Shown here: one piece after another, positions 1-64,000 of the stretch | How the letters are laid out: each line of letters begins with the position of its first letter | Position numbering within the stretch: position 1 is the stretch's first letter | Source of the DNA: Pseudomonadota bacterium | Lineage (GTDB): Bacteria > Pseudomonadota > Alphaproteobacteria > UBA11222 | Length of the DNA: 64,000 bases | NCBI GenBank assembly: GCA_036758605.1 | Contig: DAIOWE010000001.1 | Coordinates: 935-64,934 of the forward strand | Direction: 5' to 3' | Position numbers and translations under genes: made by a program | The notes under the pieces: generated by a model | The model's database searches: none | Seen by the model: only the letters and a program-made list of their open reading frames with translations | What the model was told of the DNA's origin: nothing

Positions 1-823
1 GTCCGAGGATCAGAAGCAGGCGCTGCTGCCAGGTGTCGCTGCAGGTGAGACGGTAGCGACCTTGGCGTTTACCGAAGAAAATGGCCGCTGGGATAGCAAT
101 GGAGTCACCTTGACGGCGAAGGCGCAAGGTGACAGCTATCGGCTGGATGGGGTGAAGAGCTTCGTTCTGGATGGCCATACGGCGGATGTGATCGTGGTGC
201 TGGCGCGCAAACCTGGAACCAGCGGCGATGAAGGCCTGTCATTCTTCACAGTGCGTGGCGACGCCAAAGGGCTGGAGCGGCGATTGCTGAAATCGGTGGA
301 TGCCACGCGCAAGCTGGCGCTGCTGAAATTTGATGGGGTGCAGGCAGATCTGCTGGGAGAGGCGGGCGCCGCTGCGGCGCCATTTGCCAGGACGCTGGAT
401 CAGGCCGCGGTTTGTCTGGCGAATGAGATGGTGGGCGGGGCCGACCGGTTGCGACAATCGGCGCTGGATTATGTGATGATGCGCATGCAGTTTGGCCGCC
501 CCATTGCCAGCTTTCAGGCGATCAAGCACAAATGCGCCGATATGCTTGTGGATGTCGAGCTTGCGAAATCTGCGGCCTATTATGCGGCCGAGGCTGCGGC
601 GGAAGAAGCGGCGGACCTGCCCGCCATTGCATCGCTTGCCAAGGCCTGTGCGGCGGACGCATTCATGCAGACTGCGCGGGAAACCATTCAACTGCATGGC
701 GGCATTGGTTTTACTTGGGACAATGACACCCATCTGTGGTTCAAGCGCGCGAAAAGTTCCGAGGTGTTTCTGGGCAGTCCGAAATATCACCGCGAACTGC
801 TGATGCAGCGTTGGAATGTATGA
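1..823 (+). CDS. Acyl-CoA dehydrogenase, C-terminal portion. The 5' end lies outside the window; the track ORF at 62 begins on an internal TTG.
   Basis: Translation shows the acyl-CoA DH middle/C-terminal domain pattern (…GVKSFVLDGHTADVIVVLARK…, C-terminal helical domain with QLHGGIGFTWDNDTHLWFKRAK). Stop TGA at 821-823. Confidence 0.7.
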   Translation, partial: SEDQKQALLPGVAAGETVATLAFTEENGRWDSNGVTLTAKAQGDSYRLDGVKSFVLDGHTADVIVVLARKPGTSGDEGLSFFTVRGDAKGLERRLLKSVDATRKLALLKFDGVQADLLGEAGAAAAPFARTLDQAAVCLANEMVGGADRLRQSALDYVMMRMQFGRPIASFQAIKHKCADMLVDVELAKSAAYYAAEAAAEEAADLPAIASLAKACAADAFMQTARETIQLHGGIGFTWDNDTHLWFKRAKSSEVFLGSPKYHRELLMQRWNV

Positions 824-840
824 GGGCGGAGGGAAATAAA

Positions 841-2103
841 ATGAGCGAAGCAAACGAAGAAACTGTCCGCGCGGAAGTACGAAAATGGCTGGAAGCAAAC
901 TGGGATCCGGACATTGATCTGGTGCAGTGGCGCAGCACACTGGCTGATAGCGGCTGGGGCATGCCGACCTGGCCGAAGGAATGGTACGGCAAGGGGCTTT
1001 CCGCCGTTCTGGGGGCCGCGGTTGAAAGTGAATTCCGCAAGATCGGCGCCATTGGCGTGGCGCGCAGCGGGGTGCGGCTGCTGGCCGCCGCCACTTTGTT
1101 CGAGCATGGATCAGATTTTCTGAAACAGAAATTCCTGCGCCGTATTCTGACTGGCGAAGATAATTGGTGCCAGCTTTTCAGTGAACCGGGAAGCGGCTCT
1201 GATCTGGCGGGGGCCATGACCCGTGCCGATCTCAAAGACGGAAAATATATTATCAACGGCCAGAAAGTGTGGACCACCAGCGCGCATCATGCGCAATATG
1301 GCCTGCTGCTGGCGCGCACCGACTGGAACGTGCCCAAGCATCAGGGATTGTCTTATTTCATCATTGAAATTGAACAACCCGGCGTGACCGTGCAGCCCTT
1401 GCGCCAGATGAATGGCCATGCCTCATTCAATCAGGTGTTTTTTACGGATGCGGTGGTTGCACCGGAATATCTTGTGGCGAAACTGGGTGATGGCTGGAAG
1501 GTGGCGACAACCACGCTGATGCATGAACGGCGCGGCGCGGCGGATGGCATTGCGGCGGGTCCGGGGCAGGGGTCAAAACGTGTTGGCAAGGCCTATGATC
1601 AGGAGCGCGCCGAAATCGCCATCACGATGGAGCCGTACAGATGGTATCCCCAGCGCGCGGGGCGCGCCGATCTGGTGATTGAACGCGCCAAGGCGGCAGG
1701 CAAGAATAATGATCCCGTGATACGTCAGGAAATCGCCAAGCTATTGACCATGTATAATGCCGCGCAATGGACCGCGCGACGCGCCCGCGCCGCGCAGCAA
1801 ATGGGACGCCCGCAGGGGCCGGAAGGATCATTGGGCAAGCTGGTGGGCAGCCATGTGGCGCGCGCATCGTCTAATGTGCATACGCTGATCAATGATGCGG
1901 ATGCGATGCTGACCGGCAGTGACAGTCCGATGAATGGTGTGATTGCCGAAATTCTTGTGTCAACACCGGCGGCATCCATTGCCGGTGGCACTGATGAAAT
2001 TCAGCGCAATATTATCGCCGAACGGGTGCTGGGGATGCCGAAGGAACCAGTCACCGGCATGGACCGGCCCTTCAAGGATGTGCCAAAAAATACTGTTTCG
2101 TGA
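841..2103 (+). CDS. Acyl-CoA dehydrogenase family protein (420 aa).
   Basis: ATG at 841 preceded by GGAGGGAAATAAA. Translation MSEANEETVRAEVRKWLEANWDP… with typical ACAD N-terminal and middle domains (…CQLFSEPGSGSDLAG…). The track ORF from 736 is an in-frame upstream extension overlapping the previous gene. Confidence 0.8.
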   Translation: MSEANEETVRAEVRKWLEANWDPDIDLVQWRSTLADSGWGMPTWPKEWYGKGLSAVLGAAVESEFRKIGAIGVARSGVRLLAAATLFEHGSDFLKQKFLRRILTGEDNWCQLFSEPGSGSDLAGAMTRADLKDGKYIINGQKVWTTSAHHAQYGLLLARTDWNVPKHQGLSYFIIEIEQPGVTVQPLRQMNGHASFNQVFFTDAVVAPEYLVAKLGDGWKVATTTLMHERRGAADGIAAGPGQGSKRVGKAYDQERAEIAITMEPYRWYPQRAGRADLVIERAKAAGKNNDPVIRQEIAKLLTMYNAAQWTARRARAAQQMGRPQGPEGSLGKLVGSHVARASSNVHTLINDADAMLTGSDSPMNGVIAEILVSTPAASIAGGTDEIQRNIIAERVLGMPKEPVTGMDRPFKDVPKNTVS

Positions 2104-2127
2104 AATCTAACCATGTAGGGAAAAACA

Positions 2128-2502
2128 ATGTCCAACGAAGAAAAGCGTAAAAAAGGCGTCGAATTTTTTAAGAAGCTGACGGAAGGCCAGCCGCGCAATC
2201 CATCCTCCAGCAGATCATCTGTACCCGCCGCATTTTCGCGCTATACGATGGAGCATCTGTTTGGCGATGTCTGGCAGGGGGATGAGCTTCCGCTGGAGAC
2301 CCGCTCGCTGATCACCTGCACGATTCTTGTCGCGTTGAACCGCGAAGCCGAACAGCGCATACATTTTGCAGGCGCCAAAAATCTTGGCGTCAAGCGTGAG
2401 CAGCTTGAGGGCATGATATCCCATGCAGCGCATTACGCGGGTTGGCCCTGCGCCGCCAGCGCTTTCCGCGTACTGGGGGAGGTCTGGCCTGCCGAGGGTT
2501 AG
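2128..2502 (+). CDS. Carboxymuconolactone decarboxylase (AhpD-like) family protein.
   Basis: 124 aa; motif …YTMEHLFGDVWQGDELPLETRSLITCTILVALNRE…HFAGAKNLGV typical of the CMD family. RBS TAGGGAAA before ATG 2128. Confidence 0.7.
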   Translation: MSNEEKRKKGVEFFKKLTEGQPRNPSSSRSSVPAAFSRYTMEHLFGDVWQGDELPLETRSLITCTILVALNREAEQRIHFAGAKNLGVKREQLEGMISHAAHYAGWPCAASAFRVLGEVWPAEG

Positions 2503-2535
2503 TCCTTCGGCGCGCCCTCATTTATTTGGGGGCGC

Positions 2536-3348
2536 TTAATCCTTCGGCGCGCCCCAGGCGATGAAATGTGGATTGCGGAATTCCGGTTTGCCATACAGGA
2601 AGGGTGAGCCGTCCATGTTGGTGACGCGCCCGCCCGCCCCTAAAAGCACAGCCTGTCCGGCGGCGGTGTCCCATTCCATGGTTGGCCCATGTCGCGGATA
2701 AAGGTCGGCTTCGCCCGCTGCAAGGACACAGAATTTCAGGGATGATCCGGCAGCGATGATGTCTTTCACATGATAGGCGGCTAAAAATTCGTCGGTTTTT
2801 TTGTCGCGATGTGACCGGCTGGCAATTACGATGAACCCATCATCGGCGGGCTTGCGCGCACGGATTTCTTTGGGCGCGCTGTCGGGTTTGCGGTTTGGCC
2901 CCTGGTGCGGGTCAATCTTCTGCTCATAGGTTGCGCCCGGGCCTGCTGAATAGAACATGCGTTGAATGGCAGGGGCGTAAACTACGCCAAGGGTTGGAAC
3001 GCCATCTTCTATCAGGGCAATATTGACCGTAAATTCGCCATTCTTATCAATAAATTCTTTGGTGCCATCAAGCGGATCCACCATCCAGAACCGGTTGGTG
3101 ACGGAAGGCAGTTTGCCGGCCGCAGCCAATTCTTCCGCGATCACAGGAATATCGGGGGTAAGTGCGGTCAGTTCGGCAATAATAAAATGTTCGGCTGCTT
3201 CATCGGCCGCGGTTACGGGCGAGGAATCCGTCTTTTTACGAATATCCTTTTCGCCTTCATAATATTCCATGATAAGCGTCCCCGCTTTTACAGCGATGTC
3301 GCGTACAGCCAAAGTCAACTTCTGATGACCGGCGGCGGTCTGTTTCAC
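2536..3348 (-). CDS. cysQ: 3'(2'),5'-bisphosphate nucleotidase CysQ (inositol monophosphatase family).
   Basis: 270 aa; IMPase motifs …WMVDPLDGTKEF… and …WDTAAGQAVL…. GTG start at 3348. Confidence 0.75.
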   Translation of the reverse strand: MKQTAAGHQKLTLAVRDIAVKAGTLIMEYYEGEKDIRKKTDSSPVTAADEAAEHFIIAELTALTPDIPVIAEELAAAGKLPSVTNRFWMVDPLDGTKEFIDKNGEFTVNIALIEDGVPTLGVVYAPAIQRMFYSAGPGATYEQKIDPHQGPNRKPDSAPKEIRARKPADDGFIVIASRSHRDKKTDEFLAAYHVKDIIAAGSSLKFCVLAAGEADLYPRHGPTMEWDTAAGQAVLLGAGGRVTNMDGSPFLYGKPEFRNPHFIAWGAPKD

Positions 3349-3407
3349 AGCTTTTCCTCTCGATCAATATCGCTTGATAGCATCTTGATAGCTTAATGGC
3401 ATAACAA

Positions 3408-3423
3408 TTAACCAATCGTTTAC
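3408..3423 (+). promoter_or_regulatory. Candidate CtrA box (TTAA-N7-TTTAC) about 68 nt upstream of chpT.
   Basis: Sequence TTAACCAATCGTTTAC, one mismatch from the Caulobacter CtrA consensus TTAA-N7-TTAAC. Confidence 0.3.
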
Positions 3424-3490
3424 CATAAGTGCGCAAGCATTAAAGGGATCATTGATAAAATTTGTAATAACCAAAGGACAGGAAATTCTC

Positions 3491-4126
3491 ATGGATATGG
3501 AAGGGTTTGAGCTGGTTTCGTTGCTGTGCTCGCGCTTGTGCCACGATTTGGTCAGTCCGGTGGGCGCCGTTACCAACGGCCTGGAGGTTCTGGCGGACGA
3601 AACTGACGCCGAAATGCGGGAAATGGCGATGCGCCTGATTACGCAAAGCGCCGACAGGGCTGCACACAGGCTGCAATTTGCCCGTCTGGCCTATGGTTCA
3701 TCAGGCGGTCCTGATGGAATGGTCGATATGGGGGAAGCGAAAAAGGTAACCGCTGCCGTGCTGGAAGATCATAAAATTACCCTGGAATGGCGTTGTGATC
3801 TGGGTGCGACGGGGCGAATGCCGGCTAAATTACTGGCTAACGCCGCCTTTCTGGCTGCTGAATCGCTACCCAGGGGCGGAATTCTGGTCGCGGCCCTTAG
3901 GCAGGAAGGCGGGACGACGAACATAGCAATAAACGCCAGCGGGCCCATGGTGCGCCCCATTGATGGCATGGCAGAAATTCTCAACGGGAACATGGCTGTG
4001 GCCAGCCTGGCGCCCCGCGCCGCCCAGGCCTTTTATACCGGATTGATCGCCCGTCTGATGGGTGGAAATCTGCAAATGTCCGTTCAACCTGAACAATTAC
4101 TTCTGCAAGGCGCGTTCATTATCTGA
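3491..4126 (+). CDS. chpT: Histidine phosphotransferase ChpT (CtrA/CpdR phosphorelay).
   Basis: ATG 3491 with RBS AGGACAGGAAA. Motif LLCSRLCHDLVSPVGAVTNGLEVL matches the ChpT DHp-like His site, followed by a degenerate CA-like domain. About 211 aa. Confidence 0.75.
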   Translation: MDMEGFELVSLLCSRLCHDLVSPVGAVTNGLEVLADETDAEMREMAMRLITQSADRAAHRLQFARLAYGSSGGPDGMVDMGEAKKVTAAVLEDHKITLEWRCDLGATGRMPAKLLANAAFLAAESLPRGGILVAALRQEGGTTNIAINASGPMVRPIDGMAEILNGNMAVASLAPRAAQAFYTGLIARLMGGNLQMSVQPEQLLLQGAFII

Positions 4127-4245
4127 CGCCGATACTGGCTAACTTTACGGCTTCTTAATACGAATCCAGTATCTGTATTGGTACCTGGTGTTTGCAGCGT
4201 TCTAAATCCAAGCCCCAGGATAAGTGCAAAAACGGGGTCAGCGAT

Positions 4246-7056
4246 ATGGACGATTTACTTAGCGAATTTCTGACAGAAACGAACGAAAGCCTCGATGTCG
4301 TCGACGTTGAGCTTGTCCGTTTTGAAAAAAACCCGACGGATAAGGCGGTGCTGGATAATATTTTCCGGCTTGTTCATACCGTTAAGGGGACATGCGGATT
4401 TCTTGGGCTTCCACGCCTTGAATCGGTAGCGCATGCCTCTGAAAATGTGTTGGGAAAGTTCCGCGACGGTGAATTGAAGGTTTCCACGGAAGCGGTAAGC
4501 CTCATCCTGAAATCCATTGATGCGATTAAAACCATTCTGGCGGAATTGGAAGCCAATGAATGTGAGCCGGAAGGTAATGATAAAGAACTGATTGATAAAC
4601 TGAATGAAGTTGCATCCGGTAAAATGGCTGTCTCCGCCCCCTCGCAAGTAGCGGAAGCTGAAAAAAAGAAACCGGTCAAAAAAGAAATGGCCGAAGATAC
4701 CCCCTCAAACAGCTTTGCTGATGGAGAACGCAAGATTGAGCCGGTGCTTGGCCGCGAATTGCTGCCTGGCGAAGTTTCCATGGAGGAGTTGGAAGCTGCA
4801 TTCAACGCGGCGCCAGGCCCCGATGAATGTCCGGCGCCTGTCAAAGTTGCAAAATCCGTTGTGGCCGAAGCCGTTGATGATGATGATGAAACGCAGGACC
4901 ATGCGCCGCAGTCAAATTCCAAAGCTAAAAAATCATCAAACGAGGCGGCGGCAAAGAACTCCGATACATCAATCGCCAATCAGTCAGTCCGTGTAACGGT
5001 TGATCTCCTGGAAGATCTGATGACAATGGTCAGCGAACTGGTGTTGACCCGTAACCAGCTTATGCAAATCGTGCGTGATCAGGAGGACAGTAAATTCAAG
5101 GTGCCGTTGCAGCGCCTGAATCTGGTGACAACCGAGTTGCAGGAAGGGGTTATGAAAACCCGCATGCAGCCGATCGGTAATGCCTGGCAGAAGCTTCCCA
5201 GAATTGTACGTGATCTTAGCCATGAACTGGGCAAAAAGATCGAACTGAAAATGATCGGCGCGGAAACCGAACTTGATCGTCAGGTGCTAGAGTTGATCAA
5301 GGATCCGCTCACGCATATGATTCGAAATTCAGCCGATCACGGATTGGAGAAGCCGGATAAGCGGCTGGCGGCGGGAAAAACCGATCTGGGTACAATCAAG
5401 CTCAATGCCTATCATGAAGGTGGGCACGTCATTATTCAGATTTCTGATGATGGTGCGGGGCTGAATATTGAGCGGATCAAACAGAAAGCCATTTCATCTG
5501 GCCTGGCCACCGAGGCAGAGCTTGAAGAAATGAGCGATTTGCAAATCGGTAATTTTATTTTCAAGGCTGGATTTTCAACCGCCGAGAAAATCACCAGCGT
5601 TTCAGGACGCGGCGTGGGTATGGATGTTGTCCGTACAAATATCGAAAAGATCGGCGGTACAGTTGATGTTCGTTCGACGCAGGGAAAAGGATCTGTCTTT
5701 ACGGTCAAGATACCGCTGACCCTGGCTATCGTGTCGGCGCTTGTCGTGGAATCTTATGGCGAACGTTTCGCCATTCCGCAAATCAGCGTCATAGAGCTGG
5801 TTCGGGCATCAGATAATTCCGAACATAAGATTGAGCAGCTAAAATCATCGCCGGTATTGCGCCTGCGTGATCAGCTTCTGCCGCTTGTCTATCTGAATGA
5901 CGTATTACGGATGAATCGCAAGGCCCCCCCTGTATCAGGTATTGATGGGGGACAGGACAATCTGGTTGCCGGGAAACGCCCCAAGGATGACTTTGTTGTG
6001 GTGACGCAAGTTGGCGCATTTCGCTTCGGTATCGTCGTTGATCGTGTATTTGATACAGAAGAAATTGTTGTTAAGCCGGTTGCACCTATTCTGCGCCATA
6101 TATCTGTGTTCTCCGGTAACACCATTCTGGGTGATGGTAGCGTGATCATGATCCTTGATCCAAATGGTATTGCCAATATGTATGGCAATATTGCGGTTGA
6201 CCAGGATGAAACCAAGGTTGAGGCGGCAGTAACCGAGGAAGGGGATAAAAAGGTCTCGCTGCTAATTTTCCGTGCAGGTGATGACACGCCCAAGGCCGTA
6301 CCGCTATCGCTTGTAGCGCGTCTGGAAGAGCTGGATTGTTCTATCGTTGAACATTCAAATGGACGTGATGTTATCCAGTACCGTGGCCAGCTTATGCCGC
6401 TAGTGCGTATTTCGGATAATTATCCCCTGCGGACAGAGGGGCGCCAGCAGATGCTGGTGTTTACTGATGAAACGCGCACCATGGGTCTGGCAGTGGATGA
6501 AATTGTCGACATTGTCGAAGATGTCCTGAAAATTGAACTCACGTCGGATACCACCGGGATAGTAGGCACAGCAGTCATCGCTAACGCCGCTACCGAGGTG
6601 ATAGATGTAAGCCATTATCTGGTAGTGGCTTTCCCGGACTGGTTTGAGGAAAGCAGGAAAACCAGGGTGAAAGCGGCGCGGCGCATACTCCTGATAGATG
6701 ACAGCCCATTCTTCCGGAATATGCTGGCCCCTGTGCTCGGAACTGCAGGCTACAAGGTAACGGCCGTCGAAAATGCAGAGCAGGCATTGGCGCTGAGAGA
6801 TGAAGGTTTTACATTTGATGCGATTGTCAGTGACATAGAAATGCCGGGGATAAGCGGATTTGAATTGGCCTCCATGATCAAGGCGGATGAGCGCTGGGGA
6901 GATACACCGATAGTCGCAATTTCAGCCCACGGAACAGCCGATGATTTTGAGCGGGGCAGAGCGGTTGGCTTCTCTGACTATGTCGTAAAGATGGACCGTG
7001 GCGCATTGTTACGCAGCCTGACTGAAACCTTGTCGGTATATGGAGAAGCAGTATGA
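4246..7056 (+). CDS. cheA: Chemotaxis histidine kinase CheA with a C-terminal receiver domain (CheA-REC hybrid).
   Basis: N-terminus MDDLLSEFLTETNESL (P1/HPt, …HTVKGTCGFLG…). HATPase domain (…GLNIERIKQKA…GRGVGMDVV…), CheW-like domain, then REC (ILLIDDSPFFR…DAIVSDIEMPGISGFEL…). The track ORF from 4192 starts on a TTG extension. Confidence 0.9.
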   Translation: MDDLLSEFLTETNESLDVVDVELVRFEKNPTDKAVLDNIFRLVHTVKGTCGFLGLPRLESVAHASENVLGKFRDGELKVSTEAVSLILKSIDAIKTILAELEANECEPEGNDKELIDKLNEVASGKMAVSAPSQVAEAEKKKPVKKEMAEDTPSNSFADGERKIEPVLGRELLPGEVSMEELEAAFNAAPGPDECPAPVKVAKSVVAEAVDDDDETQDHAPQSNSKAKKSSNEAAAKNSDTSIANQSVRVTVDLLEDLMTMVSELVLTRNQLMQIVRDQEDSKFKVPLQRLNLVTTELQEGVMKTRMQPIGNAWQKLPRIVRDLSHELGKKIELKMIGAETELDRQVLELIKDPLTHMIRNSADHGLEKPDKRLAAGKTDLGTIKLNAYHEGGHVIIQISDDGAGLNIERIKQKAISSGLATEAELEEMSDLQIGNFIFKAGFSTAEKITSVSGRGVGMDVVRTNIEKIGGTVDVRSTQGKGSVFTVKIPLTLAIVSALVVESYGERFAIPQISVIELVRASDNSEHKIEQLKSSPVLRLRDQLLPLVYLNDVLRMNRKAPPVSGIDGGQDNLVAGKRPKDDFVVVTQVGAFRFGIVVDRVFDTEEIVVKPVAPILRHISVFSGNTILGDGSVIMILDPNGIANMYGNIAVDQDETKVEAAVTEEGDKKVSLLIFRAGDDTPKAVPLSLVARLEELDCSIVEHSNGRDVIQYRGQLMPLVRISDNYPLRTEGRQQMLVFTDETRTMGLAVDEIVDIVEDVLKIELTSDTTGIVGTAVIANAATEVIDVSHYLVVAFPDWFEESRKTRVKAARRILLIDDSPFFRNMLAPVLGTAGYKVTAVENAEQALALRDEGFTFDAIVSDIEMPGISGFELASMIKADERWGDTPIVAISAHGTADDFERGRAVGFSDYVVKMDRGALLRSLTETLSVYGEAV

Positions 7057-7547
7057 GCACGAACACCATGCAGACCGATAACGAAGCGCGCATGCCGGGT
7101 AACACTGCGACCTCAGATTATGTAACGATGAGTGTGGGGGGGCAGTTGTTTGGTATCCCGGTGCTGGAAGTGCATGATGTTTTCGTCCCAAGCAAGTTGG
7201 CCCATGTGCCAATGGCGCCGCCAGAAGTGGCGGGCGTCTTAAACTTGCGCGGTCGAATTGTTACAGCAATTGACCTGCGTCAAAGACTGGGGTTTGAACC
7301 ACGCGATCCTGGCGCTCAGGTTATGGCCGTCGTGATTGAATATCAGGGTGAACCATACAGTTTGCTGGTTGACGCGGTTGGCGAAGTACTAAGCCTTGAA
7401 GCGAATTGTTTTGAACGCAATCCATCCAATCTGGATGCCAAGCTGCGAGATGTGTCAGAAGGTATTTTCAGGCTTGAAGACAGGCTGATGGTGGTAATTC
7501 AGCTTGATAAAATCATTCTTCTGCTGAATGGGGCTATGGCGGCGTAG
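7053..7547 (+). CDS. cheW: Chemotaxis coupling protein CheW.
   Basis: 164 aa; …GGQLFGIPVLEVHDVF…VAGVLNLRGRIVTAIDLRQRLG…. 4-nt overlap with the cheA stop. Confidence 0.9.
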   Translation: MSTNTMQTDNEARMPGNTATSDYVTMSVGGQLFGIPVLEVHDVFVPSKLAHVPMAPPEVAGVLNLRGRIVTAIDLRQRLGFEPRDPGAQVMAVVIEYQGEPYSLLVDAVGEVLSLEANCFERNPSNLDAKLRDVSEGIFRLEDRLMVVIQLDKIILLLNGAMAA

Positions 7548-7585
7548 AAAACTATGTGGGCGTTGGTACAAAGGAGTGCAAGAGA

Positions 7586-7951
7586 ATGAAGTCCTGCCTG
7601 ATTGTGGATGACTCACGCGTCATTCGAAAAGTTGCCCGTCAAATTCTTGAAGATTTACATTTCGACACTCTTGAGGCAGTGGATGGACAAGAGGCGCTTA
7701 ATTTATGCCGTTCTAAAATGCCTGACGCCATTCTTCTCGACTGGAATATGCCCGTGCTGAACGGAATAGATTTTCTTCGTCTGCTTCGCGCGGAAAATGG
7801 CGGTAATTCTCCCGTTGTTATTTTCTGTACAACCGAAAACGATATCAAGCATATCACAGAGGCGATACAGGCTGGCGCCAACGAATATATTATGAAGCCT
7901 TTTGATCGGGAGATCATTGAGACAAAATTTGTCGAGGTCGGGCTTGTTTAG
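7586..7951 (+). CDS. cheY: Chemotaxis response regulator CheY.
   Basis: MKSCLIVDDSRVIRK…LLDWNMPVLNGIDFLRLLR…KPF. RBS AAGGAGTG 7 nt before ATG 7586. Confidence 0.85.
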   Translation: MKSCLIVDDSRVIRKVARQILEDLHFDTLEAVDGQEALNLCRSKMPDAILLDWNMPVLNGIDFLRLLRAENGGNSPVVIFCTTENDIKHITEAIQAGANEYIMKPFDREIIETKFVEVGLV

Positions 7952-7965
7952 TACAGGTATCAAGT

Positions 7966-9147
7966 TTGATTGAAAGGCGTAATTTTGTGTCAATTGTATC
8001 CCATCCCAATAATTCTGTTGCAGTGAATGTTGATTCAGTGGGGCCTGTCCGGGTGATGCTGGTTGATGATTCAGCCGTTATTCGGGGAATGCTGCATCGC
8101 TGGATTTCTGCTGATCCGGAGTGCCAGATCGTCGGCTCCTATCACAATGGTGCGCAGGCGGTACAGCACGTAAAATCATCCGGCGCGGAAATTGTAATTC
8201 TTGATATTGAGATGCCTGAAATGGATGGTTTGACGGCATTGCCGCTCATAATCAAGGAAGTTCCGGGTATTCAGGTATTAATGGCGTCAACGCTGACGCA
8301 CCGGAATGCGGACATCAGCATTCGCGCGCTTTCAATGGGGGCCGTTGATTATCTGCCCAAGCCTGAATCGGCACGCAGCGGTACTGCGACTGCGGATTTT
8401 CAGCGCGAGTTATTGTTGAAGGTAAAATCTCTTGGCGCCGCAATGCGCAAGGGGAAACGGGGCGGCGCGCAAATGCCCGTTCGGCCTACGGGTGTAGCAC
8501 CTCGCGCAGCGGTCAAGATGGGCACTCAAGCAAAAGAAATTATCTTGCGATCGCATTCAAAAACGAAACCGGACATTCTTGCTATTGGAAGTTCAACAGG
8601 TGGTCCACAGGCGCTGTTTGCTTTGCTTGGGGGCTTAAAAAAGGCGATTACTGTGCCCGTTGTGATTACACAGCACATGCCACCAACCTTCACTGCAATC
8701 CTGGCAGAACATATTCGGAGTTCTACTGGTATACCTGCCCGTGAGGCGGCGCATGGTGATCCGTTACGTAATGGCGAAATTTTGGTCGCACCTGGTAATT
8801 ATCACATGACAATTGTCCGTAAGGGCGCAGACAAAGTGGTTCATCTGGATCAGAATGCGCAGGTGAATTATTGCCGTCCTGCGGTAGACCCAATGTTTGA
8901 GAGCATCGCTGCAATTTACGGCGCCGGTGCGCTTGGCGTCATTTTAACAGGAATGGGTCATGACGGGCGTGACGGCAGCCGCAAACTGGTAGAGGCTGGC
9001 GGTTCTGTCATTGCGCAGGATGAAAAAAGCAGCGTCGTATGGGGGATGCCGGGCGCAGTTGCAGAAGCTGGCTTATGCAGTGCAGTTGTTCCATTATCTG
9101 AGATGGCTATATTGCTAACGCGCTATCTTAAGGGAGTTGCCGCATGA
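7966..9147 (+). CDS. cheB: Protein-glutamate methylesterase CheB (REC plus methylesterase). Start uncertain: TTG at 7966 with AGGT upstream, or ATG at 8056.
   Basis: …VRVMLVDDSAVIRGML…ILDIEMPEMDG… REC domain; the C-terminal domain …GSSTGGPQAL…HMTIV…GMGHDG… is typical of CheB. Confidence 0.85.
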   Translation: MIERRNFVSIVSHPNNSVAVNVDSVGPVRVMLVDDSAVIRGMLHRWISADPECQIVGSYHNGAQAVQHVKSSGAEIVILDIEMPEMDGLTALPLIIKEVPGIQVLMASTLTHRNADISIRALSMGAVDYLPKPESARSGTATADFQRELLLKVKSLGAAMRKGKRGGAQMPVRPTGVAPRAAVKMGTQAKEIILRSHSKTKPDILAIGSSTGGPQALFALLGGLKKAITVPVVITQHMPPTFTAILAEHIRSSTGIPAREAAHGDPLRNGEILVAPGNYHMTIVRKGADKVVHLDQNAQVNYCRPAVDPMFESIAAIYGAGALGVILTGMGHDGRDGSRKLVEAGGSVIAQDEKSSVVWGMPGAVAEAGLCSAVVPLSEMAILLTRYLKGVAA

Positions 9148-10025
9148 AACCAGGTGATTTCGAATTTCTGGCAAACTTTCTGAAGAGCAGTTCCGGCCTC
9201 GTGCTAGGAGCTGACAAGATGTATCTGGTTGAAAGTCGGCTGTTGCCAATTACGCGCAAACGAAATCTGCCCGGCCTGACTGAACTTGTTCAAGAATTAC
9301 GGCTTGGAAAAGACCAAAGTCTTATCCAGGATGTCATGGAAGCAATGACCACGAATGAGTCATTTTTTTACCGTGATAAAATGCCTTTTGATAATTTACA
9401 CGCCGAGGTGTTGCCAAAATTTTTGATGGCTCGCCAATCACAGCGGCAATTGCGTATATGGTCTGCGGCGGCCTCAACCGGCCAGGAACCCTATTCCATT
9501 GCCATGATTTTGAAAGAAATGGCGGCGTCGTTTCAGGGGTGGCGTGTTGATATTATAGGCACAGATATTTCTAAAGAAGTCCTGGAAAAGGCGCGCGCAG
9601 GCATGTACAGCCAGTTCGAAGTACAGCGCGGTTTGCCAATTCAGATGCTGGTAAAATATTTCAAGCAAATTGGTGAAATGTGGCAGGTCGATGCTGCCTT
9701 GCGCGCCATGGTTCAGCTAAAGGAAGGCAATCTGCTTTCAAGTTTTTCCGGATTGGGAGCATTTGATATAATCTTCTGCCGGAATGTGCTGATCTATTTC
9801 GACCAGGCGACCAAGAAGGATGTGCTCGAACGTATGGCAAAGCAAATGCCGGACGATGGGGTTCTGTTTCTTGGTGCGGCGGAAACCGTACTTGGTTTAA
9901 CAAATTCTCTTGTCCCCATAAAGGGATTGCGCGGTGTGTATACCAAAGCATCGTCTGTTGCGGAGAAGAGTTTGCCAGCATCATCCGAGTTGAAGGCGCC
10001 CATTTGGGCTGGCTTGGCCAGATAG
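9144..10025 (+). CDS. cheR: Chemotaxis protein methyltransferase CheR.
   Basis: 293 aa; …FFYRDKMPFDNL…IWSAAASTGQEPYSIAM…DIIFCRNVLIYFD…. 4-nt overlap with the cheB stop. Confidence 0.9.
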   Translation: MKPGDFEFLANFLKSSSGLVLGADKMYLVESRLLPITRKRNLPGLTELVQELRLGKDQSLIQDVMEAMTTNESFFYRDKMPFDNLHAEVLPKFLMARQSQRQLRIWSAAASTGQEPYSIAMILKEMAASFQGWRVDIIGTDISKEVLEKARAGMYSQFEVQRGLPIQMLVKYFKQIGEMWQVDAALRAMVQLKEGNLLSSFSGLGAFDIIFCRNVLIYFDQATKKDVLERMAKQMPDDGVLFLGAAETVLGLTNSLVPIKGLRGVYTKASSVAEKSLPASSELKAPIWAGLAR

Positions 10026-10045
10026 CTCATTCAAAATTATTTTCA

Positions 10046-10083
10046 CAAAAAAACACCCCAGGCTTATTGGGGTGTTTTTTTTG
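10046..10083. terminator. Bidirectional rho-independent terminator between convergent cheR and ctrA.
   Basis: AAAAAAACACCCCAGGCTTATTGGGGTGTTTTTTTT: 6-7 bp GC stem flanked by an A-run and a T-run. Confidence 0.6.
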
Positions 10084-10099
10084 CTTATTTGGAAATGTG

Positions 10100-10807
10100 T
10101 CAGGCAGCTTTTTCTTTGCTAGCAACGGGCGATTCAGAATCGCGAAGAACGTAGCCGCGCCCCCAAACAGTTTCGATATAATGTTCAGAGCCGGTTGCCG
10201 CCGCCAATTTCTTGCGGAGCTTGCATATAAAGACGTCGATGATCTTGAGTTCGGGTTCATCCATCCCGCCATAAAGATGATTAAGGAACATTTCCTTGGT
10301 CAGCGTCGTTCCCTTGCGAAGCGAAAGCAGTTCGAGCATCGCATATTCCTTGCCGGTCAGATGAACCCGATGGCCATCAACTTCGACGGTCTTGGCGTCC
10401 AGGTTCACGGTCAATTGCCCGGTTTTGATTACAGACTGGGCGTGGCCCTGTGATCTGCGGACAATCGCATTAATACGGGCGATCATTTCATCCTTATGAA
10501 ATGGCTTGGTCATAAAGTCGTCAGCGCCGATGCCAAGCCCCTGAACCTTGCTTTCCATATCGGACAGACCGGAAAGAATTAAAATAGGCGTGGAAACCTT
10601 TGCCTGTCGCAGTTTTTTCAGAACGTCAAAGCCGCTCATGTCGGGCAGATTCAAATCGAGAATGATGATATCGTAGTCATAGAGCTTGCCTAAATCCAGG
10701 CCCTCCTCCCCCAAATCGGTAGTGTATAAATTAAAACCGGCCTGGTTAAGCATAAGTTCAATGCCCTGAGCTGTTGCGCTATCGTCTTCAATTAGGAGAA
10801 CTCGCAT
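10100..10807 (-). CDS. ctrA: Cell-cycle / motility master response regulator CtrA (OmpR family).
   Basis: [20 protein letters not shown]…[33 protein letters not shown]…[53 protein letters not shown] is near-identical over long stretches to the remembered Caulobacter CtrA. Confidence 0.9.
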
Positions 10808-11031
10808 GGCTTTTTTTCCCGAGATGTCGTTTGGTTAATAGCAACATAAGGCAAAAAGGTTAAAAAAGGTTAACAACAATTATTTTTATTCCCAATTTTT
10901 TCGACCTGAAGTGAACAAATAAAAAATTATAAGCGTTTGTATTAATTTATATAATTAGCTCTTTACGTGGTCTTAAGTGGTTTCTCCTATTCTCCCGATT
11001 CAATGATTAAACTATTTACGGCGGTATTGGC
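10808..11031. promoter_or_regulatory. AT-rich divergent ctrA / fliI control region. Contains a tandem AAAAGGTTAA direct repeat giving TTAA-N6-TTAAC (10860-10874).
   Basis: About 70% AT in a GC-rich genome. CtrA-half-site-like TTAAC motifs 50-65 nt upstream of the ctrA ATG. Confidence 0.35.
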
Positions 11032-12336
11032 TTGCAATCCTTACTAGCAGAAATCGAACGAATCCAACCCTATAGCTATTATGGACGGGTTGTCAGTGTG
11101 CAGGGCCTGTTGATCGAGGTTAGCGGCATCCATTCTGTTAGTGTTGGGGCCCGCGGTGTGATTCACGCCCGTGACACCCAGGAAATAGGCTGCGAAATTG
11201 TCGGTTTTAGGCAGGAACGCGCTCTTTGCATGGCGTTTGGGCCGCTTGAAGGCATTGGTTTGGGCTGTAAGGTGGTCATCACGTCTCATGATCCGTCGAT
11301 TCGGCCGGCTAAAAACTGGCTTGGAAGAGTTATCAACGCGATGGGGGAGCCCATTGACGGCAAGGGGCCGCTGGGCGCCGGTCCTGCCGGTTATGCGCTG
11401 CGGGCAAGCCCCCCTCCGGCGCATTCCCGTCAGGTTGTTGGACGCAAGCTTAACCTTGGGGTCAGGGCGATTAACAGTTTTGCGACTTGTTGCCGGGGAC
11501 AGCGCATGGGCATTTTTGCGGGCTCCGGTGTTGGGAAATCGGTCCTGCTATCAATGCTTGCGAAAAACACCGATTCAGATGTCACGGTGATAGGGCTTAT
11601 AGGTGAACGTGGCCGTGAGGTGCGGGAGTTCATAGAAGAAAATCTGGGTGAGGAAGGACTTAAGCGCAGCGTAATCATCGTCGCGACGTCGGATGAGCCG
11701 GCCTTGATGCGGCGTCAGGCCGCTTATGTGACAATGGCCACGGCCGAATATTTTCGTGATCAGGAATTAGATGTTTTGTGCCTGATGGATTCCGTTACCC
11801 GTTTTGCAATGGCTCAGCGCGAAATTGGCCTTTCCAGCGGAGAGCCTCCAACAAGCAAGGGATATACGCCGACGGTATTTTCAGAATTACCGAAGCTGCT
11901 TGAAAGGGCCGGGCCCGGTATATCCAAAGGAAGTATCACTGGATTATTCACGGTGCTGGTTGAAGGGGATGACCATAATGAACCGGTTGCAGATGCGGTC
12001 CGTTCTATTCTGGATGGGCATATTGTTCTGGAACGCGCCATTGCGGAACGTGGACGTTATCCGGCGATAAATGTTTTGCGTTCAGTTTCTCGTACCATGC
12101 CGAAATGTAATTCACCTGAAGAGACTAAATTGATCATCCGTGCAAGAAAACTTCTGGCGGTTTATGAAGACATGGCGGAAATGGTTCGCCTTGGTGCATA
12201 TCGCGCCGGCGCGGACATAGAAGTTGATGAGGCCGTGAAGCGGTTTCCATTGCTCGACAGGTTTTTAGAACAGAAGCCCGATGAGCTTACTGCGTTTGAT
12301 GCGGAATTTTCGTATCTGGCGGAAATACTCGGTTAG
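11032..12336 (+). CDS. fliI: Flagellum-specific ATPase FliI (TTG start).
   Basis: Walker [14 protein letters not shown]; …ERGREVREF…; overall F1-beta/FliI pattern. Confidence 0.9.
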
Positions 12337-12349
12337 TTAGGTACTGTAA

Positions 12350-12784
12350 ATGAAAACACGCAACACTCTTGTCCGCTTGCACAAGTGGCAGGTCGATGAA
12401 AAGCGCAAGCGCCTGGCGGAACTCTATGCATCTCGCGCGGATTTTGAGAAAAGAATGCAGGCGGTGGAAATTTCTATTGTCCGGGAGCAGGCGTTCATCA
12501 ACTCGGAAACCGGAATTCATGGCGATGTAGGTTTTTCTTACGGCGCATTTGCACAGGCCGCTATCATGCAGCGCGAAAATATCCAGAGATCCATTCAGTC
12601 AATTGATGAAATGATTGTTGAAGCGCTGGAATCTGTTGGTGAAGCTTACAAGGCGCTTAAGCGGCAGGAGATTGCCGCCGCCAACCAGGCATCCCGGAAA
12701 ATAAAAGAACGGGATCGTTTGGAGCAGATTGCAAGCGACGATCAGGCGGTTGAAAGCCATCAACGCAAAGCATCCGGGAAATAA
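12350..12784 (+). CDS. fliJ: Flagellar export chaperone FliJ (coiled-coil).
   Basis: 144 aa charged coiled-coil protein immediately after fliI; MKTRNTLVRLHKWQVDEKRKRLAEL… fits the FliJ family. Confidence 0.6.
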   Translation: MKTRNTLVRLHKWQVDEKRKRLAELYASRADFEKRMQAVEISIVREQAFINSETGIHGDVGFSYGAFAQAAIMQRENIQRSIQSIDEMIVEALESVGEAYKALKRQEIAAANQASRKIKERDRLEQIASDDQAVESHQRKASGK

Positions 12785-12913
12785 TTATTATAAAAAAAAC
12801 AGGCGTACTTTACGCAGCAAAATTAACAATCCGGTTCATGGGCGGATTTTCATGCGTTGTCGCTGTAATGTGCAGGATAATTTCCATGCTGTCCTGGGCG
12901 GGGATCGCGTGCA

Positions 12914-13807
12914 TCATATCAGGCCCCGTGGCGTCCGCGTTTGCAGTGACGCTGCAATCTGCTGAACCTGCTGGGCAGATTCACTTTGCGGATAACGCGC
13001 CAGAAGCGGTGCCTGCGCGCGGATCGCCTGGGTAACGTGCTTGTCCCGGATGATATAACCCGCCATTTTTGGGGTAAATTGCAGAAAATGTTCGCAGGCG
13101 CGATGTACAGCACCGAAAGTTTTTTCGGCCTGTGTCCTGCTGTCCGCCATATTCACAATAATTCGAATATCCAGTTCAGGGTGTGTCATTGCAAGAAATT
13201 TTATCATCGCATATGCATCGGTGATTGATGTGGGATCATCCGTTACGACGATCAGCGCCTTTCCGATGCGGGAAAATAAAGGCATCATGTGGCTGTTCAT
13301 TCCGGCAGCCAGGTCCACGATCAAATGATCATACTGGATGGCAGCCTTTATCAGGTCGCTGCACAATGTTTCAATCTGCCTGCGGCTCAAAGTGTCCAAT
13401 GCGCCGGAACCAGATCTTCCTGCCAGCACATCAAAGCCCATTGCGGCACGATGCGTGGATACGCTGCCGACGCTCGCGGGTAACGCTCCGCCCGAAAAAG
13501 CGGATATGGCGCCGGCGAAGCTGATTTTACCGGCCACGACACTTGCCAGGTCATGTATGGGGGACATGGCAAGCTGCACATCCACATTGGCCAATCCCAG
13601 GTCGCCATCTACCAGTAATACACGGTTCCCAAAACCGGCCAATGCCTGTGATAAAGTAATTGAAAACCAGGTTTTTCCGACGCCGCCTTTGCCGGATGCA
13701 ACAGCAATAAGATTGCTTTGCCGCGCCAATGCGCGCCTGCTGGAATTAATTTCTCCGTCGACAGATAATATTCTCGCGGGTGAGGTCAATACGGGTTCCT
13801 CCGTCAT
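12914..13807 (-). CDS. flhG: MinD/ParA-type ATPase FlhG (FleN/MotR-like flagellar number regulator).
   Basis: Deviant Walker A AVASGKGGVGKTWFS; …LLVDGDLGLANVDV…. Start is ATGA-coupled to the flhF stop. Confidence 0.8.
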   Translation of the reverse strand: MTEEPVLTSPARILSVDGEINSSRRALARQSNLIAVASGKGGVGKTWFSITLSQALAGFGNRVLLVDGDLGLANVDVQLAMSPIHDLASVVAGKISFAGAISAFSGGALPASVGSVSTHRAAMGFDVLAGRSGSGALDTLSRRQIETLCSDLIKAAIQYDHLIVDLAAGMNSHMMPLFSRIGKALIVVTDDPTSITDAYAMIKFLAMTHPELDIRIIVNMADSRTQAEKTFGAVHRACEHFLQFTPKMAGYIIRDKHVTQAIRAQAPLLARYPQSESAQQVQQIAASLQTRTPRGLI

Positions 13808-14796
13808 TGTGCGGCCTGCTCCAGTTCTAAAAATGATTCATGTTCTGCCGGATCCTCGAGCAAAAGGCGTGCTAGTGCGACCGGTGTTATTGAGGCCAGG
13901 CCATTCGCCACAAAAGGCGTAATGCTGACATGATGCAGTGTCATGGCTGCGGCCTCAAGTGCACCTAATATGCTTCCTAACCGTCTTGTTACATCCAGTT
14001 TTGTAACAATCATGCCACGGGCGCCAAGGCCGGAAAAAATGTTGACGATCTCACATGCTTCAACAGAATCGCCACCGGCAGGCAGCACCAGAACCGGATC
14101 GCAATCAACAGCCATGACAAGGTTTCTGAGAGACTTTAGCTCAGTCAAATTAAACGGAGACGTTCCGACAGTATCAATAATGCAATTTTTTATACTCTGC
14201 TTTGAATCTAATAAGGCGGCCAATTCCATGCCGTCGGCGGCCCGGTGCATCGGTACATTCATAGATCTTGCATAAGCTTCAAGCTGCTCTGCGCCGCCAG
14301 TACGGACCAGGTCAGTTGTAATCAGCATCGTCTCGTTACCTGCAAGAACCGATCGTGCGGCGAGTTTTGCAGCGGTAAGGGTTTTACCGGCGCCAGTTGG
14401 TCCAATTAATAAAATAGGCCGCACGGGATGTATTGGAATAGAAGCAAAATCGTAACGCAACTCCAGAGCCGCAGCCAGGGCCTGTACCGGATTACAGGCT
14501 GCCATTGTTCCCAGTGTTTCCAGTAGCATGGCGTTAATTGCTTGTGGTGCGCGATGAAAGGTTAGGGCGTTTTCTATACCGTCAAATGTGTCTTGATGTT
14601 TCCCATCTAAAAAGGGGGCCTGCATTTCCTGAAATTGCGGGTTTTCCGGAGAGGAATGTTCGACTGCTGCGCGTATGGAAACCTTGCCATTGCTTGTGCA
14701 CTCGCTACTCAGGATTATCGCATCAGGGCCTAGCGTCGCGCGCAATTCTGCCATTGCGGCTTCCATGGTTGCTGCGGTAATCGTTCTAAAGCGCAC
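13804..14796 (-). CDS. flhF: Flagellar biosynthesis SRP-type GTPase FlhF (GTG start).
   Basis: N-terminus MRFRTITAATMEAAMAELRATLGPDAIIL matches the FlhF B-domain start. G-domain LLIGPTGAGKTLTAAKLAA…DTVGTS. Confidence 0.85.
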   Translation of the reverse strand: MRFRTITAATMEAAMAELRATLGPDAIILSSECTSNGKVSIRAAVEHSSPENPQFQEMQAPFLDGKHQDTFDGIENALTFHRAPQAINAMLLETLGTMAACNPVQALAAALELRYDFASIPIHPVRPILLIGPTGAGKTLTAAKLAARSVLAGNETMLITTDLVRTGGAEQLEAYARSMNVPMHRAADGMELAALLDSKQSIKNCIIDTVGTSPFNLTELKSLRNLVMAVDCDPVLVLPAGGDSVEACEIVNIFSGLGARGMIVTKLDVTRRLGSILGALEAAAMTLHHVSITPFVANGLASITPVALARLLLEDPAEHESFLELEQAAQ

Positions 14797-14810
14797 TTTT
14801 TTGGTTTTCC

Positions 14811-16922
14811 CTATATTTGCCCAATGGTGCGGATTTTAGCTTGCGGATGGATTTCATTTTGAGAGACGACGCTCGTTTGGGGGCGGAAGCGTTCCACAAT
14901 CGAACGTACGAAAGGACGGATGAATGGGCTGCACAGCAGGGCAGGGACCTGTCCTGCCTCGGCGGCCTGATCAAATTTCAGACGCACTGCACCAATAAAT
15001 TCCTGCAACCGGCTTGGCTGCATCGCCAATTGCCGGTCATCACCCTGGCCAATAATTGATTCCGCAAAGATTTGTTCCCATTCTGGTGACAGGCTGATTA
15101 GCAGTACATATCCGCTGGGACCAATATTCTGATGGCATATCTGGCGCGCCAGCCGTGCACGGACATGTTCGTTGATGGCCCCGATATTCTGACTAAATCC
15201 AACTGCTTCAGAAATACCTTCCAGTATGGTAGGCAGGTCACGAATTGAAACGCGCTCGGCAAGAAGAAGTTGCAGTATGCGCTGAATACCCGACAGGGTG
15301 ATTTGTGACGGCGAAATATCATCCAGCAATTTTTGGTGTGCCGGTGGCAGATCATCCAGCAATTTCCGCGTCTCGCCATAGGAGAGCAATTCACGCATGT
15401 TTTGCTGTACGGTTTCTGTCAGATGGGTCGTAATCACCGTGGGCGGATCGACGACCGTATAGCCGCGGAACGAAGCTTCCTCGCGCAGGGATTCGTCAAT
15501 CCACATTGCCGGCATTCCAAATGTAGGCTCTTTTGTTTCCACACCCGGCAGATCAATTGGCGCGCCACGGGGGTCCATTACCAGCAAATGGCCAATTCTA
15601 AGTTCACCACTTCCGGATTCAACTTCCTTTACGCGGATAACATAGCCGTTGGCAGGAAGCTGAATATTATCCAGAATTCGCACAGAGGGCATGACAAACC
15701 CCATTTCCGATGCAATCTGTCTGCGTAACGCCTTAATCTGATCCGTCAACGGATGATTGCCTTGCTCATTGATAAGCGGAAGCAAGCCATAGCCAAGTTC
15801 AAGGCGTAAATCATCTATTGCGAGCGCCGTTTGAATGGGCTCGTCAGTTGTCGGTGTTTGCGCTGCCTTGATTTGCTCGTCTGCAATGGTTTCCAATGCC
15901 TCGCGTTTGCTTTTGGTGACGTACCATGCCAGCCAGCCAGAACCCACCGATAACACAAAGAAGGGAAAAAATGGCATTCCGGGAAGCAATCCCATAAGTC
16001 CGAGCAGGAACGAGGACAGGCCAAGCGCCTGCGGATAGCCCGAAAGCTGGGTGACCAATACCTTGTCGGCGGCGCCGCTTACACCGGCTTTTGAAACCAG
16101 CAAACCCGCTGCTGTCGAAACAATAAGAGCAGGAATTTGCGTTACCAGGCCATCGCCGACTGTCAGCGTGGTGTAGGAGCTTCCTGCCTCTGTGAGGCTA
16201 AGGCCTTTTTGTGCAACACCAATAATGATGCCGCCAATTACATTGATAAAGGTAATCATCAACCCTGCAATGGCGTCACCACGCACAAATTTGGCGGCGC
16301 CGTCCATTGCGCCAAAGAACGAGGATTCATCCTCCAGTTCTTTGCGGCGGAATTTCGCGGTGCTTTCATCTATCAAGCCCGCACTTAAATCGGCATCAAT
16401 AGCCATCTGTTTACCAGGCATCGCGTCCAAGCTAAAGCGTGCGGCAACTTCGGCAATGCGGCCGGAACCTTTTGTGATTACGACAAAGTTTACAATCATC
16501 AATATGGCGAACACGATAATGCCGATGACGAAGTTTCCCTCCATCACCAGATTGCCAAAAGCATGAATGACCTGACCGGCGGCTTCGGTTCCTGCATGTC
16601 CCTCGGCAAGAATTAATCTTGTGGAAGCGAGATTAAGTGACAAACGAAGCATTGTTGAAATCAGCAAAATAATTGGAAAAGCGCTGAAATCCAGTGGTTT
16701 TTCAATAAACAGCGACGTCATCAAAATTAGCACGGAGAATGTAATCGATAGTGTGAGCGCAAAATCCAGCAGCCATGCCGGAAGGGGTATAATCAAAACC
16801 ACCAGAATGCCGATAATACCCAACGCAATGCCAATATCGCCACGCATTGTGGCGAGACGCACGCTGGTCATCAGTCCGCCCAGGGTAAGACCGGTGACTG
16901 GAGATGCGGGGCTATCACTCAT
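14811..16922 (-). CDS. flhA: Flagellar export apparatus protein FlhA.
   Basis: 703 aa; N-terminal membrane domain (…FPIILLISTMLRLSLNLASTRLIL…) plus cytoplasmic FlhA_C domain. Confidence 0.95.
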   Translation of the reverse strand: MSDSPASPVTGLTLGGLMTSVRLATMRGDIGIALGIIGILVVLIIPLPAWLLDFALTLSITFSVLILMTSLFIEKPLDFSAFPIILLISTMLRLSLNLASTRLILAEGHAGTEAAGQVIHAFGNLVMEGNFVIGIIVFAILMIVNFVVITKGSGRIAEVAARFSLDAMPGKQMAIDADLSAGLIDESTAKFRRKELEDESSFFGAMDGAAKFVRGDAIAGLMITFINVIGGIIIGVAQKGLSLTEAGSSYTTLTVGDGLVTQIPALIVSTAAGLLVSKAGVSGAADKVLVTQLSGYPQALGLSSFLLGLMGLLPGMPFFPFFVLSVGSGWLAWYVTKSKREALETIADEQIKAAQTPTTDEPIQTALAIDDLRLELGYGLLPLINEQGNHPLTDQIKALRRQIASEMGFVMPSVRILDNIQLPANGYVIRVKEVESGSGELRIGHLLVMDPRGAPIDLPGVETKEPTFGMPAMWIDESLREEASFRGYTVVDPPTVITTHLTETVQQNMRELLSYGETRKLLDDLPPAHQKLLDDISPSQITLSGIQRILQLLLAERVSIRDLPTILEGISEAVGFSQNIGAINEHVRARLARQICHQNIGPSGYVLLISLSPEWEQIFAESIIGQGDDRQLAMQPSRLQEFIGAVRLKFDQAAEAGQVPALLCSPFIRPFVRSIVERFRPQTSVVSQNEIHPQAKIRTIGQI

Positions 16923-16964
16923 ATTATGTTTCTACCATGACGAATGGAACTGTGTATTTCCTCA

Positions 16965-18350
16965 TCATGCAGAAACACGATCCACGGAATCTCCGGCCGG
17001 GGCGGGAATATTTATCCCCGTATCACGGTACGCATTCAGCTTGTTACGCAACGTCCTGATGGATATGCCAAGTATGTTTGCCGCATGTGTGCGGTTTCCA
17101 AGGCAATGATTGAGCGTATTCAGGATTAAATCCTGCTCTACATCCGCGACAGTGCGTCCAACCATGCCGCGCACTGTGTCTTCAGCTGTGGATGCTGCGC
17201 GAGCCGCCGGTCCAGTAGCGATGGCAGCGTGCGCGGGATATTGCTGTGTTGACCCATCAGGCAGAACAATGGCTTCCGGTTCTATCTCACTCATCTGAGA
17301 AAGTAACAATGCGCGATGAATGGTGTTTTCCAATTCACGAACATTACCTCTCCAGGGGTGCGCCTGCAGCAGGTGGCGGCTCTTTTCAGAAATAGGTTTC
17401 TGGGGCAGCCCGTTTGACTTGGCATATTTTTCTACAAAATATTTAGCCAAGGCAATAATGTCGCCCGGCCGTGCCCGCAATGGCGGGATAGAAAGATTTA
17501 CAACATTCAAACGGTACAGCAAATCCTCACGGAAAGTGCCATTGCGCACCGCCTGCAACAAATCAACGTTTGATGTGGCGATAACCCGGATATTCACCTT
17601 GATAGGTTTGCCGCCGCCGACGCGGTCAATTTCACGTTCCTGTAATGCGCGAAGCAGTTTTGCCTGTAACCGCACATCCATTTCACTAATTTCATCAAGC
17701 AGGATCGTGCCGCCTTCGGCCTCTTCGAATTTACCGATGCGCCGCGCGATAGCACCCGTGAAAGCGCCTTTTTCATGCCCGAATAATTCTGATTCCAGCA
17801 GGTTTTCCGGAATGGCAGCGCAGTTAACTGAAATAAACGGCATATCCGACCGCTTGGATTTTCTATGTACATAGCGGGCCATTACTTCTTTGCCCGTGCC
17901 GGATTCGCCGGTTATCAGAATGCTGGCCTCGCTGGGCGCAACCTGATCCGCCATGCGCAAGACGGCGGCCATGGCTGCATCGGAATAAATCACCTTGTGT
18001 GTTTCATCAGAAACCGCCTCCAGTATTGCCGCGATAAGAACGGCATCTGGGGGCAGTGGAATATATTCCTTGGCGCCAGCGCGAATGGCATTTGCCGCTT
18101 GTTCGCTGTCCGCATTAATTCCACATGCCGCTACCGGAACATGAATATGTTCAGCATCAAGCTGTTTGATCAAACGTGCAATATCAAGATTGACATCAAC
18201 CATCAACAGATCGGCCCCACGGCCGTCACGTAGCGCAACGAGAGCATCATCTATATTGCCGGCAATAGATACTTTAGCTCCTTTTTCTATGGCTATTTTG
18301 GACGCGGCCCCCATCTCGCCATTCATATTTCCTATAATCAGTATACGCAT
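16965..18350 (-). CDS. flbD: Sigma54-dependent flagellar transcriptional activator FlbD (FleQ/FlrA class).
   Basis: REC-like N-terminus MRILIIGNMNGEM…GADLLMVDVNLDIA…HVPVAACGI…AGAKEYIPLPPD closely resembles Caulobacter FlbD. AAA+ domain GESGTGKEV…GAFTGA…, C-terminal HTH. Strong RBS AAGGAGAT. Confidence 0.85.
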   Translation of the reverse strand: MRILIIGNMNGEMGAASKIAIEKGAKVSIAGNIDDALVALRDGRGADLLMVDVNLDIARLIKQLDAEHIHVPVAACGINADSEQAANAIRAGAKEYIPLPPDAVLIAAILEAVSDETHKVIYSDAAMAAVLRMADQVAPSEASILITGESGTGKEVMARYVHRKSKRSDMPFISVNCAAIPENLLESELFGHEKGAFTGAIARRIGKFEEAEGGTILLDEISEMDVRLQAKLLRALQEREIDRVGGGKPIKVNIRVIATSNVDLLQAVRNGTFREDLLYRLNVVNLSIPPLRARPGDIIALAKYFVEKYAKSNGLPQKPISEKSRHLLQAHPWRGNVRELENTIHRALLLSQMSEIEPEAIVLPDGSTQQYPAHAAIATGPAARAASTAEDTVRGMVGRTVADVEQDLILNTLNHCLGNRTHAANILGISIRTLRNKLNAYRDTGINIPAPAGDSVDRVSA

Positions 18351-18374
18351 CTTTATATCTCCTTATGACGGTCA

Positions 18375-19142
18375 TTAATCGAAATAGCGGACGCGCTTCG
18401 CCGGTGGCAAGATAGAATTAATCAGCATTTCAAGTCGTCTTGGACTTTCCTGACGGCTTATTGAAGCAGCGCCAAGGGCATAAATATTCAGCACCATGGC
18501 TTCATTCGCGGAATTCCGTTCAAGCTTTGATGCAAGCGGCGCCAGCACCATATTTGACAAGACCGCGCCATATAATGTGGTCAACAACGCCAATGCCATG
18601 GCCGGACCGATGCTTTCCGGCTGCTGTAAATTTCCGAGAAGTTGAACCAGCCCCAAAAGCGTTCCTATAAGGCCCATGGCTGGGGCAACTTCAGCAGCGC
18701 GCCGCAGCACCCCGGCGCTACGATTGTGGCGGTTTACCATGGCAGCCACTTCCTGACGCAGTATGCGCTCTACCTCAGCAGGCGGAATTCCGTCCAGCAT
18801 CATCGCAAATCCATGCGCCAGCATGGGTTTGTCATTAATTGATTTCATCAGCCGTTCGATATCCTTTTCGCCTTGACGGCGAGCACGCTCGGAAATCGCA
18901 ATGACTTCGCGCGCGATGCTTTGAATGTCATCGCGTGCAGTAAAAATGGTTTGCAATATCATGCGCTGTGTATTCATAATTTCTGGAATCGAATAGGAAA
19001 TCATTGTCACGGTGACGGTCCCGCCCATTACTATGAGTAGTGAAGGGATGTCGATAAATGCGATAGCGGAACCGCCAAGCAAGATGGCAATGAACAATAA
19101 AATGATGCCGCCGCCAAGGCCAAGAACTGTTGCGAAATCCAT
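18375..19142 (-). CDS. motA: Flagellar stator protein MotA/PomA family.
   Basis: 255 aa, 4 TM. …AAEVAPAMGLIGTLLGLVQLLGNL… is typical of the MotA/TolQ/ExbB channel family. Confidence 0.8.
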   Translation of the reverse strand: MDFATVLGLGGGIILLFIAILLGGSAIAFIDIPSLLIVMGGTVTVTMISYSIPEIMNTQRMILQTIFTARDDIQSIAREVIAISERARRQGEKDIERLMKSINDKPMLAHGFAMMLDGIPPAEVERILRQEVAAMVNRHNRSAGVLRRAAEVAPAMGLIGTLLGLVQLLGNLQQPESIGPAMALALLTTLYGAVLSNMVLAPLASKLERNSANEAMVLNIYALGAASISRQESPRRLEMLINSILPPAKRVRYFD

Positions 19143-19166
19143 TTTCCAATACTCCAGATCCAGAAA

Positions 19167-19538
19167 CTAGGTTCTGTCGCCCTTGATGATTTCAGTCATG
19201 GTCACCCCCAGCCTGTCATCAATCACAACAACTTCACCGCGCGCTACAAGACGGTTGTTAACGAAAATATCTATCGCTTCGCCGACCTTGCGATCCAGCT
19301 CAACAATAGTTCCAGGCCCCAGCTTCATAAGCTGGCTGACTTCCAGATATGCTTTTCCAAGAACAGCAGAAACATTCACCGGAATATCGAACACTGCTTC
19401 CAGTTCGTTGGCTGAGCGAGCCCCGCCTTCTTCATTTGTCAGGCTGCCATCGACATTGCCATCTGTGGTAACAGAAGGCAGGCCATGCTGAACTTCATCT
19501 TCGAGATTTTCCCAGTCAATTCCGTTTTCATTACTCAT
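19167..19538 (-). CDS. fliN: Flagellar motor switch protein FliN.
   Basis: C-terminal SpoA domain …LMKLGPGTIVELDRKVGEAIDIFVNNRLVARGEVVVIDDRLGV…. ATGA-coupled to the upstream gene. Confidence 0.85.
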   Translation of the reverse strand: MSNENGIDWENLEDEVQHGLPSVTTDGNVDGSLTNEEGGARSANELEAVFDIPVNVSAVLGKAYLEVSQLMKLGPGTIVELDRKVGEAIDIFVNNRLVARGEVVVIDDRLGVTMTEIIKGDRT

Positions 19539-20248
19539 TTTGTAGAATCCATAAATTTTTGGTTGGCATCAATTTCAGTATTTTTGGGTGTAACAAAATC
19601 CGGTTCCACACCGGCATCAATTGAATCAACCCGGGATACATAGTTGGCAATCACCTGATCGATATGCTCAAGCTGTTCAGGTGAACGGTAGCTGACCCCT
19701 CCATCTGCCCACTCAATTACACATTGCGCGGGTGTCGTGTCAGGGACGCCAATAAGTATGACCCGCCCGGGGTAGCCTGTCGTAATCGTGATGCGATCAA
19801 TTTTTTCTTTTAATATATCAATTAATTTTTCATCAACCTTCAGCACGATGCGGGGCTCTGTATTAAGATTGGACAAACATGATAGAAAAAGCGCTTCGAT
19901 TTCCGCCGTTGGATTTTCCGCTATCAATACCGATGCCAGTTTTTTGGCGATTACCAGCGCCAATTCGGCAGATTGCCTGCGCAGAATTGCAATGTGTCCG
20001 GAAACTTCGGAAATAAGCGTGGAATATTGCGAAAGTAGCGCCGACAGGGTTTCTTCAGCCTGTTTTTCAATTTTAAACAGCGCCGAATCTTTGCCCGCAA
20101 TTACGCCTTCTGCAAAAGCCGCATCCTGGATTTCTTTTATCTGGTTGTCTGTATAGGAACGTTTTTTTTGCGCCGCGAAGCTGTCCCGTAACGTATCGCT
20201 ATTTTGCGTATCCAGATTTTGAAATGTAAATTTCAGGTTTTGTGTCAT
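19535..20248 (-). CDS. fliH: FliH-like flagellar assembly protein (Caulobacter FlbE position).
   Basis: 237 aa between fliG and fliN; the C-terminal …QCVIEWADGGVSYRSPEQLEHI… resembles the FliH C-terminal domain. Confidence 0.55.
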   Translation of the reverse strand: MTQNLKFTFQNLDTQNSDTLRDSFAAQKKRSYTDNQIKEIQDAAFAEGVIAGKDSALFKIEKQAEETLSALLSQYSTLISEVSGHIAILRRQSAELALVIAKKLASVLIAENPTAEIEALFLSCLSNLNTEPRIVLKVDEKLIDILKEKIDRITITTGYPGRVILIGVPDTTPAQCVIEWADGGVSYRSPEQLEHIDQVIANYVSRVDSIDAGVEPDFVTPKNTEIDANQKFMDSTK

Positions 20249-20254
20249 GGCCGG

Positions 20255-21265
20255 TCAATACACCAATTCGTCGTCGCTGTTACTGTCGGCAATCATGATT
20301 TCGCCTTTTGCAGCGAGATCTTTGGCCAGCAACACCATTGACATTTGCGCTTCATCCACTTCGCTGAGGCGAACAGGGCCCATTGCTTCCATGTCTTCAC
20401 GCAGAATTTTTCCTGCCCGTTCTGACATATTTGAAAAGAACAGATCCCGCAATCCATCGGATGCCCCCTTTAGCGCCAGGGCCAATTTGGATTTATCAAA
20501 ATTACGCAATAATGTTTGCACACTTCCAGGATCAAGTTTTCCTAAATCCTCGAAGGTAAACATCAGTGCGCGTATGCGTTCGGCGGATTCACGATTTCGC
20601 TCTTCAAGTGACGAAAGAAATCGGTTTTCTGTTTGCCGGTCAAAATTATTAAATATTTCTGCTATCACCTCATGCGCGTCGCGGCGGTTGGTCCGGGCTA
20701 GATTGTTCATGAATTCCGTGCGTAAAGTGCTCTCGACTTTATCAAGAATTTCTTTTTGAACGGATTCCATGCGTAACATCCGCATGATGACTTCTTGTGC
20801 AAAATCTTCCGGGAGCGCCGCTAGAACGCGCGCGGCGTGATCGGGCTTTACCTTGGTCATAACCACGGCGACGGTTTGGGGATATTCGTTTTTAAGAAAA
20901 CTTGCCAGCACAGATTCATTTACATTTCCAAGTTTGTCCCACATGGTGCGCCCAGCTGGACCACGAATTTCGTCCATAATGGTGGCGACGCGTTCCTCAT
21001 CCAGAAGGTTTCTCAACAGCCTTTCGGTTCCTTCGTAGGAACCAACGACGGAGCCGGTGGTTGATAGGCGCGAAACAAATTCATGCAAAAGTTTTTCAAC
21101 GGTATCGGACTGAACCTGTCCCAGATGCGACATGATTTGGGAAAGCTCGCGTATTTCCTCGTCATCCAGCATGCGCCATAACTCAGCAGCATGTTCCTCG
21201 CCCAAAGCGAGCATAATGATGGCGGCCTTTTCCGGTCCTTCAATGTTGCGTGGTGTGCTCACCAT
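20255..21265 (-). CDS. fliG: Flagellar motor switch protein FliG.
   Basis: 336 aa; …[15 protein letters not shown]… and the C-terminal torque helix region are typical of FliG. Confidence 0.9.
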
Positions 21266-21285
21266 AATTTTCGCTGCCTCTTTAC

Positions 21286-23037
21286 TTATTCTTTGTCATG
21301 GAGCCAGGACCGCAATATCGCTATTGCTTCGTCTGGATGATTGCCAACGACTTCGCCAACTTTTTTGACCGATGACGCCTTTACCTGTCCGTCTATTTTT
21401 GCAATGTCGATCATAGAGTCGAGTTGTTGTTCTTTGGACTGAAGGATCTGAAGCATCGCCCCCGGTCCTTCCATCATGCCTGGCTGACTGGCCGTCGCAG
21501 ACTGATTTCCTGATGAAGAAGGTCCGGTTATTTGCGGCACTCCTCCTGCGCCGCCAGCAAGCGTCGGCTGCATCTGTCCGCCTGCATAAGGCCCAACTTC
21601 AAGCAGGCGCGTGATTAATGGCCGGAATACAAACAGGGCGGTCAGCAATGCAACGAGGCCCAGAATTGACGTTTCTGCGAAGCGCATCCAATCGCCGGTT
21701 TCGATACCCAGGAATGGCGCTTCACCCGCATCTTGCGACTCCAGTTCCATTTCAGAAAAACGCAAATTGGCGATTCGCACCTGATCACCGCGTTTTTCAT
21801 CATAGCCAATGGCGGTTCGCACCAGTGATTCTATCTGTTTTAATTCATCTTCACTGCGCGGGGTATATGTCCGGGCGCCATCGGGCTGTGTAGTCATGGC
21901 GCCATTTACCAGAACGGCGACGGATATCCGTTCAATTGCGCCTGCTTCTTTTGTCTTTACCCGTGTGGTTCTTGATATTTCAAAATTGGATGTTTCTTCC
22001 GTGCGCCTATCGCGAAGTTTGTCGTCGGCCTTTGCGCCAATGGTGTCGGCGGCACCCGGTAATTCGCTGGCGACGGACACACCTTCGGATTTTGGTTTTG
22101 CATCTTCAGACTCTTCCTCGACCGCACTGGTTGACCGTATTACCCGGCCATCGGGATCAAAAATTTCAGCATTTTCGGTAATGCGATCAAGATTTATCTG
22201 TGCAGTTACCTGTACGCGGATATTTTCCGGGCCAACTACACTGCCGACCAGGGTTTGTATCCGTTCCGATATAAGGGTTTCGTATTCGGTATTTTTGTCC
22301 TGAATATTTGCAACATTGCCTTTGTCGAAGTCGTCTTCAACGCCTCGCGCCAGCAATTTTCCCTTGTCATCAATCAAGGCGACCCGTGACGGGCTTAACC
22401 CCGGAACGGCGGATGCAGCAAGATGCAGTATGGCGTTGACTTGCGCGCTGCTAAGCTGTCCGCGCGATTTGATTACTATTGAAGCTGTCGGTTCCTGCTT
22501 GTTTCCCGATGCGAATAATTCACGCTTGGGAATAACCAGATGCACACGCGCATTCGAAATGCTGGAAATCGACCGGATGGTGCGGGCCAATTCACCTTCC
22601 ATTGCCCGTAACTGATTTATGTTCTGGGCAAAGCTGGTTTGCCCCAGCATATCTGATTTGTCGAATATCTCATATCCTACGGTCCCGCCTGCAGGAATTC
22701 CCTGTTCTGCAAGCGCCATCCGTAATCGCCGCGCCTGGTCCTGGGGCACCAAAATCGTGCTGCCATCGCCCTGCAATTGATAGGGGATATTCATCGCTTC
22801 CAGCTTGCTTAATATTTCGCCGGAATCCGTCATATCAAGATCGGCATAGAGCAGGGACATGGGCTGCGTTGTGAATTGCATCGTCATATATGTGAAAAAC
22901 GCAATAAGCCCAGCCGTGACAACGCCCATCGCCATCAGGCGGCCTGCGCCCAGCTTTCGTAAAAATTCTGTAAATCCGTTCAAATCCAGGTATCCGTCAC
23001 ACAGTAATCTTGTCCGCCAGGCGCCATCCTCTGGCAT
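21286..23037 (-). CDS. fliF: Flagellar MS-ring protein FliF.
   Basis: 583 aa, two TM segments flanking a large periplasmic domain; FliF family pattern. Confidence 0.9.
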
Positions 23038-23062
23038 GTCGGCAATATTTACCCAGTGCTAC

Positions 23063-23078
23063 GTGAATATCTCGTTAA
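23063..23078 (-). promoter_or_regulatory. Candidate CtrA box TTAA-N7-TTCAC immediately upstream of fliF (read on the minus strand: TTAACGAGATATTCAC).
   Basis: One mismatch to TTAA-N7-TTAAC. Caulobacter fliF is a CtrA-dependent class II promoter. Confidence 0.3.
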
Positions 23079-23104
23079 TGACGGCTCAAACTGTTTGTTA
23101 GCTA

Positions 23105-23147
23105 TAAAAAATAAAAAACCGGGAGCGTCGCCGCTCCCGGTTTTTTT
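23105..23147 (-). terminator. Rho-independent terminator for the fliK-flgD-flgE-DUF1153 transcript, insulating the fliF promoter.
   Basis: CCGGGAGCG-TCG-CCGCTCCCGG 9-bp stem, followed on the minus strand by TTTTTTATTTTTT. Confidence 0.6.
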
Positions 23148-23172
23148 GAAAAGATAATTTTGCGGAAGGAAG

Positions 23173-23460
23173 TTATTCTGGATTTTCACGATAATCCTGT
23201 ATCCGTGTCGTCCGCAGCCCCGCCAGACCGTGGCGCTCCAATGCGCTTTGCCATGCAAGGAACTCCTCAATGGTCAGAGTGTAGCGTTCGCAGGCGTCGT
23301 GCAGGCTCAGTAATCCGCCCCGAACAGCAGCTACAACTTCAGCCTTGCGACGAATGACCCAGCGTTTGGTGTTGGGTGGCGGCAGATCATCGAGCGAAAT
23401 CGGTGTTCCGTGTGGTCCCGCCACACTTAGCGATGTAATGGTCTGACTTTGGTTCAGCAT
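23173..23460 (-). CDS. DUF1153-family small protein (95 aa) inside the flagellar cluster.
   Basis: …KRWVIRRKAEVVAAVRGGLLSLHDACERYTLTIEEFLAWQ… matches the DUF1153 pattern. Confidence 0.55.
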   Translation of the reverse strand: MLNQSQTITSLSVAGPHGTPISLDDLPPPNTKRWVIRRKAEVVAAVRGGLLSLHDACERYTLTIEEFLAWQSALERHGLAGLRTTRIQDYRENPE

Positions 23461-23637
23461 TTTGTTACCCGTAGCTCATGCCAAAACTGGCTTCCTGTTA
23501 AAACTGGCTCTTTGTGATGCGGCCATTTTTATTGAGACTCATAATATCACCGGGCCATTAAAGAAGCGCTAAAGGTCACAGTTAAAAATGCGATAAAGCT
23601 ACATATTAACAATGACTTAATTAAGTATCGCAAAGCT

Positions 23638-23665
23638 TCCGGACGGCTGCTAAGCAGCCGCCCGG
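23638..23665 (-). terminator. Hairpin just after the flgE stop (possible weak terminator or RNA stabiliser).
   Basis: CCGG-a-CGGCTGC-TAA-GCAGCCG-c-CCGG; no clear U-tract. Confidence 0.25.
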
Positions 23666-23674
23666 TCAGGCGGA

Positions 23675-25006
23675 TTAGCGTTTGATACGGATCAGCTCAT
23701 CGAGCATTTCATCGGCTGTCGTGATGATTTTGGAGTTGGCCGAATATGCCCGTTGCGCTGTAATCAGATTTGTAAATTCTTCCGCCAGCTCGACGGTCGA
23801 TGCTTCCAGCACGTTAGGGTCTATTCGTCCCGCCGTGCCCCGGGTGGCTTCCAGCAGGGTAAAGGTGCCCGAAGTATCCGATTGGCCATAAGAATTACCG
23901 TTTCGCGCCGCCAATCCGTTTGGATTAGGAAACACAGCCAGCGGAATTTTGTAGATCTTCTGTCGGATGCCGTTTTCAAACGTCGCGGTTACAAACCCTT
24001 CATTGCTGACTTCCAGCCCTAGCAGGTTGCCAAACACCGCGCCGTTAATAGAGGCGGCCGCCAGAACCGAGTTGGTGGCGAACTGGGTAATACCGTCTGG
24101 TCGGCCCACCGTGCCGATATCCAGGGCGATGCTTGATGTGCCAAGACCGGTGATCGCCGTGTCCCATGCAATCGTCATCGGTGATGGGGTTGGAAATGTG
24201 GTGGCAGCATCAAGTGTGCCGTCAGTCTGGAACACCAGATTACCAGCGGCGACACGGCCCGCCGGATGGCTTGCAACCAGCACATCGGTAACCGGCGTAA
24301 CATAGGCTTCCGCCGCCCAGGTATTGGCTGCGGTTTTGATAAAGCCAAAGTTCATTGTGCGGCTGCCGCCCTGGCTGTCATAGAACTGTATGCTGCGGAC
24401 AAAATCGGGGGTGGTGATTGTGCCATCGGCGATCTGTCCCACAGCATAGGTGCCCGCGGCAGGATGCACGGGCGTGCTGGCTTTCAGGTTCGCCTGCAAG
24501 GACATTTGAGTCGTCGGATCGGCGGTGCCTGTCAGGCTGCTGATGTCGATAGGTCTAAGGGCGGATAGGTCGCTCAGGTTCGTAGGCAGATTGCCCAGAT
24601 TGTCGATGGGCCAGCCAAACAGATAATTGCCGGCAGAATTTTGCAGAAACCCCTGATCATTGGTGCGGAAAGCGCCCGCGCGGGTGAAATGTGTTTCGCC
24701 TTGCCCGGCTGTCGCCGAGGAAGAGGTTACAAAAAAACCCTTGCCGGTAATCGCCAGATCGGTGGGTGAGCTTGAAGCCTGCAACAGGCCCTGCTTGTCG
24801 ATATTCTGGTTTGGGGTGATCTGTACGCCGCCTGGTGAATAGGAGTGGTCGCCAGCCGGCGACGTAACCAGGGTGGAAAAGCGCGCTTTCGTGTCCTTGT
24901 AACCGGTTGTGTTCAGGTTCGCGATATTATCAGAAATAATACCAAGCGCGCTGGCGTTCGCCGTTAATCCGGATACGCCGCTAAATAGTGCACCATAAAT
25001 ACTCAT
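23675..25006 (-). CDS. flgE: Flagellar hook protein FlgE.
   Basis: MSIYGALFSGVSGLTANASALGIISDNIANLNTTGYK… and a conserved C-terminal rod/hook domain. RBS AAGAGGAAAA. Confidence 0.9.
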   Translation of the reverse strand: MSIYGALFSGVSGLTANASALGIISDNIANLNTTGYKDTKARFSTLVTSPAGDHSYSPGGVQITPNQNIDKQGLLQASSSPTDLAITGKGFFVTSSSATAGQGETHFTRAGAFRTNDQGFLQNSAGNYLFGWPIDNLGNLPTNLSDLSALRPIDISSLTGTADPTTQMSLQANLKASTPVHPAAGTYAVGQIADGTITTPDFVRSIQFYDSQGGSRTMNFGFIKTAANTWAAEAYVTPVTDVLVASHPAGRVAAGNLVFQTDGTLDAATTFPTPSPMTIAWDTAITGLGTSSIALDIGTVGRPDGITQFATNSVLAAASINGAVFGNLLGLEVSNEGFVTATFENGIRQKIYKIPLAVFPNPNGLAARNGNSYGQSDTSGTFTLLEATRGTAGRIDPNVLEASTVELAEEFTNLITAQRAYSANSKIITTADEMLDELIRIKR

Positions 25007-25125
25007 TTGATTTTCCTCTTGCGGGCGTCACTTGTTCGAAGCGCCGACCGGCTTCCTGTTAAGGCGCATCATTCATTACGCCGATTGAGATTTGAATGAC
25101 GCCCGTATGGACGCCATTGATTTTT

Positions 25126-26295
25126 TTACGATCCACCTGTTGTGGCTGTGGCTGTTTTTGCCGGTTCCGTCACGGTGAGAACATCACTGAGATTGATCTT
25201 CACGCCACCGACTACCAAAACGGGCTGATTGCCTGATGAGTCAACACTGGTCACCGTGCCATTAGTGAACACCTTGCTGCTGACGGGAACATCGTTCTTG
25301 TCAACCGCCGTTATGCTGATGCTGTACACACCATCGGGCTGCTGATCGCCGTTTTTATCCACGCCATTCCACGTCAGGGTATTCAGACCGGCTTCCGGTG
25401 TTACATTCTGTTCAAGCATCACTTTGCCCGCGCTATCCTTCAGTGTGACGACAGTGCTGGCGGCCTTTGGATCAACTTCATAGGTCCAGTTTGCGGTTCC
25501 ATTGGCAAGGTTCGTGTTTGTATTTATTGTTCTGATTTCACGCCCGATGTAATCGAGTGGCGCGCCCGCACTGCTGCTCCTGGTTACAGACAGCACATCC
25601 TTGAGAGGGACTTTGACGCTACCAATAAAGAGCGATGGCTCATCGCCAGAAATCTCCACATTGGTAACGGTGCCGGTTGTGAAAACCTTTGCCGTGACGG
25701 GTTTTTTGTTGAGATCAAGTGCCGAAACGCTAAGACTGTAGACACCATCAGGGAATGGATTGCCGTTTTTATCTTTGCCGTTCCATGAGAAATTATGCGT
25801 GCCAGCGCCTGTTACGCCTTCTACAGTAAATACGGCATTGCCTTTTGCGTCCAGGACAGTGACGGCACTGCTTGCTGCTTTCGGATCAACCTCGTAGGAC
25901 CAGTTCGCCATTCCGTTAGACAGATTGGTACTACTGTTGGCCATTCTTACTTCGCGACCAATGTAATTAAATGCGGCGCTAGATGTATTGCCGCTGGTAA
26001 GCGCAATCAGCTTTTCCAGATTTTTGTTAGACTGAATTGACTGTTCAACCGACGTAAACTGCACCAATTGGCTGGTAAATTCCTTTGAATCCATAGGTTC
26101 CAGCGGATCCTGGTTTTGCAACTGGGTAGTCAGCAATGTCAAGAAGCTGTCAAAATCATTTGCCAGTTTATTCAGTGCATTACCAGAAGCCGTAATAACG
26201 GGTGCAGGCGTCGAAGTTGAAGCCGCAGACGCTGCTGCCGTCGAGGGATTTTTTGGATCCGAAATTATTGCCGGGGACAGCCCGTTTATAGCCAT
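25126..26295 (-). CDS. flgD: Hook assembly/capping protein FlgD, unusually long (389 aa) with two tandem copies of the C-terminal Ig-like region.
   Basis: N-terminal FlgD domain …FLTLLTTQLQNQDPLEPMDSKEFTSQLVQFTSVEQ…, then two ~138-aa repeats each starting YIGREV/IR. Confidence 0.85.
   Translation of the reverse strand: MAINGLSPAIISDPKNPSTAAASAASTSTPAPVITASGNALNKLANDFDSFLTLLTTQLQNQDPLEPMDSKEFTSQLVQFTSVEQSIQSNKNLEKLIALTSGNTSSAAFNYIGREVRMANSSTNLSNGMANWSYEVDPKAASSAVTVLDAKGNAVFTVEGVTGAGTHNFSWNGKDKNGNPFPDGVYSLSVSALDLNKKPVTAKVFTTGTVTNVEISGDEPSLFIGSVKVPLKDVLSVTRSSSAGAPLDYIGREIRTINTNTNLANGTANWTYEVDPKAASTVVTLKDSAGKVMLEQNVTPEAGLNTLTWNGVDKNGDQQPDGVYSISITAVDKNDVPVSSKVFTNGTVTSVDSSGNQPVLVVGGVKINLSDVLTVTEPAKTATATTGGS
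25138..25965 (-). repeat. Internal tandem duplication within flgD (2 x ~414 nt, diverged).
   Basis: aa 111-248 and 249-386 align (…NWSYEVDPKAASSAVTV… / …NWTYEVDPKAASTVVTL…; …NGKDKNGNPFPDGVYSLSVSA… / …NGVDKNGDQQPDGVYSISITA…); the DNA similarity is visible by eye. Confidence 0.7.
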
Positions 26296-26306
26296 AATCG
26301 TTTTTC

Positions 26307-28322
26307 CTAAATTTGGATATTAATGGCGCGGTTCGCAAAACGCGCTGCTATAGGCGCAACAGTGTCATCCCAGTCATCTGACAAAGGGTCGCCGCCTCTA
26401 TCAGGCCCGTTATAGGCTAAGTCAGCATGCTGCTGATCCTGCCGCCCGCCCTTGAGCGAGAAGCTCAGTGAATTACTGTCGGTCTTCAGGCCAGCTTCCA
26501 TCAGGCTTCGTTCCAGAGCGCGTGAATCACGTTGCAGCAAATCCAGTGTTTCCGGTCTTTCTACCGCTATGACGGCACTCAGTTTTCCTTCTGCGGAAAC
26601 TTCCATGCGCACATCCACACGGCCCAGTTCTGGCGGATCAAGCCGCAACTGAAAGCGGTTCGCTACCGTGTCAGTATGCTGCGCAATATGAATGGCGATA
26701 TCGCGTATCGGCGGGCTTACATGCTGGGGCGGCGTTTCAGCGCGCGGTAGTACCGGCCCGGCGCCGGAGCGAAGGGCCTCCGGCTTGTCCATCATAACAA
26801 TATTGCCCGTTTCGCTCTGCGTCAGATCCGTGCCGACGAATTGCTGTAAACCATCGGGGGCCGCGGCCAAAAGCCCTTCTGAAGCCTGGACTAATGCCTG
26901 CGTAAAACCTTGCCCATCCAAAATTGTTTGCGGCTGTGATGTGATTATTTGTGCTTGCACGGCCGTTGTAACTGGCGGCGTTGCAGCCGACACGGCGACA
27001 CGGCCTGCATTCGAATCCGGCAAGGGCTGAATGGGCAACTTATCCTGTTGGCGCACCAGCTGCGTTTCCGCAGGAATATTGCTGCCGGTTGCTGGTTTCA
27101 TATTCAGGGGCGCGGCTAATTCTGCTGATAAAACCTGCGCTGCTGCTTCAGAAGCCGCCGGATTAGCCCCGTGCTGTGGCGTTGTATTTTTACGCGGGGA
27201 TGTTGGCGTTAAATTCTGCTGCCGACTGTCAAGCTGCGGTTCCAACGCAGCAGCAGATTCGACTGGAATTTGCGGATCCAAGGGTTGCTGTAACGCCACA
27301 GTATCAACGGTGCCGGTCAATATTTCGGGTTTCTTTTTTTGTGTAGTGTTCTGGTCAACGGTTTTGGAGTTTGACGCGCCCTGGATGGCAATTGGCGGCG
27401 GGTTTGTTACTGCCTGTTGTGGTGTAATGGATTGGTTAATAGAAGCATGTGCGGAATCTGGGGCAATTTTCAGGGCGCTGGAAATTATTTCCCTGGAATC
27501 TGTATACAGATTACTATCTTCTGCTTGAGCCGTGATGAGCGTTTGTTTGTGTAAAGGTTCCTGTGCGGGAGCTATCGTGTTCAAGGGAACATTGTCAGTA
27601 ACCGGCAAGGATATGGCTGCGGCGCTATTCAGCAACTTATCGGTCAGGGACACCGTTTTATTTTCCACGGATGTGGACATCGAATCAGTATGATTTTCCT
27701 GTGATGTTTGAAAAATATTAATTTTCATGTCTGAGGTTGCGGCCAGCGCAGGCGCAGATGAAGTAGATGCTATGTTTTCTGTTTCTGCATCAGATGGCCT
27801 GGTTACGATAGTGGTAACTTCCGAGTCTGGCAGCAGGTTGATTTTTGGATACATAATTCCGGATTTTGTATCCGCTGCAATATTCTGATCCGCTGTTTCA
27901 GGTTTTTTTTCATTTCCGGAAGACGTAGTTAGGGTGCCAGACGAAAGCAGGCTGTTTTTCGGCGTTTGCCCGTTATTTGACGCAGCTTCGTCTGCTGAAA
28001 TTACAGAAGAAAGGGCTTTCGTCACAATGGCAGGCGGCAAAACGGTTAGCAGCGGGTTCGTGAATATATTTGAAAAATCAGTAACGGCGCTGGTTCTGTC
28101 GTCCATGTTCTCTGGTGCAGGGGTAAGCCCCAGAATAATGTCTAATAGGTTTCCGAATTCTGCAATAACCTTGGGGTTGTCTTGATGGGGGCTGTCAGGC
28201 GTGACGCCTGCCGACAAACCGGTAGTGCCAGTGCTTGCAGGAACAGTGCGGGATGCAATAGAAGCGGCCGTATTTGTTATTCCCTGGCCGGGCAGTGCAA
28301 ATATATTCTGTAACAGTTCCAT
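26307..28322 (-). CDS. fliK: Flagellar hook-length control protein FliK (671 aa, long Pro/Thr/Ser/Ala-rich central region).
   Basis: C-terminal Flg_hook domain …RFQLRLDPPELGRVDVRMEVSAEGKLSAVIAVERPETLDLLQRDSRALERSL…. Confidence 0.75.
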   Translation of the reverse strand: MELLQNIFALPGQGITNTAASIASRTVPASTGTTGLSAGVTPDSPHQDNPKVIAEFGNLLDIILGLTPAPENMDDRTSAVTDFSNIFTNPLLTVLPPAIVTKALSSVISADEAASNNGQTPKNSLLSSGTLTTSSGNEKKPETADQNIAADTKSGIMYPKINLLPDSEVTTIVTRPSDAETENIASTSSAPALAATSDMKINIFQTSQENHTDSMSTSVENKTVSLTDKLLNSAAAISLPVTDNVPLNTIAPAQEPLHKQTLITAQAEDSNLYTDSREIISSALKIAPDSAHASINQSITPQQAVTNPPPIAIQGASNSKTVDQNTTQKKKPEILTGTVDTVALQQPLDPQIPVESAAALEPQLDSRQQNLTPTSPRKNTTPQHGANPAASEAAAQVLSAELAAPLNMKPATGSNIPAETQLVRQQDKLPIQPLPDSNAGRVAVSAATPPVTTAVQAQIITSQPQTILDGQGFTQALVQASEGLLAAAPDGLQQFVGTDLTQSETGNIVMMDKPEALRSGAGPVLPRAETPPQHVSPPIRDIAIHIAQHTDTVANRFQLRLDPPELGRVDVRMEVSAEGKLSAVIAVERPETLDLLQRDSRALERSLMEAGLKTDSNSLSFSLKGGRQDQQHADLAYNGPDRGGDPLSDDWDDTVAPIAARFANRAINIQI

Positions 28323-28412
28323 TTTGATCCCTGTTCGTCACCACCATTTTTATGGCGGCCATTCTGTGTAGCCACGCCTGATCACAAACAGGCATAAGAC
28401 GAACTATCACTA

Positions 28413-28427
28413 GCAAGGGGCGGGCCA
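28413..28427 (-). promoter_or_regulatory. Sigma54-type promoter (minus strand TGGCCC-N5-TTGC) for fliK-flgD-flgE.
   Basis: Minus-strand read TTGGCCCGCCCCTTGC has GG-N10-GC spacing and matches the Caulobacter-style flagellar sigma54 consensus; about 90 nt upstream of fliK. Confidence 0.45.
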
Positions 28428-28630
28428 AGTTATAAAAATCCCAAAAAGCGCGAAATTTTCGATCCGGGAAAACCACTATTTCCGGTTTTTTGAGATGACC
28501 GGCAAACATCGCCCGGAAACTAGCGCCAACAGGGAAAATTCTTCCATGCGCGACAGCCGACATCTTTCTGCGCGGCGCAAAAATTCTAAAAAATGGCTAT
28601 TTTCTGGGATTAGTCCGCTTTCCGGGAGTC

Positions 28631-28646
28631 TGGCATCAAGCTTGCA
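28631..28646 (+). promoter_or_regulatory. Sigma54 promoter for flgK-flgL.
   Basis: TGGCATCAAGCTTGCA fits TGGCAC-N5-TTGCA with one mismatch; 28 nt upstream of the flgK ATG. Confidence 0.55.
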
Positions 28647-28673
28647 CACATATATGCGAGAAAGGATGTCAAA

Positions 28674-30803
28674 ATGTCTGGAATTGGAATTCTTGGTAAT
28701 GCGATTAGTGGCTTGCAAACAAGCCAGACGGCACTTCGCCATACATCTACCAATATCGCAAATGTAAATAATCCGGATTTTGCACGGCGTCAGGTCAATT
28801 TTCAGTCACGCGCATTGGGTGGCGTTGAAATTTCAGATGTAACCCGCATAGCCAATGATTTTTTAACCCGTGAATCTTACAGGGCAACATCAAACGCAGA
28901 AGCGGCGGGAATTATTTCGAAACTCCATGACCGGCTGCAATCAACGCTGGGGGATCCGTCAGCTAACAATTCTATCGCCTCAAAAATTAATGCGATGTTT
29001 GCCGATCTTTCCGAGATGCAGATCGATCCGACATCGAATGTCCGGCGTGGAGCCGGTGTGAATAGCGTACAGGCGTCCCTTGATGAACTGGGAAAACTTG
29101 CAACATCTGTGCAACAAATCAGGGGTGATGCGGATCAGGATATTTTCGGTCGCATCGGAATTGTCAATGACCTGTTAAAAAACATCTATGATTTAAATGT
29201 TCAAATTGTCGCTTCAAACTCATTAAGCAATGACGCAGGCGCCCTGATTGATCAGCGTCAGCAGTCGTTGACGGCGCTATCCAAAATTATAGATATTCGT
29301 ATTTCACCCCAGGCAGACGGACGAACATTTGTTGCGACATCGGATGGTATTTTTATGGTCAGCACCACGCTGACAAAAATGAAATATGAGTCTGGGGCTA
29401 CCGTTACGCCAGACACCATTTTTCCACGTATAACGCTTCATAATACCGACTTTGCCACGGGTGCGGTTAGTCCGGTTGGGCAACCGTTGGAGACGCATAT
29501 TTTATCAGGTGAGCTGCGCGGTCTGCTTGATATGCGGGATGTGACCCTGCCAAAAATTGCAGAAGAGGTTGGAGAGCTGGCCTCAAAACTCGCGGACCAA
29601 TTGAATGCAATTCATAATGATAGCTCGGCAGTGCCGGCGCCCAATCGATTGACGGGTATTAATACGGGACTTCTTGCAGCTGATGCGCATAATTTTTCCG
29701 GCATCAGTAATTTCAGTGTTACGGATGCTACAGGCCTGACTGTCGTCAGTGTCCAGGCTGATTTTACGAATAATCAATACCGGATTAATGGCGGTGCGCC
29801 TGTAGCGTTTGGCGGCGCAACGATTGGGGACGCTGTTGCGGCCATTAATACCGGGCTTGGCGCCAGTGGCAGCCTCACCTTTGTGAACGGCGTAATGACG
29901 CTTTCCGCCACAAACCCTGCCCATGGCGTGGCGATGGTGCAGGATAGCGCATTACCCAGCTCGCGGGCGGGACGTGGCTTTGCGCATTTCTTTGGTCTTA
30001 ATGACCTGGTGAGGGCCGATAAGCCAAGCCATTATCAAACAGGTATCTCGGCTGGCGCCGCTCATGGGTTCACGCTTGGCAGTACGGCGCAGTTCAAATT
30101 CATCGATGCACAGGGACAGATCCCACTGGATTTTACACTCACGGTGGCCGGCGCGACTGTGGGTGATGTGATTACGCAACTCAATACAGGCGTAGCTCCT
30201 TATGGAAGTTTTGCTTTGGATGCCAGTGGTCAACTCGCTTTCACACCTGCACCTGCGTACGAGGGGGGAGCGCTATATTCGGTGAATGATTTAACAAACC
30301 GTGGTGGCACGGGACTTGGTCTTTCACAGATTTTTGGAATTGGGCCTGGTGCACGGCAAAACCAGGCGATGGGTATGGAAGTACGTTCCGATATCTTCTC
30401 GAACAATAACCGGCTTGCACTGGCAAAACTAAATGTAACAGCGCCCGGGACCGCTGCGCTTGGTGTCGCGGATGATCGCGGGGCAATAGCATTTCACGCG
30501 CTGGAAGACAAAATAACAAAATTTGATGCGGCCGGGCATATCACAGGGCTGTCTGCAACCCTGAGCGATTATAGTGGTCAGATTCTGTCAACTGCTGCCA
30601 GACTGGCGGCGCAGGCCAAGGCGATCGGCGATGATCGTAGCGGCATCCGGGACGAAATAAACTCTCAGATCAGCGATATTTCTGGCGTCAATCTTGACGA
30701 AGAACTGGCTAATCTTGTGGTCTATCAGAACGCTTATAATGCGGCTGCCCGCATGATTAAAGCCGCCGAGGAATTGTTCAATGCGCTGCTGGATGCTGTG
30801 TAA
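28674..30803 (+). CDS. flgK: Hook-associated protein 1 FlgK.
   Basis: MSGIGILGNAISGLQTSQTALRHTSTNIANVNNPDFARRQV…; C-terminal …EELANLVVYQNAYNAAARMIKAAEELF…. Confidence 0.9.
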   Translation: MSGIGILGNAISGLQTSQTALRHTSTNIANVNNPDFARRQVNFQSRALGGVEISDVTRIANDFLTRESYRATSNAEAAGIISKLHDRLQSTLGDPSANNSIASKINAMFADLSEMQIDPTSNVRRGAGVNSVQASLDELGKLATSVQQIRGDADQDIFGRIGIVNDLLKNIYDLNVQIVASNSLSNDAGALIDQRQQSLTALSKIIDIRISPQADGRTFVATSDGIFMVSTTLTKMKYESGATVTPDTIFPRITLHNTDFATGAVSPVGQPLETHILSGELRGLLDMRDVTLPKIAEEVGELASKLADQLNAIHNDSSAVPAPNRLTGINTGLLAADAHNFSGISNFSVTDATGLTVVSVQADFTNNQYRINGGAPVAFGGATIGDAVAAINTGLGASGSLTFVNGVMTLSATNPAHGVAMVQDSALPSSRAGRGFAHFFGLNDLVRADKPSHYQTGISAGAAHGFTLGSTAQFKFIDAQGQIPLDFTLTVAGATVGDVITQLNTGVAPYGSFALDASGQLAFTPAPAYEGGALYSVNDLTNRGGTGLGLSQIFGIGPGARQNQAMGMEVRSDIFSNNNRLALAKLNVTAPGTAALGVADDRGAIAFHALEDKITKFDAAGHITGLSATLSDYSGQILSTAARLAAQAKAIGDDRSGIRDEINSQISDISGVNLDEELANLVVYQNAYNAAARMIKAAEELFNALLDAV

Positions 30804-30822
30804 TAGCTGAGGGAATAGTGAT

Positions 30823-31743
30823 ATGACGCGAATTTCAACGCTTTCACAACAGCAGTCCATAGTCAGCCAGATGCTACGCGCACAAAACCTGGTGGCGGAT
30901 GATCAGCGTCAGGTGGCGACCGGGTTCAAAGCTGATCGTTATGACGGGATAGCGCGCGATGCAGCAACTCTTGTTAGCGCCCGGACGGTTGAAAGCCGGA
31001 CTTTACAATTTATTGAACTGGGGCAACAGATCGGCGCGCAGGTCAATTTTCAGGATACCGGATTGACGGCAATGTATGATTCCGCAAAAACATTACGCGA
31101 CAGTATATTGGGGTCATTGGCGACGAATAGTGGCCGTACCGTCTCCATCGATCTGGATAGCGCATTTGTGTCGGGTAAAGCTGTGCTGAATACCCGGTTT
31201 GCAGGCAGGTTTCTTTTTGCCGGATCACGAACAGACGTGCAGCCATTCAATGCCGTGGATCTGGCTGATCTGGCGACGGTTGCATCGCCTATTGCAAGTT
31301 TTTTTGATAACAGCCAGCAAAAGGCTCAGGTGCGCGTTGAACAAAATCTGACCATCGAACACAGTATTCTGGCGGACGAGATGGGTATTAACATGATGGC
31401 CTCTGTCAAGCGGTTGGCGGAATATAATGCAGCGACACCATTTAATCAGGTTTTGACGCCGGCCGACCGCGCGATTCTCCAGGCTGAAGTGACCAATCTG
31501 GATAATGTGCTTTCCGAAATTATCAAATTGCAGACAAACAACGGGTATATCTCAAAACGTATCGAAGCCGTAACGATCCGTAATGAAGCACTGGATAATG
31601 TGAACAAGCAGCTTATTTCCGATTTGTCGGAAGTGGATATGGCGGAGGCCATCTCCAGGTTTAATCAGGATAAGCTGGCGGTGGAGGCCTCCTATAACTT
31701 GCTCCGTCAAATATCCCAGCTCAGTCTGCTGAACTTCCTCTAA
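30823..31743 (+). CDS. flgL: Hook-associated protein 3 FlgL.
   Basis: 306 aa; flagellin-like N- and C-terminal heptads (MTRISTLSQQQSIVSQMLRAQ…, …LLRQISQLSLLNFL). Confidence 0.8.
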   Translation: MTRISTLSQQQSIVSQMLRAQNLVADDQRQVATGFKADRYDGIARDAATLVSARTVESRTLQFIELGQQIGAQVNFQDTGLTAMYDSAKTLRDSILGSLATNSGRTVSIDLDSAFVSGKAVLNTRFAGRFLFAGSRTDVQPFNAVDLADLATVASPIASFFDNSQQKAQVRVEQNLTIEHSILADEMGINMMASVKRLAEYNAATPFNQVLTPADRAILQAEVTNLDNVLSEIIKLQTNNGYISKRIEAVTIRNEALDNVNKQLISDLSEVDMAEAISRFNQDKLAVEASYNLLRQISQLSLLNFL

Positions 31744-31748
31744 AGCAC

Positions 31749-31767
31749 GGCGCTTGCCGTAAGCGCC
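31749..31767 (+). terminator. Possible terminator hairpin after flgL.
   Basis: GGCGCTT-GCCGT-AAGCGCC; weak U-tract. Confidence 0.3.
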
Positions 31768-31788
31768 GGGTGCCTGTATTTAGGCGCG

Positions 31789-32934
31789 ATGTCACATACA
31801 CTGCAATTAACCAATTTGGGCCTGCCGGGCGTACCCGGTGCAACGCGGGTCGTCGTCGCCATGTCGGGGGGCGTCGATTCATCTGTTGCCGCCGCGCTGC
31901 TGCATGAACAGGGCTATGATACGGTTGGCGTCACCCTGCAATTATATGACCATGGCGCTGCGGTTTCGCGCAAGGGCGCCTGCTGTGCAGGACAGGATAT
32001 TTATGACGCTCGCTTTGTAGCTGAAAAAATCGGTATTCCACATTATGTGCTGGATTATGAAAGCCGGTTTCGTCAAACAGTGATGGATGATTTTGCAGAT
32101 AGTTATCTTGCCGGTGAAACACCGGTTCCCTGTGTGACCTGTAACCAGACGGTAAAATTCACCGATTTGCTTCAGGTGGCGCGCGAGCTTGGCGCACAGG
32201 CTCTTGTTACCGGTCATTATGTGCGCCGGATAATGGGCAAGCAGGGGCCAGAACTGCACCGCGCCGTGGATCCTGATCGCGACCAGAGCTATTTTCTGTT
32301 TGCAACCACTGGCGCGCAACTGGACTATTTACGCTTCCCGCTGGGTGATCTGTACAAGGATGAAACCCGCGCCATCGCGGGGCGCCTTGGTTTGGCGGTT
32401 GCGGACAAGCCGGACAGTCAGGATATCTGTTTCGTGCCGCAAGGCGGCTATGCAAGCGTAATCGAAAAACTGCGCCCCGATGCGGTGGGTCCCGGCGACA
32501 TCGTGCATCTCGATGGCCGCGTCCTGGCGCGTCATCAGGGTATCATTCATTATACGGTTGGTCAGCGCCGCGGCCTTGGGGTTGGCGGGGGCGAACCCCT
32601 GTTCGTTGTGCGCCTGGATGCGGGTCGGCGCCAGGTGATTGTCGGGCCGCGCGAAGCATTGCTTCGCCGTCATGTGCGGGTGCGTCAGCTTAACTGGCTT
32701 GGGGATAGTCCGCCTTCTATTGAAGGGCAGGAAGTTGCGGTCAAGGTACGCTCTACACGGCCAGCGGTTCCCGGGGCACTGTTCCCGGACGGTGCAGGTG
32801 GCGCCAACATTACCCTGCACCAACCGGAAGAGGCGGTGGCCCCCGGCCAGGCCTGCGTGATTTATGAGGCGGGCGAAAGCAGCCGTGTGCTTGGTGGCGG
32901 CTGGATCATGCGCGATGTGCAGGCTGCCTCGTAA
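31789..32934 (+). CDS. mnmA: tRNA-specific 2-thiouridylase MnmA.
   Basis: PP-loop [15 protein letters not shown]; …[27 protein letters not shown]…[10 protein letters not shown]…. Confidence 0.9.
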
Positions 32935-33051
32935 AATCCGCTAAAATGGCCATTGCGTCAGATCTAACATGCTGATCCTTGTTTATGCTATGAAAGTTAG
33001 GGGGCAGGATCGGTCGGCAGACGACCCGGCCAGTTGGTTCAGCATTTTTAA

Positions 33052-34143
33052 ATGGTCATTTGGCGCGTGTCTGAAACGGGACAAAATCCGGATTTGAAGC
33101 AAGGCCGCATCACAGCGTTTCTGCGCTGGTGGGGTGCTGAATTGCGAACGCTCGTCCCGCCCCGGCTGGCTGTACTGTCCGGGCTTGCCCGCGAAGTGAT
33201 AGTGCTGGTTCCAGAGGGAAATGATTTTACCGTGCGGCGATGTGTTGGGGGCGCCGCGCAAATGCTAGGACTTTTATCACAGGCCGGAAAGGGTGACCAG
33301 GTGGCGCGCTATCGCGCAACAGGCGCCGAATGTGTTCTGCGCATTCCATCGGCGCAGGGGTTACGGCGGCAGGCGCCCATAGCGGTTTCTGCATTGCCAC
33401 GGGGCTATGATGCCGTTGCAGGTGAAATTGAACGGCAAACCCCATTTGCGCCAGATCAGGTCTATCTGGGCTATCACGTAGAAGATACGATTGATCCTCG
33501 TGGCAGGGTGATGGCGCATCTGGCGCTGGTTCCATGCGCCAGCACGGATATGGTGCTGCAAACATTGTCCAGATCAGGGATTGTTCCGGATCGGATTACA
33601 CTGGCCGATGATGCGAACGAAAATTCAGCTGGCGATACCGTTCACATTCTTAGGCCACTGCGCAAAGAACCAGCGCCTAAAATTTTGCTGGCGGTTGTAT
33701 CCATCTTGTTGCTGGTTTCACTGGTATCGCCTTTCTGGCGAAATTCAGTGGCGTTATCAGATGTTGAAAAGGCACTTGCTCAAGCGCGGCAGGCCGCATT
33801 GCCGGACAATCCAGGGAATGGGGCAGGGGATGCGCAATCACAGATGACCTATCTGGTGGAATTGCGTGGCCAGAGACCGCCTGTTACAGCATTGTTGAAT
33901 GCAATCAGCACCGCACTTCCCGATACGGCGCATCTGGCGCAGTTTGAACTTTCCGGCCGCACCCTTGCATTACAGGGCGTAGCCCATGCGGCGCCAGACT
34001 TGATTGCGCCACTGGAGGCGCTCGATCAGGTGGCAAAGGTGGAATTCACTGCGCCCACTTTGCGTGACCCGGTGCAGGGGCTGGAGCAATTTCAGTTGAC
34101 CATTCAGTTGCGCGCAGCATCAGTGGCGGAGCAGACAGAATGA
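33052..34143 (+). CDS. GspL-like inner-membrane platform protein (cytoplasmic domain, one TM, periplasmic domain).
   Basis: 363 aa; single TM (ILLAVVSILLLVSLVSPFW) about two thirds of the way in; GspL/PilM-N-like architecture. ATGA-coupled to the next gene. Confidence 0.45.
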   Translation: MVIWRVSETGQNPDLKQGRITAFLRWWGAELRTLVPPRLAVLSGLAREVIVLVPEGNDFTVRRCVGGAAQMLGLLSQAGKGDQVARYRATGAECVLRIPSAQGLRRQAPIAVSALPRGYDAVAGEIERQTPFAPDQVYLGYHVEDTIDPRGRVMAHLALVPCASTDMVLQTLSRSGIVPDRITLADDANENSAGDTVHILRPLRKEPAPKILLAVVSILLLVSLVSPFWRNSVALSDVEKALAQARQAALPDNPGNGAGDAQSQMTYLVELRGQRPPVTALLNAISTALPDTAHLAQFELSGRTLALQGVAHAAPDLIAPLEALDQVAKVEFTAPTLRDPVQGLEQFQLTIQLRAASVAEQTE

Positions 34144-34694
34144 GCGCGCTTGAAAATATGCGCGGGCGCGCAGTGGCGTTATTGTTATTATTGGGCGCAA
34201 TCATGCTGGTATGGTTTGGCGCGGCGCATCCTTATCTGGAAGCGCTTTCCAATACCAGGCACAGGCTGGAGGCGGCCTCGGCGCAATTGCAAATTTATCA
34301 GCGCGCCGTTGCGCGCGGAAAAGTGGCCCATGCCGGAAAAAATGATGCGCTGGATGCATTGTTGCTGCCAGGGGAAAGCGCCGCCGCCGCCGCTGCTTAT
34401 TTGCAGCAACGCATGGGCGAGATAGCGGCGGACAGCGGGGCATTGTTATTAAGCTTCGAATTATTGCCGGTGACAAATACTGATGACGCACCATTGAAAG
34501 CCGCCATGGGCCGTATCCGGGTTACGGCGAATACACAGTCCCTGCGCGCACTTTTGCATGCAGTGGAAAGTCACCGGCCGCTGCTATTGCTGGATAATCT
34601 CTTTGTACGGGCGCGCAGCGATCAGGATAGTGTGCCGGGCGGTCATCTGGACGTGCAGATGGATGTTTCGGGCTTTCGTCGGGCAGCAGAATGA
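34140..34694 (+). CDS. GspM/PilO-like bitopic membrane protein.
   Basis: 184 aa; N-terminal TM (AVALLLLLGAIMLVWFGAA) then a periplasmic domain; by position and size corresponds to GspM. ATGA-coupled. Confidence 0.4.
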   Translation: MSALENMRGRAVALLLLLGAIMLVWFGAAHPYLEALSNTRHRLEAASAQLQIYQRAVARGKVAHAGKNDALDALLLPGESAAAAAAYLQQRMGEIAADSGALLLSFELLPVTNTDDAPLKAAMGRIRVTANTQSLRALLHAVESHRPLLLLDNLFVRARSDQDSVPGGHLDVQMDVSGFRRAAE

Positions 34695-35164
34695 TCATGC
34701 GCAAGATTTTGCTGACGGCGGGCGCCGTGTTGACCGGGATCGCAATTATACCCTGGTTGCGCGATCCCATGGTCACAGACAGCGGGCCGGGGATAGCCAT
34801 AAATGCGCCGCAGGCCCCGTCAGATTTCAATGATCCGGGGCCGCTTGAGAAATATGACGAAATCGTCCAGCGTCCGGTTTTTGTGGCCACCCGGCGTCCG
34901 GTTGCGGCCCCGGCCTTGAATCCTGGCCATACAGGCGAGGTCATGCTGCTGGGCATTTATCCGGTGGTAGGGGTGGTGATTGCGGGGCAACAGCGCCTGG
35001 TCTTGATCCGCAAGGCCGCGGGTGACACAGTGAGCCGGATAGCGCAGGGGGCAGAACTGGACGGCTGGACTTTAACAGAAGTGTCGCGCGCGCGGCTGGT
35101 CCTGGAAAAGGCCGGAAACCGCAAGGAAGTATCCCTGCAGAATAATGGCGGTAGTGCAGATTGA
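34691..35164 (+). CDS. GspC/PilP-like secretin-interacting protein.
   Basis: 157 aa; N-terminal TM then a beta-rich segment …EVMLLGIYPVVGVVIAGQQRLVLIRKAAGDTVSRIAQGAELDGWTLTEVSRARLVLEK… resembling the HR/PilP domain. Confidence 0.4.
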   Translation: MIMRKILLTAGAVLTGIAIIPWLRDPMVTDSGPGIAINAPQAPSDFNDPGPLEKYDEIVQRPVFVATRRPVAAPALNPGHTGEVMLLGIYPVVGVVIAGQQRLVLIRKAAGDTVSRIAQGAELDGWTLTEVSRARLVLEKAGNRKEVSLQNNGGSAD

Positions 35165-37401
35165 ACAGGCTCATGAGTATTTTTAAGCGGCGGCATCTAT
35201 CAGGGCCTGATGATTTTAGGTTGATCCCTTGCCCTTCCCGTATCGCTGTCATTACCCGGCTTGTCCGCGCAATGACAATGCAGGGGGATTCAATCCAATA
35301 TCATCCCACTCTAAATGCAGCATTTCTATTTTTAGCGATGTTTGTTGCGCTGGCCGGTTGTGCGGATCAGCGCCAGCGTTTGGCTGTACCCGTGCCCCAG
35401 CCCCCGGTTGCGAAAGCTCCCCAGAATCCATCCCCTGTATCGGCCGCTGCGACACCCTTGAACGCTCCGGCAAAGCCCATTGAGGAATATTATCCCGCAC
35501 CCGGCGGTTCAGCGCCCGATGCTACGCCGCGCACGGCCACGGCTGCGGGGGATATCAGCCTGAATTTTCAGAACGCCAGCATTGCGGAAATTGCGGGCGT
35601 CATCCTGGGCGACCTGCTGAGGGTTCCATTCACCATTGATGCAGGCGTACAGGGGAGTGCGTCGCTGAATACCGGCATGCCGGTTAACCGCGACGCGCTG
35701 ATTCCGGTGCTGGAAGCGATCCTGTCCAGCATGAATGCCGTGTTGATCAATCAGGGCGAGGTATATCGTATCAAATCCGCCATCGGCATGGATTTACCGG
35801 GCGCGCCGGTGGGCGCTGGATTGCCGTCTGGTACGGGTGCGGGTTTCGAAGTGTTTGCACTGTCTTATATTGGCGCCGCTGAGATGGCGAAGCTAATCGC
35901 GCCGCTAGTGCCCGAAGGCCGCCCGGTAAATGTCGATGCACAGCGCAATCTGCTGATCGTCGGCGGCACTGGGCCGGAACGTCAGTCGGTGCGTGAAACC
36001 ATTGCTCTGTTTGATGTGAACGCCATGGCCGATCAGTCGGTGTTGCTGATCAGCCTTGAGCATGTCGATGTCCGAACCATTTTGTTTGAGTTGGAGAATA
36101 TTTTCGGCGATACCGGAAAGGGACCGCTTGCGGGCCTTGTGCGCTTTGTACCGGTCGAGCGATTGAACGCGCTGATGGTGCTGTCTTCACAGCAGAACTA
36201 TTTAAGTCAGGCGCGCGACTGGATCCGGCGGCTGGACCGTACGCGCCGCGCCGATGAACAGACGGTGTTTGTGTATTTCATGCAGCATGGCTCCGCTCCC
36301 GATATGGTGAAAACCCTACAGGAAATTTTTACCAGCGCATCGGGCGCGCGCGAAACGGCGCCGGATGCAACCCAAACCGGTACAGATGTGGAGATTGCAT
36401 TGCCAATCCCATCGGGAAATTCTGCGGGCATTGCCCCGCCCCCCCTGCGCATCACGGCGGACCGGTCCAAAAACGCACTGCTGATTCAGGGCAATGAACG
36501 CCAGTATCAGCAGGTCAAGGACGTACTGGGAAAACTGGACATCGCCCCGCTGCAAGTGATGATTGAGGCGCAAATCGTAGAGGTCAGCCTGGGCGACACC
36601 CTACGCTATGGGGTGCAATATTTCCTGGATACGGGCGGACTGAAAATTGATGAAGACAGCATCACCCAACTGACATCGGGCGCGTCGGCCACAGGCATTG
36701 CGCCAAACCTGTCATCGCCACCGGGCGGCGGCTTTGCGTTTTCGCTATCGGGCAGGGCAGGGCAGAACCGGGTCGTGCTGGATGCGCTGTCGGATTTAAC
36801 CAGCGTCAACATGATTTCCGCGCCGACACTTTTCGTGCTGGACAATCAGGTCGCGCGGTTGCGTGTCGGCGATGAAGTTCCGATCATCACACAAACTGCC
36901 GACGGGCTGACAAATGATTCCCGTACGCTGAATACGGTGCAATATCGCAGTACCGGCGTATTGCTGGAAGTAACCCCGCAGGTAAATTCCGGCGGCATGG
37001 TAACCCTGCAAATCGTGCAGGAAGTCAGCGCGGCGGTAAACACCCAAAGCTCGGGCAGCTCTACCATCAATTCTCCCACCATTCAGCAGCGCAGCTTCCT
37101 TAGCACTGTGGGCGTGCGCGATGGCGAAACCATTCTGCTGGGCGGCCTGATCCGTGAACAGGCCTCAAAAGGCCGCAGTGGCATCCCCATCCTGCATCAG
37201 GTGCCGGTGCTGGGCAATCTGTTCGGGCGCACCAATAATTCGGCGCAACGCACCGAGCTGCTGGTGATGATTACCCCGCGCGTTGTGCGTGACACACAGC
37301 AAAACCGTGATGTCACCATGACCATCCGCGAAAAATATCAGGGGATATTGTTGCTCCAGGAAAAAGGCGCGGAACGTCCTCGAAGAGTGTATGGGGAATA
37401 A
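35161..37401 (+). CDS. Secretin (GspD/PilQ family), probably a lipoprotein. Start uncertain: TTG 35161 coupled to the upstream stop, or ATG 35173 / 35272.
   Basis: Lipobox …FLAMFVALAGC… near the N-terminus; N0/N1-like domains (…ISLNFQNASIAEIAGVILGDLLRVPFTID…); C-terminal secretin domain (…VLLEVTPQVNSGGMVTLQIVQEVS…ILLGGLIREQ…IPILHQVPVLGNLF…LLVMITPRVV). Confidence 0.85.
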   Translation: MNRLMSIFKRRHLSGPDDFRLIPCPSRIAVITRLVRAMTMQGDSIQYHPTLNAAFLFLAMFVALAGCADQRQRLAVPVPQPPVAKAPQNPSPVSAAATPLNAPAKPIEEYYPAPGGSAPDATPRTATAAGDISLNFQNASIAEIAGVILGDLLRVPFTIDAGVQGSASLNTGMPVNRDALIPVLEAILSSMNAVLINQGEVYRIKSAIGMDLPGAPVGAGLPSGTGAGFEVFALSYIGAAEMAKLIAPLVPEGRPVNVDAQRNLLIVGGTGPERQSVRETIALFDVNAMADQSVLLISLEHVDVRTILFELENIFGDTGKGPLAGLVRFVPVERLNALMVLSSQQNYLSQARDWIRRLDRTRRADEQTVFVYFMQHGSAPDMVKTLQEIFTSASGARETAPDATQTGTDVEIALPIPSGNSAGIAPPPLRITADRSKNALLIQGNERQYQQVKDVLGKLDIAPLQVMIEAQIVEVSLGDTLRYGVQYFLDTGGLKIDEDSITQLTSGASATGIAPNLSSPPGGGFAFSLSGRAGQNRVVLDALSDLTSVNMISAPTLFVLDNQVARLRVGDEVPIITQTADGLTNDSRTLNTVQYRSTGVLLEVTPQVNSGGMVTLQIVQEVSAAVNTQSSGSSTINSPTIQQRSFLSTVGVRDGETILLGGLIREQASKGRSGIPILHQVPVLGNLFGRTNNSAQRTELLVMITPRVVRDTQQNRDVTMTIREKYQGILLLQEKGAERPRRVYGE

Positions 37402-37408
37402 AGGCGGC

Positions 37409-38698
37409 TTATTTTGCCGTCAGCGTGGTATTGATCTGATACTTGCCATTTCCGCCACAGCAGTGCTGGACGGAAAGCAGATAGGTACCCGGATTAACCG
37501 GTGTGTTAAGCCCGAAATTATAGCCCGCGCCACCATCGTCATTACTTGCCACCGGGTTGCCGCGACTATCCATCAGACGGGCGGTGACATCGCTGGACCC
37601 GCGCGAATTCACGGCAAGCATTCCCGGTTCAGATACGCGCAGTGAAAACATATCGACATCGTTGGCTGCGCTAATTTGTCCTTCGAGGCTGGCGCGTGTT
37701 GCGCCCGCCTGTAACAGTGTCATTGCGGTTCTGGCAGTTGCACCATAATCATCGGGTTCCGCCCCTGTCGCACCGGCGCGGCCAGCACCCACGGCTATGT
37801 CGAAACTGGCAACCGGCCTTAGCGCATCACCGCTGCGGTATAAATATAGTTTTGCGAAACCTTCCGGCGTGGTTTCAGAAAAAACGGTGCTGGCCTGCAA
37901 ACGTCCGCCTTCCGTTTTGAGTATGTTGATCGTACTGCCGGGTGGCCCCGCCAGAATGGCGTCGGCGCCAGCGCGCGCGATTTCGGGACCGGAAAGCGTA
38001 ATCACAGTGCGCTGATTTCGCAGGACGCGCGCCACGGGGTAGGGGGGCGCAAGCATGCCGGGACTGCTCAGGGCCGCAGCCAGTTGTGGCAGCCATGCGG
38101 CTGCGGATGCCGGCAGGCCGCTATCTGTTCTGGCAATGTCTTGCAGCGCCCCCCCCATGGCGGCGCCAAGCGAGCGGGACAATGTTCCGGCCATGCCTTC
38201 GCGCGCCGCAAACAAACCGTTTTTTGTGCGCTGTAACAACAGTGCTCGGGTTCCCGTCTGGCCGCCCAGTGACCGGTACAGGTTGAACAAACGCCGCGCG
38301 GATTCTGCCAATGCCTGATCCGTGGCGGAAAGTGTGCTTTTATCCGCCGCACTTACCGCGCCATCGGGTGTAATACGCAATAACGGGCCTTCGCCGCTCA
38401 GGGCATCGGGGGCAATGCGATTTGCATCGGCGAATAATTGTGAGAGGTTGGCCAGATATTCCGGGTTGCTATCCGCTTCTATGCTCAATGTGGATTGGGC
38501 GTGGGCGGGGGAGGCGAGGATGATGAAAGCGGTTAGTAAGATAAGAGAAATTTTTACTAACGTAAATTTTTTCGCAGCCCCCCACCCCAACCCCTCCCCA
38601 CGAGGGGGAGGGGCTTTGCCACCGAGTGCGGAGTTTCTTCTCCCCCCCCCTCGTGGGGAGGGCCGGGGTGGGGGGCGCAGTATGAGAAAATTCTTCAT
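37409..38698 (-). CDS. Secreted protein with a C-terminal PPC (pre-peptidase C-terminal) domain. Its N-terminal region contains an in-frame GC-rich palindromic element.
   Basis: The ATG at 38698 overlaps the GNAT stop as ATGA. Hydrophobic signal-like segment LVKISLILLTAFIILASPAHA. C-terminal …NDVDMFSLRVSEPGMLAVNSRGSSDVTARLMDSRGNPVASNDDGGAGYNFGL…PGTYLLSV… fits the PPC pattern. Confidence 0.6.
   Translation of the reverse strand: MKNFLILRPPPRPSPRGGGRRNSALGGKAPPPRGEGLGWGAAKKFTLVKISLILLTAFIILASPAHAQSTLSIEADSNPEYLANLSQLFADANRIAPDALSGEGPLLRITPDGAVSAADKSTLSATDQALAESARRLFNLYRSLGGQTGTRALLLQRTKNGLFAAREGMAGTLSRSLGAAMGGALQDIARTDSGLPASAAAWLPQLAAALSSPGMLAPPYPVARVLRNQRTVITLSGPEIARAGADAILAGPPGSTINILKTEGGRLQASTVFSETTPEGFAKLYLYRSGDALRPVASFDIAVGAGRAGATGAEPDDYGATARTAMTLLQAGATRASLEGQISAANDVDMFSLRVSEPGMLAVNSRGSSDVTARLMDSRGNPVASNDDGGAGYNFGLNTPVNPGTYLLSVQHCCGGNGKYQINTTLTAK
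38576..38675. repeat. 100-bp GC-rich imperfect palindromic element (REP/MITE-like) inside the 5' coding region of the PPC gene.
   Basis: Arm 1 CCCCCCCACCCCAACCCCTCCCCACGAGGGGGAGGGG, a 28-nt spacer, and arm 2 as its near-perfect reverse complement. Each arm itself holds a CCCCTCCCC/GGGGAGGGG hairpin. It reads as Pro/Gly/Arg-rich peptide without stops in the gene frame. Confidence 0.65.
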
Positions 38699-39300
38699 AA
38701 TAACCGTGGCGCTCTCGCCGCCAGATCACTTTCCAGCAGCGCAAACAATAGATGGTCCTGCCACACGCCGTTGATACGCAGATAGCGGCGCGCCAGACCT
38801 TCTTCCTGAAAGCCCGCATGACGTAACACGGCCTTGGACGGTTCATTGTTGGGTACGCAGGCCGCTTCCAGCCGGTGCAGGCCAAGCTGTTCAAACACAA
38901 ATGGCACTATACAGCGCGCCGCCTCGCGCATATAGCCCTGGCCCGAATATGGCTGTCCCATCCAGTATCCCAGCGTACCGGATTGCGTCACACCGCGCCG
39001 GATATTGCTGAGGGTAAGGCCGCCGATCAATGCGGAATCTTCCTGACGAAATATGAACAGGGCATAGCCCGTATCCTCGCGCATTTCCTGTGCATAGCGT
39101 TTCAGGCGGCGGCGGTATGCAGGGCGGCTAAGATCATCTGCGGGCCATATAGGTTCCCATGGAGTCAGGAATGCACGGCTGGTTTCGCGCAATGTGGCCC
39201 ATTCATCAAAATCACTGACAAGGGGGGCGCGCAGAAAAACCCTGCGTCCCTCAATCCGCACCTGTTCACTCATCAACACCGATGGCCGTAATAAGGACAT
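38695..39300 (-). CDS. GNAT family N-acetyltransferase (RimJ/RimL-like).
   Basis: 201 aa; …ALFIFRQEDSALIGGLTLSNIRRGVTQSGTLGYWMGQPYSGQGYMREAARCIV… acetyl-CoA binding motifs. RBS GGGGAGAA. Confidence 0.7.
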   Translation of the reverse strand: MSLLRPSVLMSEQVRIEGRRVFLRAPLVSDFDEWATLRETSRAFLTPWEPIWPADDLSRPAYRRRLKRYAQEMREDTGYALFIFRQEDSALIGGLTLSNIRRGVTQSGTLGYWMGQPYSGQGYMREAARCIVPFVFEQLGLHRLEAACVPNNEPSKAVLRHAGFQEEGLARRYLRINGVWQDHLLFALLESDLAARAPRLL

Positions 39301-39347
39301 AATCCTGAATGATTCTCCCCGAACGCAGCCATTTTAACGCTGCGAAA

Positions 39348-40619
39348 TTATCCCGCGCCGAATCTTGCCGCTATTTTGCTGCTGGATTCAAGCTGCGTAA
39401 TGGGGCCTAGCGCAGAAACGGCTAATTTTGGCTTGTTCAACATCCTGTCGGCATAGCGTTGCACCGCCGCAGCATCGACCGAATCAATTTTTTCCACCAG
39501 TTCGGCATTGGTTAGCAGGCGCCCCCGGATCAGCAGATGGCGCGCCATCTGCTCACACCGGGAACTGGGGGATTCAAGCCCCATCAGCAGGCCTGCCTTT
39601 AACTGTGCGCGGGCGCGTGCCACTTCGTCGGAACGCACAGAACCGGCCACTCCCTGCATTTCATTGACAAGGACCGGCACAAGTTCACCCAATCTGTCTG
39701 GTCCCGTTCCGACATATACACCGGTAATTCCCGTATCCACGAAAGAGCTGGAAAATGCATAAACTGAATAACATAGACCACGTTTTTCACGCACCTCCTG
39801 AAACAGGCGCGACGACATGCCACCGCCCAGAATAGTGGTGAAGACCTGACTGGCGAAATAATCCGGGTCGTCATAAGTGACACCTTCCAGCGCCATTACC
39901 AGATGCACCTGTTCCAGATCCTTGGTTTCACGGGCGTCGCCGCCATGATATTGCGCATGCTGCAGATCACGGTGCGTCGATTGACCAAGGCTGGAGAATT
40001 TTTCCTCGGCCAGTTTGACAAGTGCATCATGGTCAATGTTACCGGCCGCCGACAGCACCATGTCCTGGGCGCGGTAATTGCGCGCCATGTGTCCGCGCAA
40101 AATCTCCGGCGTCATACCGCCCACACTGTCCGGCGTTCCAAGAATCGTGCGGCCGATGGCCTGATCGGGATAGGCCATTTCCTGCAGGCGGTCATAGACC
40201 AGATCATCGGGGGTATCCAGCGCCTGACCGATTTCCTGCACGATCACATCCTGTTCGCGCTCCAGTTCTGACGGGTCGAACACGGATTCCTGCAGAATGT
40301 CCGCCAGCATATCCACCGCCAGGGCCGCGTCATTTTTCAGGACACGGATATAATAAGCGGTGTTTTCACGGCTGGTATAGGCGTTGACATGCCCGCCAAC
40401 CGCTTCGATTTCTTCTGCGATCTGTAAGGCGCTGCGCCGTTTTGTGCCTTTGAATGCCATATGCTCCAGCAGGTGCGAAATGCCGTGCATCTGCTGGGTT
40501 TCATGGCGCGCGCCGCTATCCACCCAGATGCCAATGGCGACGCTTTCCAGATGTGGCATATGTGCGCTTACGACGCGCAGGCCGTTGGCTAATGTTGTTA
40601 CGCGGGGTGCCAGTGTCAT
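39348..40619 (-). CDS. M16 family zinc peptidase (pitrilysin / processing-peptidase-like).
   Basis: Inverted zinc motif HGISHLLEHMAFKGT…E…; 423 aa. Confidence 0.8.
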   Translation of the reverse strand: MTLAPRVTTLANGLRVVSAHMPHLESVAIGIWVDSGARHETQQMHGISHLLEHMAFKGTKRRSALQIAEEIEAVGGHVNAYTSRENTAYYIRVLKNDAALAVDMLADILQESVFDPSELEREQDVIVQEIGQALDTPDDLVYDRLQEMAYPDQAIGRTILGTPDSVGGMTPEILRGHMARNYRAQDMVLSAAGNIDHDALVKLAEEKFSSLGQSTHRDLQHAQYHGGDARETKDLEQVHLVMALEGVTYDDPDYFASQVFTTILGGGMSSRLFQEVREKRGLCYSVYAFSSSFVDTGITGVYVGTGPDRLGELVPVLVNEMQGVAGSVRSDEVARARAQLKAGLLMGLESPSSRCEQMARHLLIRGRLLTNAELVEKIDSVDAAAVQRYADRMLNKPKLAVSALGPITQLESSSKIAARFGAG

Positions 40620-42007
40620 TGGATTTTCGCCTCAATAAAAGCTTCAACAGTTGCAAGATCATTCACCAGTGTGGTGCAGCGTTCGGGTGATTTCAGCAGA
40701 TCGTGATAGCGCGACGGCAGTTGCGGGCGAATGCCGGTTGCTTTTTCCACCGGGTCGGGGAATTTTGCCGGGTGCGCTGTGGCCAGGGTCACCATCGGGA
40801 TTTTCGAATCGTTCTGGTGCAAACGCGCCGCCGCGCGCCCTACGGCGGTATGCGGATCGATCTGCATGCCGGTTTCCTGAAAGGTGCGGGTGATTTCATT
40901 CAAGGTTGCTGCCTCGTCCACGCGATGGGCGCTGAACTGGCTGGTGATATAATCATGCGCTGCGGGCGACAGGGTAAAGCTGCCCGATTGTGGCAAAGCA
41001 TCCATTTGCACCGTCACGCGATCTGCGTCCCTTGAATTGGCTTCAAACAGCAACCGCTCAAAATTGCTGGATACCTGAATATCCATGCTGGGGCTTAAGG
41101 TTGGGTGAACCTGCCCCAGTGTGTATTTTCCCGTGGCCAGGGTGCGCGCCAGAATATCGTTGTTATTCGTGGCGATCAGCAGCCGGTTGACAGGCAGGCC
41201 CATGCGTTTGGCGGCATAACCCGCATAGATATCGCCAAAATTCCCTGTGGGTACACTGAAATCCAGGGGCCGCAAGCCGCCCCCCAGGGATAGCGCCGCG
41301 TGAAAATAATAAACGATCTGCGGCATCACCCGCGCCCAGTTGATCGAATTCATGCCTGACAGGTGGGTGCGGGCACGAAAATCGGCATGATTGAACATGG
41401 CTTTCACCAGATTCTGGCAATCGTCAAACGTGCCCTCAACGGCAATGTTATGCACATTGGCATCCAGCACCGTGGTCATCTGGCGGCGCTGAATTTCCGA
41501 CGTGCGGCCTTTGGGATGCAGCACGAATATGTTTGCCGCCTCCCGCCCCTTGATGGCGTGAATCGCGGCGCTGCCGGTATCACCCGAAGTCGCCACCAGA
41601 ATATTCACGCGCTGCTTGCGTTTCGTCAGCACATGGTCAAACAGCCGTCCAACCAGTTGCAGAGCCACATCCTTGAACGCCAGTGTCGGCCCGTGAAACA
41701 GTTCCAGCAACCAGTTATTATGATCAAGCTGCACCAGAGGCGTGACCGCCACATGGTCAAAGCTGGCATAGGATTCATCAATCAGACGTTTGAGTGTGGC
41801 CGCCTCGATAGCGTTACCGACCAGCGGCTGCATGATGCGCAGCGCCAGTTCCGCATAGGGAAGCCCAGCCATCTTGTGAATGTCCTGAATGAAAAACTCG
41901 GGCCAGTAAAGTGGTACATACAGGCCGCCATCGTCGGCGAGGCCAACCAAAAGCGCTTCGTCGAAATCCAACTGCCGGGCCTGCCCACGGGTACTGATAT
42001 ATTTCAT
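40616..42007 (-). CDS. thrC: Threonine synthase.
   Basis: MKYISTRGQ…; PLP-lysine motif …FHGPTLAFKDVALQ…; 463 aa. Confidence 0.85.
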   Translation of the reverse strand: MKYISTRGQARQLDFDEALLVGLADDGGLYVPLYWPEFFIQDIHKMAGLPYAELALRIMQPLVGNAIEAATLKRLIDESYASFDHVAVTPLVQLDHNNWLLELFHGPTLAFKDVALQLVGRLFDHVLTKRKQRVNILVATSGDTGSAAIHAIKGREAANIFVLHPKGRTSEIQRRQMTTVLDANVHNIAVEGTFDDCQNLVKAMFNHADFRARTHLSGMNSINWARVMPQIVYYFHAALSLGGGLRPLDFSVPTGNFGDIYAGYAAKRMGLPVNRLLIATNNNDILARTLATGKYTLGQVHPTLSPSMDIQVSSNFERLLFEANSRDADRVTVQMDALPQSGSFTLSPAAHDYITSQFSAHRVDEAATLNEITRTFQETGMQIDPHTAVGRAAARLHQNDSKIPMVTLATAHPAKFPDPVEKATGIRPQLPSRYHDLLKSPERCTTLVNDLATVEAFIEAKIQ

Positions 42008-42022
42008 AAAGTCTGTTCCGGC

Positions 42023-43540
42023 CTAACCAGGTAAATAACGTGCGCGAAGATGCGCCTTGAAAGCCGCCGTGCCTAGTGGTGCGCCGGTCGCTCTCTGCAA
42101 TAATTCATCACTGCTGTAGCGGCTACCCCATTGATGCACATTATCATTCAACCATCCCATCAAAGGATAAAAATTTCCCTTTGATAATTCAGGAAGAATT
42201 TCTGTTATGTCTTTTCTCGCAGCATCAAAAAACTGCGCCGCCGCCAGCGCCCCTAGCGTATAGGTAGGGAAATAACCGAACAGTCCAGCCGCCCAATGCA
42301 CGTCCTGCATACAGCCATCAGAGTCATTGGGGGGCGTAATGCCCAGAAGATCGTGCATCCCTTCATTCCATGCGCCGGGCAGATCACGGATTTGCAGATC
42401 GCCGCCGATCATCGCGCGTTCCAGACGGTAACGCAGTATCACATGCAACGGATAGGTCACCTCATTGGCATGCACCCGGATCAGATCGGCTTCCACATGC
42501 TGAAACATGCGCAATAGATTGTCCGGTGACCAGGCCGCCTGATCGCCAAAAGCCATCGCCAATTTTGGTGCAAGATAGCGGGTGAATTCGCGGCTGCGGC
42601 AGGCCTGCATCTCTATGATCAGGGATTGGCTTTCATGGGTGATCATCCCACGCGCGCGTCCGATCGGCTGACTGCGCCAGGCTTTGGGCAGGCCGCGTTC
42701 ATAAAGGGCATGGCCGGTTTCGTGCAGTACGGCCATCAGGCCCTGCAAAAACTCCGTTTCGCTATAACGGGTGGTGATGCGCGCATCTTCCGGTACGCCA
42801 CCGGAAAATGGATGGTGACTGACATCCAGACGGCCATGTTCAAAATCAAATCCCATATCCCGCATCAGGGCTACGGCAATGCTGCGCTGGCTAGCAACAG
42901 GAAACGGGCCAGAGGGGTGAATGATCCTAGGCAGGCTACGCTGGCGCTCCAGAACCGGGGGTAGGAAATCAGGCAGGAAATCTTCCAGTTCAGCAAACAG
43001 TTTATCAATCACCACCGCCGATATGCCACTGTCAAACTGGTCCAGCAACGCATCATATGGCGTGCAGCCCATAATGGCGGCTTTGGCGCTTGCTGCCTCC
43101 CGGCTTAATTGCAGCAACACATCAAGACCAGAAGCCAGCGCCTTGAAATCATTCTTTTCGCGCGCCGACCTCCAGGTAATTTCGCATTCACATGCGGCGC
43201 GTGACAGGGCATCGACCAGATCAGCGGGCAGGGCCGTAGCATGCCGCCAGGAACGGCGCATACGGGCAAGATTGGTCTGCTGCCAGCCATCCAGTTGGGA
43301 TGCGCCGGCTTCTGCTTCGGCCAGCAGATCGGCAATCTCCGGGCTGCACAGGGTTTCGTGGCGGATCAGTTTCAGTGTGGCTAGCTGGTCTGCACGGGCG
43401 TCGGCACCGCCTTCAGGCATCATGGTCGCCTGATCCCAATCGAGTATGGACAATGCGCCGTCCAGACTGCTGATGCGGGTAAAGCGCTGCTCCAGCGAAC
43501 GATACGCGCTATTCGCGCGCGCGGAATTGCTCTGCGACAT
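42023..43540 (-). CDS. M32 family carboxypeptidase (Taq-type). Start probably ATG 43540; the track ORF extends to 43594.
   Basis: HETGHALYERG (HExxH) and …HESQS… motifs; the N-terminus …AYRSLEQRFTRISSLDGALSILDWDQATMMPEGG… is typical of M32. Confidence 0.75.
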   Translation of the reverse strand: MSQSNSARANSAYRSLEQRFTRISSLDGALSILDWDQATMMPEGGADARADQLATLKLIRHETLCSPEIADLLAEAEAGASQLDGWQQTNLARMRRSWRHATALPADLVDALSRAACECEITWRSAREKNDFKALASGLDVLLQLSREAASAKAAIMGCTPYDALLDQFDSGISAVVIDKLFAELEDFLPDFLPPVLERQRSLPRIIHPSGPFPVASQRSIAVALMRDMGFDFEHGRLDVSHHPFSGGVPEDARITTRYSETEFLQGLMAVLHETGHALYERGLPKAWRSQPIGRARGMITHESQSLIIEMQACRSREFTRYLAPKLAMAFGDQAAWSPDNLLRMFQHVEADLIRVHANEVTYPLHVILRYRLERAMIGGDLQIRDLPGAWNEGMHDLLGITPPNDSDGCMQDVHWAAGLFGYFPTYTLGALAAAQFFDAARKDITEILPELSKGNFYPLMGWLNDNVHQWGSRYSSDELLQRATGAPLGTAAFKAHLRARYLPG

Positions 43541-44252
43541 AGAAGCCGTAGACGATGAGGAGGGCAACGGCGAGGCTGAACCAGGTAAGGGCATAGTTTA
43601 GATGGTCATTACTTATCTTGACGCGGCTTTGGCCGCCAATTGGCAAACCACCCGGATTGGGGGTCTCGTCCGCTTCCAGGAATATGGGGGCATAGTGCAC
43701 TATTTCATGAAATTTAGCCATCCCATCCAGATCGCCGTAGAACCAGATATTTGCCTTTGGCTCATTATCCGCAACAAAAGTATTTTGTAGCCATGGTTTA
43801 CGACCAATTCCTGCGAGTGTTACCAAACCTTCGATCTGGCCTTCCTTGCGGGTCTCGGGGTTGCGTTTGTCCATTGGCACCCAGCCACGGTTGAAGAACA
43901 CGAAGCTGCCATCGGGGCGCTCCAGCGGCGTAATAATCAGAAAGCCGGGTTTGCCCTTGGCGCTGGCCGCATACATGTGAATTTCTTTGTCATGATGAAA
44001 CCGCCCCTCAACCCGGGCTTTGCGATAGCGCCATTCCTCCGGGTTTATGTCGCCAGCGGGTAATGGACTGGCAGGAAGGGTCATTTGCGTCTCAATGGTG
44101 GCGATAATTTCAGACTTCCAGTGCAATCGTTGTAATTGCCAGACACCAAGCCCAACCAGCACGGCCAGCGCAACAAGTGTCATCAGGCTGGGAACCAGCG
44201 GAAGCCCTGTAAAAATCTGCCGCAGGGTTGGCCGGTGTGTTTCAGTCGTCAT
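43509..44252 (-). CDS. SURF1 family cytochrome oxidase assembly protein.
   Basis: 247 aa; two TM segments flanking a periplasmic domain (…LVGLGVWQLQRLHWK…); conserved position downstream of ctaE. Confidence 0.8.
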   Translation of the reverse strand: MTTETHRPTLRQIFTGLPLVPSLMTLVALAVLVGLGVWQLQRLHWKSEIIATIETQMTLPASPLPAGDINPEEWRYRKARVEGRFHHDKEIHMYAASAKGKPGFLIITPLERPDGSFVFFNRGWVPMDKRNPETRKEGQIEGLVTLAGIGRKPWLQNTFVADNEPKANIWFYGDLDGMAKFHEIVHYAPIFLEADETPNPGGLPIGGQSRVKISNDHLNYALTWFSLAVALLIVYGFYVAEQFRARE

Positions 44253-44306
44253 CTATCTGGCTACTTCCGGCTTCATGTCCGAATTACAGGGCTGTCATAA
44301 CGTAGA

Positions 44307-44330
44307 ATACCGCCGGTTTATCGGCGGTAT
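44307..44330. promoter_or_regulatory. Perfect 9-bp-stem palindrome between ctaE and the SURF1 gene.
   Basis: ATACCGCCG-GTTTAT-CGGCGGTAT. Confidence 0.25.
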
Positions 44331-44369
44331 TCGTCTTGTTGAAGTCTCGTTATAAACCGGAATGGCGTA

Positions 44370-45161
44370 TCAGCCGCCCCAGACATAGATGCAGGCAAAC
44401 AGGAACAGCCAAACGACGTCCACAAAGTGCCAGTACCAGGCGGCCGCCTCGAAACCGAAATGGTGATCCGGTTTGAAATGGCCACGTTCCGCGCGCAGGA
44501 GACAGACGATCAGGAAGATCGTACCAACGAGCACATGGAAGCCATGAAAGCCGGTCGCCATGTAGAATGTGGAGCCATAGATGCTGCCGGCAAAAGCAAA
44601 GCTGGCATGGCTATATTCATAAGCCTGAACAGCGGTGAACAGTGCGCCCAACAGGATTGTCAGGATCAGGCCATAGCGCAGCCCCTTGCGGTCACCATGC
44701 ACCAGTGCATGGTGCGCCCAGGTCACCGTCGTACCGGAGGTCAGCAGTATGAGCGTATTCAGCAGCGGCAGATGCCAGGGGTCGAGGGTTTCGATGCCTT
44801 CTGGCGGCCAGATGCCGCCTGTCGCATCCGGAAACAGACTGGCATTGAAGAATGCCCAGAACCAGGCCACAAAGAACATAACCTCAGAGGCAATAAACAG
44901 CAGCATGCCATAGCGATGATGCAGTTGTACCACGGGCGTGTGATTGCCTAGATGTTCGGCCTCGTTGATAACGTCGCGCCACCAGCCGATAAAGGTGTAG
45001 GCCAGTCCGGCAGCACCCAGGAAGAAGACCCATGCCGGACCTTCATGCATGGAGATGACGCCGCCAACGGCAGCAATAAAGGCGCTGATAGAGCCGATAA
45101 CCGGCCAGGCGCTGGGTTCAACCAGATGATAGTCATGTTGTGGGGCGTGTGCGTCTGCCAT
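44370..45161 (-). CDS. ctaE: Cytochrome c oxidase subunit III.
   Basis: 263 aa, 7 TM; …[23 protein letters not shown]…. Confidence 0.9.
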
Positions 45162-45184
45162 GCTTTTTCTCTTCAGTTGCGCCG

Positions 45185-45763
45185 TTACGGGGTCGCCGTT
45201 ACGGCTACCTTAGGGTGGGTTGGATGGAAGGTGTAGGAAAGCGTTATGGTCTTTACGTCGTGCATGTTTTCATCCTCATCAATCGATGGATCGATGAAAT
45301 ATTGCACAGGCATGTCTATTTCCTGACCGGCAGCAAGCTGCTGCTCAGTGAAGCAGAAACATTCGATCTTGGAAAAATATGCGCCAGCTTTTGCGGGTGT
45401 GACATTAAAGCTGGCGGTGCCGTTGAGCGGTTTGTCCGACAGATTTTTGGCGCGGAAAAACGCCAGTCCAACCTCGCCGACTTTTAATTTCTGCGGGCCC
45501 TGCGCCGGGGCGAATTCCCAAGCGAGGCTGCGCGCCACGCTGGCATCAAAGCGTATTGTCATCTGGCGAACCAGAACCTGTTCGGGGGCGGCCTCTGCCT
45601 TGTTGGTTGTGCCGCCAAAACCGGTCATCTGACAAAATATACGATAGAGCGGAACAGACGCGTAAGACAGGCCAATCATCCCGGCAACAACAGCAACGCA
45701 CAGTATCGCAATTCTGCGCGACGCATTGGCCCGGTGATGCAGCCTGATGAAAGTTTGCGTCAT
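45185..45763 (-). CDS. ctaG: Cytochrome c oxidase copper-insertion protein CtaG/Cox11.
   Basis: 192 aa; TM then …[17 protein letters not shown]…CFCF… Cox11 motifs. Confidence 0.85.
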
Positions 45764-45768
45764 GGGTA

Positions 45769-45888
45769 TTAACCACCGCTCAGTTTAACAAGGGTCAGGG
45801 CAAATAAGAGCGCCATAATTCCCAACAAAATTCCCGCAACTGTAAAGTTTTTAGCCCGTTTGCGTTTGTGTAATTCGGTGATTGGCAT
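45769..45888 (-). CDS. Small conserved membrane protein (39 aa) between ctaB and ctaG, below the ORF-track length threshold.
   Basis: MPITELHKRKRAKNFTVAGILLGIMALLFALTLVKLSGG: basic N-terminus plus one TM. ATG lies 2 nt after the ctaB stop. Confidence 0.4.
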   Translation of the reverse strand: MPITELHKRKRAKNFTVAGILLGIMALLFALTLVKLSGG

Positions 45889-45890
45889 GA

Positions 45891-46940
45891 TTATGCGCGG
45901 CTTCCCAGATCAAAAACGCCTTCTGCCAGCAACGCGGAAAACAGCAGCATCAGATACAAAATTGAATAAGCGAATAGATGTTTGGCTGGTTTGTCGCCCG
46001 CGTCGCCAGTAATGTTGCGCACATTCCATACGCGCACGGCAAGCACAGCAAAGATCACACTGAGAGCGGCGGCGCTTGCGCCATAATAGATGCTGGCAAA
46101 CCCCATCAACCAGGGCGCAAGGACAACCGGTATCATCAGCGCCGTATAAATCAGGATCTGCCTGCAAGTTTCAACGCGGCCAGCGACCACAGGCAACATG
46201 GGTACGCCAACCTTGGCATATTCCCCGCTACGATATAGCGCCAGCGCCCAGAAATGCGGCGGCGTCCACATGAATATAATCATGAACAGCACGATGGATT
46301 CGATGCTGACAGTACCTGTTACGGCGGCCCAGCCAATCATCGGCGGAAAGGCGCCGGCAGCACCACCAATCACAATATTCTGGGGCGTCCGGCGCTTCAG
46401 CCACATTGTGTAAATGAACATGTAAAAGCCAATGGTCAGCGCCAGCAACGCAGCAGTCGTCGCGTTTACGGCAATCCCGATCAACAATATTGAACCAAGT
46501 GACAGCGTGACGCCAAGATTCAAGGCTTCTGCGGGGGCGACCCGTCCCATCGGAATGGGGCGCGTTTTCGTGCGTTCCATTTGCGCATCAATGTCGGCGT
46601 CATACCACATGTTCAGTGCACCGGACGCGCCTGCGCCAACAGCAATGCACAGCAATGCGATAAACCCGATCACCGGATTAATTTGGCCGGGGGCCATCAT
46701 CATGCCGACAAACCCCGTAAATACAACCAGTGACATCACGCGGGGTTTCAGCAGCGCAAAATAATCACCCACGGTGGCTTCTTCGGTAACAATATTGGGC
46801 TGTGGTGCGCGCGAAATTTCGTTACGCGCGGCATTGAACATCCGGGCAGCAGGTAATGAAGCGCCACGTCCGCTTCCCGCAACCGTATCAGTGGCCTGCT
46901 TGGCCATTCTGTACACAGAACCGTCCTGATGCCTGTCCAT
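45891..46940 (-). CDS. ctaB: Protoheme IX farnesyltransferase (heme O synthase). The N-terminus may start at an internal Met.
   Basis: UbiA-family polytopic membrane protein; …[17 protein letters not shown]…; position within the cta cluster. Confidence 0.85.
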
Positions 46941-47021
46941 TATAATACCTGACTGGTTTACGCTGATGATGTTTTCGGGGAAATCAAGTAATTCGCTTTC
47001 CCCGAAAACAAACTCTGACCT

Positions 47022-48629
<1,608 letters not shown>

Positions 48630-48669
48630 CTAAACTACTCTCTCTCGAATCATCTAGTTGCGTATGGGA

Positions 48670-49521
48670 TTAGCGAATGGCGGCGGATGCCAGGCCAATC
48701 GATTTCGGCGTGGCCGTGGAAGCATATTTCACCTTTGCTTCCTCAATCCATGCGGCAAAGGCCTCTTTGCTCACGACTTTAAGCGCTGTGGGCATGAAAG
48801 CATGCCGGGAGCCGCAAAGCTCGGAACATTGGCCATAGAATGTACCCTCACGGGTTGCCTTGAACCAGGTTTCGTTCAGGTGCCCGGGGATGGCGTCAAT
48901 CTTGACGCCCATCACAGGCAGGGCAAAGGCATGAATCACGTCAACCGAAGTGGTCTGCACCCGAATCGTTGTGCCAACCGGCACCACGATATCATTATCG
49001 ACAGCCAGCAGGCGCGGCGCATCCACAGGGCGGTCCGCATCTTCGAGCATGGTAATGTCGTAGGTCAACGAATCATGGTCAGGATATTCCACATTCCAGT
49101 ACCACTGATTACCCGTAAGCTTCAGTGTCATTTCGGCTTCCGGCACCACATCCTCCTGATACAGCAACCGGAACGACGGGACCGCCATAACGACAAGAAT
49201 CATGATCGGGATCACAGTCCAGATCACTTCAAGTGCCGTATTGTGGGTGGTGGTGGTTGGAACCGGATTGGCCCGGGAGTTGAAGCGCACCATGATGTAC
49301 AGCAACAGGGCCAGTACAAACAGGGTAATGGCTGTAATCAATATCAGCAGAGTATGATGGAAACTGGTAAGTTGCTCCATGACCGGTGACGCCGCTGGCT
49401 GGAATCCCATCTGCCATTCGACCGCCGTTTCAGCCATCGCGGCCCCCGCTGATACAAAAATCATAAACGCTGCCGTCAGTGCTTCACTTGCGAAGCGGCG
49501 GCCCTTGGATATACAACGCAT
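48670..49521 (-). CDS. ctaC: Cytochrome c oxidase subunit II.
   Basis: CuA motif …HAFMPTALKV…CSELCGSRHAFMP…; signal peptide plus 2 TM. Confidence 0.9.
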   Translation of the reverse strand: MRCISKGRRFASEALTAAFMIFVSAGAAMAETAVEWQMGFQPAASPVMEQLTSFHHTLLILITAITLFVLALLLYIMVRFNSRANPVPTTTTHNTALEVIWTVIPIMILVVMAVPSFRLLYQEDVVPEAEMTLKLTGNQWYWNVEYPDHDSLTYDITMLEDADRPVDAPRLLAVDNDIVVPVGTTIRVQTTSVDVIHAFALPVMGVKIDAIPGHLNETWFKATREGTFYGQCSELCGSRHAFMPTALKVVSKEAFAAWIEEAKVKYASTATPKSIGLASAAIR

Positions 49522-49704
49522 CTGTTTTCCCTGTTGTTTTTACCCGCACCGGGTCTTGCGCAAGGCAGACCCGAATCCAGTCCCTCACAAACCACAGCCG
49601 CCATGAAACTGCAAGTACAGATGACATGCGTGAGAAGATAATATTTAAAAAAACGGCTAAAATGAGCCAACTATTGAGAATAGTTACTAATAGCGGGGTG
49701 CCCC

Positions 49705-50268
49705 TTACATATTGTGCTCCTTATAGGCGGCTGCACGTGCGGCATCCCCTTCGACCGCAACTTCATAAAGCGGTTTCAGCATGGTGGCGATATCGATTTG
49801 CCCCTGTTCAACGGATTGTTGCAGCGCCCAGATTAATTTATCGCTCAGACGGCGCGTATATTCTGGTTCATCTGTATTAATGCCGCCACCGAGGGGTGGG
49901 TGGTTGTTGCCATGCAAGCGAATATCGTCTGCCACCTGTTGTTCTGCCTTGCGCGCCTCTACGGCTATAACGCCTATTACCGCGGCAAGTTGCGGCAGGT
50001 CCAGTTCCAGCGCCTGCTCGATGGCCCATATCAGCTTGTCGGAAAGGCGGCGGGTGTAGCGGATGGTATCTCCTCTTTCGAGTATGATTTTGCGTACTGT
50101 CAGCCATTTTTTATAGCCTGCAAGATCATTTGCGGTGACAGCATCGGACAGCGACAGCGCGGCGACATTCTGGGCGGATGGTCCGTGTTTGGCGATAAGC
50201 GAATCGGCTATTTCTGATGCTTCCTGTGCAATGGCCACGCTTTGCGGCATTTCTTTTCTCCCGGGCAT
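49705..50268 (-). CDS. Hypothetical cytoplasmic protein (187 aa) with an internally duplicated YTRRLSDKLIWA(I/L)(E/Q)Q motif.
   Basis: Two copies of …YTRRLSDKLIWAIEQALE… / …YTRRLSDKLIWALQQSVE…; no family assigned. Confidence 0.4.
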   Translation of the reverse strand: MPGRKEMPQSVAIAQEASEIADSLIAKHGPSAQNVAALSLSDAVTANDLAGYKKWLTVRKIILERGDTIRYTRRLSDKLIWAIEQALELDLPQLAAVIGVIAVEARKAEQQVADDIRLHGNNHPPLGGGINTDEPEYTRRLSDKLIWALQQSVEQGQIDIATMLKPLYEVAVEGDAARAAAYKEHNM

Positions 50269-50355
50269 GTTAGACTTCTTTCAGGGGCGTCAGTGTACTA
50301 TATACGGTCTGACGCATTGGATGCGCCAGATTGTCTTTAGCTGGATACAGCTTGA

Positions 50356-51834
50356 TTGACTGGAAGGAATAGGAATTTGACCAATTCTCCCCAAGCTAGT
50401 GGTTTCTCCGGAAATATTTCAGAAGATTTGTTCTTCACCCAATCTGGTATGGACCGCAGGCGTGTGCAGTCGCTGGTGGATGATGCGCTGCATCGTGGCG
50501 ATGATGGGGAGCTGTTCCTTGAATATTCGGTTTCTGAAAGTTTTGTCTTTGACGATGGGCGGCTTAAAAATGCTGCATTTGACACGGGACAGGGGTTTGG
50601 ATTGCGCTCGGTCGCTGGTGAAGCGACAGGTTATGCGCATGCCGCAGATCTAAGCGAGGCAGCAATAGCCCGGGCCGCGCAAACAGTTCGCGCTGTGCAA
50701 AGCGGCAAGTCCGGTCAGCTTTCGGTTGGACCGTCGCGAACGAATCGCGCGCTCTACAGTTCCGACAACCCCCTGGATACGGCGTCATTCGAGACAAAGA
50801 TAAAGCTTCTTGAAGACATGAACGCCTACGCCCGCGCAAAAGATAGCCGGGTGCGGCAGGTGAGCTGTTCCCTGGCAGGGGAATGGCGCGTGGTGGAAAT
50901 CCTCCGCCTAGGGGGCGAAAGCGTCCGTGATATCAGACCCCTGGTGCGATTGAACGTATCTGTTGTTGCAGGCGAGGGGGATCGTCAGGAATCTGGCAGT
51001 CATGGCGTTGGGGGCCGGAATGGCTACACCGCATATTTGACCCCGGACAAATGGCAGCCTTTTGTGGATGAAGCGCTGCGTCAGGCGCTGGTCAATCTGC
51101 AATCCGTCCCGGCGCCTGCGGGGGAGCAGATGGTTGTGCTTGGCCCCGGATGGCCCGGAATATTGCTGCATGAGGCCATCGGGCATGGTCTGGAGGGCGA
51201 CTTTAACCGCAAGAAAACCAGCGCCTTTGCAGGCTTGCTTGGCCAGCAGGTGGCGGCAAAGGGCGTAACGGTGGTGGATGACGGCACGTTGGCCGGTCGA
51301 CGCGGCTCGCTAAGTGTGGATGATGAAGGAACACCTACATCCAATACGGTTCTGATCGAAGACGGCATCCTGAAAGGCTATATCCAGGATCGGCTGAATG
51401 CACGGCTCATGGGCATGGCGCCTACTGGAAATGGCCGCAGGCAGTCCTATGCGCATATGCCGATGCCGCGCATGACCAATACCTATATGCTGTCTGGCGC
51501 CATGAACCCCGCAGAGATACTGGCCTCGGTTAAAAGCGGAATTTACGCGGTTTCTTTCGGGGGTGGCCAGGTGGATATCACCAGCGGTAAATTCGTCTTT
51601 ACCTGCACCGAAGCCTATCGCATAGAAAATGGCAAAATTGGCGCGCCGGTTAAGGGCGCGACGCTCATCGGAAATGGTCCCGATGTGCTGAAGCGGGTTG
51701 CAATGATCGGCAATGATATGGAACTGGACCCCGGCATCGGCACCTGCGGAAAAAGTGGCCAGGGCGTGCCTGTTGGCGTTGGGCAGCCAACATTGAGAAT
51801 CGATGGTCTGACTGTGGGGGGGACTGCAGGTTAA
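50356..51834 (+). CDS. tldD: Metalloprotease TldD (TTG start per the track; true start uncertain).
   Basis: …DDGELFLEYSVSESFVFDDGRLK…GLRSVAGEATGYAH…; C-terminal …HEAIGHGLEGD…; PmbA/TldD family. Confidence 0.85.
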   Translation: MTGRNRNLTNSPQASGFSGNISEDLFFTQSGMDRRRVQSLVDDALHRGDDGELFLEYSVSESFVFDDGRLKNAAFDTGQGFGLRSVAGEATGYAHAADLSEAAIARAAQTVRAVQSGKSGQLSVGPSRTNRALYSSDNPLDTASFETKIKLLEDMNAYARAKDSRVRQVSCSLAGEWRVVEILRLGGESVRDIRPLVRLNVSVVAGEGDRQESGSHGVGGRNGYTAYLTPDKWQPFVDEALRQALVNLQSVPAPAGEQMVVLGPGWPGILLHEAIGHGLEGDFNRKKTSAFAGLLGQQVAAKGVTVVDDGTLAGRRGSLSVDDEGTPTSNTVLIEDGILKGYIQDRLNARLMGMAPTGNGRRQSYAHMPMPRMTNTYMLSGAMNPAEILASVKSGIYAVSFGGGQVDITSGKFVFTCTEAYRIENGKIGAPVKGATLIGNGPDVLKRVAMIGNDMELDPGIGTCGKSGQGVPVGVGQPTLRIDGLTVGGTAG

Positions 51835-52079
51835 GCCTTACTCAAGCGGTAGATTATTCAAAATTTTGGATGGCGTGGGGCGCAATAGATATGGTTGCAG
51901 CAACCTGGATCCCAGCCTTTACATTTTTCAGCCGCATTCATCACGAAAACTTTACCAAAAACTCTGGTTTCCGGGGCCGTATTGCCCTGAGTTAACGTTT
52001 TCTTGAATTGAGTGGCAGGCTGTTGTCGTGCCATGATTCAGCTTGGAATCAATCAGTAATAATAAAGAAGGGCACCAAC

Positions 52080-53453
52080 ATGATTGTAAAAAACATCCTC
52101 TTTGCCACTTCGTTTACGGCATTGCTGTCGTCTGCGGCGCTGGCAGGGGTGCCAGCTGAGGTCGCAGACCGGCTTGGCAAAGACCTGACCCCACTGGGTT
52201 CGCAGAAATCAGGCAACAAGGAAGGCACGATCCCGGAATGGACGGGTGGATTGTCGGAGCCGCCGTCAAATGTGACCTATAAAATTGGCGATCGTCACCC
52301 GGACCCCTATTCGGCTGATAAGCCGCTATTCACAATCACAGGGGCGAACAGCGCACAGTATGCAAAAAATCTGAGCGAAATGCCTTTGGCGATGTTCAAG
52401 GCGTATCCTGATTCCTTCAAGATGAACATCTATCAGACCCGGCGCTCCTGTGCACAGCCTGCGGCGGTGTATGAAGTTGTGAAAAACAATGCACTGAATA
52501 GTGAGCAGTCGATGGATGGCGCCGGCATGTCGGGTGCGATTCGCTCGACCGCTTTCCCGATCCCGAGCACGGCGCAAAGTTTGATCTGGAACCATCGTCT
52601 GAAGTATCGCAATTTCAAGGCGACTCGTCAGTTGGTGTTTGCCGCGCCAACCCGCAGCGGTGACTTTACCCATTATGTTGCGCAGGACGAAGTGTTGCAG
52701 AATTATGGTGATCCTGCGATCAAGGATGTGTCAGAGCTTAACAACATCTCTCTCAAATATATCTCCAACACGATCGCTCCGGCCCGTAGCGCGGGTAACG
52801 TGATCCTGATTCACGAAACCATCAACGTCGCCCAAGGCCGCCGCAAGGCATGGGTGTACAGCCCCGGCACACGCCGTGTGCGCCGCGCGCCGAACATCGC
52901 GTATGACAATCCCGGCACCAATTCTGACGGCCTGCAAACGACCGATTCGTTTGGCGGCTTTAGTGGCGCGACCGACCGTTATGACTGGACCTATATCGGC
53001 CGTCAGGAAACCTATATGCCAGCCAATAATTACCGGCTGGCGCAGCGCGACCTGCAATATAAGGACATCTTCATTGCTGGCCCGCACATCAATCAGGATC
53101 TGCCGCGTTACGAATTGCAGCGCGCGCATGTTTTTGAAGCTAAGGTGCGCCCTGAAACCCGCCATATCTATGCCAAACGCAAGTTCTGGATGGAAGAAGA
53201 TAGCTGGTTCATCGTGCAAACCAGCGCCTATGACTCACGCGGGGATCTGTGGCGCGTACAGGAACAGTTTGCGCAAACCTATTATGAAGTTCCGGTTTGC
53301 GACCGCGTCGGCGCGGTTTCCTATGATTTGAACGCCGGCCGTTATCTGGTCGACAGCTTCGTCAACCAGGAGCCGCAGATCAGCTGGAACGCGGATGAAC
53401 TGTCCGAGGACCGTTATACCCCGGACGCGATCCGCCGGTTGGGCGTTCGTTAA
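52080..53453 (+). CDS. Secreted DUF1329-like protein (LolA-like fold family).
   Basis: Signal peptide MIVKNILFATSFTALLSSAALAG; …GTIPEWTGGL… and overall length are consistent with DUF1329. RBS AAGAAGGG. Confidence 0.45.
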   Translation: MIVKNILFATSFTALLSSAALAGVPAEVADRLGKDLTPLGSQKSGNKEGTIPEWTGGLSEPPSNVTYKIGDRHPDPYSADKPLFTITGANSAQYAKNLSEMPLAMFKAYPDSFKMNIYQTRRSCAQPAAVYEVVKNNALNSEQSMDGAGMSGAIRSTAFPIPSTAQSLIWNHRLKYRNFKATRQLVFAAPTRSGDFTHYVAQDEVLQNYGDPAIKDVSELNNISLKYISNTIAPARSAGNVILIHETINVAQGRRKAWVYSPGTRRVRRAPNIAYDNPGTNSDGLQTTDSFGGFSGATDRYDWTYIGRQETYMPANNYRLAQRDLQYKDIFIAGPHINQDLPRYELQRAHVFEAKVRPETRHIYAKRKFWMEEDSWFIVQTSAYDSRGDLWRVQEQFAQTYYEVPVCDRVGAVSYDLNAGRYLVDSFVNQEPQISWNADELSEDRYTPDAIRRLGVR

Positions 53454-53477
53454 GCCGTCTGATTATCTGACTTAAAG

Positions 53478-53508
53478 CAAACGGGCCGCCCGAAAGGCGG
53501 CCCGTTTT
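53478..53508 (+). terminator. Rho-independent terminator after the DUF1329 gene.
   Basis: AAACGGGCCGCC-CGAAA-GGCGGCCCGTTTTGTT. Confidence 0.6.
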
Positions 53509-53542
53509 GTTATACCAACGGCCTGATGAACAGACCCGTTGT

Positions 53543-53611
53543 GTCATTCTGAGCGAAGCGAAGAATCCCCATCCATTTCGGGGAGATCCTTCGCTTCGCT
53601 CAGGATGACAG
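53543..53611. repeat. Palindromic dispersed repeat, copy 1 (69 bp).
   Basis: GTCATTCTGAGCGAAGCGAAGAATCCCCATCCATTTCGGGGAGATCCTTCGCTTCGCTCAGGATGACAG; a second inverted copy lies at 59024-59122. Confidence 0.7.
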
Positions 53612-53647
53612 GTCAGAGCATAGGGCTGTTGGTATTATTGAACTGGT

Positions 53648-55108
53648 TCAGCGTTTTACCTGCGACAAAAGCATTTTCCGCAAGCGTGGCGTAAATGGCG
53701 GGCGCATGAAACGGCCAATATCAAAAATCCCGCCCTGTTCATAAACAGCCTTGGCGTGGCTGAAATTCTTGAAGCCGTCATAGCCGTGATAGGATCCCAT
53801 GCCACTGGCCCCGACGCCGCCGAATGGTAAATCTTCCTGGGCGACATGCATCATGACGTCATTTATGGCGACGCCGCCCGAAGTAGTGCGCTCCAGCAGT
53901 CGCCGTTTTTCGGCCGGGTCATTGCCGAAATAGTACAAGGCCAGCGGGCGCGGATGGGCGTTGACGTAATCGATAACCTCATCGATCCCGGCATAGGATT
54001 TGACCATCAGCAATGGCCCAAAAATTTCTTCCTGCGCGATCTTCATGTCTTCGGTTACATCAAGCAAAAGCGTAGGCGGGATTTTATGCGCGGGCTGCTG
54101 CGAAAAATCTTCATTGGCCGGATTAATTTCAACAATCCTCGCCCCCTTTGACCTGGCGTCGGCGACATATCCCTGCAAACGGTCATAATGGCGCTGATTG
54201 ATGACCGATGTGTAATCCGGGTTTTCCTTCAGAGTGGGATACATGGTTGCGACGGATCGCTGGGCCGAGGCGACAAAGGCGTCTTCCTGGCCTTTGGGGA
54301 CATAGACATAATCCGGCGCCAGACATATCTGACCGGCATTCAGCATTTTGCCATTCATGATGCGGTCGGTGGATGTCTGCATCTGGCATGACTTGCTGAT
54401 GATGGTTGGGGACTTACCGCCAAGCTCCAGCGTTACCGGCACCAGATTTTCGGCGGCTGCGCGCATGATGCTCTTGCCAACCGATGTTGCCCCAATGAAG
54501 ATGATATGATCAAAGGGCAGGGCGCTGAACGCCTGCCCAACCTCTGGCCCGCCGGTGAATACCGCAACCTCATTTTCATCAAAGGCTTTGGCGAACATGT
54601 GCGCCAATAATTCGGCGGTGCGCGGCGTATATTCCGAAGGCTTCATCATCACCCGGTTTCCCGCCGAAAATATTCCCGCGAGCGGCGAAAAGGTCATCGC
54701 CAGGGGAAAATTCCAGGGTGTAATCAGGCCGACGGTTCCAAGCGGCTGATATTCCACCCGCGACTTCGCTCCCGTAAGATTAAATGGAAATGTACTGGCG
54801 CGTTGATCCGGCCGCATCCATTTGCGCAACTGTTTCTTTGCTTCTTTTAGGCCGCCAAGACAGCCAACAACATCGGACATGATGGACTGATCCGTACTGC
54901 GATGGCCGAAATCGGCGCTAAGCGCAGAGCAGATTTCATCCTGATAATCAACGATCAGGCCAATGGCGCGATTAATGCGGTCGATGCGCAGTTCAGCGCT
55001 TGGCGTACCCTCATGGATATGGGCCTGCTTCTGGCGCTCCAGTACTGTGCGCATTTGCGCCTCCCTGCTCGTGTTTCCGTCTTTAGATAAATTTTCCGTG
55101 GCGCTCAT
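53648..55108 (-). CDS. NAD(P)-dependent aldehyde dehydrogenase (coniferyl-aldehyde DH-like subfamily).
   Basis: 486 aa; …ELGGKSP… catalytic region …GQICLAPDYVYV… (Cys); strong RBS GGAGGAAG. Confidence 0.8.
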   Translation of the reverse strand: MSATENLSKDGNTSREAQMRTVLERQKQAHIHEGTPSAELRIDRINRAIGLIVDYQDEICSALSADFGHRSTDQSIMSDVVGCLGGLKEAKKQLRKWMRPDQRASTFPFNLTGAKSRVEYQPLGTVGLITPWNFPLAMTFSPLAGIFSAGNRVMMKPSEYTPRTAELLAHMFAKAFDENEVAVFTGGPEVGQAFSALPFDHIIFIGATSVGKSIMRAAAENLVPVTLELGGKSPTIISKSCQMQTSTDRIMNGKMLNAGQICLAPDYVYVPKGQEDAFVASAQRSVATMYPTLKENPDYTSVINQRHYDRLQGYVADARSKGARIVEINPANEDFSQQPAHKIPPTLLLDVTEDMKIAQEEIFGPLLMVKSYAGIDEVIDYVNAHPRPLALYYFGNDPAEKRRLLERTTSGGVAINDVMMHVAQEDLPFGGVGASGMGSYHGYDGFKNFSHAKAVYEQGGIFDIGRFMRPPFTPRLRKMLLSQVKR

Positions 55109-55279
55109 ATTATTCTTCCTCCAGGTAGCAGGGCACAGACTAACATGTTGCCGGTGTCCGGCAAGCAGTTCTCAAGACAGTAAAATTTGATACTAATCGG
55201 AGCGAACGGGTTAATAAAATAATTACGCATCGTCAGCATAGTAAGCCAGGTTAATACCCCCCTAATTAATTAGGTATAA

Positions 55280-56377
55280 ATGACTGTAATCAGACCCACT
55301 TCTGCGGGATCCGCAGCGAACCATGCCGGCGTGGCGATGCGGCTTATGGAAGAGCATGAAGTCGAACCAAATCCATTCAATTACCGGCTCTGGTTTGCGT
55401 ATGCGAGCGGCGAAAACAAAAAGATCAACCAGACAATTAATATCCTGCTGTCAAACAAACGCAGATTTAGCGCGGCCATATGCGACGATCTCTATTATCA
55501 ATTCTTTCAGAGTCTGGATGAAGTGACGCGGTTAGCCGATGTCACCACGGACATCGAAAGCCAATTGGTTGAACTGATGTCCAGCCTGTCAAATGCCGGC
55601 GTGGAGACTTCGCAGTTCGGTCAGGCGCTTGAAGGGGCCTCGAAAGCCCTCAAAGTTTATCCGGGGACGGAAGAAAGTTTAAGACCAATAGTTAATTTGC
55701 TGATGACGGCGACACGGCACATGGGGGCGAACAATCAAAATCTTCAAACCCATCTGCAAAGGTCAAGCGAACAGATAATGGATTTGAAATCCACCATCGA
55801 AACAATCCAGGCAATTTCGGTGACTGATCAGCTTACGGAGATTGGTAACCGCCGGTCCTTTGATGATCACTTGCGTGAATACGCCATGCAGAGTATGGAA
55901 ACCGGGGATCCGCTTTGCCTGTTATTGCTGGATATAGACAAATTCAAGAACTTTAACGATACATGGGGGCATACGCTTGGCGATCAGGTGTTGCGCCTGT
56001 TTGCCTCATGCATGAAACACGCGGTTGGGAGTAAGGGATTCTGCGCCAGATATGGTGGCGAGGAATTCGCGGTTCTCCTACCTGACAAAAATATAGCGCA
56101 ATCGGTGAAAATAGCCAACGCTATCCGGAAATCCATTTCCGGAAGGGAAATAGTAAATCGGTTCAATGGCCAAAAAGTGGGTACGGTTACCGTATCCATT
56201 GGCGCCGCGCAATTTTCCCAAGGCGAACCGCTTACGTCCCTCGTTGAACGCGCGGATGCCGGGCTTTATGCAGCAAAGGAAAACGGCCGCAACCGGGTTG
56301 TTTGCGAAAACGAACTGCGCAACATGCAGCAAAGTCGTGACACTCCTGGAACAACTAAAATATCGAGCGCTTCTTGA
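55280..56377 (+). CDS. GGDEF-domain diguanylate cyclase with an N-terminal coiled-coil region (DgcB-like).
   Basis: …DQLTEIGNRRSFDDHL…LLLLDIDKFKNFNDTWGHTLGDQVL…RYGGEEFAVLLPD…. Confidence 0.8.
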   Translation: MTVIRPTSAGSAANHAGVAMRLMEEHEVEPNPFNYRLWFAYASGENKKINQTINILLSNKRRFSAAICDDLYYQFFQSLDEVTRLADVTTDIESQLVELMSSLSNAGVETSQFGQALEGASKALKVYPGTEESLRPIVNLLMTATRHMGANNQNLQTHLQRSSEQIMDLKSTIETIQAISVTDQLTEIGNRRSFDDHLREYAMQSMETGDPLCLLLLDIDKFKNFNDTWGHTLGDQVLRLFASCMKHAVGSKGFCARYGGEEFAVLLPDKNIAQSVKIANAIRKSISGREIVNRFNGQKVGTVTVSIGAAQFSQGEPLTSLVERADAGLYAAKENGRNRVVCENELRNMQQSRDTPGTTKISSAS

Positions 56378-56465
56378 GTGCTTGTTGCGGCCGTCCGGAT
56401 CACTACTCTCTACTCTCAAAGTATGCTTAACTCATTGCTTCCCAACCAGCACAGGGCAGCAAACA

Positions 56466-57257
56466 ATGGAATATCAGCATATCCTATTCACGTGGTCCGA
56501 TGGGGTCGGCCATATCTCCTTTAATTCACCAGGCACACTCAACGCCCTGACACGCGATATGTTGCATGAGTTTGAGGCGGCGATGGATTTTTGTGCCACA
56601 CCTGAAAGCGGTGTGCGCTGTCTGTTGCTGACGGGCGAGGGGCGCGGCTTTTCTTCCGGCATGAATTTGGCCGATCCGGGCGGGCCCAGGCTGCCCCGGC
56701 CGGATGCGGGCCAGGTTCTGGACGAAATTTTCAACACGCTTTTGCTGAAACTGCGGGATATGGAAATTCCCATTGTCGTGGGTTTGCAGGGGGCGACGGC
56801 GGGCATTACCATGAGTATTGCGCTGATGGGTGATATTATACTGGCGGCGCGTTCGGCCTATCTGTTGCAGCCCTTTGCAAATATCGGATTGATACCGGAT
56901 GGCGGCGCCACCTGGCTGTTGCCACGCATTCTGGGCAAGGCGCGGGCGTTTGAACTGTCGCTGTTGGGAGACCGTTTGTCTGCTGAAAAGGCATTGGCCT
57001 GGGGCTTGATCAATGATGTGTTTGACGATGACAAATTGCGCGATGCGGCAATCGCCATGGCGCACCGTCTGGCGCAGGGGCCGACCCGCGCCTATGCGCT
57101 GACCCGCAAGGCGTTCTGGGAAGGCTTTGATAATTCGTTCAGGGAGCAACTGCTTGTGGAGCGCATGTATCAGCGCACAGCCAGCCGCACCGCAGATGCG
57201 CAAGCCGCCGTGCGCGCCTTTCTGGCAAAAAAGCCCCCGGTATTTACGGGCAAGTAA
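56466..57257 (+). CDS. Enoyl-CoA hydratase/isomerase family protein.
   Basis: MEYQHILFTWSDGVGHISFNSPGTLNALT…GEGRGFSSGMNL… crotonase fold; the track ORF from 56166 is a spurious N-terminal extension overlapping the GGDEF gene. Confidence 0.8.
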   Translation: MEYQHILFTWSDGVGHISFNSPGTLNALTRDMLHEFEAAMDFCATPESGVRCLLLTGEGRGFSSGMNLADPGGPRLPRPDAGQVLDEIFNTLLLKLRDMEIPIVVGLQGATAGITMSIALMGDIILAARSAYLLQPFANIGLIPDGGATWLLPRILGKARAFELSLLGDRLSAEKALAWGLINDVFDDDKLRDAAIAMAHRLAQGPTRAYALTRKAFWEGFDNSFREQLLVERMYQRTASRTADAQAAVRAFLAKKPPVFTGK

Positions 57258-57271
57258 GGACGTTTCAGTAG

Positions 57272-58369
57272 ATGCAATTGACAAATGACGAACAGAAATT
57301 CGGGCTTGTCGCAAAGCTGTTTCACTGGGGCGCGGCGCTGCTTGTATTCGCGCTGCTTCCCATAGGTTGGTACATGCATGATTTACCGCGTGGGTTAGAG
57401 AAGTTTCGCTATGTGGAACTGCATAAATCGCTGGGGCTTTTGCTGTTGGCGTTTATGATCGGGCGCAGTCTTTGGCGGGCCTATAATCCGCCGCCGCCAT
57501 TGCCCGCCGGTCTGCCCATCTGGGAAGTGCGCGCCGCAATACTGACGCATTGGGCGCTTTATGGGGCGCTGTTCGGGCAGGTTTTTATCGGCATGGGACT
57601 GGTCTGGACCGCGAATTCACCACTCACATTTTTTGGCTGGATTCCCGTGCCCAGTCCATTTGCCCCCGACCATGATCTGCATGAACTGGGTGAAGAGCTT
57701 CATGAGTTATTCGCGTTCGGCATTGTTGGATTGCTCGTAATGCATATAGGCGCGGCGCTACGCCATCATTTTATTCTGAAGAATGATATTTTGCGGCGGA
57801 TGCTGCTCGTGATGCTGATCGCATCCGGCGTTTTTATAATAGCGCCGGTTAATGCAACAACATGGAATGTGGCGCCGGCGAGCCAGCTTCTGTTCCATTT
57901 TACGCAGTCTGGCATGTCCATCACCGGAAAGTTTGAGCGCTTTGACGCGCGCATCGAGTTTGATCCGGACAAACCCGAGGATGGGCGCATCGATGTCACT
58001 ATCGATATTGCCAGCCTGGATACGCAAAACGCGGAACGCGACGCCACGCTGCGTTCGGCTGAATTGTTTGACGCCGAAAAGTTTCCGCAGGCGCAGTTCT
58101 CCGCTGATAAAATCCGGGTTGCATCGGAAGGACAATATGAGGCCGCAGGCACACTTACGATACGTGACATTACATTGCCGCTGGTGTTACCCTTTGCCCT
58201 GCAACTGGAAAATGATGATGAGGGCGGTCGTAATGCATCTGCTTCCGGCATGGTTGCCATTTCACGCCGCGATTTCGGTCTGGCGCGGGGACAATGGGAA
58301 GCCACAGATATTGTGGCGGATGAGGTCAAGATAGAGATCAGGCTGGAGGCCGTGCAGGCGCCGAATTGA
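57272..58369 (+). CDS. Fusion protein: cytochrome b561 (CybB-like, 4 TM) plus a C-terminal periplasmic YceI-like domain.
   Basis: N-terminal …KLFHWGAALLVFALLPIGWYMH…HKSLGLLLL…HWALYGALF…HIGAALRHHF…; C-terminal …FERFDARIEFDPDKPEDGRIDVTIDIASLDTQNAERDATLRSAELFDAEKFPQAQF…. Confidence 0.75.
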   Translation: MQLTNDEQKFGLVAKLFHWGAALLVFALLPIGWYMHDLPRGLEKFRYVELHKSLGLLLLAFMIGRSLWRAYNPPPPLPAGLPIWEVRAAILTHWALYGALFGQVFIGMGLVWTANSPLTFFGWIPVPSPFAPDHDLHELGEELHELFAFGIVGLLVMHIGAALRHHFILKNDILRRMLLVMLIASGVFIIAPVNATTWNVAPASQLLFHFTQSGMSITGKFERFDARIEFDPDKPEDGRIDVTIDIASLDTQNAERDATLRSAELFDAEKFPQAQFSADKIRVASEGQYEAAGTLTIRDITLPLVLPFALQLENDDEGGRNASASGMVAISRRDFGLARGQWEATDIVADEVKIEIRLEAVQAPN

Positions 58370-58390
58370 AAATCCGATCCAAGGGGGAAA

Positions 58391-58993
58391 ATGATGCGAA
58401 GTGTGAAAGCTAAACTGGTTTCAGCCGGCGCCGTTGTGGCCATGGCGGGTCTGGCTCTGTCCGCAAACGCGGCGGATAAATTTCTGCTGGATCCCACCCA
58501 TGCCAGCGTTTTATTTGGTGTGTCGCATCTGGGATTTTCAAAAACCTTTGGGCGTTTCAATAAAGTTGAAGGGGCCTTTACGCTGGACGCGGACGCGCCG
58601 GAAAAATCATCCGTCGTCGTCACCATGGACGCGGCCAGCCTCGACACAAATCACGAGAAGCGGGACGAACATTTACGCGGCAAGGATTTTTTTGATGTCG
58701 CGCAGTTTCCAGCACTTACCTATAAAAGCACATCGGTGAAACTGACGGGTGAAAAGACGGCGATAGTTACAGGTGATCTGACGATGCATGGAGTGACGAA
58801 GTCTGTGCCGCTTGACGTGACGCTGGTGAATGTCGGGCCAAATCCGATGGACCCTACCAAGACCAAAATAGTCGCCGGGTTTTCCGCGCGCGGAACCCTT
58901 AAACGCTCTGAATTCGGCATGGGGTATGCGGCACCGGTGCTGGGCGATGATGTGGAAATAATCATCGAGGTGGATGCAATCAAGCAGCCGTAA
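58391..58993 (+). CDS. Periplasmic YceI family protein.
   Basis: Signal peptide; …HASVLFGVSHLGFSKTFGRFNKVEGAFTLD…ASLDTNHEKRDEHLRGKDFFDVAQFPALTY…. Confidence 0.8.
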   Translation: MMRSVKAKLVSAGAVVAMAGLALSANAADKFLLDPTHASVLFGVSHLGFSKTFGRFNKVEGAFTLDADAPEKSSVVVTMDAASLDTNHEKRDEHLRGKDFFDVAQFPALTYKSTSVKLTGEKTAIVTGDLTMHGVTKSVPLDVTLVNVGPNPMDPTKTKIVAGFSARGTLKRSEFGMGYAAPVLGDDVEIIIEVDAIKQP

Positions 58994-59023
58994 TGCGTTA
59001 TATCAGCGGCCCTATGCCCTGAC

Positions 59024-59122
59024 CTGTCATCCTGAGCGAAGCGAAGGATCTCCTCGAAATGGATGGGGATTCTTCGCTCTCGCCGCGCAGGCGCTGGCGC
59101 AGCGGGTCGCTCAGAATGACAG
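59024..59122. repeat. Palindromic dispersed repeat, copy 2 (99 bp, inverted relative to copy 1, with a roughly 27-bp internal insertion).
   Basis: Its reverse complement aligns to copy 1 end to end apart from the extra segment CCCGCTGCGCCAGCGCCTGCGCGGCGAGAGC. Confidence 0.7.
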
Positions 59123-59149
59123 CGAGTCTGTTCATCAGGCCGTAATGCA

Positions 59150-59515
59150 TTACTTCTTCTTGACCAGGCGCGGGGCTTTTTTGATGGCGGCGCGTTGTGC
59201 AGCGGCAAACGCATTCTTTGCCCACACCGCCAATTCATCTGTATCGTCATACAGCGCATCGGGGATGAGGTAATAGGACATGGCCATGGTGCGGCCATCC
59301 TTGCGTTCAAACAGGAACGGATCCTGGCCCGCGTTCTCAAACTCCGCGCGGTTGTGATCATCCACTTTCAGATAAATCTGATCGTCAATGATAAGGCCGA
59401 ACATGAGGTCATCACGAAAAATGCCCGCACCGCCGAACATGCTGCGGATACGAATGGCGCCAAAAGCGGTGAACAGATCACGTACATATTCGCGGTATTC
59501 CTCGCTGACCGGCAT
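59150..59515 (-). CDS. TfoX N-terminal-domain family protein.
   Basis: 121 aa; …YVRDLFTAFGAIRIRSMFGGAGIFRDDLMFGLIIDDQIYLKVD… resembles TfoX_N. Confidence 0.5.
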   Translation of the reverse strand: MPVSEEYREYVRDLFTAFGAIRIRSMFGGAGIFRDDLMFGLIIDDQIYLKVDDHNRAEFENAGQDPFLFERKDGRTMAMSYYLIPDALYDDTDELAVWAKNAFAAAQRAAIKKAPRLVKKK

Positions 59516-59523
59516 AGCTCAGG

Positions 59524-59919
59524 TCAGCTAACGCGGAAGGATTCGCCGCAGCCGCAGGTATCGACGGCATTTGGGTTTTTGAACACAAAGCCGGATTCGA
59601 ATTTGTCGGTTTTGTAATCCATTTCGGTGCCGATCAGGAACAACACCGCTTTGGGATCAATCAGGATAGTAACGTCCTTGTCCTCGACCTTTTCATCCAG
59701 CGGGTTCAATTCCGACGCATATTCCATCGCGTAGGACATGCCGGCGCAGCCGGTGTTTTTTACACTGATGCGCACGCCAACAACTTTGCCATCGGCGCGC
59801 GCCATGATTTCTTTAACGCGGTGTGCGGCGGCGTCGCTCAGGGTAATGGCTTTAGGGCGCGGGCGCGCGGGCCTGCGTACGGGCTTGCCGGAATTACCGT
59901 CGGTTATTTCAATCGCCAT
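59524..59919 (-). CDS. sufA: Fe-S cluster insertion protein (HesB/IscA/SufA family).
   Basis: …GCAGMSY… and C-terminal …CGCGESF. Confidence 0.8.
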   Translation of the reverse strand: MAIEITDGNSGKPVRRPARPRPKAITLSDAAAHRVKEIMARADGKVVGVRISVKNTGCAGMSYAMEYASELNPLDEKVEDKDVTILIDPKAVLFLIGTEMDYKTDKFESGFVFKNPNAVDTCGCGESFRVS

Positions 59920-59934
59920 TGTTGCCGTACCTTT

Positions 59935-60303
59935 TCAAAACATATCCAGCGCAACCTGCGCCTCGTCCGACATGCGTGATTTATCCCAGGGCGGATCAAA
60001 CACCATATTCACTTCACATCCCCGCACACCGGAAACCTGAATGACCGCATCTCGCACCCATATCGGCATTTCACCGGCAACCGGGCAGGCGGGCGCGGTC
60101 AGGGTCATATCAATATCGACCATGCCCTGTTCATTGATATCCAGGCGGTAAATCAGCCCAAGCTCGTAGATATCGACAGGAATTTCCGGGTCATAAACCG
60201 TTTTAATGGCGGCCACGACAGGATCGTGCAGCAGATGCGGATCCACTAGGCCAGAAATATCTGCGCCGGTTTCCGCTTTTGCCATTTCTTGTTCCATATC
60301 CAT
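59935..60303 (-). CDS. sufT: SufT/DUF59 Fe-S assembly protein; coordinates are 59935..60303 (ATG at 60303; the track ORF extends to a TTG at 60330).
   Basis: …VYDPEIPVDIYELGLIYRLDI…MTLTAPACPVAGEMP… DUF59 motif. Confidence 0.7.
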   Translation of the reverse strand: MDMEQEMAKAETGADISGLVDPHLLHDPVVAAIKTVYDPEIPVDIYELGLIYRLDINEQGMVDIDMTLTAPACPVAGEMPIWVRDAVIQVSGVRGCEVNMVFDPPWDKSRMSDEAQVALDMF

Positions 60304-60322
60304 GCTGGGCACCTGTTTCCAT

Positions 60323-61582
60323 CTAACCAAATAATTTGCGGCAGTCTTCCAATGCGCGCACCAGAATATCGACTTCTTCTTTTGTGTTATATAATGCGAA
60401 CGACGCCCGCGCCGTGGCGGTAACGCCCAGATGCCGCATCAGCGGTTCGGCGCAATGCTGGCCTGACCGCACGGCAACGCCGGACTGATCAATGATGGTG
60501 GCGATATCATGCGGATGAATGCCATCAATGCCAAAAGAAATGATCGCGCCCTTTTCGCGCGCCTGACCATATATGGTAAGCGCATTGATTTCCGACAAGC
60601 GTGCCGTGGCGTAATCCAGCAAGGATTTTTCATGGGCGGCAACGGCCGCGCGATCCAGCGACAACATGAAATCAATGGCGGCGCCCAGGCCGATGGCCTG
60701 CACGATGGGCATGGTTCCGGGTTCAAACCGGAACGGCGGGTCAGCATAGGTGACATTGTCCTGAGTGACCTGGCTAATCATTTCGCCGCCACCGAGAAAA
60801 GGCGGCATGGCGTTGAGATGTTCCGCCTTGCCATACAACACGCCAATGCCGGTCGGGCCATAAACCTTGTGGCCGGTGAAGGCGTAAAAATCGCAATCCA
60901 GATCCTGCACATCAATTGGCAGATGTGGCGCCGCCTGACTGCCATCCACCAACACCGGCACACCTTGCGCATGGGCCAGCCGGATGATTTCCTTGATGGG
61001 CGTCACCGTGCCCAATACGTTCGAAACATGGGTAATGGTCACCAGTCTTGTGCGGGGCGACAAAAGTTTTTCAAATTCATCCAGTTGCAATTCACCCCGC
61101 CCATCGACCGGAACCCATTTCAGAACAGCGCCTTTATCCGCCCGTAAAAAATGCCAGGGTACGATGTTGGAATGATGTTCCATCACGGAAAGGATGATCT
61201 CATCACCTTCCTTGATGCGCGGGCGGGCAAAGCTGGACGCCACAAGATTAAGCGCGCCGGTGGCGTTGCTGGTAAAAATAATTTCTGATGTCTCACGCGC
61301 GTTCAGGAAAGTGCGCACCTTTTCCCGCGCCGCTTCATATTTTTCGGTCGCAAGTGTGCTGAGATAATGCGCGCCGCGATGAATATTGGCGTAAGAGGTG
61401 CGATAGGTATTATCCAGCGCATGCAACACCGACTCGGGCTTTTGCGCCGACGCGGCATTATCGAAATAGACCAGCGGCTTTGCGTTCACCCTGGTTTGCA
61501 GAATTGGAAACTGCGCACGGGCATGCGCTACGTCAAACCCGGTTGATGTTGTAGCGGGGCGAATATTGGCCGGTTTAGACAT
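60323..61582 (-). CDS. sufS: Cysteine desulfurase SufS (ATG at 61582; the track ORF extends to a TTG at 61588).
   Basis: PLP-lysine …TGHKVYGPTGIGVLYG…; C-terminal …RSGQHCAEPLM… catalytic Cys. Confidence 0.9.
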   Translation of the reverse strand: MSKPANIRPATTSTGFDVAHARAQFPILQTRVNAKPLVYFDNAASAQKPESVLHALDNTYRTSYANIHRGAHYLSTLATEKYEAAREKVRTFLNARETSEIIFTSNATGALNLVASSFARPRIKEGDEIILSVMEHHSNIVPWHFLRADKGAVLKWVPVDGRGELQLDEFEKLLSPRTRLVTITHVSNVLGTVTPIKEIIRLAHAQGVPVLVDGSQAAPHLPIDVQDLDCDFYAFTGHKVYGPTGIGVLYGKAEHLNAMPPFLGGGEMISQVTQDNVTYADPPFRFEPGTMPIVQAIGLGAAIDFMLSLDRAAVAAHEKSLLDYATARLSEINALTIYGQAREKGAIISFGIDGIHPHDIATIIDQSGVAVRSGQHCAEPLMRHLGVTATARASFALYNTKEEVDILVRALEDCRKLFG

Positions 61583-62882
61583 TTTCAATCACCAATTTCT
61601 GCGCCAGCCATGTATTGATTGTGTCCCGTATGTTTAGCTGAATTTGACCGGCATCCAGCGCATCGCTACCCTGAATCTGGGAGACCGCATCATCCAGAAA
61701 CGCGCCGATCAACAACGCTCGCGCCTGCGCCTCAGCTATGCCGCGCGCGCGCAGATAAAACAGTGCAGCCTCGTCAAGCTGTCCAACCGACGCGCCGTGT
61801 GCGCATTTCACGTCATCCGCAAAAATTTCCAGTTCCGGTTTGGAATTTTGTACGGCATGCGGCGATAACAGCATGGCCTTGATCTGTTGCGTGGCATCGG
61901 TACGTTGCGCAGGTTTTGCAACGCGGATAAGGCCCTGAAATATGCCCTGGGATTTACCATCAAGCACAGAGCGAAACATCTGGTTGCTGCGGCTTCCCGG
62001 CGCGCGATGGTTCATGACGCAGGTGGTGTCGGCAATCTGCGATCCGTTCAGCATGCTGACACCGTTCAGGCCGCACAGTGCGTCACTGCCCGCAATTTCG
62101 ACATGCGCCTCAGATCGCGAAAGGCGGGCGCCACGGGTTAATGTGAAGCCATCATAAACCGTATGCGCGTCAAGCCGGGCATTCAGAAAATGAAAATGCA
62201 GGGCGTTTTGGCTTTCTGCCTGATCACGGTAATGGGCCAGACGCGCCCCTTCGCCAAGCTGCACATCGCTTGCGTTATTGACAAAATATTCTGCGCCTGT
62301 CGGCCCGTAATGGCTTTCAAACAGCATCAGATTGGCGCGCGGTTCCAGCACAACAAGATTGCGGATTTGGGCATTCCCGGTATTAAAAAAAACAAGATGC
62401 AGTGGTTTGGAAAGCTGTGTATCCGCTGCAACGCAAATATATGCGCCATCGTTCAACAAAGCGGTATTCAACGCAAGGAATGGCGCGCCGGCGCTATCGC
62501 GCAACCGGTCCGCTATCACAGCATCATCCTGCAAGGCGGCGCGCAAAGATTGCGCACACAAGCCGGGGGGCAGATCGCTTGCTTCACCTTGCAACACGCC
62601 ATTCACAAAAATCAGCCGCCATGCGTCAATGTCCGCAAAGGCTCCTTCCAGTTTCTGAAAATCGGCGGCTGGCACCGTCACACGGTGGGGCTGTTCCCGC
62701 AACAGCGATAAATCCGTCCACCGCCAGGCTTCATCCTTGCGTGTCGGAAAACCCGTTTCTGAAAAAAGCTTCATCGCATTCTGACGCATGGCGCGAAGAC
62801 GCGGCGAAACAGACGCCAGGCCCGCTTCCTGCGCCTTAATCTCGCTTAGCAGCGAGTGCTCCAATGTTGCTGTTTCAGCCAT
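61575..62882 (-). CDS. sufD: Fe-S cluster assembly protein SufD (ATG 62882 overlaps the sufC stop as ATGGCTGA; the track ORF extension to 63023 is rejected).
   Basis: 435 aa from MAETATLEHSLLSEIK…; SufB/D C-terminal beta-helix pattern. Confidence 0.8.
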   Translation of the reverse strand: MAETATLEHSLLSEIKAQEAGLASVSPRLRAMRQNAMKLFSETGFPTRKDEAWRWTDLSLLREQPHRVTVPAADFQKLEGAFADIDAWRLIFVNGVLQGEASDLPPGLCAQSLRAALQDDAVIADRLRDSAGAPFLALNTALLNDGAYICVAADTQLSKPLHLVFFNTGNAQIRNLVVLEPRANLMLFESHYGPTGAEYFVNNASDVQLGEGARLAHYRDQAESQNALHFHFLNARLDAHTVYDGFTLTRGARLSRSEAHVEIAGSDALCGLNGVSMLNGSQIADTTCVMNHRAPGSRSNQMFRSVLDGKSQGIFQGLIRVAKPAQRTDATQQIKAMLLSPHAVQNSKPELEIFADDVKCAHGASVGQLDEAALFYLRARGIAEAQARALLIGAFLDDAVSQIQGSDALDAGQIQLNIRDTINTWLAQKLVIENV

Positions 62883-63630
62883 TGACCACTTCACCATAAC
62901 CTTCGCGGTCCAGTTCAAGCGCCAGTTCCTTGCCGCCGCTGCGTGTGATTTTTCCTTTGGCCAGCACATGCACGAAGTCCGGCACAATATGATCCAGCAG
63001 GCGCTGATAATGCGTGATGACAATCATCGCGCGATCGGGTGCGCGCAACCCGGTGACTCCATCGCCAACCAGACGCAGGGCATCCACATCCAGCCCGGAA
63101 TCCGTTTCATCCAGTACGGCCAGCAGGGGTTGCAGCACCGCCATCTGTAAAATCTCGCAACGCTTTTTTTCGCCGCCGGAAAAACCGGCATTCACCGGAC
63201 GTTTCAGCATGTCTGCGGATATTTTAAGTTTTCCCGCTTCACGCTGCACCAGCTTCATGACGCCCATGGCGTCCAGTTCATCTTCGCCGCGCGATTTGCG
63301 CTGCGCATTGATCGCGTGTTTCAGAAAGGTCATGGTTGCGACACCGGGAATTTCCACCGGATATTGAAAACCCAGAAAAATCCCTTTGGCGGCGCGCGCT
63401 TCGGGCGGCATGGCGGTAAGGTCTTCACCAAAATAAAGCACACTGCCTTGCGTGATTTCATAGCCGGGGCGTCCCGCCAGAATATAGGACAGCGTGCTTT
63501 TGCCAGACCCATTCGGGCCCATGATGGCATGCACTTCGCCCGCCTTCACAACAAGATCAATGCCACGCAGAATTTCCTGCCCGCCGGCGGACACATGCAG
63601 ATTTTTGATTTCCAGCATTACCTTACTCAT
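62875..63630 (-). CDS. sufC: Fe-S cluster assembly ATPase SufC.
   Basis: Walker A GPNGSGKSTL; ABC signature …FSGGEKKR…; 251 aa. Confidence 0.9.
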   Translation of the reverse strand: MSKVMLEIKNLHVSAGGQEILRGIDLVVKAGEVHAIMGPNGSGKSTLSYILAGRPGYEITQGSVLYFGEDLTAMPPEARAAKGIFLGFQYPVEIPGVATMTFLKHAINAQRKSRGEDELDAMGVMKLVQREAGKLKISADMLKRPVNAGFSGGEKKRCEILQMAVLQPLLAVLDETDSGLDVDALRLVGDGVTGLRAPDRAMIVITHYQRLLDHIVPDFVHVLAKGKITRSGGKELALELDREGYGEVVNG

Positions 63631-63631
63631 T

Positions 63632-64000
63632 TTACCCGACGCTGCCTTCTAAACTCACACCGACCAGCTTTTGCGCTTCGACGGCAAATTCCATCGGCAG
63701 ATGCTGTAACACTTCACGGCAAAAACCATTAACCAGCAGCGCCACCGCGCTTTCCGCATCCAGTCCGCGCTGGCGGCAATAGAATAATTGCTCCTCGCTC
63801 AGCTTGGACGTGGTCGCCTCGTGTTCCACCTGCGCCGCCGGATTGCGCACCTCGATATAGGGCACGGTATGCGCGCCGCATTTATCGCCAATCAACAGGG
63901 AATCGCATTGGGTGTGGTTGCGCGCTCCCTCGGCTTTGGGATGTATGCTGACCAATCCGCGATAGGTGGACTGGCTGGCGCCCGCAGAAATGCCCTTGGC
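63632..64000 (-). CDS. sufB: Fe-S cluster assembly protein SufB, C-terminal part (the gene continues beyond the window end).
   Basis: …[39 protein letters not shown]… is typical of the SufB C-terminus. Confidence 0.75.

Follow-up and report, generated by a model that had tools for sequence, protein, structure and literature searches.

An alphaproteobacterial motility gene cluster enclosing the CtrA pathway genes chpT, ctrA, and sciP in a further lineage

Caulobacter carries chpT and ctrA at dispersed positions, and its CtrA is essential. The flagellar hierarchy of Caulobacter crescentus has CtrA at class I, FlbD and sigma-54 at classes III and IV, and SciP as a feedback element. Rhodospirillum rubrum S1 shows another arrangement (RRU_RS02725-RRU_RS02755), in which chpT is followed by a 942-amino-acid CheA-type hybrid, a response regulator, cheB, cheR, ctrA, and fliI (PMC12363192, Table S2C), and the flagellar genes of this species are described as associated with the chemotaxis and CtrA phosphorelay genes (PMC12363192). 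In Brucella abortus, chpT (bab1_1613) and ctrA (bab1_1614) are adjacent, and both are essential (bioRxiv 10.1101/442541). In the Rhodobacterales (Phaeobacter, Dinoroseobacter, and the fla2 system of Cereibacter), the CtrA phosphorelay activates genes for flagella, chemotaxis, and c-di-GMP. Every alphaproteobacterial order studied has yielded reports that CtrA controls flagellar genes (PMC8116508), and an ancestral role of CtrA in motility has been proposed in the literature.

The window, i.e., the whole 64-kb stretch of DNA that was analyzed, comes from an uncultured alphaproteobacterial lineage. Unlike in Caulobacter, chpT, the che operon, and ctrA are contiguous here (Table 1). The core order from chpT to fliI is the same as in R. 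rubrum S1, including the single-domain response regulator, although the two organisms belong to distant lineages. The R. rubrum listing contains no separate small cheW, which is present in the window, and its cckA adjoins the flagellar genes flhB-fliR-fliQ, whereas a survey of the open reading frames (ORFs) of at least 650 amino acids in the window returned only cheA, flhA, fliK, flgK, and a secretin. The absence of cckA from the 64 kb, reported in the first-pass annotation, is thereby borne out. Profile searches of the same 64 kb found no genes for DivL, DivK, DivJ, PleC, CpdR, RcdA, GcrA, or CcrM, and the window includes neither cell cycle genes against which the role of CtrA might be judged nor an origin. 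The locus quite probably represents an ancestral alphaproteobacterial motility supercluster that encloses a CtrA regulatory module (chpT, ctrA, and sciP) and is governed by a class I CtrA hierarchy.

Table 1. Genes and candidate regulatory elements of the motility cluster, with positions in the window
Feature	Position	Strand	Remarks
CtrA-box-like TTAACCAATCGTTTACCAT	3408..3426	+	TTAA-N7-TTTAC then CAT; 65 nt 5' of chpT ATG; 1-mismatch match
chpT	3491..4126	+	Histidine phosphotransferase, 211 aa; Pfam, NCBIfam, and PDB matches
Box TTTACGGCTTCTTAA	4144..4158	+	TTTA-N7-TTAA in chpT-cheA spacer; ~87 nt 5' of cheA ATG; kept in 7/7 relatives
cheA	4246..7056	+	936-aa hybrid CheA ending in a receiver domain; Pfam Hpt, H-kinase_dim, HATPase_c, CheW, Response_reg
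cheW	7053..7547	+	Pfam CheW, 104.8 bits
cheY	7586..7951	+	121 aa; Pfam Response_reg; top NCBIfam matches CheY; start per L001 gene call
cheB	7987..9147	+	Methylesterase; Pfam CheB_methylest and Response_reg; NCBIfam CheB, 395.7 bits (cutoff 293)
cheR	9144..10025	+	Methyltransferase; Pfam CheR and CheR_N
Bidirectional intrinsic terminator	10047..10081	.	Between convergent cheR and ctrA; 15-pair stem between A-run and T-run
ctrA	10100..10807	-	Response regulator of the OmpR type, 235 aa, ending in ...KEKAA; NCBIfam CtrA equivalog
CtrA-box-like TTATGTTGCTATTAAC	10834..10849	-	27 nt 5' of ctrA ATG; kept in 5/5 relatives; 1-mismatch match
Second repeat TTAAAAAAGGTTAAC	10860..10874	+	TTAA-N6-TTAAC (atypical spacing) in ctrA-fliI spacer; kept in 5/5 relatives
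Box TTTACGTGGTCTTAA	10962..10976	+	TTTA-N7-TTAA; ~55 nt 5' of fliI start
fliI	11032..12336	+	Flagellar export ATPase; NCBIfam FliI_clade3, 649.3 bits (cutoff 587)
fliJ-like gene	12350..12784	+	Weak TIGR02473 match, 17.6 bits; occupies fliJ position across genomes
fliF-fliG-fliH-like-fliN-motA-flbD-flhA-flhF-flhG run	12914..23037	-	Pfam matches; FliH-like and FlhF matches
flbD	16965..18350	-	Caulobacter-type NCBIfam FlbD equivalog, 783.2 bits (cutoff 750)
Two overlapping CtrA-box-like sites, TTGAGCCGTCATTAAC and TTAACGAGATATTCAC	23064..23089	-	5' of fliF; motif scan
sciP	23173..23460	-	CtrA inhibitor, 95 aa; NCBIfam SciP equivalog, 133.8 bits (cutoff 100); Pfam DUF1153 (PF06627), 131 bits
Three CtrA-box-like sites	23558..23620	-	5' of sciP; 24-nt spacing; one with perfect TTAA-N7-TTAA core
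fliK-flgD-flgE	23675..28322	-	Hook genes, late class; Pfam matches
Sigma-54-like -24/-12 element	28413..28427	-	fliK-flgD-flgE; sequence scan
Sigma-54-like element, then flgK and flgL	28631..31743	+	Element at 28631..28645; Pfam matches, scan

Profile and structure matches identify the product of 3491-4126 as ChpT. It aligns with the Pfam HPTransfase profile (PF10090) over positions 2 to 122 of 123 with 86.7 bits (cutoff of 22.9). The first-pass annotation had raised the possibility of a product outside the ChpT family; in the profile search, two NCBIfam ChpT equivalogs are the top matches and no other family is matched, although the scores stay under both equivalog cutoffs (189.4 versus 240 for the Brucella/Rhizobiales model and 174.8 versus 225 for the Caulobacter model, both models being lineage specific). 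PDB matches are confined to ChpT structures (4QPJ/4QPK, 4FMT, and 4FPP), the 4QPJ chains being the best. The phospho-accepting His18 lies in SRLCHDLVSPVGA in the N-terminal DHp-like helix, within the CHD of the motif SRLCHDLVSP, is invariant among 15 diverse homologues, and aligns with Brucella ChpT (4QPJ_A). The identity to ChpT of named taxa reaches at most 46%.

The operon cheA-W-Y-B-R follows directly at 4246-10025, as originally annotated. The true start of cheA is the ATG at 4246, set by the conserved ATGGACGATTTACTT and the L001 gene calls. The C-terminal receiver of this hybrid CheA could act as a phosphoryl donor or a phosphoryl sink for ChpT, a functional coupling by which chemosensory input would reach CtrA. 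All 33 complete loci with chpT and then cheA, which come from several orders, have a receiver-like segment after the CheA kinase core, and in 30 of them it lies in the same ORF as the kinase core. The 942-amino-acid CheA-type protein of R. rubrum occupies the same position, ChpT normally docks onto receiver domains (4QPJ complex), and the 119-nt spacer between chpT and cheA contains no terminator-like site. The same spacer, however, carries its own conserved promoter-like box, and the CheA receiver is not more similar to that of CtrA (22% identity) than to those of CheY or CheB. In Parvibaculum, moreover, chpT and ctrA are adjacent without a che operon. Hybrid CheA-receiver kinases occur commonly in alphaproteobacterial che systems that are not known to be linked to ChpT, which counts against the coupling. 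The literature search for a CheA-ChpT link, in which no paper was found, likewise counts against it, and such an exchange is considered very unlikely. If it did occur, chemoreceptor activity would tune CtrA and hence flagellar gene expression, and in this clade the CtrA box upstream of chpT would supply additional positive feedback.

The position of ctrA, divergent between cheR and fliI-fliJ, agrees with the earlier description in both coordinates and identities, with fliJ only weakly FliJ-like. The ORFs in the fliJ position after fliI share 30 to 38% identity among loci. CtrA scores 418.8 bits against its NCBIfam equivalog (cutoff of 350) and contains Pfam Response_reg and the winged-helix domain Trans_reg_C. 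Its receiver domain matches that of Brucella CtrA (4QPJ_C) with an E value of 6e-56, and the whole protein is 77 to 88% identical to the CtrA homologues adjoining chpT in other orders. The gene lies tail to tail with cheR and head to head with fliI, from which it is separated by a spacer of 224 bp.

The first-pass annotation had proposed a scan of the complete genome for TTAA-N7-TTAAC; in the window, near-consensus boxes lie upstream of che and fla genes. Sites were counted as CtrA-box-like with at most one mismatch to TTAA-N7-TTAA, and TTAA-N7-TTAAC or TTAACCAT served as CtrA reference sites. Fourteen of the 24 distinct sites are intergenic, intergenic DNA making up 5.8% of the window. Shuffling the intergenic DNA gave 8.3 +/- 4.4 sites, compared to the 24 observed, a count that 1 of 300 shuffles reached. 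The box upstream of chpT is the sole conserved island of an otherwise diverged spacer in 7/7 relatives, and its counterpart in relative L088 is a perfect TTAA-N7-TTAAC followed by CAT. Among 77 other species, just 12 carry a box 5' of chpT; as an ancestral trait this box is therefore ruled out, and CtrA feedback on chpT would be clade specific. Brucella abortus has a CtrA-binding site at the same place, upstream of chpT. The box closest to ctrA is a probable autoregulation site. The fliI box is largely conserved across five sequences, three of which share the exact TTTACGTG-N3-TTAAG; L008 shows a single-base difference, and the L089 counterpart is TTAAGGGGGTATTAAG. Of the conserved boxes, four deviate from the TTAA-N7-TTAA core by one mismatch, and one is spaced by N6. 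Footprinting of the fliF and sciP promoters was uninformative, with ten contigs encoding an identical SciP in DNA that is 96 to 100% identical. The assembly GCA_049325255.1 shares about 96% DNA identity over the region of sciP. CtrA-like boxes also precede a GGDEF gene in the window, which recalls the activation of c-di-GMP genes by the Rhodobacterales relay. The conserved boxes upstream of chpT, cheA, ctrA, and fliI and the similar sites at fliF and sciP make direct CtrA control of the motility genes likely.

The more distal flagellar genes show features of the Caulobacter hierarchy. CtrA, SciP, and FlbD pass their equivalog cutoffs, the early promoters carry CtrA-type boxes, and sigma-54-like elements fall exactly on the divergent fliK and flgK promoters, where the TTAA-N7-TTAA scan found no CtrA box. 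The run from fliF to flhG is tightly packed, with intergenic gaps of at most 42 nt, and probably forms one operon. Its order, fliF-fliG-x-fliN-...-flbD-flhA, matches that of Caulobacter, as does the location of sciP between flgE and fliF. The location of sciP between flgD/flgE and fliF-G-H-N, or close to ctrA, recurs in many metagenome loci among the matches listed. These relatives, with SciP at 66 to 80% identity among the matches listed, served the synteny comparison and are too distant for footprinting. A sigma-70 promoter scan and Rfam and tRNA scans of the window gave nothing informative. As a separate observation, sciP is a third CtrA pathway gene in the window that the first-pass annotation had overlooked, as it had the Caulobacter-type flbD.

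A regulatory scheme analogous to that of Caulobacter is proposed for the supercluster. Here, CckA, assumed to be encoded elsewhere in the genome, would phosphorylate ChpT, which in turn would phosphorylate CtrA. In the promoters of chpT, the cheA operon, ctrA, fliIJ, the fliF-to-flhG run with its flbD, and sciP, phosphorylated CtrA would recognize boxes of the TTAA-N7-TTAA type. CtrA would thus act as the top-level (class I) activator of flagellar and chemotaxis genes and would feed back positively on chpT and ctrA. FlbD together with sigma-54 would then activate fliK-flgD-flgE and flgKL for the hook and junction, and SciP would exert negative feedback on CtrA.

The gene order was compared across 43 species-representative loci that extend 9 kb or more beyond the 3' end of chpT. 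A divergent ctrA lies within 10 kb of chpT in 27 of these loci, and the che operon lies directly 3' of chpT in 23; both features occur together in 15, and ctrA is followed by fliI in 19. Directly 5' of chpT, cysQ is found in 62 of 73 species from several orders. The block of cysQ, chpT, cheA-REC-W-Y-B-R, ctrA, and fliIJ is also present in Kordiimonas, Methylobacterium, Bradyrhizobium, Flaviflagellibacter, and many metagenome-assembled genomes. The linkage of chpT and ctrA is not obligatory, since the relatives L007 and L088 have no ctrA after cheR. In Brucella, chpT and ctrA are not separated by a che operon, and the upstream neighbor there is eipA, in contrast to the cysQ typical of the block. 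The neighborhood comparison suggested by the first-pass annotation thus supports the embedding of chpT and ctrA in the che/fla cluster but not its peculiarity to this organism, the order being widespread and inherited. Judged from this synteny, the linkage in the window is an inherited one and not particular to this organism.

The base composition of the block could also point to a recently acquired island that brought its own regulator: the G+C content is 0.49 to 0.51 across 4 to 32 kb, compared to 0.54 to 0.59 in the flanking DNA, and the GC3 of the fla genes is 0.42 to 0.56, compared to 0.57 to 0.68 in the flanks. The attachment of the block to cysQ across orders speaks against this origin, as does the presence of the same acyl-CoA dehydrogenase and CMD neighbors in relatives whose ChpT is only 63 to 74% identical. 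Nor does the window show an integrase, a tRNA, or a repeat boundary. Given that the flanking genes persist across orders, recent horizontal acquisition is rejected, and an island of this kind is regarded as extremely improbable.

According to the first-pass annotation, the physical linkage suggests that the CckA-ChpT-CtrA relay serves mainly as a motility switch here. Taken further, this reading would make motility the main or sole task of the relay, and cells would be viable without it, as is the case for Rhodobacter, Magnetospirillum, and Rhodospirillum centenum. The assessable promoters with boxes in the window belong to motility or CtrA pathway genes and to the one GGDEF gene, and the core order is shared with R. 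rubrum, a member of the Rhodospirillales. The clade-specific box on chpT, which implies CtrA feedback on its own relay, and the published proposal of an ancestral motility role point in the same direction. The block is, however, also found in Bradyrhizobium, Methylobacterium, and other Hyphomicrobiales, and the locus is of the Caulobacter style: it encodes SciP and an FlbD of the Caulobacter type, and its genes run fliF-G-(H)-N-flbD-flhA. The C-terminal KAA of CtrA, which resembles the Caulobacter ClpXP degron, is kept in the clade. GANTC is depleted in the window (observed/expected ratio of 0.57), which fits a CcrM-carrying genome weakly; this is a mere hint because GANTC shows no intergenic enrichment and CTNAG is equally depleted. 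The inferential step from linkage to a motility switch finds no support: Brucella chpT and ctrA are adjacent yet essential, whereas the Rhodobacterales have a motility-type CtrA with the three relay genes dispersed and outside the flagellar gene cluster, in which chpT and ctrA of the window are contained. By analogy with these systems, linkage of chpT and ctrA does not predict the dispensability of ctrA, and linkage alone carries no information on the cell cycle role or essentiality of CtrA in this organism. Among bacteria that carry the complete block, Bradyrhizobium has a Tn-seq supplement, in which ctrA is not listed by name. A relay restricted mainly to motility may apply here, but the balance leans somewhat against it.

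The layout is old, widespread, and already documented, and is here found in a new lineage; as an ordinary and known arrangement, it opens no new question. As a practical caution, the linkage of chpT and ctrA to che and fla genes is unusable as a predictor of CtrA essentiality. With this locus, an uncultured alphaproteobacterial lineage joins the species that carry the CtrA module inside the motility cluster. The breadth over which cysQ-chpT-cheA(REC)WYBR-ctrA-fliIJ is conserved agrees with the published proposal that CtrA originated as a regulator of motility.

The gene map, built from an ORF listing and profile searches (Pfam and NCBIfam) of the whole window, bears out the arrangement read by the first-pass annotation, with chpT, a che operon, ctrA, and fliI followed by a FliJ-like ORF. 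ctrA and fliI are divergent across a 224-bp spacer. The annotation's observation that cckA is missing also holds for the 64-kb window, in which the ORFs of at least 650 aa are only cheA, flhA, fliK, flgK, and the type II secretin. The first gene of the block was likewise correctly placed in the ChpT family: apart from the Pfam match, its sole NCBIfam matches are two ChpT equivalogs, both under their lineage-specific cutoffs (189 versus 240 and 175 versus 225). All 15 diverse homologues compared keep the phospho-accepting histidine motif SRLCHDLVSP unchanged, and matches to solved structures are limited to ChpT of Brucella and Caulobacter; on these similarities the protein is treated as ChpT. 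The receiver domain of CtrA matches Brucella CtrA chain 4QPJ_C (E = 6e-56).

The che/fla cluster extends to about 31.7 kb of the window, with sciP located between flgE and fliF. FlbD passes the Caulobacter-type NCBIfam FlbD equivalog (783 bits; cutoff, 750). Because the SciP and FlbD models are passed in addition to chpT and ctrA, the window is assigned, by profile, three genes of the CtrA pathway (chpT, ctrA, and sciP) and the second-tier regulator flbD; sciP and flbD are absent from the first-pass account. Among the matches listed from 80 metagenome loci, sciP usually lies between flgD/flgE and fliF-G-H-N or close to ctrA. A protein identical to the SciP of the window has also been entered under the alga Phaeothamnion confervicola ("unnamed protein product"); bacterial DNA contaminating that assembly is the probable source, which may be a hint that the habitat is alga-associated.

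Features of the window and their positions
Feature	Position	Strand	Remarks
Candidate CtrA-type box TTAACCAATCGTTTACCAT	3408-3426		65 nt upstream of chpT; kept in 7/7 relatives
chpT	3491-4126	+	Pfam HPTransfase, 86.7 bits
Candidate CtrA-type box TTTACGGCTTCTTAA	4144-4158		chpT-cheA spacer; kept in 7/7 relatives
che operon, cheA-cheW-cheY-cheB-cheR	4246-10025		five genes downstream of chpT; true ATG of cheA at 4246; cheA hybrid with C-terminal receiver
Bidirectional terminator	10047-10081		common to convergent cheR and ctrA
ctrA	10100-10807	-	NCBIfam CtrA equivalog, 418.8 bits (cutoff, 350)
Candidate CtrA-type box TTATGTTGCTATTAAC	10834-10849	-	27 nt upstream of ctrA; kept in 5/5 relatives
Candidate box TTAAAAAAGGTTAAC	10860-10874		N6 spacing; ctrA-fliI spacer; kept in 5/5 relatives
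Candidate CtrA-type box TTTACGTGGTCTTAA	10962-10976		~55 nt upstream of fliI; largely kept, homologous locus L089 diverges
fliI	11032-12336		after ctrA
fliJ-like ORF	12350-12784		after fliI; weak FliJ likeness
fliF-fliG-fliH-like-fliN-motA-flbD-flhA-flhF-flhG	12914-23037	-	tightly packed run
sciP	23173-23460	-	95-aa DUF1153 protein; NCBIfam "CtrA inhibitor SciP" equivalog, 133.8 bits (cutoff, 100)
fliK-flgD-flgE			beyond sciP
Sigma-54 -24/-12 element	28413-28427	-	fliK promoter; one mismatch
Sigma-54 -24/-12 element	28631-28645	+	flgK promoter; one mismatch
flgK-flgL			beyond fliK-flgD-flgE, divergent from them
Type II secretion genes	33052-37401		directly after mnmA; GspL/PilN-like, GspM, 157-aa ORF without family match, GspD secretin
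aa3-type cytochrome c oxidase cluster	43509-49521	-	cox2, cox1, ctaB, ctaG, cox3, surf1

The locus is found only in metagenomes and MAGs labelled Alphaproteobacteria or Pseudomonadota, with ChpT identities of at least 57% inside the clade and at most 46% to any named genus. Parvibaculum is the closest cultured genus by the identity of neighbouring proteins (CtrA, 81 to 85%; FliI and FlhA, 67 to 70% each). A ChpT-alignment scan with one genome per GTDB species returned 80 loci, in which homologues of the window proteins were located; downstream synteny was counted in the 43 loci whose sequence continues for at least 9 kb past chpT. In 27 of these 43, a ctrA of at least 70% identity lies within 10 kb of chpT, divergent every time, and in 19 ctrA is followed by fliI. 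The che operon stands immediately 3' of chpT in 23; 15 loci have both, as in the window, and only 8 have neither. cysQ is found immediately 5' of chpT in 62/73 loci. The physical linkage noted in the first-pass annotation is real and widespread. The full block, from cysQ and chpT through cheAWYBR to ctrA-fliIJ, is present in Kordiimonas, Flaviflagellibacter, Methylobacterium, Rhodoblastus, one complete Bradyrhizobium genome, and many MAGs. Many Bradyrhizobium draft contigs (loci L032, L036, L038, L039, L044, L047, and others) stop ~1 to 2.5 kb past chpT, in or just before cheA, which suggests that a repeated che operon interrupts their assembly. In Rhodospirillum rubrum, genes for chemotaxis and for the CtrA phosphorelay are found in association with those for the flagellum (PMC12363192); strain S1 shares the core order with the window, with chpT, a CheA-type protein of 942 aa, then a response regulator, cheB, cheR, ctrA, and fliI (PMC12363192, Table S2C). 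Nor is the linkage always retained: the relatives L007 (ChpT 91% identical) and L088 (58%) both keep cysQ-chpT-cheAWYBR and carry unrelated genes after cheR, namely, SDR, fatty-acid hydroxylase, ArsC, and GNAT genes in L007 (13400-17464) and pckA with a ChvI/ChvG-like pair in L088 (16774-20645). Either rearrangement or misassembly of the MAGs could account for this. Recent horizontal acquisition of the che/fla block would agree with its G+C content of 0.49 to 0.51 (window 4000-32000) compared to 0.54 to 0.59 in the flanks, and with a GC3 below that of flanking housekeeping genes. It is nevertheless contradicted by the flanking genes, which are conserved across orders and leave the block in an ancestral position.

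Spacers aligned with relatives whose ChpT is 58 to 91% identical give conserved candidate CtrA-type boxes 5' of chpT, cheA, ctrA, and fliI. The window was also scanned at up to one mismatch to the TTAA-N7-TTAA core; the first-pass annotation had proposed a scan for TTAA-N7-TTAAC in the complete genome. The chpT box is the sole conserved island of its spacer, and in the most distant relative it is a perfect TTAA-N7-TTAAC followed by CAT. Outside the clade, such a box 5' of chpT is rare (12/77 species), so CtrA feedback on chpT looks clade-specific. Further candidate sites lie 5' of fliF (two) and sciP (three, one with a perfect core), in a region where the available relatives are 96 to 100% identical and uninformative for footprinting. 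Fourteen of the 24 distinct sites are intergenic, with intergenic DNA making up 5.8% of the window; dinucleotide-shuffled intergenic DNA gave 8.3 ± 4.4 compared to an observed count of 24, which was reached by 1 of 300 shuffles. For the divergent promoters of fliK and flgK, the same scan detects no CtrA-type box; the sigma-54 elements there fit the pattern expected for FlbD-dependent late flagellar genes. Two one-mismatch candidate sites (55251-55280) lie directly 5' of a GGDEF diguanylate cyclase gene (55280-56377); in Rhodobacterales, c-di-GMP genes are among the core CtrA targets.

A functional coupling of ChpT to the adjacent hybrid CheA is brought to mind by the constancy of their pairing but is improbable, and no support for it was found. 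In all 33 complete loci with cheA after chpT, the kinase core is succeeded by a receiver-like segment, in the same reading frame in 30. However, the CheA and CtrA receivers are only 22% identical, the chpT-cheA spacer carries its own conserved box, Parvibaculum has the order cysQ-chpT-ctrA-fliIJ-flhG-flhF-flhA-flbD-fliN without a che operon, and a literature search found no paper on a ChpT-CheA link. A terminator-like site was looked for in the chpT-cheA spacer and not found.

From the linkage, the first-pass annotation read the relay as mainly a motility switch. A motility role for CtrA is well supported; "mainly" is not, since linkage fails as a guide to function in both directions. The chpT gene of Brucella abortus (bab1_1613) adjoins ctrA (bab1_1614), and transposon insertions were recovered in neither (bioRxiv 10.1101/442541). 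The relay is the master regulator of motility in Phaeobacter and other Rhodobacterales, but none of its three genes is within the flagellar gene cluster. The block occurs in Rhodospirillales as well as Hyphomicrobiales. If they favor either side, the weak hints in the window, none of them decisive, favor a Caulobacter-like system. Both SciP and an FlbD of the Caulobacter type occur, and CtrA ends in KEKAA (10100-10130), with KAA kept across the clade; this end resembles the Caulobacter ClpXP degron. Small-residue ends (AA, TA, PA, SA, AS, or AV) in 35/35 CtrA homologues examined fit such a C-terminal degron. GANTC, the CcrM methylation motif, is depleted across the window (124 observed versus about 215 expected; ratio, 0.57), ties with CTNAG for the lowest of 12 gapped palindromes, and shows no enrichment in intergenic DNA of the window. 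The window contains neither an origin nor genes for cell division or the DivK module.

With CtrA binding, phosphoryl flow, and regulatory hierarchy taken by analogy from the Caulobacter and Rhodobacterales systems, the observed genes, their order, and the conserved boxes make a multistep scheme most likely. CckA, encoded elsewhere in the genome, would phosphorylate ChpT, which in turn would phosphorylate CtrA. Phosphorylated CtrA would switch on the early promoters of chpT, the cheA operon, ctrA, fliIJ, the fliF-to-flhG run including flbD, and sciP. FlbD and sigma-54 would next switch on the hook and junction genes, and SciP would feed back on CtrA. The linkage is not special to this organism: a new lineage here shows a synteny that is inherited, occurs widely, and has been documented before, and to which sciP, flbD, and conserved CtrA-type boxes are now added.

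Follow-up and report, generated by a model that had tools for sequence, protein, structure and literature searches.

The FlgD cap is a pentamer in which N-terminal hairpins insert among the subunits of the rod or hook, with the C-terminal domains arranged in a petal ring measuring about 90 Å (PMC8595650). In Salmonella, the N-terminal region of FlgD is essential and by itself complements weakly, the C-terminal domain (described as strands β1–β12) improves efficiency, and the role of this petal domain has been termed unclear in structural work on the hook cap (PMC8595650). Salmonella FlgD without its C-terminus is still exported, so the protein carries no C-terminal export signal (PMC10936197); docking to FlhB uses a gate-recognition motif, FLTLL, at residues 36–40 (PMC8983047).

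The solved structures of the canonical cap protein, from Salmonella enterica (232 aa; 7EHA, 7BHQ, 7EH9), P. aeruginosa (3OSV) and X. campestris (3C12), have one C-terminal module each. The FlgD proteins of Campylobacter jejuni (294 aa) and Helicobacter pylori (4ZZF, 4ZZK) exceed the enteric type in length, as does the protein described here. In the solved H. pylori structures the chains have 146 residues, the size of a single module. To our knowledge, the extra length of the C. jejuni and H. pylori proteins is not a second Tudor/Ig module. Matsunami et al. speculated that a longer FlgD serves the extra domains of a larger FlgE (PMC8595650).

The window analysed here is a stretch of 64,000 nucleotides from a contig of an uncultured alphaproteobacterium, and it encodes an FlgD that shares with the canonical cap protein the N-terminal domain, an identical FLTLL motif, a predicted hairpin and stalk, the 12-stranded Tudor/Fn-III-like module and the flanking fliK and flgE genes. 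It differs in having two such modules in tandem, so that a pentamer would carry 10 petals rather than five. A literature search for tandem FlgD C-terminal modules found no description; a paper on 'long repeats' that mentions FlgD_ig was considered as a precedent and set aside, as it concerns a protease. Having found no paper on it, we regard the tandem-module FlgD as a previously undescribed architectural variant of a well-known protein and not as a new kind of system.

Results

The flgD gene and its surroundings

The flgD gene (25126..26295, minus strand) is an uninterrupted frame of 389 codons followed by a stop. Pfam places the FlgD N-terminal domain (PF03963) once, at residues 27–94 (73.9 bits against a cut-off of 27), and C-terminal to it two stretches each of FlgD_ig (E = 7.5e-27) and FLgD_tudor (E = 2.1e-11), together with weak matches to CHU_C and DUF2271. 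Salmonella FlgD (7BHQ) matches the protein in phmmer with E = 1.1e-16, and searches of the PDB, whether by sequence or by fold, have FlgD as their best match. The N-terminal region (residues 1–110; 25966..26295, minus strand), which aligns to residues 10–110 of Salmonella FlgD, consists of a disordered start, a helical hairpin and a stalk and is the export and capping part of the protein. Within it, F51-L-T-L-L55 (26131..26145, minus strand) is identical to the Salmonella gate-recognition motif, with F51, L52, L54 and L55 invariant in 40 two-module homologues, and docking to FlhB is predicted.

By its N-terminal domain, its gate-recognition motif, its C-terminal Tudor/Fn-III hybrid domain (present twice) and its location among hook genes, the protein is a member of the FlgD family. 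A canonical single-module FlgD has one C-terminal module and a length of about 140–250 aa, which does not describe this protein, and it is filed here as an architectural variant of FlgD. We define two-module FlgD as the class with the N-terminal domain and two complete in-register modules, both under purifying selection, and the protein belongs to this class.

The gene lies in the order fliK-flgD-flgE inside a flagellar cluster, and the same synteny is seen in the compared loci L081–L092. Immediately upstream is fliK (671 aa; 26307..28322, minus strand), with the Pfam domain Flg_hook at residues 550–628; immediately downstream is flgE (443 aa, with domains D0-D1-D2 by Pfam; 23675..25006, minus strand), whose product is the substrate of the cap. 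The flgK and flgL genes are on the opposite strand from fliK-flgD-flgE. Downstream of flgE are a DUF1153 gene, fliF, fliG, a 237-aa open reading frame in the position of fliH (no Pfam match), fliN and motA, and farther along the cluster are a sigma-54 activator, flhA, an SRP54-type GTPase (flhF-like) and a MinD/ParA-type ATPase (flhG-like). No second flgD was found in the window, and an Rfam scan of the window returned no matches. The nearest species-representative genome is the MAG JBMOMW01 ('Betzabe_MAG060'), whose FlgD is 96% identical.

Two diverged copies of the C-terminal module

An earlier note on this DNA had remarked on the unusual length of FlgD and proposed an internal tandem duplication within one gene. 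The length is indeed unusual, as one-module relatives have about 215–250 aa, and the duplication is borne out by self-alignment, domain scan, structure prediction with fold search, and two-module orthologues. Residues 111–248 (25552..25965) and 249–386 (25138..25551), which the note had taken for diverged tandem copies, align without a gap and are identical at 71 of 138 positions (51%; 51–55% across comparisons), with a BLOSUM62 local score of 383 against 34.7 ± 6.5 (maximum 61) for 500 shuffles. Each of the motifs listed in the note, YIGRE(V/I)R, NW(S/T)YEVDPKAAS, WNG(K/V)DKNG, PDGVYS(L/I)S and VFT(T/N)GTVT, is found in both copies, and two of its proposed checks, a domain search for two matches and a structure prediction, gave two stretches of each C-terminal Pfam domain and two complete 12-stranded modules (see below). 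The note had named two outcomes that would have spoken against a duplication, a self-alignment without a significant repeat and a frameshift that splits the frame into two genes; the repeat is highly significant, and the frame has neither frameshift nor internal stop.

Two of its statements hold in part. The duplication was said to be visible in the DNA, and there is a diagonal at offset 414 (57.7% identity against 25 ± 2.9% at other offsets, z ~11), but a DNA repeat finder gave no in-register flgD repeat, only two chance matches with spacings of 598 and 530 nt, and the longest exact in-register run is 12 nt. Identity between the copies is 64%, 72% and 36% at the first, second and third codon positions; because the signal comes from the first two positions and the third is near saturation, the duplication is real and old, and barely a DNA repeat. 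The copies had also been described as Ig/Fn-like modules. There are two C-terminal modules, but what was copied goes beyond the Ig/Fn part: it is the complete Tudor + Ig hybrid, in which an Ig/Fn-III-like domain is inserted into a Tudor domain, together with about 10 tail residues. The stretch between the modules (residues 239–248, RSSSAGAPLD; 25552..25581, minus strand) resembles the low-complexity tail that closes FlgD (residues 377–389, EPAKTATATTGGS, and stop; 25126..25167, minus strand) and is probably the leftover of the ancestral C-terminal tail.

Predicted structure

A model of FlgD was built with AlphaFold2 on an alignment of 40 two-module homologues. Helices at residues 36–60 and 70–101 match the hairpin and stalk seen in the solved cap structure, and they are followed by two complete Tudor/Ig (Fn-III-like) petal modules of 12 β-strands, both with a pLDDT of about 90: R1 (residues 111–238; 25582..25965, minus strand), the copy nearer to canonical FlgD, and R2 (residues 249–376; 25168..25551, minus strand), the more diverged copy. 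The strand count of each matches the β1–β12 of the Salmonella C-terminal domain. The flexible linker (residues 239–244) and the C-terminal tail have a pLDDT below 50, and as the pTM is 0.40, the orientation of R1 relative to R2 is undefined in the AlphaFold2 monomer. The top matches of a Foldseek search against the PDB are all FlgD: 7BHQ, 7EHA, 7EH9, 4ZZF, 3OSV (TM 0.79) and 3C12 (TM 0.76).

Selection on both copies and their age

FlgD orthologues from 96% down to 62% identity are 385–396 aa long and all have two modules. Rates were estimated by the Nei-Gojobori method in four comparisons with dS between 0.2 and 1.2. The dN/dS ratio is about 0–0.07 for the N-terminal core (residues 36–110), 0.05–0.08 for R1 and 0.09–0.11 for R2; it is higher for the linker and tail in the more diverged comparisons (linker 0.20–0.67 there). 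The linker also varies in length between clades, and the tail is fast-evolving. These ratios indicate that both modules are under strong purifying selection, R2 being slightly more relaxed. R1 is also closer to the canonical protein: identity to the single-module P0033 is 56% (over the N-terminus and R1) against 37% for R2. Within the clade, the R1 and R2 sequences form separate orthologue groups with bootstrap values of 94% and 97%; as these groups are supported clade-wide, the duplication is older than a radiation that has brought FliF and FlgK down to about 70% identity.

Two-module FlgD in other lineages

Two-module FlgD is a minority but recurrent architecture. A first database search gave 50 two-module and 93 one-module proteins; an exhaustive search of 50%-identity representatives gave, in its best 150 hits, 29 proteins with two full modules and three with three partial ones; and 8 of the 80 best species-representative loci are two-module, including Haematospirillum sp. 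H4485, Micavibrio and several MAGs. A two-module FlgD (WP_259278503.1) is also encoded by an isolate, Pedomonas mirosovicensis (Sphingomonadales). The Pedomonas, Haematospirillum and Micavibrio MAG proteins (362–396 aa) have the same N-terminal domain and two complete modules, and are 32–41% identical to the FlgD described here. Such homologues carry the database label 'FlgD immunoglobulin-like domain containing protein', and an architecture hidden under the generic name of an annotation pipeline is now flagged. Large extracellular FlgD_ig (PF13860) repeat proteins such as P0185 and P0230 share the Ig-like fold family and the tandem arrangement; they differ in that the Ig part alone is repeated, without the FlgD N-terminal domain or Tudor, and in being non-flagellar.

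In the more distant two-module proteins, R1 and R2 group by lineage, suggesting separate duplications. Between clades, R2–R2 identity is 19–36%, never above the R1–R2 identity within a protein (35–49%) and not clearly above the R2–R1 cross-identity. A bootstrapped four-point test preferred the arrangement (R1x,R2x | R1y,R2y) in 95–100% of replicates for most pairs of clades; this does not hold for groups C and D, perhaps products of a single duplication event, or for comparisons with the long-branched L033, where the value falls to 79–95%. Neighbour-joining bootstraps for the within-lineage R1/R2 groupings are 50–84%. The simplest reading of these trees would be at least five independent duplications in lineages of Alphaproteobacteria. 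An alternative would be gene conversion between R1 and R2 after the lineages had diverged, and the distance methods used here (neighbour-joining, quartets) cannot separate it from repeated duplication.

The more distant two-module homologues mostly lie beside an enlarged FlgE, Pedomonas being an exception. Outside Pedomonas and the clade of the present protein, all two-module loci with an adjacent flgE have an FlgE of 582–741 aa, with insertions in or around D2. Four of seven two-module lineages have an FlgE of at least 550 aa, compared with 5 of the 41 loci with one module (Fisher p = 0.017, Mann–Whitney p = 0.035), a comparison of few lineages in which kinship is ignored. This tendency is in line with the speculation of Matsunami et al. 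(PMC8595650). In the present clade FlgE is of ordinary size (443–454 aa), as it is in Pedomonas (439 aa), and an extra module for an enlarged FlgE was rejected as the explanation here; the rationale of extra FlgE domains offered for C. jejuni and H. pylori is likewise not directly applicable to a locus whose FlgE has an ordinary 443 aa.

A one-module relative with a discordant flgD-flgE tract

The loci L083 and L084 encode a FlgD with one module (P0027, 248 aa) and are gene-for-gene syntenic with the window, with neighbours of the same sizes (FlgK 709, FliK 677 and FlgE 443 aa). By FlgL, FlgK, FliK, DUF1153, FliF and FliG, and by nucleotide identity of the flanks, L083 is the closest of the relatives compared, closer than the two-module L081 and much closer than the two-module L082. 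Over a contiguous tract (~26250..23900) that covers all of flgD and flgE through D2, the identity of L083 is 10–17 points below that of L081. The N-terminal core of the L083 FlgD is 81% identical, against 93–94% for L081 and L082, and its FlgE has 60 private substitutions, mostly in D2, against 2–17 in the others. A similar but weaker discordance of this tract, flgE included, is seen in L085 (group A2).

The pattern in L083 would be best explained by replacement of the flgD-flgE cassette through recombination. A simple deletion of R2 is unlikely, as the disagreement with the flanks takes in the N-terminal core and flgE as well, in one contiguous tract. Unequal crossing-over was rejected too: the L083 module is no R1/R2 hybrid, being R1-like over its full length (57–59% identical to R1 against 45–47% to R2). 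The locus L091 combines one module with an Ala/Lys-rich tail, and FlgK identity is no more than 62%; the position of this locus as an outgroup suggests that the one-module state may be ancestral for the family. The joint change of FlgE D2 and module number is weak evidence of co-adaptation, since adjacent flgD and flgE would be transferred together anyway and D2 is hypervariable even among two-module lineages (in L086 and L087, D2 is 76–77% identical against 96% for the rest of the protein). As the flagellar neighbours of L083 are near-identical to those in the window, a flagellum of this type can do without the second module.

Discussion

A possible two-tier cap

We are highly confident that the FlgD encoded here is real and functional and that selection acts on both of its modules. 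Judging from the conservation of the N-terminal helices, the protein would form a pentameric cap at the tip of the rod or hook and promote the polymerisation of FlgE. It is plausible that the second module changes the geometry of the cap or the polymerisation of the hook, as the earlier note had proposed. In the arrangement that we put forward, FlgD would be exported and would assemble as it does in Salmonella, its N-terminal helices building the pentameric hook cap and R1 providing the usual ring of five petals. R2 would hang from the free C-terminus of R1 by the flexible linker of about 10 residues and form a further tier of five petals, placed distally or peripherally, so that each cap would have 10 modules; the chamber that holds and folds exported FlgE ahead of its insertion into the hook would thereby become larger or deeper. 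An addition at the C-terminus would be tolerated because there is no C-terminal export signal and the C-terminus is not buried in the axial structure. An old tandem duplication of the petal module, with both copies kept by selection and a two-tier cap, is in our view the best explanation as a whole, and we give it about an even chance of being right. We are more tentative about the two-tier geometry as such and about a part in the handling of FlgE, which we put at somewhat less than an even chance.

R2 might instead be a tolerated passenger that adds nothing to capping, a harmless extension whose constraint reflects the avoidance of misfolding or of clogging of the export channel. The one-module L083, with otherwise near-identical flagellar genes, would fit such a passenger, as would the weak complementation by the Salmonella N-terminal region alone, which makes the C-terminal domain only an efficiency factor (PMC8595650), and the fact that R2 is somewhat more relaxed than R1 and farther from canonical FlgD. 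Against this, a dN/dS of about 0.1 has been held over divergences at which synonymous sites are saturated, R2 has not decayed by truncation or frameshift in about 50 two-module homologues, and what appears to be repeated independent origin is hard to square with neutrality; we consider a passenger improbable. A role outside the cell can also be imagined. FlgD is released into the medium once the hook is complete, and Ig-like folds are common in extracellular proteins, so that R2, once shed, could for example mediate adhesion or act as a decoy or signal; it is attached by a flexible linker, the weak CHU_C and DUF2271 matches would suit such a role, and many FlgD_ig-type copies occur in large non-flagellar proteins (25 stretches in P0185, 11 in P0230). 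R2 is, however, no Ig domain borrowed from an extracellular protein: it copies the whole Tudor + Ig module and is related most closely to R1 within the same chain, and neither a binding motif, nor a partner gene, nor any sign of a non-flagellar function was found at the locus, which leaves this role very improbable.

Nothing except the unusual length speaks for an artefact, either a duplication made during assembly or adjacent genes fused by a sequencing error or frameshift. An assembly artefact, from which near-identical copies would be expected, is ruled out by a DNA identity of just 58% between the copies and by their nearly saturated third positions, and R2 could not be a separate flgD gene because it has no N-terminal FlgD domain of its own. 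The frame is continuous, the same architecture (385–396 aa) recurs in independently assembled contigs from many samples, and the two-module form is also found in the GenBank MAG with 96% identity and in the Pedomonas isolate genome; the chance of an artefact of either kind is negligible.

Setting these alternatives beside the two-tier cap, we return to the latter. Duplication of a domain in an accessory protein is in itself little surprise; recurrence, selection and near relatives with one module add interest. With two petals maintained by selection, FlgD would demonstrate that the cap can vary in geometry. What looks like a repeated origin, taken with the tendency to an enlarged FlgE elsewhere, suggests that the cap is tuned to the hook subunit through the number of its petal modules. 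A broader claim can be built on this: that module number is an evolvable and repeatedly selected parameter of the cap, with at least five independent duplications, a two-tier cap that alters the confinement and folding of FlgE, and one- and two-module alleles circulating as flgD-flgE cassettes. In this full form we think it doubtful; were it true, near-isogenic natural variants would make the role of the FlgD C-terminal domain directly testable. Two-petal FlgD recurs across lineages and coexists with one-petal alleles in near-identical loci, which gives natural comparison pairs; these include the cultured Pedomonas mirosovicensis and Haematospirillum, in which the role of the petal domain in hook assembly could be tested.

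The neighbouring FliK

The earlier note had also set the duplication beside an unusually long FliK. The length of 671 aa is confirmed, but the implied tie to the duplication is unsupported. Among alphaproteobacterial neighbours (median 536 aa, 90th percentile 681 aa), the protein lies at about the 88th percentile; FliK of the one-module L083 has 677 aa, and FliK in two-module loci elsewhere has 478–558 aa.

Possible exchange and divergence within the flgD-flgE tract

The phylogeny of the flgD-flgE tract (~23900-26250 in the window, compared with positions 6001-8198 of L083, a close syntenic relative with a one-module flgD, and with the group A2 relative L085) disagrees with that of both flanks in close relatives. 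Outside ~23900-26250 L083 is the nearest relative of the window, whereas across this contiguous tract it falls 10-17 points lower. The discordance of the tract in L083 and L085 suggests that related lineages swap flgD-flgE cassettes through recombination.

Within FlgE (gene at 23675-25006) the D2 domain (~aa 160-330) is hypervariable among close relatives (L086, L087, L083 and L090), with an identity of 51-77% compared with 86-96% for the remainder of the protein. The length of the protein varies as well, from 443 aa in the window to 453-454 aa in L086 and L087. One possible cause of the D2 hypervariability is diversifying selection acting where the surface of the hook is exposed. In L014, a locus from an alphaproteobacterial MAG, two tandem flgE paralogues (7022-8869 and 8901-10700, encoding 615 and 599 aa) are found immediately downstream of a two-module flgD.

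FliK (26307-28322) is very poorly conserved except for its C-terminal Flg_hook domain; the overall identity is just 36-47% among relatives whose FliG proteins are 90-96% identical. Despite this, the length of FliK is steady at 671-697 aa in the same relatives.

Other FlgD architectures

The range of FlgD architectures is wider than the one-module and two-module forms, as seen in the representative homologues P0210 (454 aa), P0211 (406 aa), P0252 (408 aa), P0171 (485 aa) and P0247 (444 aa). Some of these match the module profile three times, each match being partial, and the size of the unit (~95 aa) suggests that the Ig part alone is repeated. Others in this set have two modules followed by ~60-110 additional C-terminal residues. 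The one-module FlgD P0026 (L091:6001-6819, 272 aa), from an outgroup lineage of the window's family, ends in a ~35-residue Ala/Lys/Glu-rich tail (…PKTPAELAAEAALAEANAAKKAAAAEARLNPTN) that is probably helical and is an alternative route to a longer FlgD C-terminus.

Neighbouring genes

Between flgE and fliF lies a gene (23173-23460) for a 95 aa protein that Pfam assigns to DUF1153, with an additional weak, sub-threshold match to the HTH_28 helix-turn-helix family. The gene is kept at this position in all syntenic loci examined, including Pedomonas (an isolate lineage with a two-module FlgD), and its product, 94-97% identical among close relatives, is a small conserved flagellar-cluster protein. 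The FliF ORF as listed (21286-23037) encodes 583 aa, compared with 561-573 aa in syntenic relatives; the true start may lie downstream of its first ATG.

The stretches 12914-18350 and 33052-37401 together take in further genes of the flagellar cluster and a separate cluster with secretin and PilN-like genes, located just past mnmA. Among the flagellar genes are those for a GTPase of the SRP54 type (flhF-like), for a MinD/ParA ATPase (flhG-like) and for a sigma-54 activator, a combination typical of polar flagellum regulation. An Rfam scan of the entire 64-kb window found no family at threshold.

Follow-up and report, generated by a model that had tools for sequence, protein, structure and literature searches.

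The described gene cluster closest to the one examined here is the xps cluster of Xanthomonas and other Lysobacterales, in which the genes for a type II secretion system (T2SS) are arranged in the order xpsE-F-G-H-I-J-K-L-M-N(C)-D. XpsN of this system is a GspC and the gene for GspO lies outside of the xps cluster (PMC11981180); the prepilin peptidase gene is usually encoded elsewhere (PMC11981180, PMC6617341). T2SSs that are encoded by several loci are already known, and in the functional Lsp system of Legionella pneumophila the genes are dispersed over five loci (lspC; lspDE; lspFGHIJK; lspLM; pilD), with L and M apart from the pseudopilin genes (PMC6617341). The Hxc genes of Pseudomonas aeruginosa form a single cluster and the T2SS secretin HxcQ is described, in a passage of PMC3542185 citing Viarre 2009, as a self-piloted lipoprotein that needs no pilotin. 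Lastly, the PilMNOPQ proteins of type IVa pili are homologous to the components considered below (GspL resembling a PilM-PilN fusion, GspM PilO, the GspC HR domain PilP and GspD PilQ), and they are likewise encoded apart from the ATPase and pilin genes of their system.

In the 64-kb stretch of DNA analyzed in this work (hereafter, the window), four genes on the forward strand follow each other in the order L-M-C-D. These are an XpsL-type gspL (positions 33052–34143; 363 aa), an XpsM-type gspM (34140–34694; 184 aa), a probable minimal gspC of the type formerly referred to as XpsN (34691–35164; 157 aa) and the gene for a lipoprotein secretin, gspD (35161–37401; 746 aa when counted from a TTG codon, which gives the longest ORF). 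The junctions gspL/gspM and gspM/gspC are both ATGA overlaps and the gspC/gspD junction reads TTGA, of which the TTG is an uncertain start for the secretin. The genes flgK, flgL, and mnmA are found upstream of gspL, and a gene of convergent orientation is located downstream of gspD. The initial annotation of this DNA had reported the four overlapping same-strand genes and these flanks (flgL/mnmA and the convergent gene), all of which we confirm, and the likeness it saw between the L-M-C-D order and Xanthomonas-type xps clusters is borne out by the identical gene order, the homology of the first protein to XpsL and the assignment of the second as an XpsM equivalog. It had also noted the absence from the window of genes for the ATPase, platform, prepilin peptidase, and pseudopilins. 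Consistent with this, no GspE, GspF, GspO or pseudopilin was found by Pfam among the plausible genes of ORFs of at least 150 aa in the 64-kb window, and tblastn searches of the window with the E-K proteins of this clade returned nothing better than E = 0.1.

Two of the four proteins were identified by curated profiles. GspM, for which the initial annotation had proposed a GspM-like identity to be examined by profile search, scored 121.2 bits against the NCBIfam model NF040576 (T2SS_GspM_XpsM; cut-off 60) and 66 bits against Pfam T2SSM_b. GspD contains the Pfam domains N0, three Secretin_N and Secretin, and it scored 423.5 bits against TIGR02517 (type_II_gspD; cut-off 351.35), whereas its scores were below the cut-offs for the other secretin models, viz. 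PilQ (TIGR02515; 160.5 versus 284.35), MshL (TIGR02519; 147.6 versus 250.2) and SctC. For the first protein, the sole match to a sequence family in Pfam and NCBIfam was to PilN and was limited to C-terminal residues 281–353. However, this protein is 25–30% identical to XpsL proteins from Lysobacterales (Luteimonas, Thermomonas, and Lysobacter), whose genes lie within E-F-G-H-I-J-K-L-M-N-D clusters. A search of the PDB with its family profile matched only PilN from Myxococcus (E 5e-4) and a similar search with the third protein gave nothing meaningful; as these profile-only searches were uninformative, structure prediction followed by Foldseek was needed for both. The best matches of the AlphaFold model of the first protein (pLDDT 76) were cytoplasmic GspL domains (4pht_X, 1yf5, and 5tkw; E 4e-7 to 1e-6), and it also aligned with the periplasmic domains of PulL and EpsL (5hl8 and 2w7v; TMt 0.64–0.69). 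The layout comprises a cytoplasmic actin-like domain (residues ~45–200), a single TM helix (~210–235) and a periplasmic PilN/GspL ferredoxin-like domain (~281–353). Based upon this model the protein is a GspL with a predicted GspE-binding cytoplasmic domain, in agreement with the bitopic GspL-like protein of the initial annotation.

The third protein, whose position between M and D is retained in all of the relatives, matched no Pfam family. Its match to the NCBIfam model for XpsN was weak and far under the cut-off (3.4e-5; residues 19–151 aligned with profile positions 35–158 of 260), and weak matches to NCBIfam GspC models were also observed. The top PDB match for its AlphaFold model (pLDDT 71) was the HR domain of GspC from a GspC-GspD complex (3oss_C; probability 1.00, TMt 0.67, rmsd 2.4, with a Foldseek E of only 0.03), and LspC (7oio), PilP (2y4y) and the PulC HR domain (6hcg_e) were among the other top matches. 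The protein consists of an N-terminal TM helix, a linker and an HR beta-domain (~85–148), and the second periplasmic (2P/PDZ) domain is absent. Judged from the modeled fold, it is probably a minimal GspC without this domain.

Three metagenome-assembled genomes (MAGs) that contain a flgL-mnmA-L-M-C-D locus of the type seen in the window carry gspE-F-G-H-I-J-K on another contig. These are Betzabe_MAG060 (L-M-C-D on JBMOMW010000020.1, L014; E-K on JBMOMW010000052.1, L119), Betzabe_MAG061 (JBMOMX010000012.1, L019, and JBMOMX010000031.1, L103) and Baikal-deep-G66 (SHWM01000006.1, L017, and SHWM01000015.1, L095). Because an E-K operon is present elsewhere in each of these genomes, the reading of the L-M-C-D genes as a new stand-alone channel is not supported. 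The most probable interpretation, to which we assign a probability of about 0.88, is that they form the distal half of a two-locus Xps-type T2SS from an uncultured freshwater alphaproteobacterium, with the E-K half, in which gspE codes for the ATPase, gspF for the platform, gspG for the major pseudopilin and gspH-I-J-K for the minor ones, at a second chromosomal locus. Of the possibilities that the initial annotation had raised, that of a split T2SS is thus upheld by the separate E-K contigs, in contrast to those of a type IV pilus and a stand-alone assembly; it had further envisaged a complete operon contiguous just outside the window, and the partner genes are instead found at a distant locus.

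The L014 locus of Betzabe_MAG060 shows 95–97% nucleotide identity to the window, its GspL being 98% identical, and based upon these values this MAG appears to be of the same or a sister species. Within its E-K locus, GspG passes the GspG cut-off; the best families for the other genes are GspE, GspF, XpsH, XpsI, GspJ, and GspK, all with scores below the NCBIfam equivalog cut-offs, for which reason these six components are considered divergent. The E-K locus is flanked by a gene for cytochrome c554 on one side and by sugar-nucleotide genes on the other, and the tetranucleotide compositions of the two T2SS loci agree (r 0.95–0.97). A clade-specific family of 359-aa GspF proteins (P0032–P0050) is encoded at loci that have E-F-G-H-I-J-K but none of L, M, C, and D. 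No gene for the prepilin peptidase GspO/PilD was found in the window or adjoining either T2SS locus.

The E-K partner was found in the sister or conspecific MAG and in two others and its presence in the window's own assembly is inferred from these; the co-occurrence of two contigs in a MAG is subject to the caveat that binning can misplace contigs. In JGI sample 3300006014, which has a contig 100% identical, one metagenome scan with exact peptide patterns yielded no match for E-K. The GspF variants P0041, P0045, and P0155 belong to the same projects but were obtained from different samples, none from 3300006014, ERZ27235085 or SRR2238xxxx, and a metagenome scan with P0177 gave 5 loci, none of them from Ga0073919. 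As the sample accessions provided no tie between E-K and the window's strain, the link is based upon Betzabe_MAG060 and its 95–97% nucleotide identity.

In comparison to Xps, both the L-M-C-D and the partner E-K genes are in the same order, GspO is not part of the cluster in either system, the best weak matches of the third protein, H and I are to XpsN, XpsH, and XpsI, and a lipobox cysteine is present near the N-terminus of the secretin, as it is in XpsD of Luteimonas. The system described here differs from Xps in being split between K and L into two distant loci, in its GspC of 157 aa (versus ~260 aa) that is without the 2P region, in its GspF of 359 aa, in which ~60 N-terminal positions are missing, and in being present in an alphaproteobacterium, with most components below the equivalog cut-offs. 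It shares with Lsp the separation of L-M from the pseudopilin genes, but the breakpoints are different, as there are only two core loci here and L-M has not been parted from C and D, and the types of secretin and GspC also differ.

The relatives present a series of arrangements, from a contiguous E-to-D cluster, through G-to-D, to E-to-K plus L-to-D. In Betzabe_MAG062 (L020) the genes E-F-G-H-I-J-K-L-M-C-D are contiguous, with L and D being 57 and 70% identical to those in the window; in three loci (L013, L022, and L023) G-H-I-J-K-L-M-C-D precede the PPC/GNAT/M16/thrC genes that are also found after gspD in the window; and the isolated L-M-C-D arrangement is kept in at least seven species-level MAGs. 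The ancestor presumably had a contiguous E-to-D cluster, which a rearrangement between gspK and gspL would have split. This fission series could be of use for work on the origin of multi-locus secretion systems. By analogy with established T2SSs, the GspE hexamer would be anchored by the cytoplasmic domain of GspL, GspL would pair with GspM in the periplasm, the HR domain of GspC would dock on the N0 domain of GspD, thereby linking the inner-membrane platform to the secretin, lipidated GspD would be delivered to the outer membrane by Lol and need no pilotin, and the G-K pseudopilus would drive folded periplasmic proteins out through GspD.

It could also be proposed that the split is functional and not accidental, with L-M-C-D being co-transcribed with late flagellar genes, so that assembly of the T2SS is coupled to the motile phase, and with the minimal GspC and a PPC-like protein forming a narrow dedicated route for substrates. 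The L-M-C-D genes are co-directional with flgK-flgL-mnmA and, in at least seven species, follow mnmA at a distance of only 23–117 nt, which makes such co-transcription possible. A scan of positions 32800–37600 for promoters and terminators was uninformative, as sites were no commoner than in shuffled sequence and the gap between mnmA and gspL contained none. The proximity to the flagellar locus, to which the initial annotation had drawn attention, is conserved among relatives, and conserved synteny is the extent of it. The PPC-like protein is the 429-aa product of the convergent gene (37409–38698, reverse strand), which has a weak C-terminal PPC/FDP-like domain; its matches to Pfam PPC (E 0.0039) and to NCBIfam FDP_fam (25.4 bits versus 29) are both below the cut-offs. 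The PPC-domain exoprotein gene that had been annotated beside the module is upheld as a conserved adjoining gene, the same convergent neighbor of gspD being present in L013, L014, L015, L017, L018, L022, and L023, whereas the PPC assignment itself is sub-threshold. By inference only, this protein is a candidate substrate of the T2SS. Overall, we regard a functional origin of the split as unlikely.

The start of gspD is of importance for a further possibility, viz. that L-M-C-D has been unused since its separation from E-K and is being lost, the leader of the window's secretin having already been disrupted. The candidate starts for this gene are TTG 35161, ATG 35173 and ATG 35272/35278. The orthologues favor TTG 35161, which is not a secure start, or the ATG four codons on. 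On identical metagenome contigs, gene callers place the start at ~35338, which would leave a signal peptide that is too short. Relative to the orthologues, ~108 nt (35203–35310, forward strand) have been inserted in frame into the leader in a lineage-specific manner, separating the ancestral n-region from the hydrophobic core. This insertion is absent from L015–L020 and is 57 nt longer (165 nt) in L014. It contains the inverted repeat TGTCATT...AATGACA, and no further copies, as might be expected of a mobile element, were found in the window or the fetched loci. With this insertion the n-region of the signal peptide would be very long or uncharged, and export of the window's secretin is therefore not assured. 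However, the insertion is in frame in both the window and L014, with the lipobox and mature protein conserved, and all four ORFs are unbroken in every relative examined. The dN/dS values between the window and L014 are 0.09–0.24 across the four genes, comparable to that for the housekeeping gene mnmA (0.10), and these genes, as estimated from this sequence comparison, evolve under purifying selection. Decay of the module thus seems very improbable. The 746-aa protein also accords with the secretin of 700+ aa with a lipobox that had initially been annotated: the lipobox is LAGC (Cys codon at 35359), and its cysteine, which follows a hydrophobic stretch, is conserved in nine orthologues and in Luteimonas XpsD. 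No pilotin gene was found next to gspD. On the basis of the conserved lipobox, GspD may be lipidated and self-piloting, as is HxcQ.

An even smaller likelihood is attached to the proposal that L, M, C, and D by themselves make up an outer-membrane channel, serving for export of polymer or slime or as an uptake pore without ATPase, platform, and pseudopilus. The lack of partner genes in the window, the conservation of the isolated arrangement and a passage in PMC12475490 implicating secretins in slime secretion could be cited in its favor. Against it, the module co-occurs in three MAGs with an E-K operon that has no L, M, C, or D of its own, both halves are contiguous in Betzabe_MAG062, the L and F families of the clade are similar in size and divergence (~28 versus 19 clusters), and GspL, as modeled, retains its cytoplasmic domain, which is known to serve for the binding of GspE. 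Least credible of all is the reading in which the four proteins serve a type IV pilus as its alignment and secretin sub-complex, in the manner of PilMNOPQ or MshIJKL, for although Pfam and PDB profile searches relate the first protein only to PilN, the fold of the third is also PilP-like and T4aP systems are typically multi-locus (PMC6668835), the secretin is above the GspD cut-off and far under those for PilQ and MshL, the second protein is an XpsM equivalog, GspL and GspC-HR folds rank ahead of PilM and PilP, and the partner locus encodes a GspG above its cut-off together with H-I-J-K pseudopilins in T2SS order. Both the type IV pilus/MSHA and the stand-alone readings were rejected based upon the curated score cut-offs and the partner locus.

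An apparently orphan secretin module from a little-known freshwater lineage of alphaproteobacteria is thus most probably half of a conventional T2SS, which has little significance beyond annotation. For these genomes, automated system finders need a multi-locus T2SS model. The PPC-like protein has been named as a candidate substrate, and the 157-aa protein, which public records label 'hypothetical', is given a probable role as GspC.

The four genes described in the initial annotation were all found as open reading frames on the forward strand, namely gene 1 (33052-34143, 363 aa), gene 2 (34140-34694, 184 aa), gene 3 (34691-35164, 157 aa) and gene 4 (35161-37401, 746 aa counted from TTG), and the noted overlaps were read at their junctions as ATGA (L/M), ATGA (M/C) and TTGA (C/D). 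Based upon a Pfam search of plausible genes among the window ORFs of at least 150 aa, this is a chromosome segment of alphaproteobacterial appearance containing chemotaxis (che) genes and a large flagellar cluster (fliI, flhF, flhA, a sigma-54 activator, motA, fliG, fliF, flgE, flgD, fliK, flgK, and flgL), beyond which lie mnmA and gspL-M-C-D. After gspD there follow a convergent gene for a 429-aa protein, GNAT, M16 peptidase, thrC and M32 peptidase genes, further on SURF1 and the cox operon, and in the remainder tldD, DUF1329 and others, with suf genes at the end. Two minus-strand ORFs were without matches: one of 237 aa between motA and fliG (19535-20248; Pfam) and one of 187 aa between the cox operon and tldD (49705-50268; Pfam and NCBIfam).

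Gene 2 scored 121 bits against NF040576 (cut-off 60), also matched Pfam T2SSM_b, and is by its curated family assigned as an XpsM-type GspM. Gene 4 is likewise identified by profile as a GspD secretin, with 423.5 bits against TIGR02517 (cut-off 351) and PilQ, MshL, and SctC scores far under their cut-offs. For gene 1, a PilN domain was the sole match by sequence. In a PDB fold search with its AlphaFold model (pLDDT 76), the best four matches were the cytoplasmic domains of GspL/EpsL/PulL (E 4e-7 to 1e-6), with PilM and FtsA ranking behind them, and for the modelled C-terminal domain the matches were to the PulL and EpsL periplasmic domains (TMt 0.64-0.69). Gene 3, whose family is labelled "hypothetical protein" in NCBI and JGI records, showed weak sequence matches to XpsN/GspC; XpsN is now classed as a GspC (PMC11981180). 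The top PDB match of its predicted six-stranded beta-domain was the GspC HR domain of a GspC-GspD complex (3oss_C; prob 1.00, TMt 0.67, rmsd 2.4 Å), the other best matches being LspC, PilP, and the PulC HR domain. Because the protein stops 9 residues past this domain, the GspC homologue (34691-35164) is predicted to be just an HR domain joined by a linker to a TM helix, the second periplasmic (2P) region (PDZ, coiled-coil or helix) being absent.

The absence from the window of ATPase, platform, prepilin peptidase and pseudopilin genes, also noted initially, was confirmed: the Pfam search of the same ORFs detected no GspE, GspF, GspO or pseudopilin gene, and tblastn of the clade's own E-K proteins (GspE, GspF and pseudopilins GspG-K) against the window gave no match better than E = 0.1. 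A partner locus was sought with the GspF of L020, a relative locus from Betzabe_MAG062, as query, which retrieved a clade-specific short GspF family (~359 aa) at 99-55% identity, the next matches falling to 43% or less. In all contexts examined for this family, a cytochrome c554 gene (minus strand) is followed by gspE (MshEN and T2SSE domains), gspF, gspG, gspH, gspI, gspJ, and gspK (249 aa), and then by sugar-nucleotide genes; L, M, C, and D were absent from every one of them. Both loci are present, on separate contigs, in three MAGs, viz. Baikal-deep-G66 (L-M-C-D on SHWM01000006.1, L017; E-K on SHWM01000015.1, L095), Betzabe_MAG061 (JBMOMX010000012.1, L019; JBMOMX010000031.1, L103) and Betzabe_MAG060 (JBMOMW010000020.1, L014; JBMOMW010000052.1, L119); the partner locus was seen in MAGs and not in the window's own assembly. 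A binning error is possible, yet three independent MAGs agree. The tetranucleotide composition of the two loci is alike (r 0.95-0.97). In Betzabe_MAG060, no less than 68 kb of a 161-kb contig lies on each side of L-M-C-D and no less than 15 kb of a 72-kb contig on each side of E-K, and from these distances we infer that the two are separated by at least about 80 kb. The best NCBIfam families of L119 are GspE, GspF, GspG, XpsH, XpsI, GspJ, and GspK, with GspG over its cut-off. In L119 8328-11080, GspE has an N-terminal domain of the MshEN type, a fold known as a c-di-GMP receptor, and GspF (359 aa) is short of about 60 profile positions at its N-terminus and has no PF28597 domain, which other GspF proteins carry. 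No prepilin peptidase gene was found in the window or beside either T2SS locus.

That L-M-C-D is a decaying remnant is unlikely, as the selection data speak against it. The four ORFs are intact in all relatives seen, and the dN/dS values between the window and L014 (L 0.24, M 0.10, C 0.09, mature D 0.09; mnmA 0.10) indicate purifying selection rather than decay. Of the readings initially offered, the split T2SS is upheld by the E-K genes on another contig in three MAGs, whereas a T4P system and a stand-alone outer-membrane channel are both rejected on the curated cut-offs and the partner locus. In Legionella pneumophila the Lsp T2SS is encoded by five loci, with lspLM apart from lspFGHIJK (PMC6617341), and it shares with the window system the spread of T2SS genes over several loci; comparative work on type IV filament systems models multi-locus organisation explicitly (PMC6668835). 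Since multi-locus T2SS are already documented, the window T2SS is a divergent addition to a known kind. Its particular break between K and L, its GspC of 157 aa with HR only and its shortened GspF are minor variants.

The L homologues fall into 31 clusters and make up a narrow family. The window L protein is present unchanged in several metagenome contigs, and JGI 3300006014 Ga0073919_1000004 matches window 23052-44143 at 100% identity. In one genome-collection scan, the closest genome was Betzabe_MAG060 (95-97% nt identity, L protein 98% identical, gene context unchanged), and the order flgL-mnmA-L-M-C-D was also observed in six more alphaproteobacterial MAGs. L020 (L 57%, D 70% identical) carries a full E-F-G-H-I-J-K-L-M-C-D in one stretch. 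In three further loci (L013, L022, and L023; L 38-40% identical), G-H-I-J-K is immediately upstream of L-M-C-D, with PPC-like, GNAT, M16 and thrC genes downstream as in the window. The XpsL proteins of Luteimonas, Thermomonas, and Lysobacter (25-30% identical) sit in canonical E-F-G-H-I-J-K-L-M-N-D clusters. Rearrangement of this system is common. Other T2SS gene orders occur in more distant XpsL-like loci of a gammaproteobacterial MAG (L024; G-H-D-E-F…J-K-L-C), an alphaproteobacterial MAG (L025; L…C-D, E-F-G-H being encoded on the other strand) and Mesorhizobium sp. 1M-11 (L077; yet another order).

The gspD lipobox (LAGC in the window, Cys codon 35359) is conserved in every orthologue as well as in Luteimonas XpsD, and this motif fits a self-piloted lipoprotein secretin like HxcQ (PMC3542185). 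The leader contains an in-frame insertion of ~108 nt (35203-35310), which separates the ancestral start (TTG 35161 or ATG 35173) and n-region (MSIFKRRH) from the hydrophobic core and lipobox. It holds an inverted repeat (TGTCATT...AATGACA), is missing from orthologues of other species, and in L014, from the conspecific or sister MAG Betzabe_MAG060, is 57 nt longer by an inverted duplicate; no second copy was found in the window or the retrieved loci. The start chosen by gene callers gives too short a signal peptide. The true gspD start is uncertain, and with it the C/D TTGA coupling in the window species.

Based upon established T2SS knowledge (PMC11981180), GspL would bind the GspE hexamer produced from the second locus and pair with GspM, GspC would use its HR domain to connect this platform of L and M with the GspD N0 ring, and the G-K pseudopilus would push folded substrates out via the secretin; lipidated GspD would rely on Lol for targeting and need no pilotin. 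Co-transcription of gspL-M-C-D with the late flagellar genes is possible. The gap between mnmA and gspL is just 23-117 nt in at least seven species, and no terminator-like site was found in it by a promoter/terminator scan, in which sites overall were no more numerous than in shuffled sequence. From flgK and flgL through mnmA to gspD (28674-37401), all genes run in one direction.

The convergent 429-aa protein (37409-38698, minus strand) has a proline/arginine/glycine-rich N-terminal extension, then a signal-peptide-like segment (…LILLTAFIILASPAHA), and a weak C-terminal PPC/FDP-like domain. It is a reasonable candidate for a T2SS substrate. Its gene adjoins gspD convergently in seven loci, down to 38% L identity, and the protein changes faster than its neighbours (88% vs 95-99% amino-acid identity).

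Follow-up and report, generated by a model that had tools for sequence, protein, structure and literature searches.

The window, the whole 64-kb stretch of DNA analyzed here, contains a gene for a secreted protein that overlaps with the gene for a GNAT acetyltransferase located upstream. Near its 5′ end, the open reading frame for the secreted protein carries a palindrome of about 100 bp, an inverted pair of 34-36-nt units flanking a 28-nt spacer (Table 1). The element begins 21 nt past the ATGA-coupled start codon. It is located between this codon and the hydrophobic core of the predicted signal peptide, as had been noted in a preliminary description of the locus. The overlap with the GNAT stop codon was found, as ATGA or GTGA, in all orthologues, irrespective of whether the element is present or absent.

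Table 1. Coordinates of genes and sequence features at the locus (window positions)
Feature	Position	Strand	Remarks
Host gene	37409..38698	-	429-aa secreted protein; weak C-terminal PPC-domain match; adjoins type II secretion cluster
GNAT (RimJ-like) acetyltransferase gene	38695..39300	-	upstream of and translationally coupled to host gene
ATGA overlap	38695..38698	-	host ATG and GNAT TGA; ATGA or GTGA in all orthologues
Predicted signal peptide	38498..38698	-	residues 1-67; n-region, residues 1-49, includes the element
h-region of predicted signal peptide	38513-38551	-	
In-frame TTG inside unit 1	38588..38590	-	rival start; used by JGI pipelines on identical DNA, 393-aa product
Whole palindromic doublet	38578..38675	.	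two inverted BoxC/TM-type units and spacer
Unit 1	38578..38613	-	block order as in E. coli TMECO units
Spacer, 28 nt	38614..38641	.	CTTTGCCACCGAGTGCGGAGTTTCTTCT (plus strand); its orientation exposes the inversion in the L002 allele
Unit 2	38642..38675	+	CCCCCCCCC TCGT GGGGAGGG CC GGGGTGGGGGG; CC loop, E. coli type B-like

The N-terminal translation of the minus-strand ORF 37409-38698, identical to that given in the preliminary description, is MKNFLILRPPPRPSPRGGGRRNSALGGKAPPPRGEGLGWGAAKKFTLVKISLILLTAFIILASPAHA/QS, the slash marking the predicted cleavage site. This site was placed by the AxA rule, with SPAHA as the presumed c-region. The predicted signal peptide contains 11 K+R versus 1 D+E, and its n-region is basic in both orientations of the element. 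The n-region comprises about 49 residues with the element compared to about 15 in an element-free orthologue, which agrees with the earlier view of an in-frame element that gives an abnormally long n-region. A twin-arginine signal is unlikely, since the candidate motif, GRRNSAL, sits 25 residues from the h-region.

Anatomy of the palindromic doublet

Read in plus-strand letters, the left unit (38578-38613) is CCCCCCACCCC AA CCCCTCCCC ACGA GGGGGAGGGG. On the minus strand, which corresponds to the mRNA, it reads CCCCTCCCCC TCGT GGGGAGGGG TT GGGGTGGGGGG and consists of a C-block, a loop, a first G-block, a TT loop like that of E. coli type A, and a second, mirror G-block. Each strand has a canonical G-quadruplex motif, for unit 1 on the mRNA strand and for unit 2 on the plus strand. 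CGCAG pentamers flanking the doublet (38573-38577 and 38676-38680) lengthen the stem by a few pairs. A repeat search of the window returned 34-nt arms with 29 nt between them that were 82% complementary without gaps. Thus, the two inverted arms and the 28-nt gap of the preliminary description were recovered, but the term "near-perfect" was an overstatement of their complementarity. The chief mismatch is AA opposite CC, which becomes a G.U wobble when read on the mRNA strand. As proposed, each arm also forms a hairpin of its own, with 8-9 bp and a 4-nt loop.

The mRNA-sense fold of the element had a free energy of -96.2 kcal/mol compared to -59 ± 4 kcal/mol for shuffled sequences (z -8.7), none of the 200 shuffles being as good, which rules out a chance palindrome and substantiates the suspected strong mRNA structure. 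At the DNA level, the fold had -47.3 kcal/mol (z -7.8). The 23-mer core occurs at two places in the 64-kb window, both within the element (0 expected), and no further CCCTCCC or GGGAGGG motif was found elsewhere in the 64 kb, so that the window contains no second copy, as stated before. The DNA of the element turned up in identical form in seven independent metagenome or MAG assemblies, which excludes an assembly artefact. By sequence, repeat search, folding and independent assemblies, the palindrome is therefore real.

None of the six frames of the element contains a stop triplet, a property found for only 88 of the 63,898 windows of 102 nt in the 64 kb. No Rfam family attained its gathering score in any part of the window; at the E-value threshold, sub-threshold matches to microRNA precursors were the only ones, which is typical for any long GC hairpin. 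A search for an intrinsic terminator or a sigma-70 promoter at the element found neither, and a comparison of the 40-aa element-encoded peptide with a large protein database gave no candidate with enough shared words.

Relatives of the doublet in other genomes

Judged from its sequence, the doublet is a variant of the BoxC/PIT/"intrastrand triplex motif" (TM) class known from E. coli and other Proteobacteria (Hoyne & Maher 2000, 2002; Holder et al. 2015, PMC4666352). In each unit, a pyrimidine block is followed by its purine complement and by a second purine block mirroring the first, with short loops in between, which corresponds to the three-block E. coli unit of C-block, loop, G-block, short loop and mirror G-block. 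The pairing of a TT-loop unit with an inverted CC-loop unit has its counterpart in the E. coli lldD-trmL doublet (TMECO 17+18), which is alike block for block and in its strand arrangement, including the combination of a TT(A) loop with a CC(G) loop. In both cases copies are sparse, the sites have rearranged locally, and some deletions have left only a hairpin behind. We classify the element as a variant since the strict TMECO consensus, CCCTCNCCC N3-6 GGGNGAGGG N3 GGGNGAGGG, had 0 matches in the window. The blocks are G4AG4 and G4TG4 here but G3NGAG3 in TMECO, loop 2 has 2 nt instead of 3, and the spacer has 28 nt compared to 16-59 nt in E. coli doublets. Moreover, all E. coli copies are intergenic, and family members were reported exclusively from such locations (PMC4666352, PMC5100583, PMC8044849), the second of these studies dealing with the HPG1/HPG2 G-quadruplex-hairpin switch (Kaplan et al., 2016). 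In contrast, the window copy lies within a reading frame that is kept open, between a conserved start and the putative signal-peptide core, with the frame retained in seven alleles.

Almost the same block sequences, GGGGGGTGGGGG..GGGGAGGGGG..CCCCCTCCCC, are present in the repetitive potential G-quadruplex sequences of Methanomicrobiaceae (Chashchina et al., 2021, PMC8044849), and the oligonucleotide GGGGGGTGGGGGCAGGGGAGGGGGCTCGCCCCCTCCCC from that work is nearly the same unit as that of the window. In these archaeal repeats, however, the C-tract is located 3′ of the G-blocks and not 5′ as in the window and in bacteria, so that the block order is reversed; all copies are intergenic and doublets have not been described (PMC8044849). 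For the Methanomicrobiaceae oligonucleotides an equilibrium between hairpin, triplex and G-quadruplex was demonstrated in vitro (PMC8044849). Single-stranded units of the type found here can presumably form the same structures.

A genome scan listed at least 120 loci with related units, spread over many phyla and mostly outside genes, an outcome in favour of the preliminary description; no unit from the organism of the window was among the matches listed. Although the search pattern did not demand it, the hairpin was completed in nearly all matches listed, and 83 of the 132 units among them had an inverted partner. In at least eight of the 120 loci listed (~7%), a unit or doublet was located in frame within a conserved gene, namely those for GlnE, Edd, UvrA, a P-type ATPase, Tex, a C39-ABC exporter, an MmeI-like methylase and an E2 acyltransferase. 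As the screen for intragenic copies by open-frame length and GC3 is very noisy in high-GC genomes, candidates were kept only if Pfam domains were present on both sides, and two of ten were discarded. The element is thus a palindromic dispersed repeat as assumed, but its designation as a mobile element of the REP/MITE type was not borne out, as it has neither a consistent target-site duplication nor a GTAG/CGTC tag and no transposase, RAYT included, was apparent among the window ORFs scanned.

In-frame insertions in protein-coding genes are known from the Rickettsia palindromic elements (RPEs; reviewed in PMC10969869), which are likewise palindromic repeats of ~100-150 bp located in frame inside genes and adding a tolerated peptide segment. 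RPEs encode a conserved peptide, whereas the peptide of the window element changes with orientation and indels. Furthermore, RPEs are probably unrelated to the window element in sequence and composition, and the site in the window lies within a presumably cleaved signal-peptide n-region.

Alleles of the element and the start of the host gene

Seven alleles were available from a small clade of uncultured Alphaproteobacteria, most of them found via protein calls that already included the extension. The distances between the ATG and the KK were 126, 150, 156, 138, 117, 57, and 102 nt. Each of these values is divisible by three, so that the frame was kept through at least six independent length changes. 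The alleles differ by an inversion, a nested 30-nt insertion and deletions. In L002 the whole element is inverted, with 100/112 identities to L001 as reverse complement versus 77/110 in direct orientation, and it encodes a different peptide. In the lineage of the window, the doublet was flipped in place with the gene remaining unbroken. An ongoing phase-variable inversion was considered and rejected, as the orientation does not differ among seven assemblies of the strain from which the window comes, and the lineages separated by the inversion are ~11% apart in protein sequence. All full-length alleles fold strongly (-70 to -96 kcal/mol, z -4.8 to -8.7). L174 has retained a single unit and L007 a structureless remnant (z -0.9), the gene being present in both. 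The element of the window shares 84% of its positions with that of L004, and 29 of 30 in the 5′ arm, compared to 48-64% identity at fourfold-degenerate sites.

A Pro/Gly-rich N-terminus was present in all four closest orthologue groups. The element is absent from P0005 and the more distant orthologues, and the Pro/Gly/Arg peptide is lacking in 16 of the 21 aligned homologues; the operon layout is unchanged in orthologues without it. The Pro/Gly segment of the close orthologues, which carries the inversion and the indels, is therefore not conserved as protein sequence, which is the outcome expected for an insertion in the preliminary description. The target-site footprint sought there was not recovered, since among the orthologues no exact empty site was found, the N-termini of those free of the element being unalignable, and no consistent target-site duplication was seen among the alleles. 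The window has CTGCG on both sides (mRNA strand); at the corresponding positions the other alleles have CGCAG...CTGCG, so that these letters belong to the palindrome and do not form a direct repeat.

Three annotation pipelines placed the start of the host gene at three positions in identical DNA, at the ATGA start, at the TTG in the 3′ arm and at a TTG in the h-region. A GGAGG ends 2 nt upstream of the TTG at 38590-38588. In all full-length alleles, at least one TTG, GTG or ATG codon lies in frame within the 3′ arm or immediately behind it, and the GTG of L004 would yield a textbook signal peptide, MRKKLYPALIVLCLTSPAFA/Q. The positions of these candidate internal starts and of the Shine-Dalgarno-like sequences preceding them are not conserved. 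No Shine-Dalgarno-like sequence precedes the TTG of L002, and in the remnant allele L007 no start codon follows the remnant.

Interpretation of the element and its biological meaning

Based on the anatomy of the doublet, its family resemblance, its phylogenetic distribution, the inversion and the conservation of the frame, we consider it rather probable that a TM-type inverted doublet at the junction of the GNAT gene and the gene for the secreted PPC-like protein is translated as an inert leader spacer. The doublet would date back at least to the ancestor shared by a small clade of uncultured freshwater Alphaproteobacteria; as a precise empty site is lacking, the insertion event itself is deduced from the tree. 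Because the overlapping genes leave no intergenic DNA at this junction, the n-region would be the only tolerant place, and the element housed there would be removed by cleavage after export. The conserved start, the whole-codon distances and the missing stop triplets make translation as an inert Pro/Gly/Arg spacer most likely, in which the sequence of the basic Pro/Gly/Arg/Ser segment would be of no importance. The element may have survived because no frame or orientation of the element holds a stop triplet and because only length variants of whole codons were retained. As a DNA palindrome, the site would be prone to rearrangement, which might account for inversion of the whole element, nested insertion in the hairpin loop, and deletions between C-blocks. 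In the mRNA, a hairpin of -70 to -96 kcal/mol would start at about +20 and would probably reduce translational output from the downstream gene as compared to the upstream genes. The conservation of the arms above the neutral rate suggests some selection or gene conversion, which the picture of an inert passenger does not explain.

The element might instead be effectively intergenic, with translation starting in or just after the 3′ arm at TTG 38590-38588 and the stretch from the ATGA to the element being untranslated or a coupled leader. The intergenic location reported for the family, the TTG call of the JGI pipelines, the resemblance of GGGGAGGGG just upstream of the TTG to a Shine-Dalgarno site, and the canonical signal peptide that the L004 GTG would give all point in this direction. 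We nevertheless regard it as unlikely, because the ATG is in frame in all seven alleles despite the length changes (chance of about (1/3)^6 = 0.001 if unconstrained) and the start/stop overlap is retained in every orthologue; moreover, the L007 and L002 alleles lack a usable start or ribosome-binding site, respectively, and in the window the GGAGG is very close to the TTG and both are buried in the stem. It is also rather doubtful that the doublet is selected as a cis-regulatory structure and is not a passenger. As candidate roles, the mRNA hairpin or a hairpin/G-quadruplex switch might set the ratio of upstream-operon to secreted-protein expression, or it might shield upstream transcripts against attack by 3′ exonucleases, a role that intercistronic REPs have in E. 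coli. The high identity of the arms relative to fourfold sites would fit such roles, as would the strong hairpin of every full-length allele despite inversion and 30-nt loop insertion and its start at the edge of the footprint of the initiating ribosome. However, gene conversion against other genomic copies could equally explain the conservation, the gene is kept with a single unit or a remnant, and the operon is laid out identically without the element. In addition, promoter-like or terminator-like sites are missing at the element, and in vivo the PIT/TM sequences of E. coli acted neither as promoters nor as terminators and did not affect polymerases (PMC4666352).

With its two inverted short palindromic units, spacer and long hairpin, the doublet resembles a REPIN, i.e., two inverted REPs moved by an IS200/IS605-like transposase (RAYT) whose gene lies elsewhere in the genome. 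In both cases single units look like decayed doublets, and the many inverted doublets among the matches listed as well as the variable presence in orthologues would be in line with such an origin. Yet we judge it very improbable, since the unit ends read CGCAG/CCCCCC and GGGGGG/CGCAG without GTAG or CGTC, the tetranucleotides that define the two REP superfamilies (PMC3733652). Near-identical units occur in many phyla, Archaea among them, whereas each REP co-varies with its lineage-specific RAYT; Holder et al. (PMC4666352) found the motif not to be associated with mobile elements, and the 64 kb contain a single copy. Finally, the Pro/Gly/Arg segment could be native to the protein and have a function in it, for instance as a linker or an extended signal peptide, the DNA palindrome being incidental. 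The Pro/Gly-rich N-termini of the closest orthologue groups would agree with this idea, but it is hardly credible given that the peptide is inverted in L002, altered by indels elsewhere and absent from most aligned homologues, that conservation is located at the level of the DNA palindrome, and that the unit also occurs in unrelated genomes, mostly outside genes.

If the doublet is an inert translated spacer as favoured above, the n-region of a cleaved signal peptide may offer a refuge to selfish or structural DNA. In practical terms, gene callers disagree on the starts of such genes. The chances are about even that BoxC/TM-type units represent a cross-phylum repeat that coding sequence can accommodate, comparable to the RPEs but not confined to Rickettsia. 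As the units are stop-free in every frame and orientation, copies of whole-codon length could persist inside genes, and these would have escaped notice because the E. coli and archaeal copies studied are all intergenic. The function and mode of spread of the BoxC/PIT/TM family, which has been described as strictly intergenic, have been in question for ~30 years. An in-frame copy kept over long evolution provides a natural allele series in which the element occurs in either orientation and as full doublet, single unit or remnant. This series would allow effects of DNA or RNA structure to be told apart from those of the peptide and would permit testing whether such palindromes throttle translation.

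The element and its repeat family

The palindrome at 38578-38675 is real, and the minus-strand ORF that it occupies (37409-38698, encoding a secreted protein) translates exactly as the preliminary description had it, with an ATG overlapping the TGA of the upstream acetyltransferase (GNAT) gene. Seven independent assemblies carry DNA identical to that of the window. The 34-nt arms, each with its own hairpin (8-9 bp stem, 4-nt loop), showed 82% ungapped complementarity in a repeat search of the window, so that "near-perfect", as they had been called, was an overstatement. The strong mRNA structure proposed earlier was borne out by folding of the mRNA-sense strand (-96.2 kcal/mol; shuffles -59 ± 4; z -8.7); as DNA, the element folded with -47.3 kcal/mol (z -7.8). 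The element core is unique in the 64 kb, as had been stated. A second, unrelated palindrome, which closely follows a terminator-like hairpin in the intergenic gap between two convergent genes, looks like a member of another dispersed repeat family (see table).

The family was identified by a literature search with the block sequences. Chashchina et al. (2021; PMC8044849) worked on Methanomicrobiaceae and their repeated potential G-quadruplex sequences, which are intergenic in all genomic copies. Their test oligonucleotide CTGGGGGGTGGGGGCAGGGGAGGGGGCTCGCCCCCTCCCCGCA, which is almost the same as the unit in the window, showed a hairpin/antiparallel triplex/G4 equilibrium in vitro. This study pointed to the bacterial counterpart, named in turn BoxC, "potential intrastrand triplex" (PIT) elements and TMECO, with 3,610 occurrences in 262 proteobacterial genomes (Holder et al., 2015; PMC4666352). 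All 23 copies in E. coli MG1655 are intergenic, and the five inverted pairs each consist of a type A unit (TTA loop) and a type B unit (CCG loop). Neither promoter nor terminator activity was found for the motif, which accompanies local sequence instability; palindromic pairs tend to shed small parts with the hairpin still possible (PMC4666352). In the description by Kaplan et al. (2016; PMC5100583), these E. coli motifs form a switch between G4 and hairpin; many are paired on opposite strands, and they are "all flanking ORFs and none within".

Read directly, the lldD-trmL doublet of E. coli is CCCTCACCC TAA CCCTCTCCC TCA GGGAGAGGGG, a 59-nt spacer, and CCCTCGCCCC TCC GGGGAGAGGG CCG GGGTGAGGGG. 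Aligned beside it, the window doublet reads CCCCACCCC AA CCCCTCCCC ACGA GGGGGAGGGG, a 28-nt spacer, and CCCCCCCCC TCGT GGGGAGGG CC GGGGTGGGGGG. The two doublets agree in block order, in strand arrangement and in pairing a TT with a CC loop. No match to the strict TMECO regular expression exists in the window, where the blocks are G4AG4 instead of G3NGAG3 and loop 2 has 2 nt; the element is therefore a variant of the BoxC/PIT/TM class and not TMECO proper.

Locations and properties of the element, its alleles and related units
Feature	Location or locus	Strand	Description
Unit 1	38578-38613	plus-strand reading	CCCCCCACCCC AA CCCCTCCCC ACGA GGGGGAGGGG
Spacer	38614-38641		28 nt
Unit 2	38642-38675	plus-strand reading	CCCCCCCCC TCGT GGGGAGGG CC GGGGTGGGGGG
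Second palindrome	53542-53610		TGTCATTCTGAGCGAAGCGAAGAATCCCC / GGAGATCCTTCGCTTCGCTCAGGATGACA; 29-nt arms, 90% complementary, 11 nt apart
Terminator-like hairpin	53483-53509		GGGCCGCCCGAAAGGCGGCCCGTTTTG
Reference allele	window		ATG-to-KK 126 nt
Allele	L001/L136		ATG-to-KK 150 nt; 30-nt insertion with own small hairpin in 3'-unit loop
Nested insertion	L001:2095-2130		GCGAAGC TTTGGTGTA GCTTCG; whole number of codons
Allele	L137		ATG-to-KK 156 nt; further +6
Allele	L002/L003		ATG-to-KK 138 nt; whole element inverted
Allele	L004-6/L138		ATG-to-KK 117 nt; shorter than window's; arms kept, spacer diverged
Allele	L174/L175		ATG-to-KK 102 nt; 48-nt deletion joins two C-blocks, one unit left
Allele	L007/8		ATG-to-KK 57 nt; remnant
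Different small GC palindrome	L011:2921-3003; L140		CACCGCGCCCCCGCGCATGGCGCGAGGGCC; between GTGA overlap and called start
GlnE	L022:208-2112		in-frame unit or doublet
Edd	L100:311-2176		in-frame unit
P-type ATPase	L024:4187-5722	(-)	in-frame unit/doublet just before GDGxNDxP motif
C39-ABC exporter	L074:2906-5194	(-)	in-frame unit or doublet
UvrA	L096:1-1848		in-frame doublet
Tex	L070:3093-5975		in-frame unit or doublet
MmeI-like methyltransferase	L066:3-2873		in-frame unit or doublet
E2 acyltransferase linker	L110:6509-7999	(-)	in-frame unit or doublet
Two-subtype doublets, Comamonadaceae (Variovorax and relatives)	L023, L033-L035, L039, L043, L073, L085, L087, L099, L104, L116, L134		GGGGGAGGG-NN-GGGGTGGGG with GGGGGAAGG-TT/CT-GGGATGGG

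Variation and reading frame at the locus

The 23 homologues of the host protein all stem from MAGs or metagenomes of uncultured Alphaproteobacteria or Pseudomonadota, and the gene order ThrC, M16 peptidase, GNAT, host gene and convergent gspD is kept. All orthologues read, with or without the element, have an overlap of the GNAT stop with the host-gene start (ATGA or GTGA), and the start codon is therefore ancestral. In the P0009 orthologue (L011/L140) the host gene is called further downstream, yet the GTGA start is also in frame; the small GC palindrome there, open in frame from GTGA, may represent either what is left of this element after decay or a separate palindrome. The element marks the clade (P0003,(P0002,(P0001,window))). 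Members of the sister clade have a short remnant (P0004/L007), this different palindrome (P0009/L011) or nothing (P0005/L009), and all deeper homologues lack the element. Since no exact empty site is alignable among the orthologues, we infer insertion from this distribution and the family membership.

In 7/7 alleles the distance from the start codon to the KK beyond the element (ATG-to-KK) is a multiple of three. Given at least six independent length changes, the probability of this is ~(1/3)^6 (about 0.001) for a stretch under no constraint. The way in which the alleles were found does not fully account for this result, since L174 was reached via a PGAP annotation that left out the extension. 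The L002 element is unambiguously inverted: its reverse complement shares 100/112 identities with L001 compared to 77/110 in direct orientation. The inverted peptide is different but again rich in Pro, Gly, Arg and Ser (8 K+R, 0 D+E). Both orientations stay open because none of the six frames of the element contains TAA, TAG or TGA, a property of only 88 of the 63,898 windows of 102 nt in the window sequence. The nested insertion is also present in L136, L137 and L174/L175 and, in part, in the inverted L002; it thus either predates the inversion or has recurred.

Between the element and the hydrophobic core the window has no ATG, GTG or TTG, and the sole alternative to the ATGA start is a TTG (38590-38588) inside the 3' arm, which is preceded at 2 nt by GGAGG, both buried in the stem. 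Candidates in other alleles are not conserved in position: in L004, initiation at a GTG would yield a canonical signal peptide, whereas L002 lacks a Shine-Dalgarno-like sequence and the L007 remnant is devoid of internal candidates. Weighing frame conservation and the conserved ATGA, we consider it fairly probable that translation runs through the element.

Pipelines call different starts on identical DNA (L166/P0026/P0028; L174 (P0030) versus L175 (P0034)): 429 aa (ATGA) versus 393 aa (TTG; JGI) for the window type, and 421 aa versus 378 aa (PGAP) for the L174 allele. The three called starts are the ATGA, the TTG within the palindrome arm and a TTG within the hydrophobic core, which truncates the signal peptide. 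Stop-free GC palindromes are a systematic hazard for start annotation.

Between the window and L004, 48% of the fourfold-degenerate sites in the host gene and 64% in GNAT are identical, compared to 84% identity of the element and 29/30 in the 5' arm. Every full-length allele forms the hairpin (-70 to -96 kcal/mol, z -4.8 to -8.7), which the L007 remnant has not kept (z -0.9). Something therefore maintains the arms, possibly selection, acting on the structure or on a site for protein binding, or else gene conversion with further copies in the genome. A search of the element for promoter-like and terminator-like sites found none.

Related units in other genomes and genes

A genome scan with the pattern CCCCRCCCC N2-3 CCCTCCCC N4 GGGGG yielded at least 120 loci. 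The matches listed include Variovorax, Ramlibacter, Rhizobium, Microvirga, Bosea, Hyphomicrobium and Rhodopseudomonas as well as Chloroflexota, Planctomycetota and some Firmicutes MAGs, and none from the organism of the window. Among them, nearly all complete the hairpin (…AGGG) past the part required by the pattern, and single arms reach up to 97% identity with that of the window. An inverted partner was found, again among the matches listed, for 63 of the 132 units in the major E. coli layout and for 20 in that of the window; inverted doublets are therefore the norm, and their partners are often two distinct subtypes. The single doublet in the 64 kb would fit a density like that in E. coli (~1 per 200 kb). 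The regular subtype pairing in Comamonadaceae, where a few loci have three consecutive units, is reminiscent of the pairing of types A and B in E. coli. The metagenome contig L171 stops precisely within the poly-G/C run of the element (~38650 in the window). Short-read assemblies thus seem to break at palindromes of this kind, and copy numbers counted in MAGs are likely too low.

The scan loci were screened for units within long open frames and candidates checked with Pfam. In at least eight loci from unrelated bacteria, a conserved gene contains a BoxC/TM-type unit or doublet in frame, flanked by domains on either side. Comparison with solved homologues shows clean insertions, of 13 residues for the Edd unit (PPPLGEGRGGGTA; 2gp4) and of ~43 residues between two aligned domains for the UvrA doublet (2r6f). 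The family has been described as strictly intergenic (PMC4666352, PMC5100583, PMC8044849), and we found no published description of such units in frame inside conserved genes; the nearest precedent are the Rickettsia palindromic elements.

Origin and significance

A BoxC/TM-class doublet probably ended up at a gene junction without intergenic DNA and was tolerated there because it is located in the n-region of a cleaved signal peptide. It is stop-free and would have been kept at whole-codon lengths, and the palindrome would drive the observed rearrangements, which fit the instability reported for BoxC/PIT/TMECO in E. coli. With the mRNA hairpin beginning at ~+20, the secreted protein is probably translated less than the products of the upstream genes. 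The label "mobile REP/MITE" of the preliminary description is not established, since neither a consistent target-site duplication nor a GTAG/CGTC tag nor a transposase is in evidence for the element. The palindrome is thus genuine, and a variant member of an already known repeat class, unusual in lying in frame, explains it well. It represents a neat natural allele series rather than a new kind of system, and hints that the BoxC/TM family may be more compatible with coding sequence than reported.
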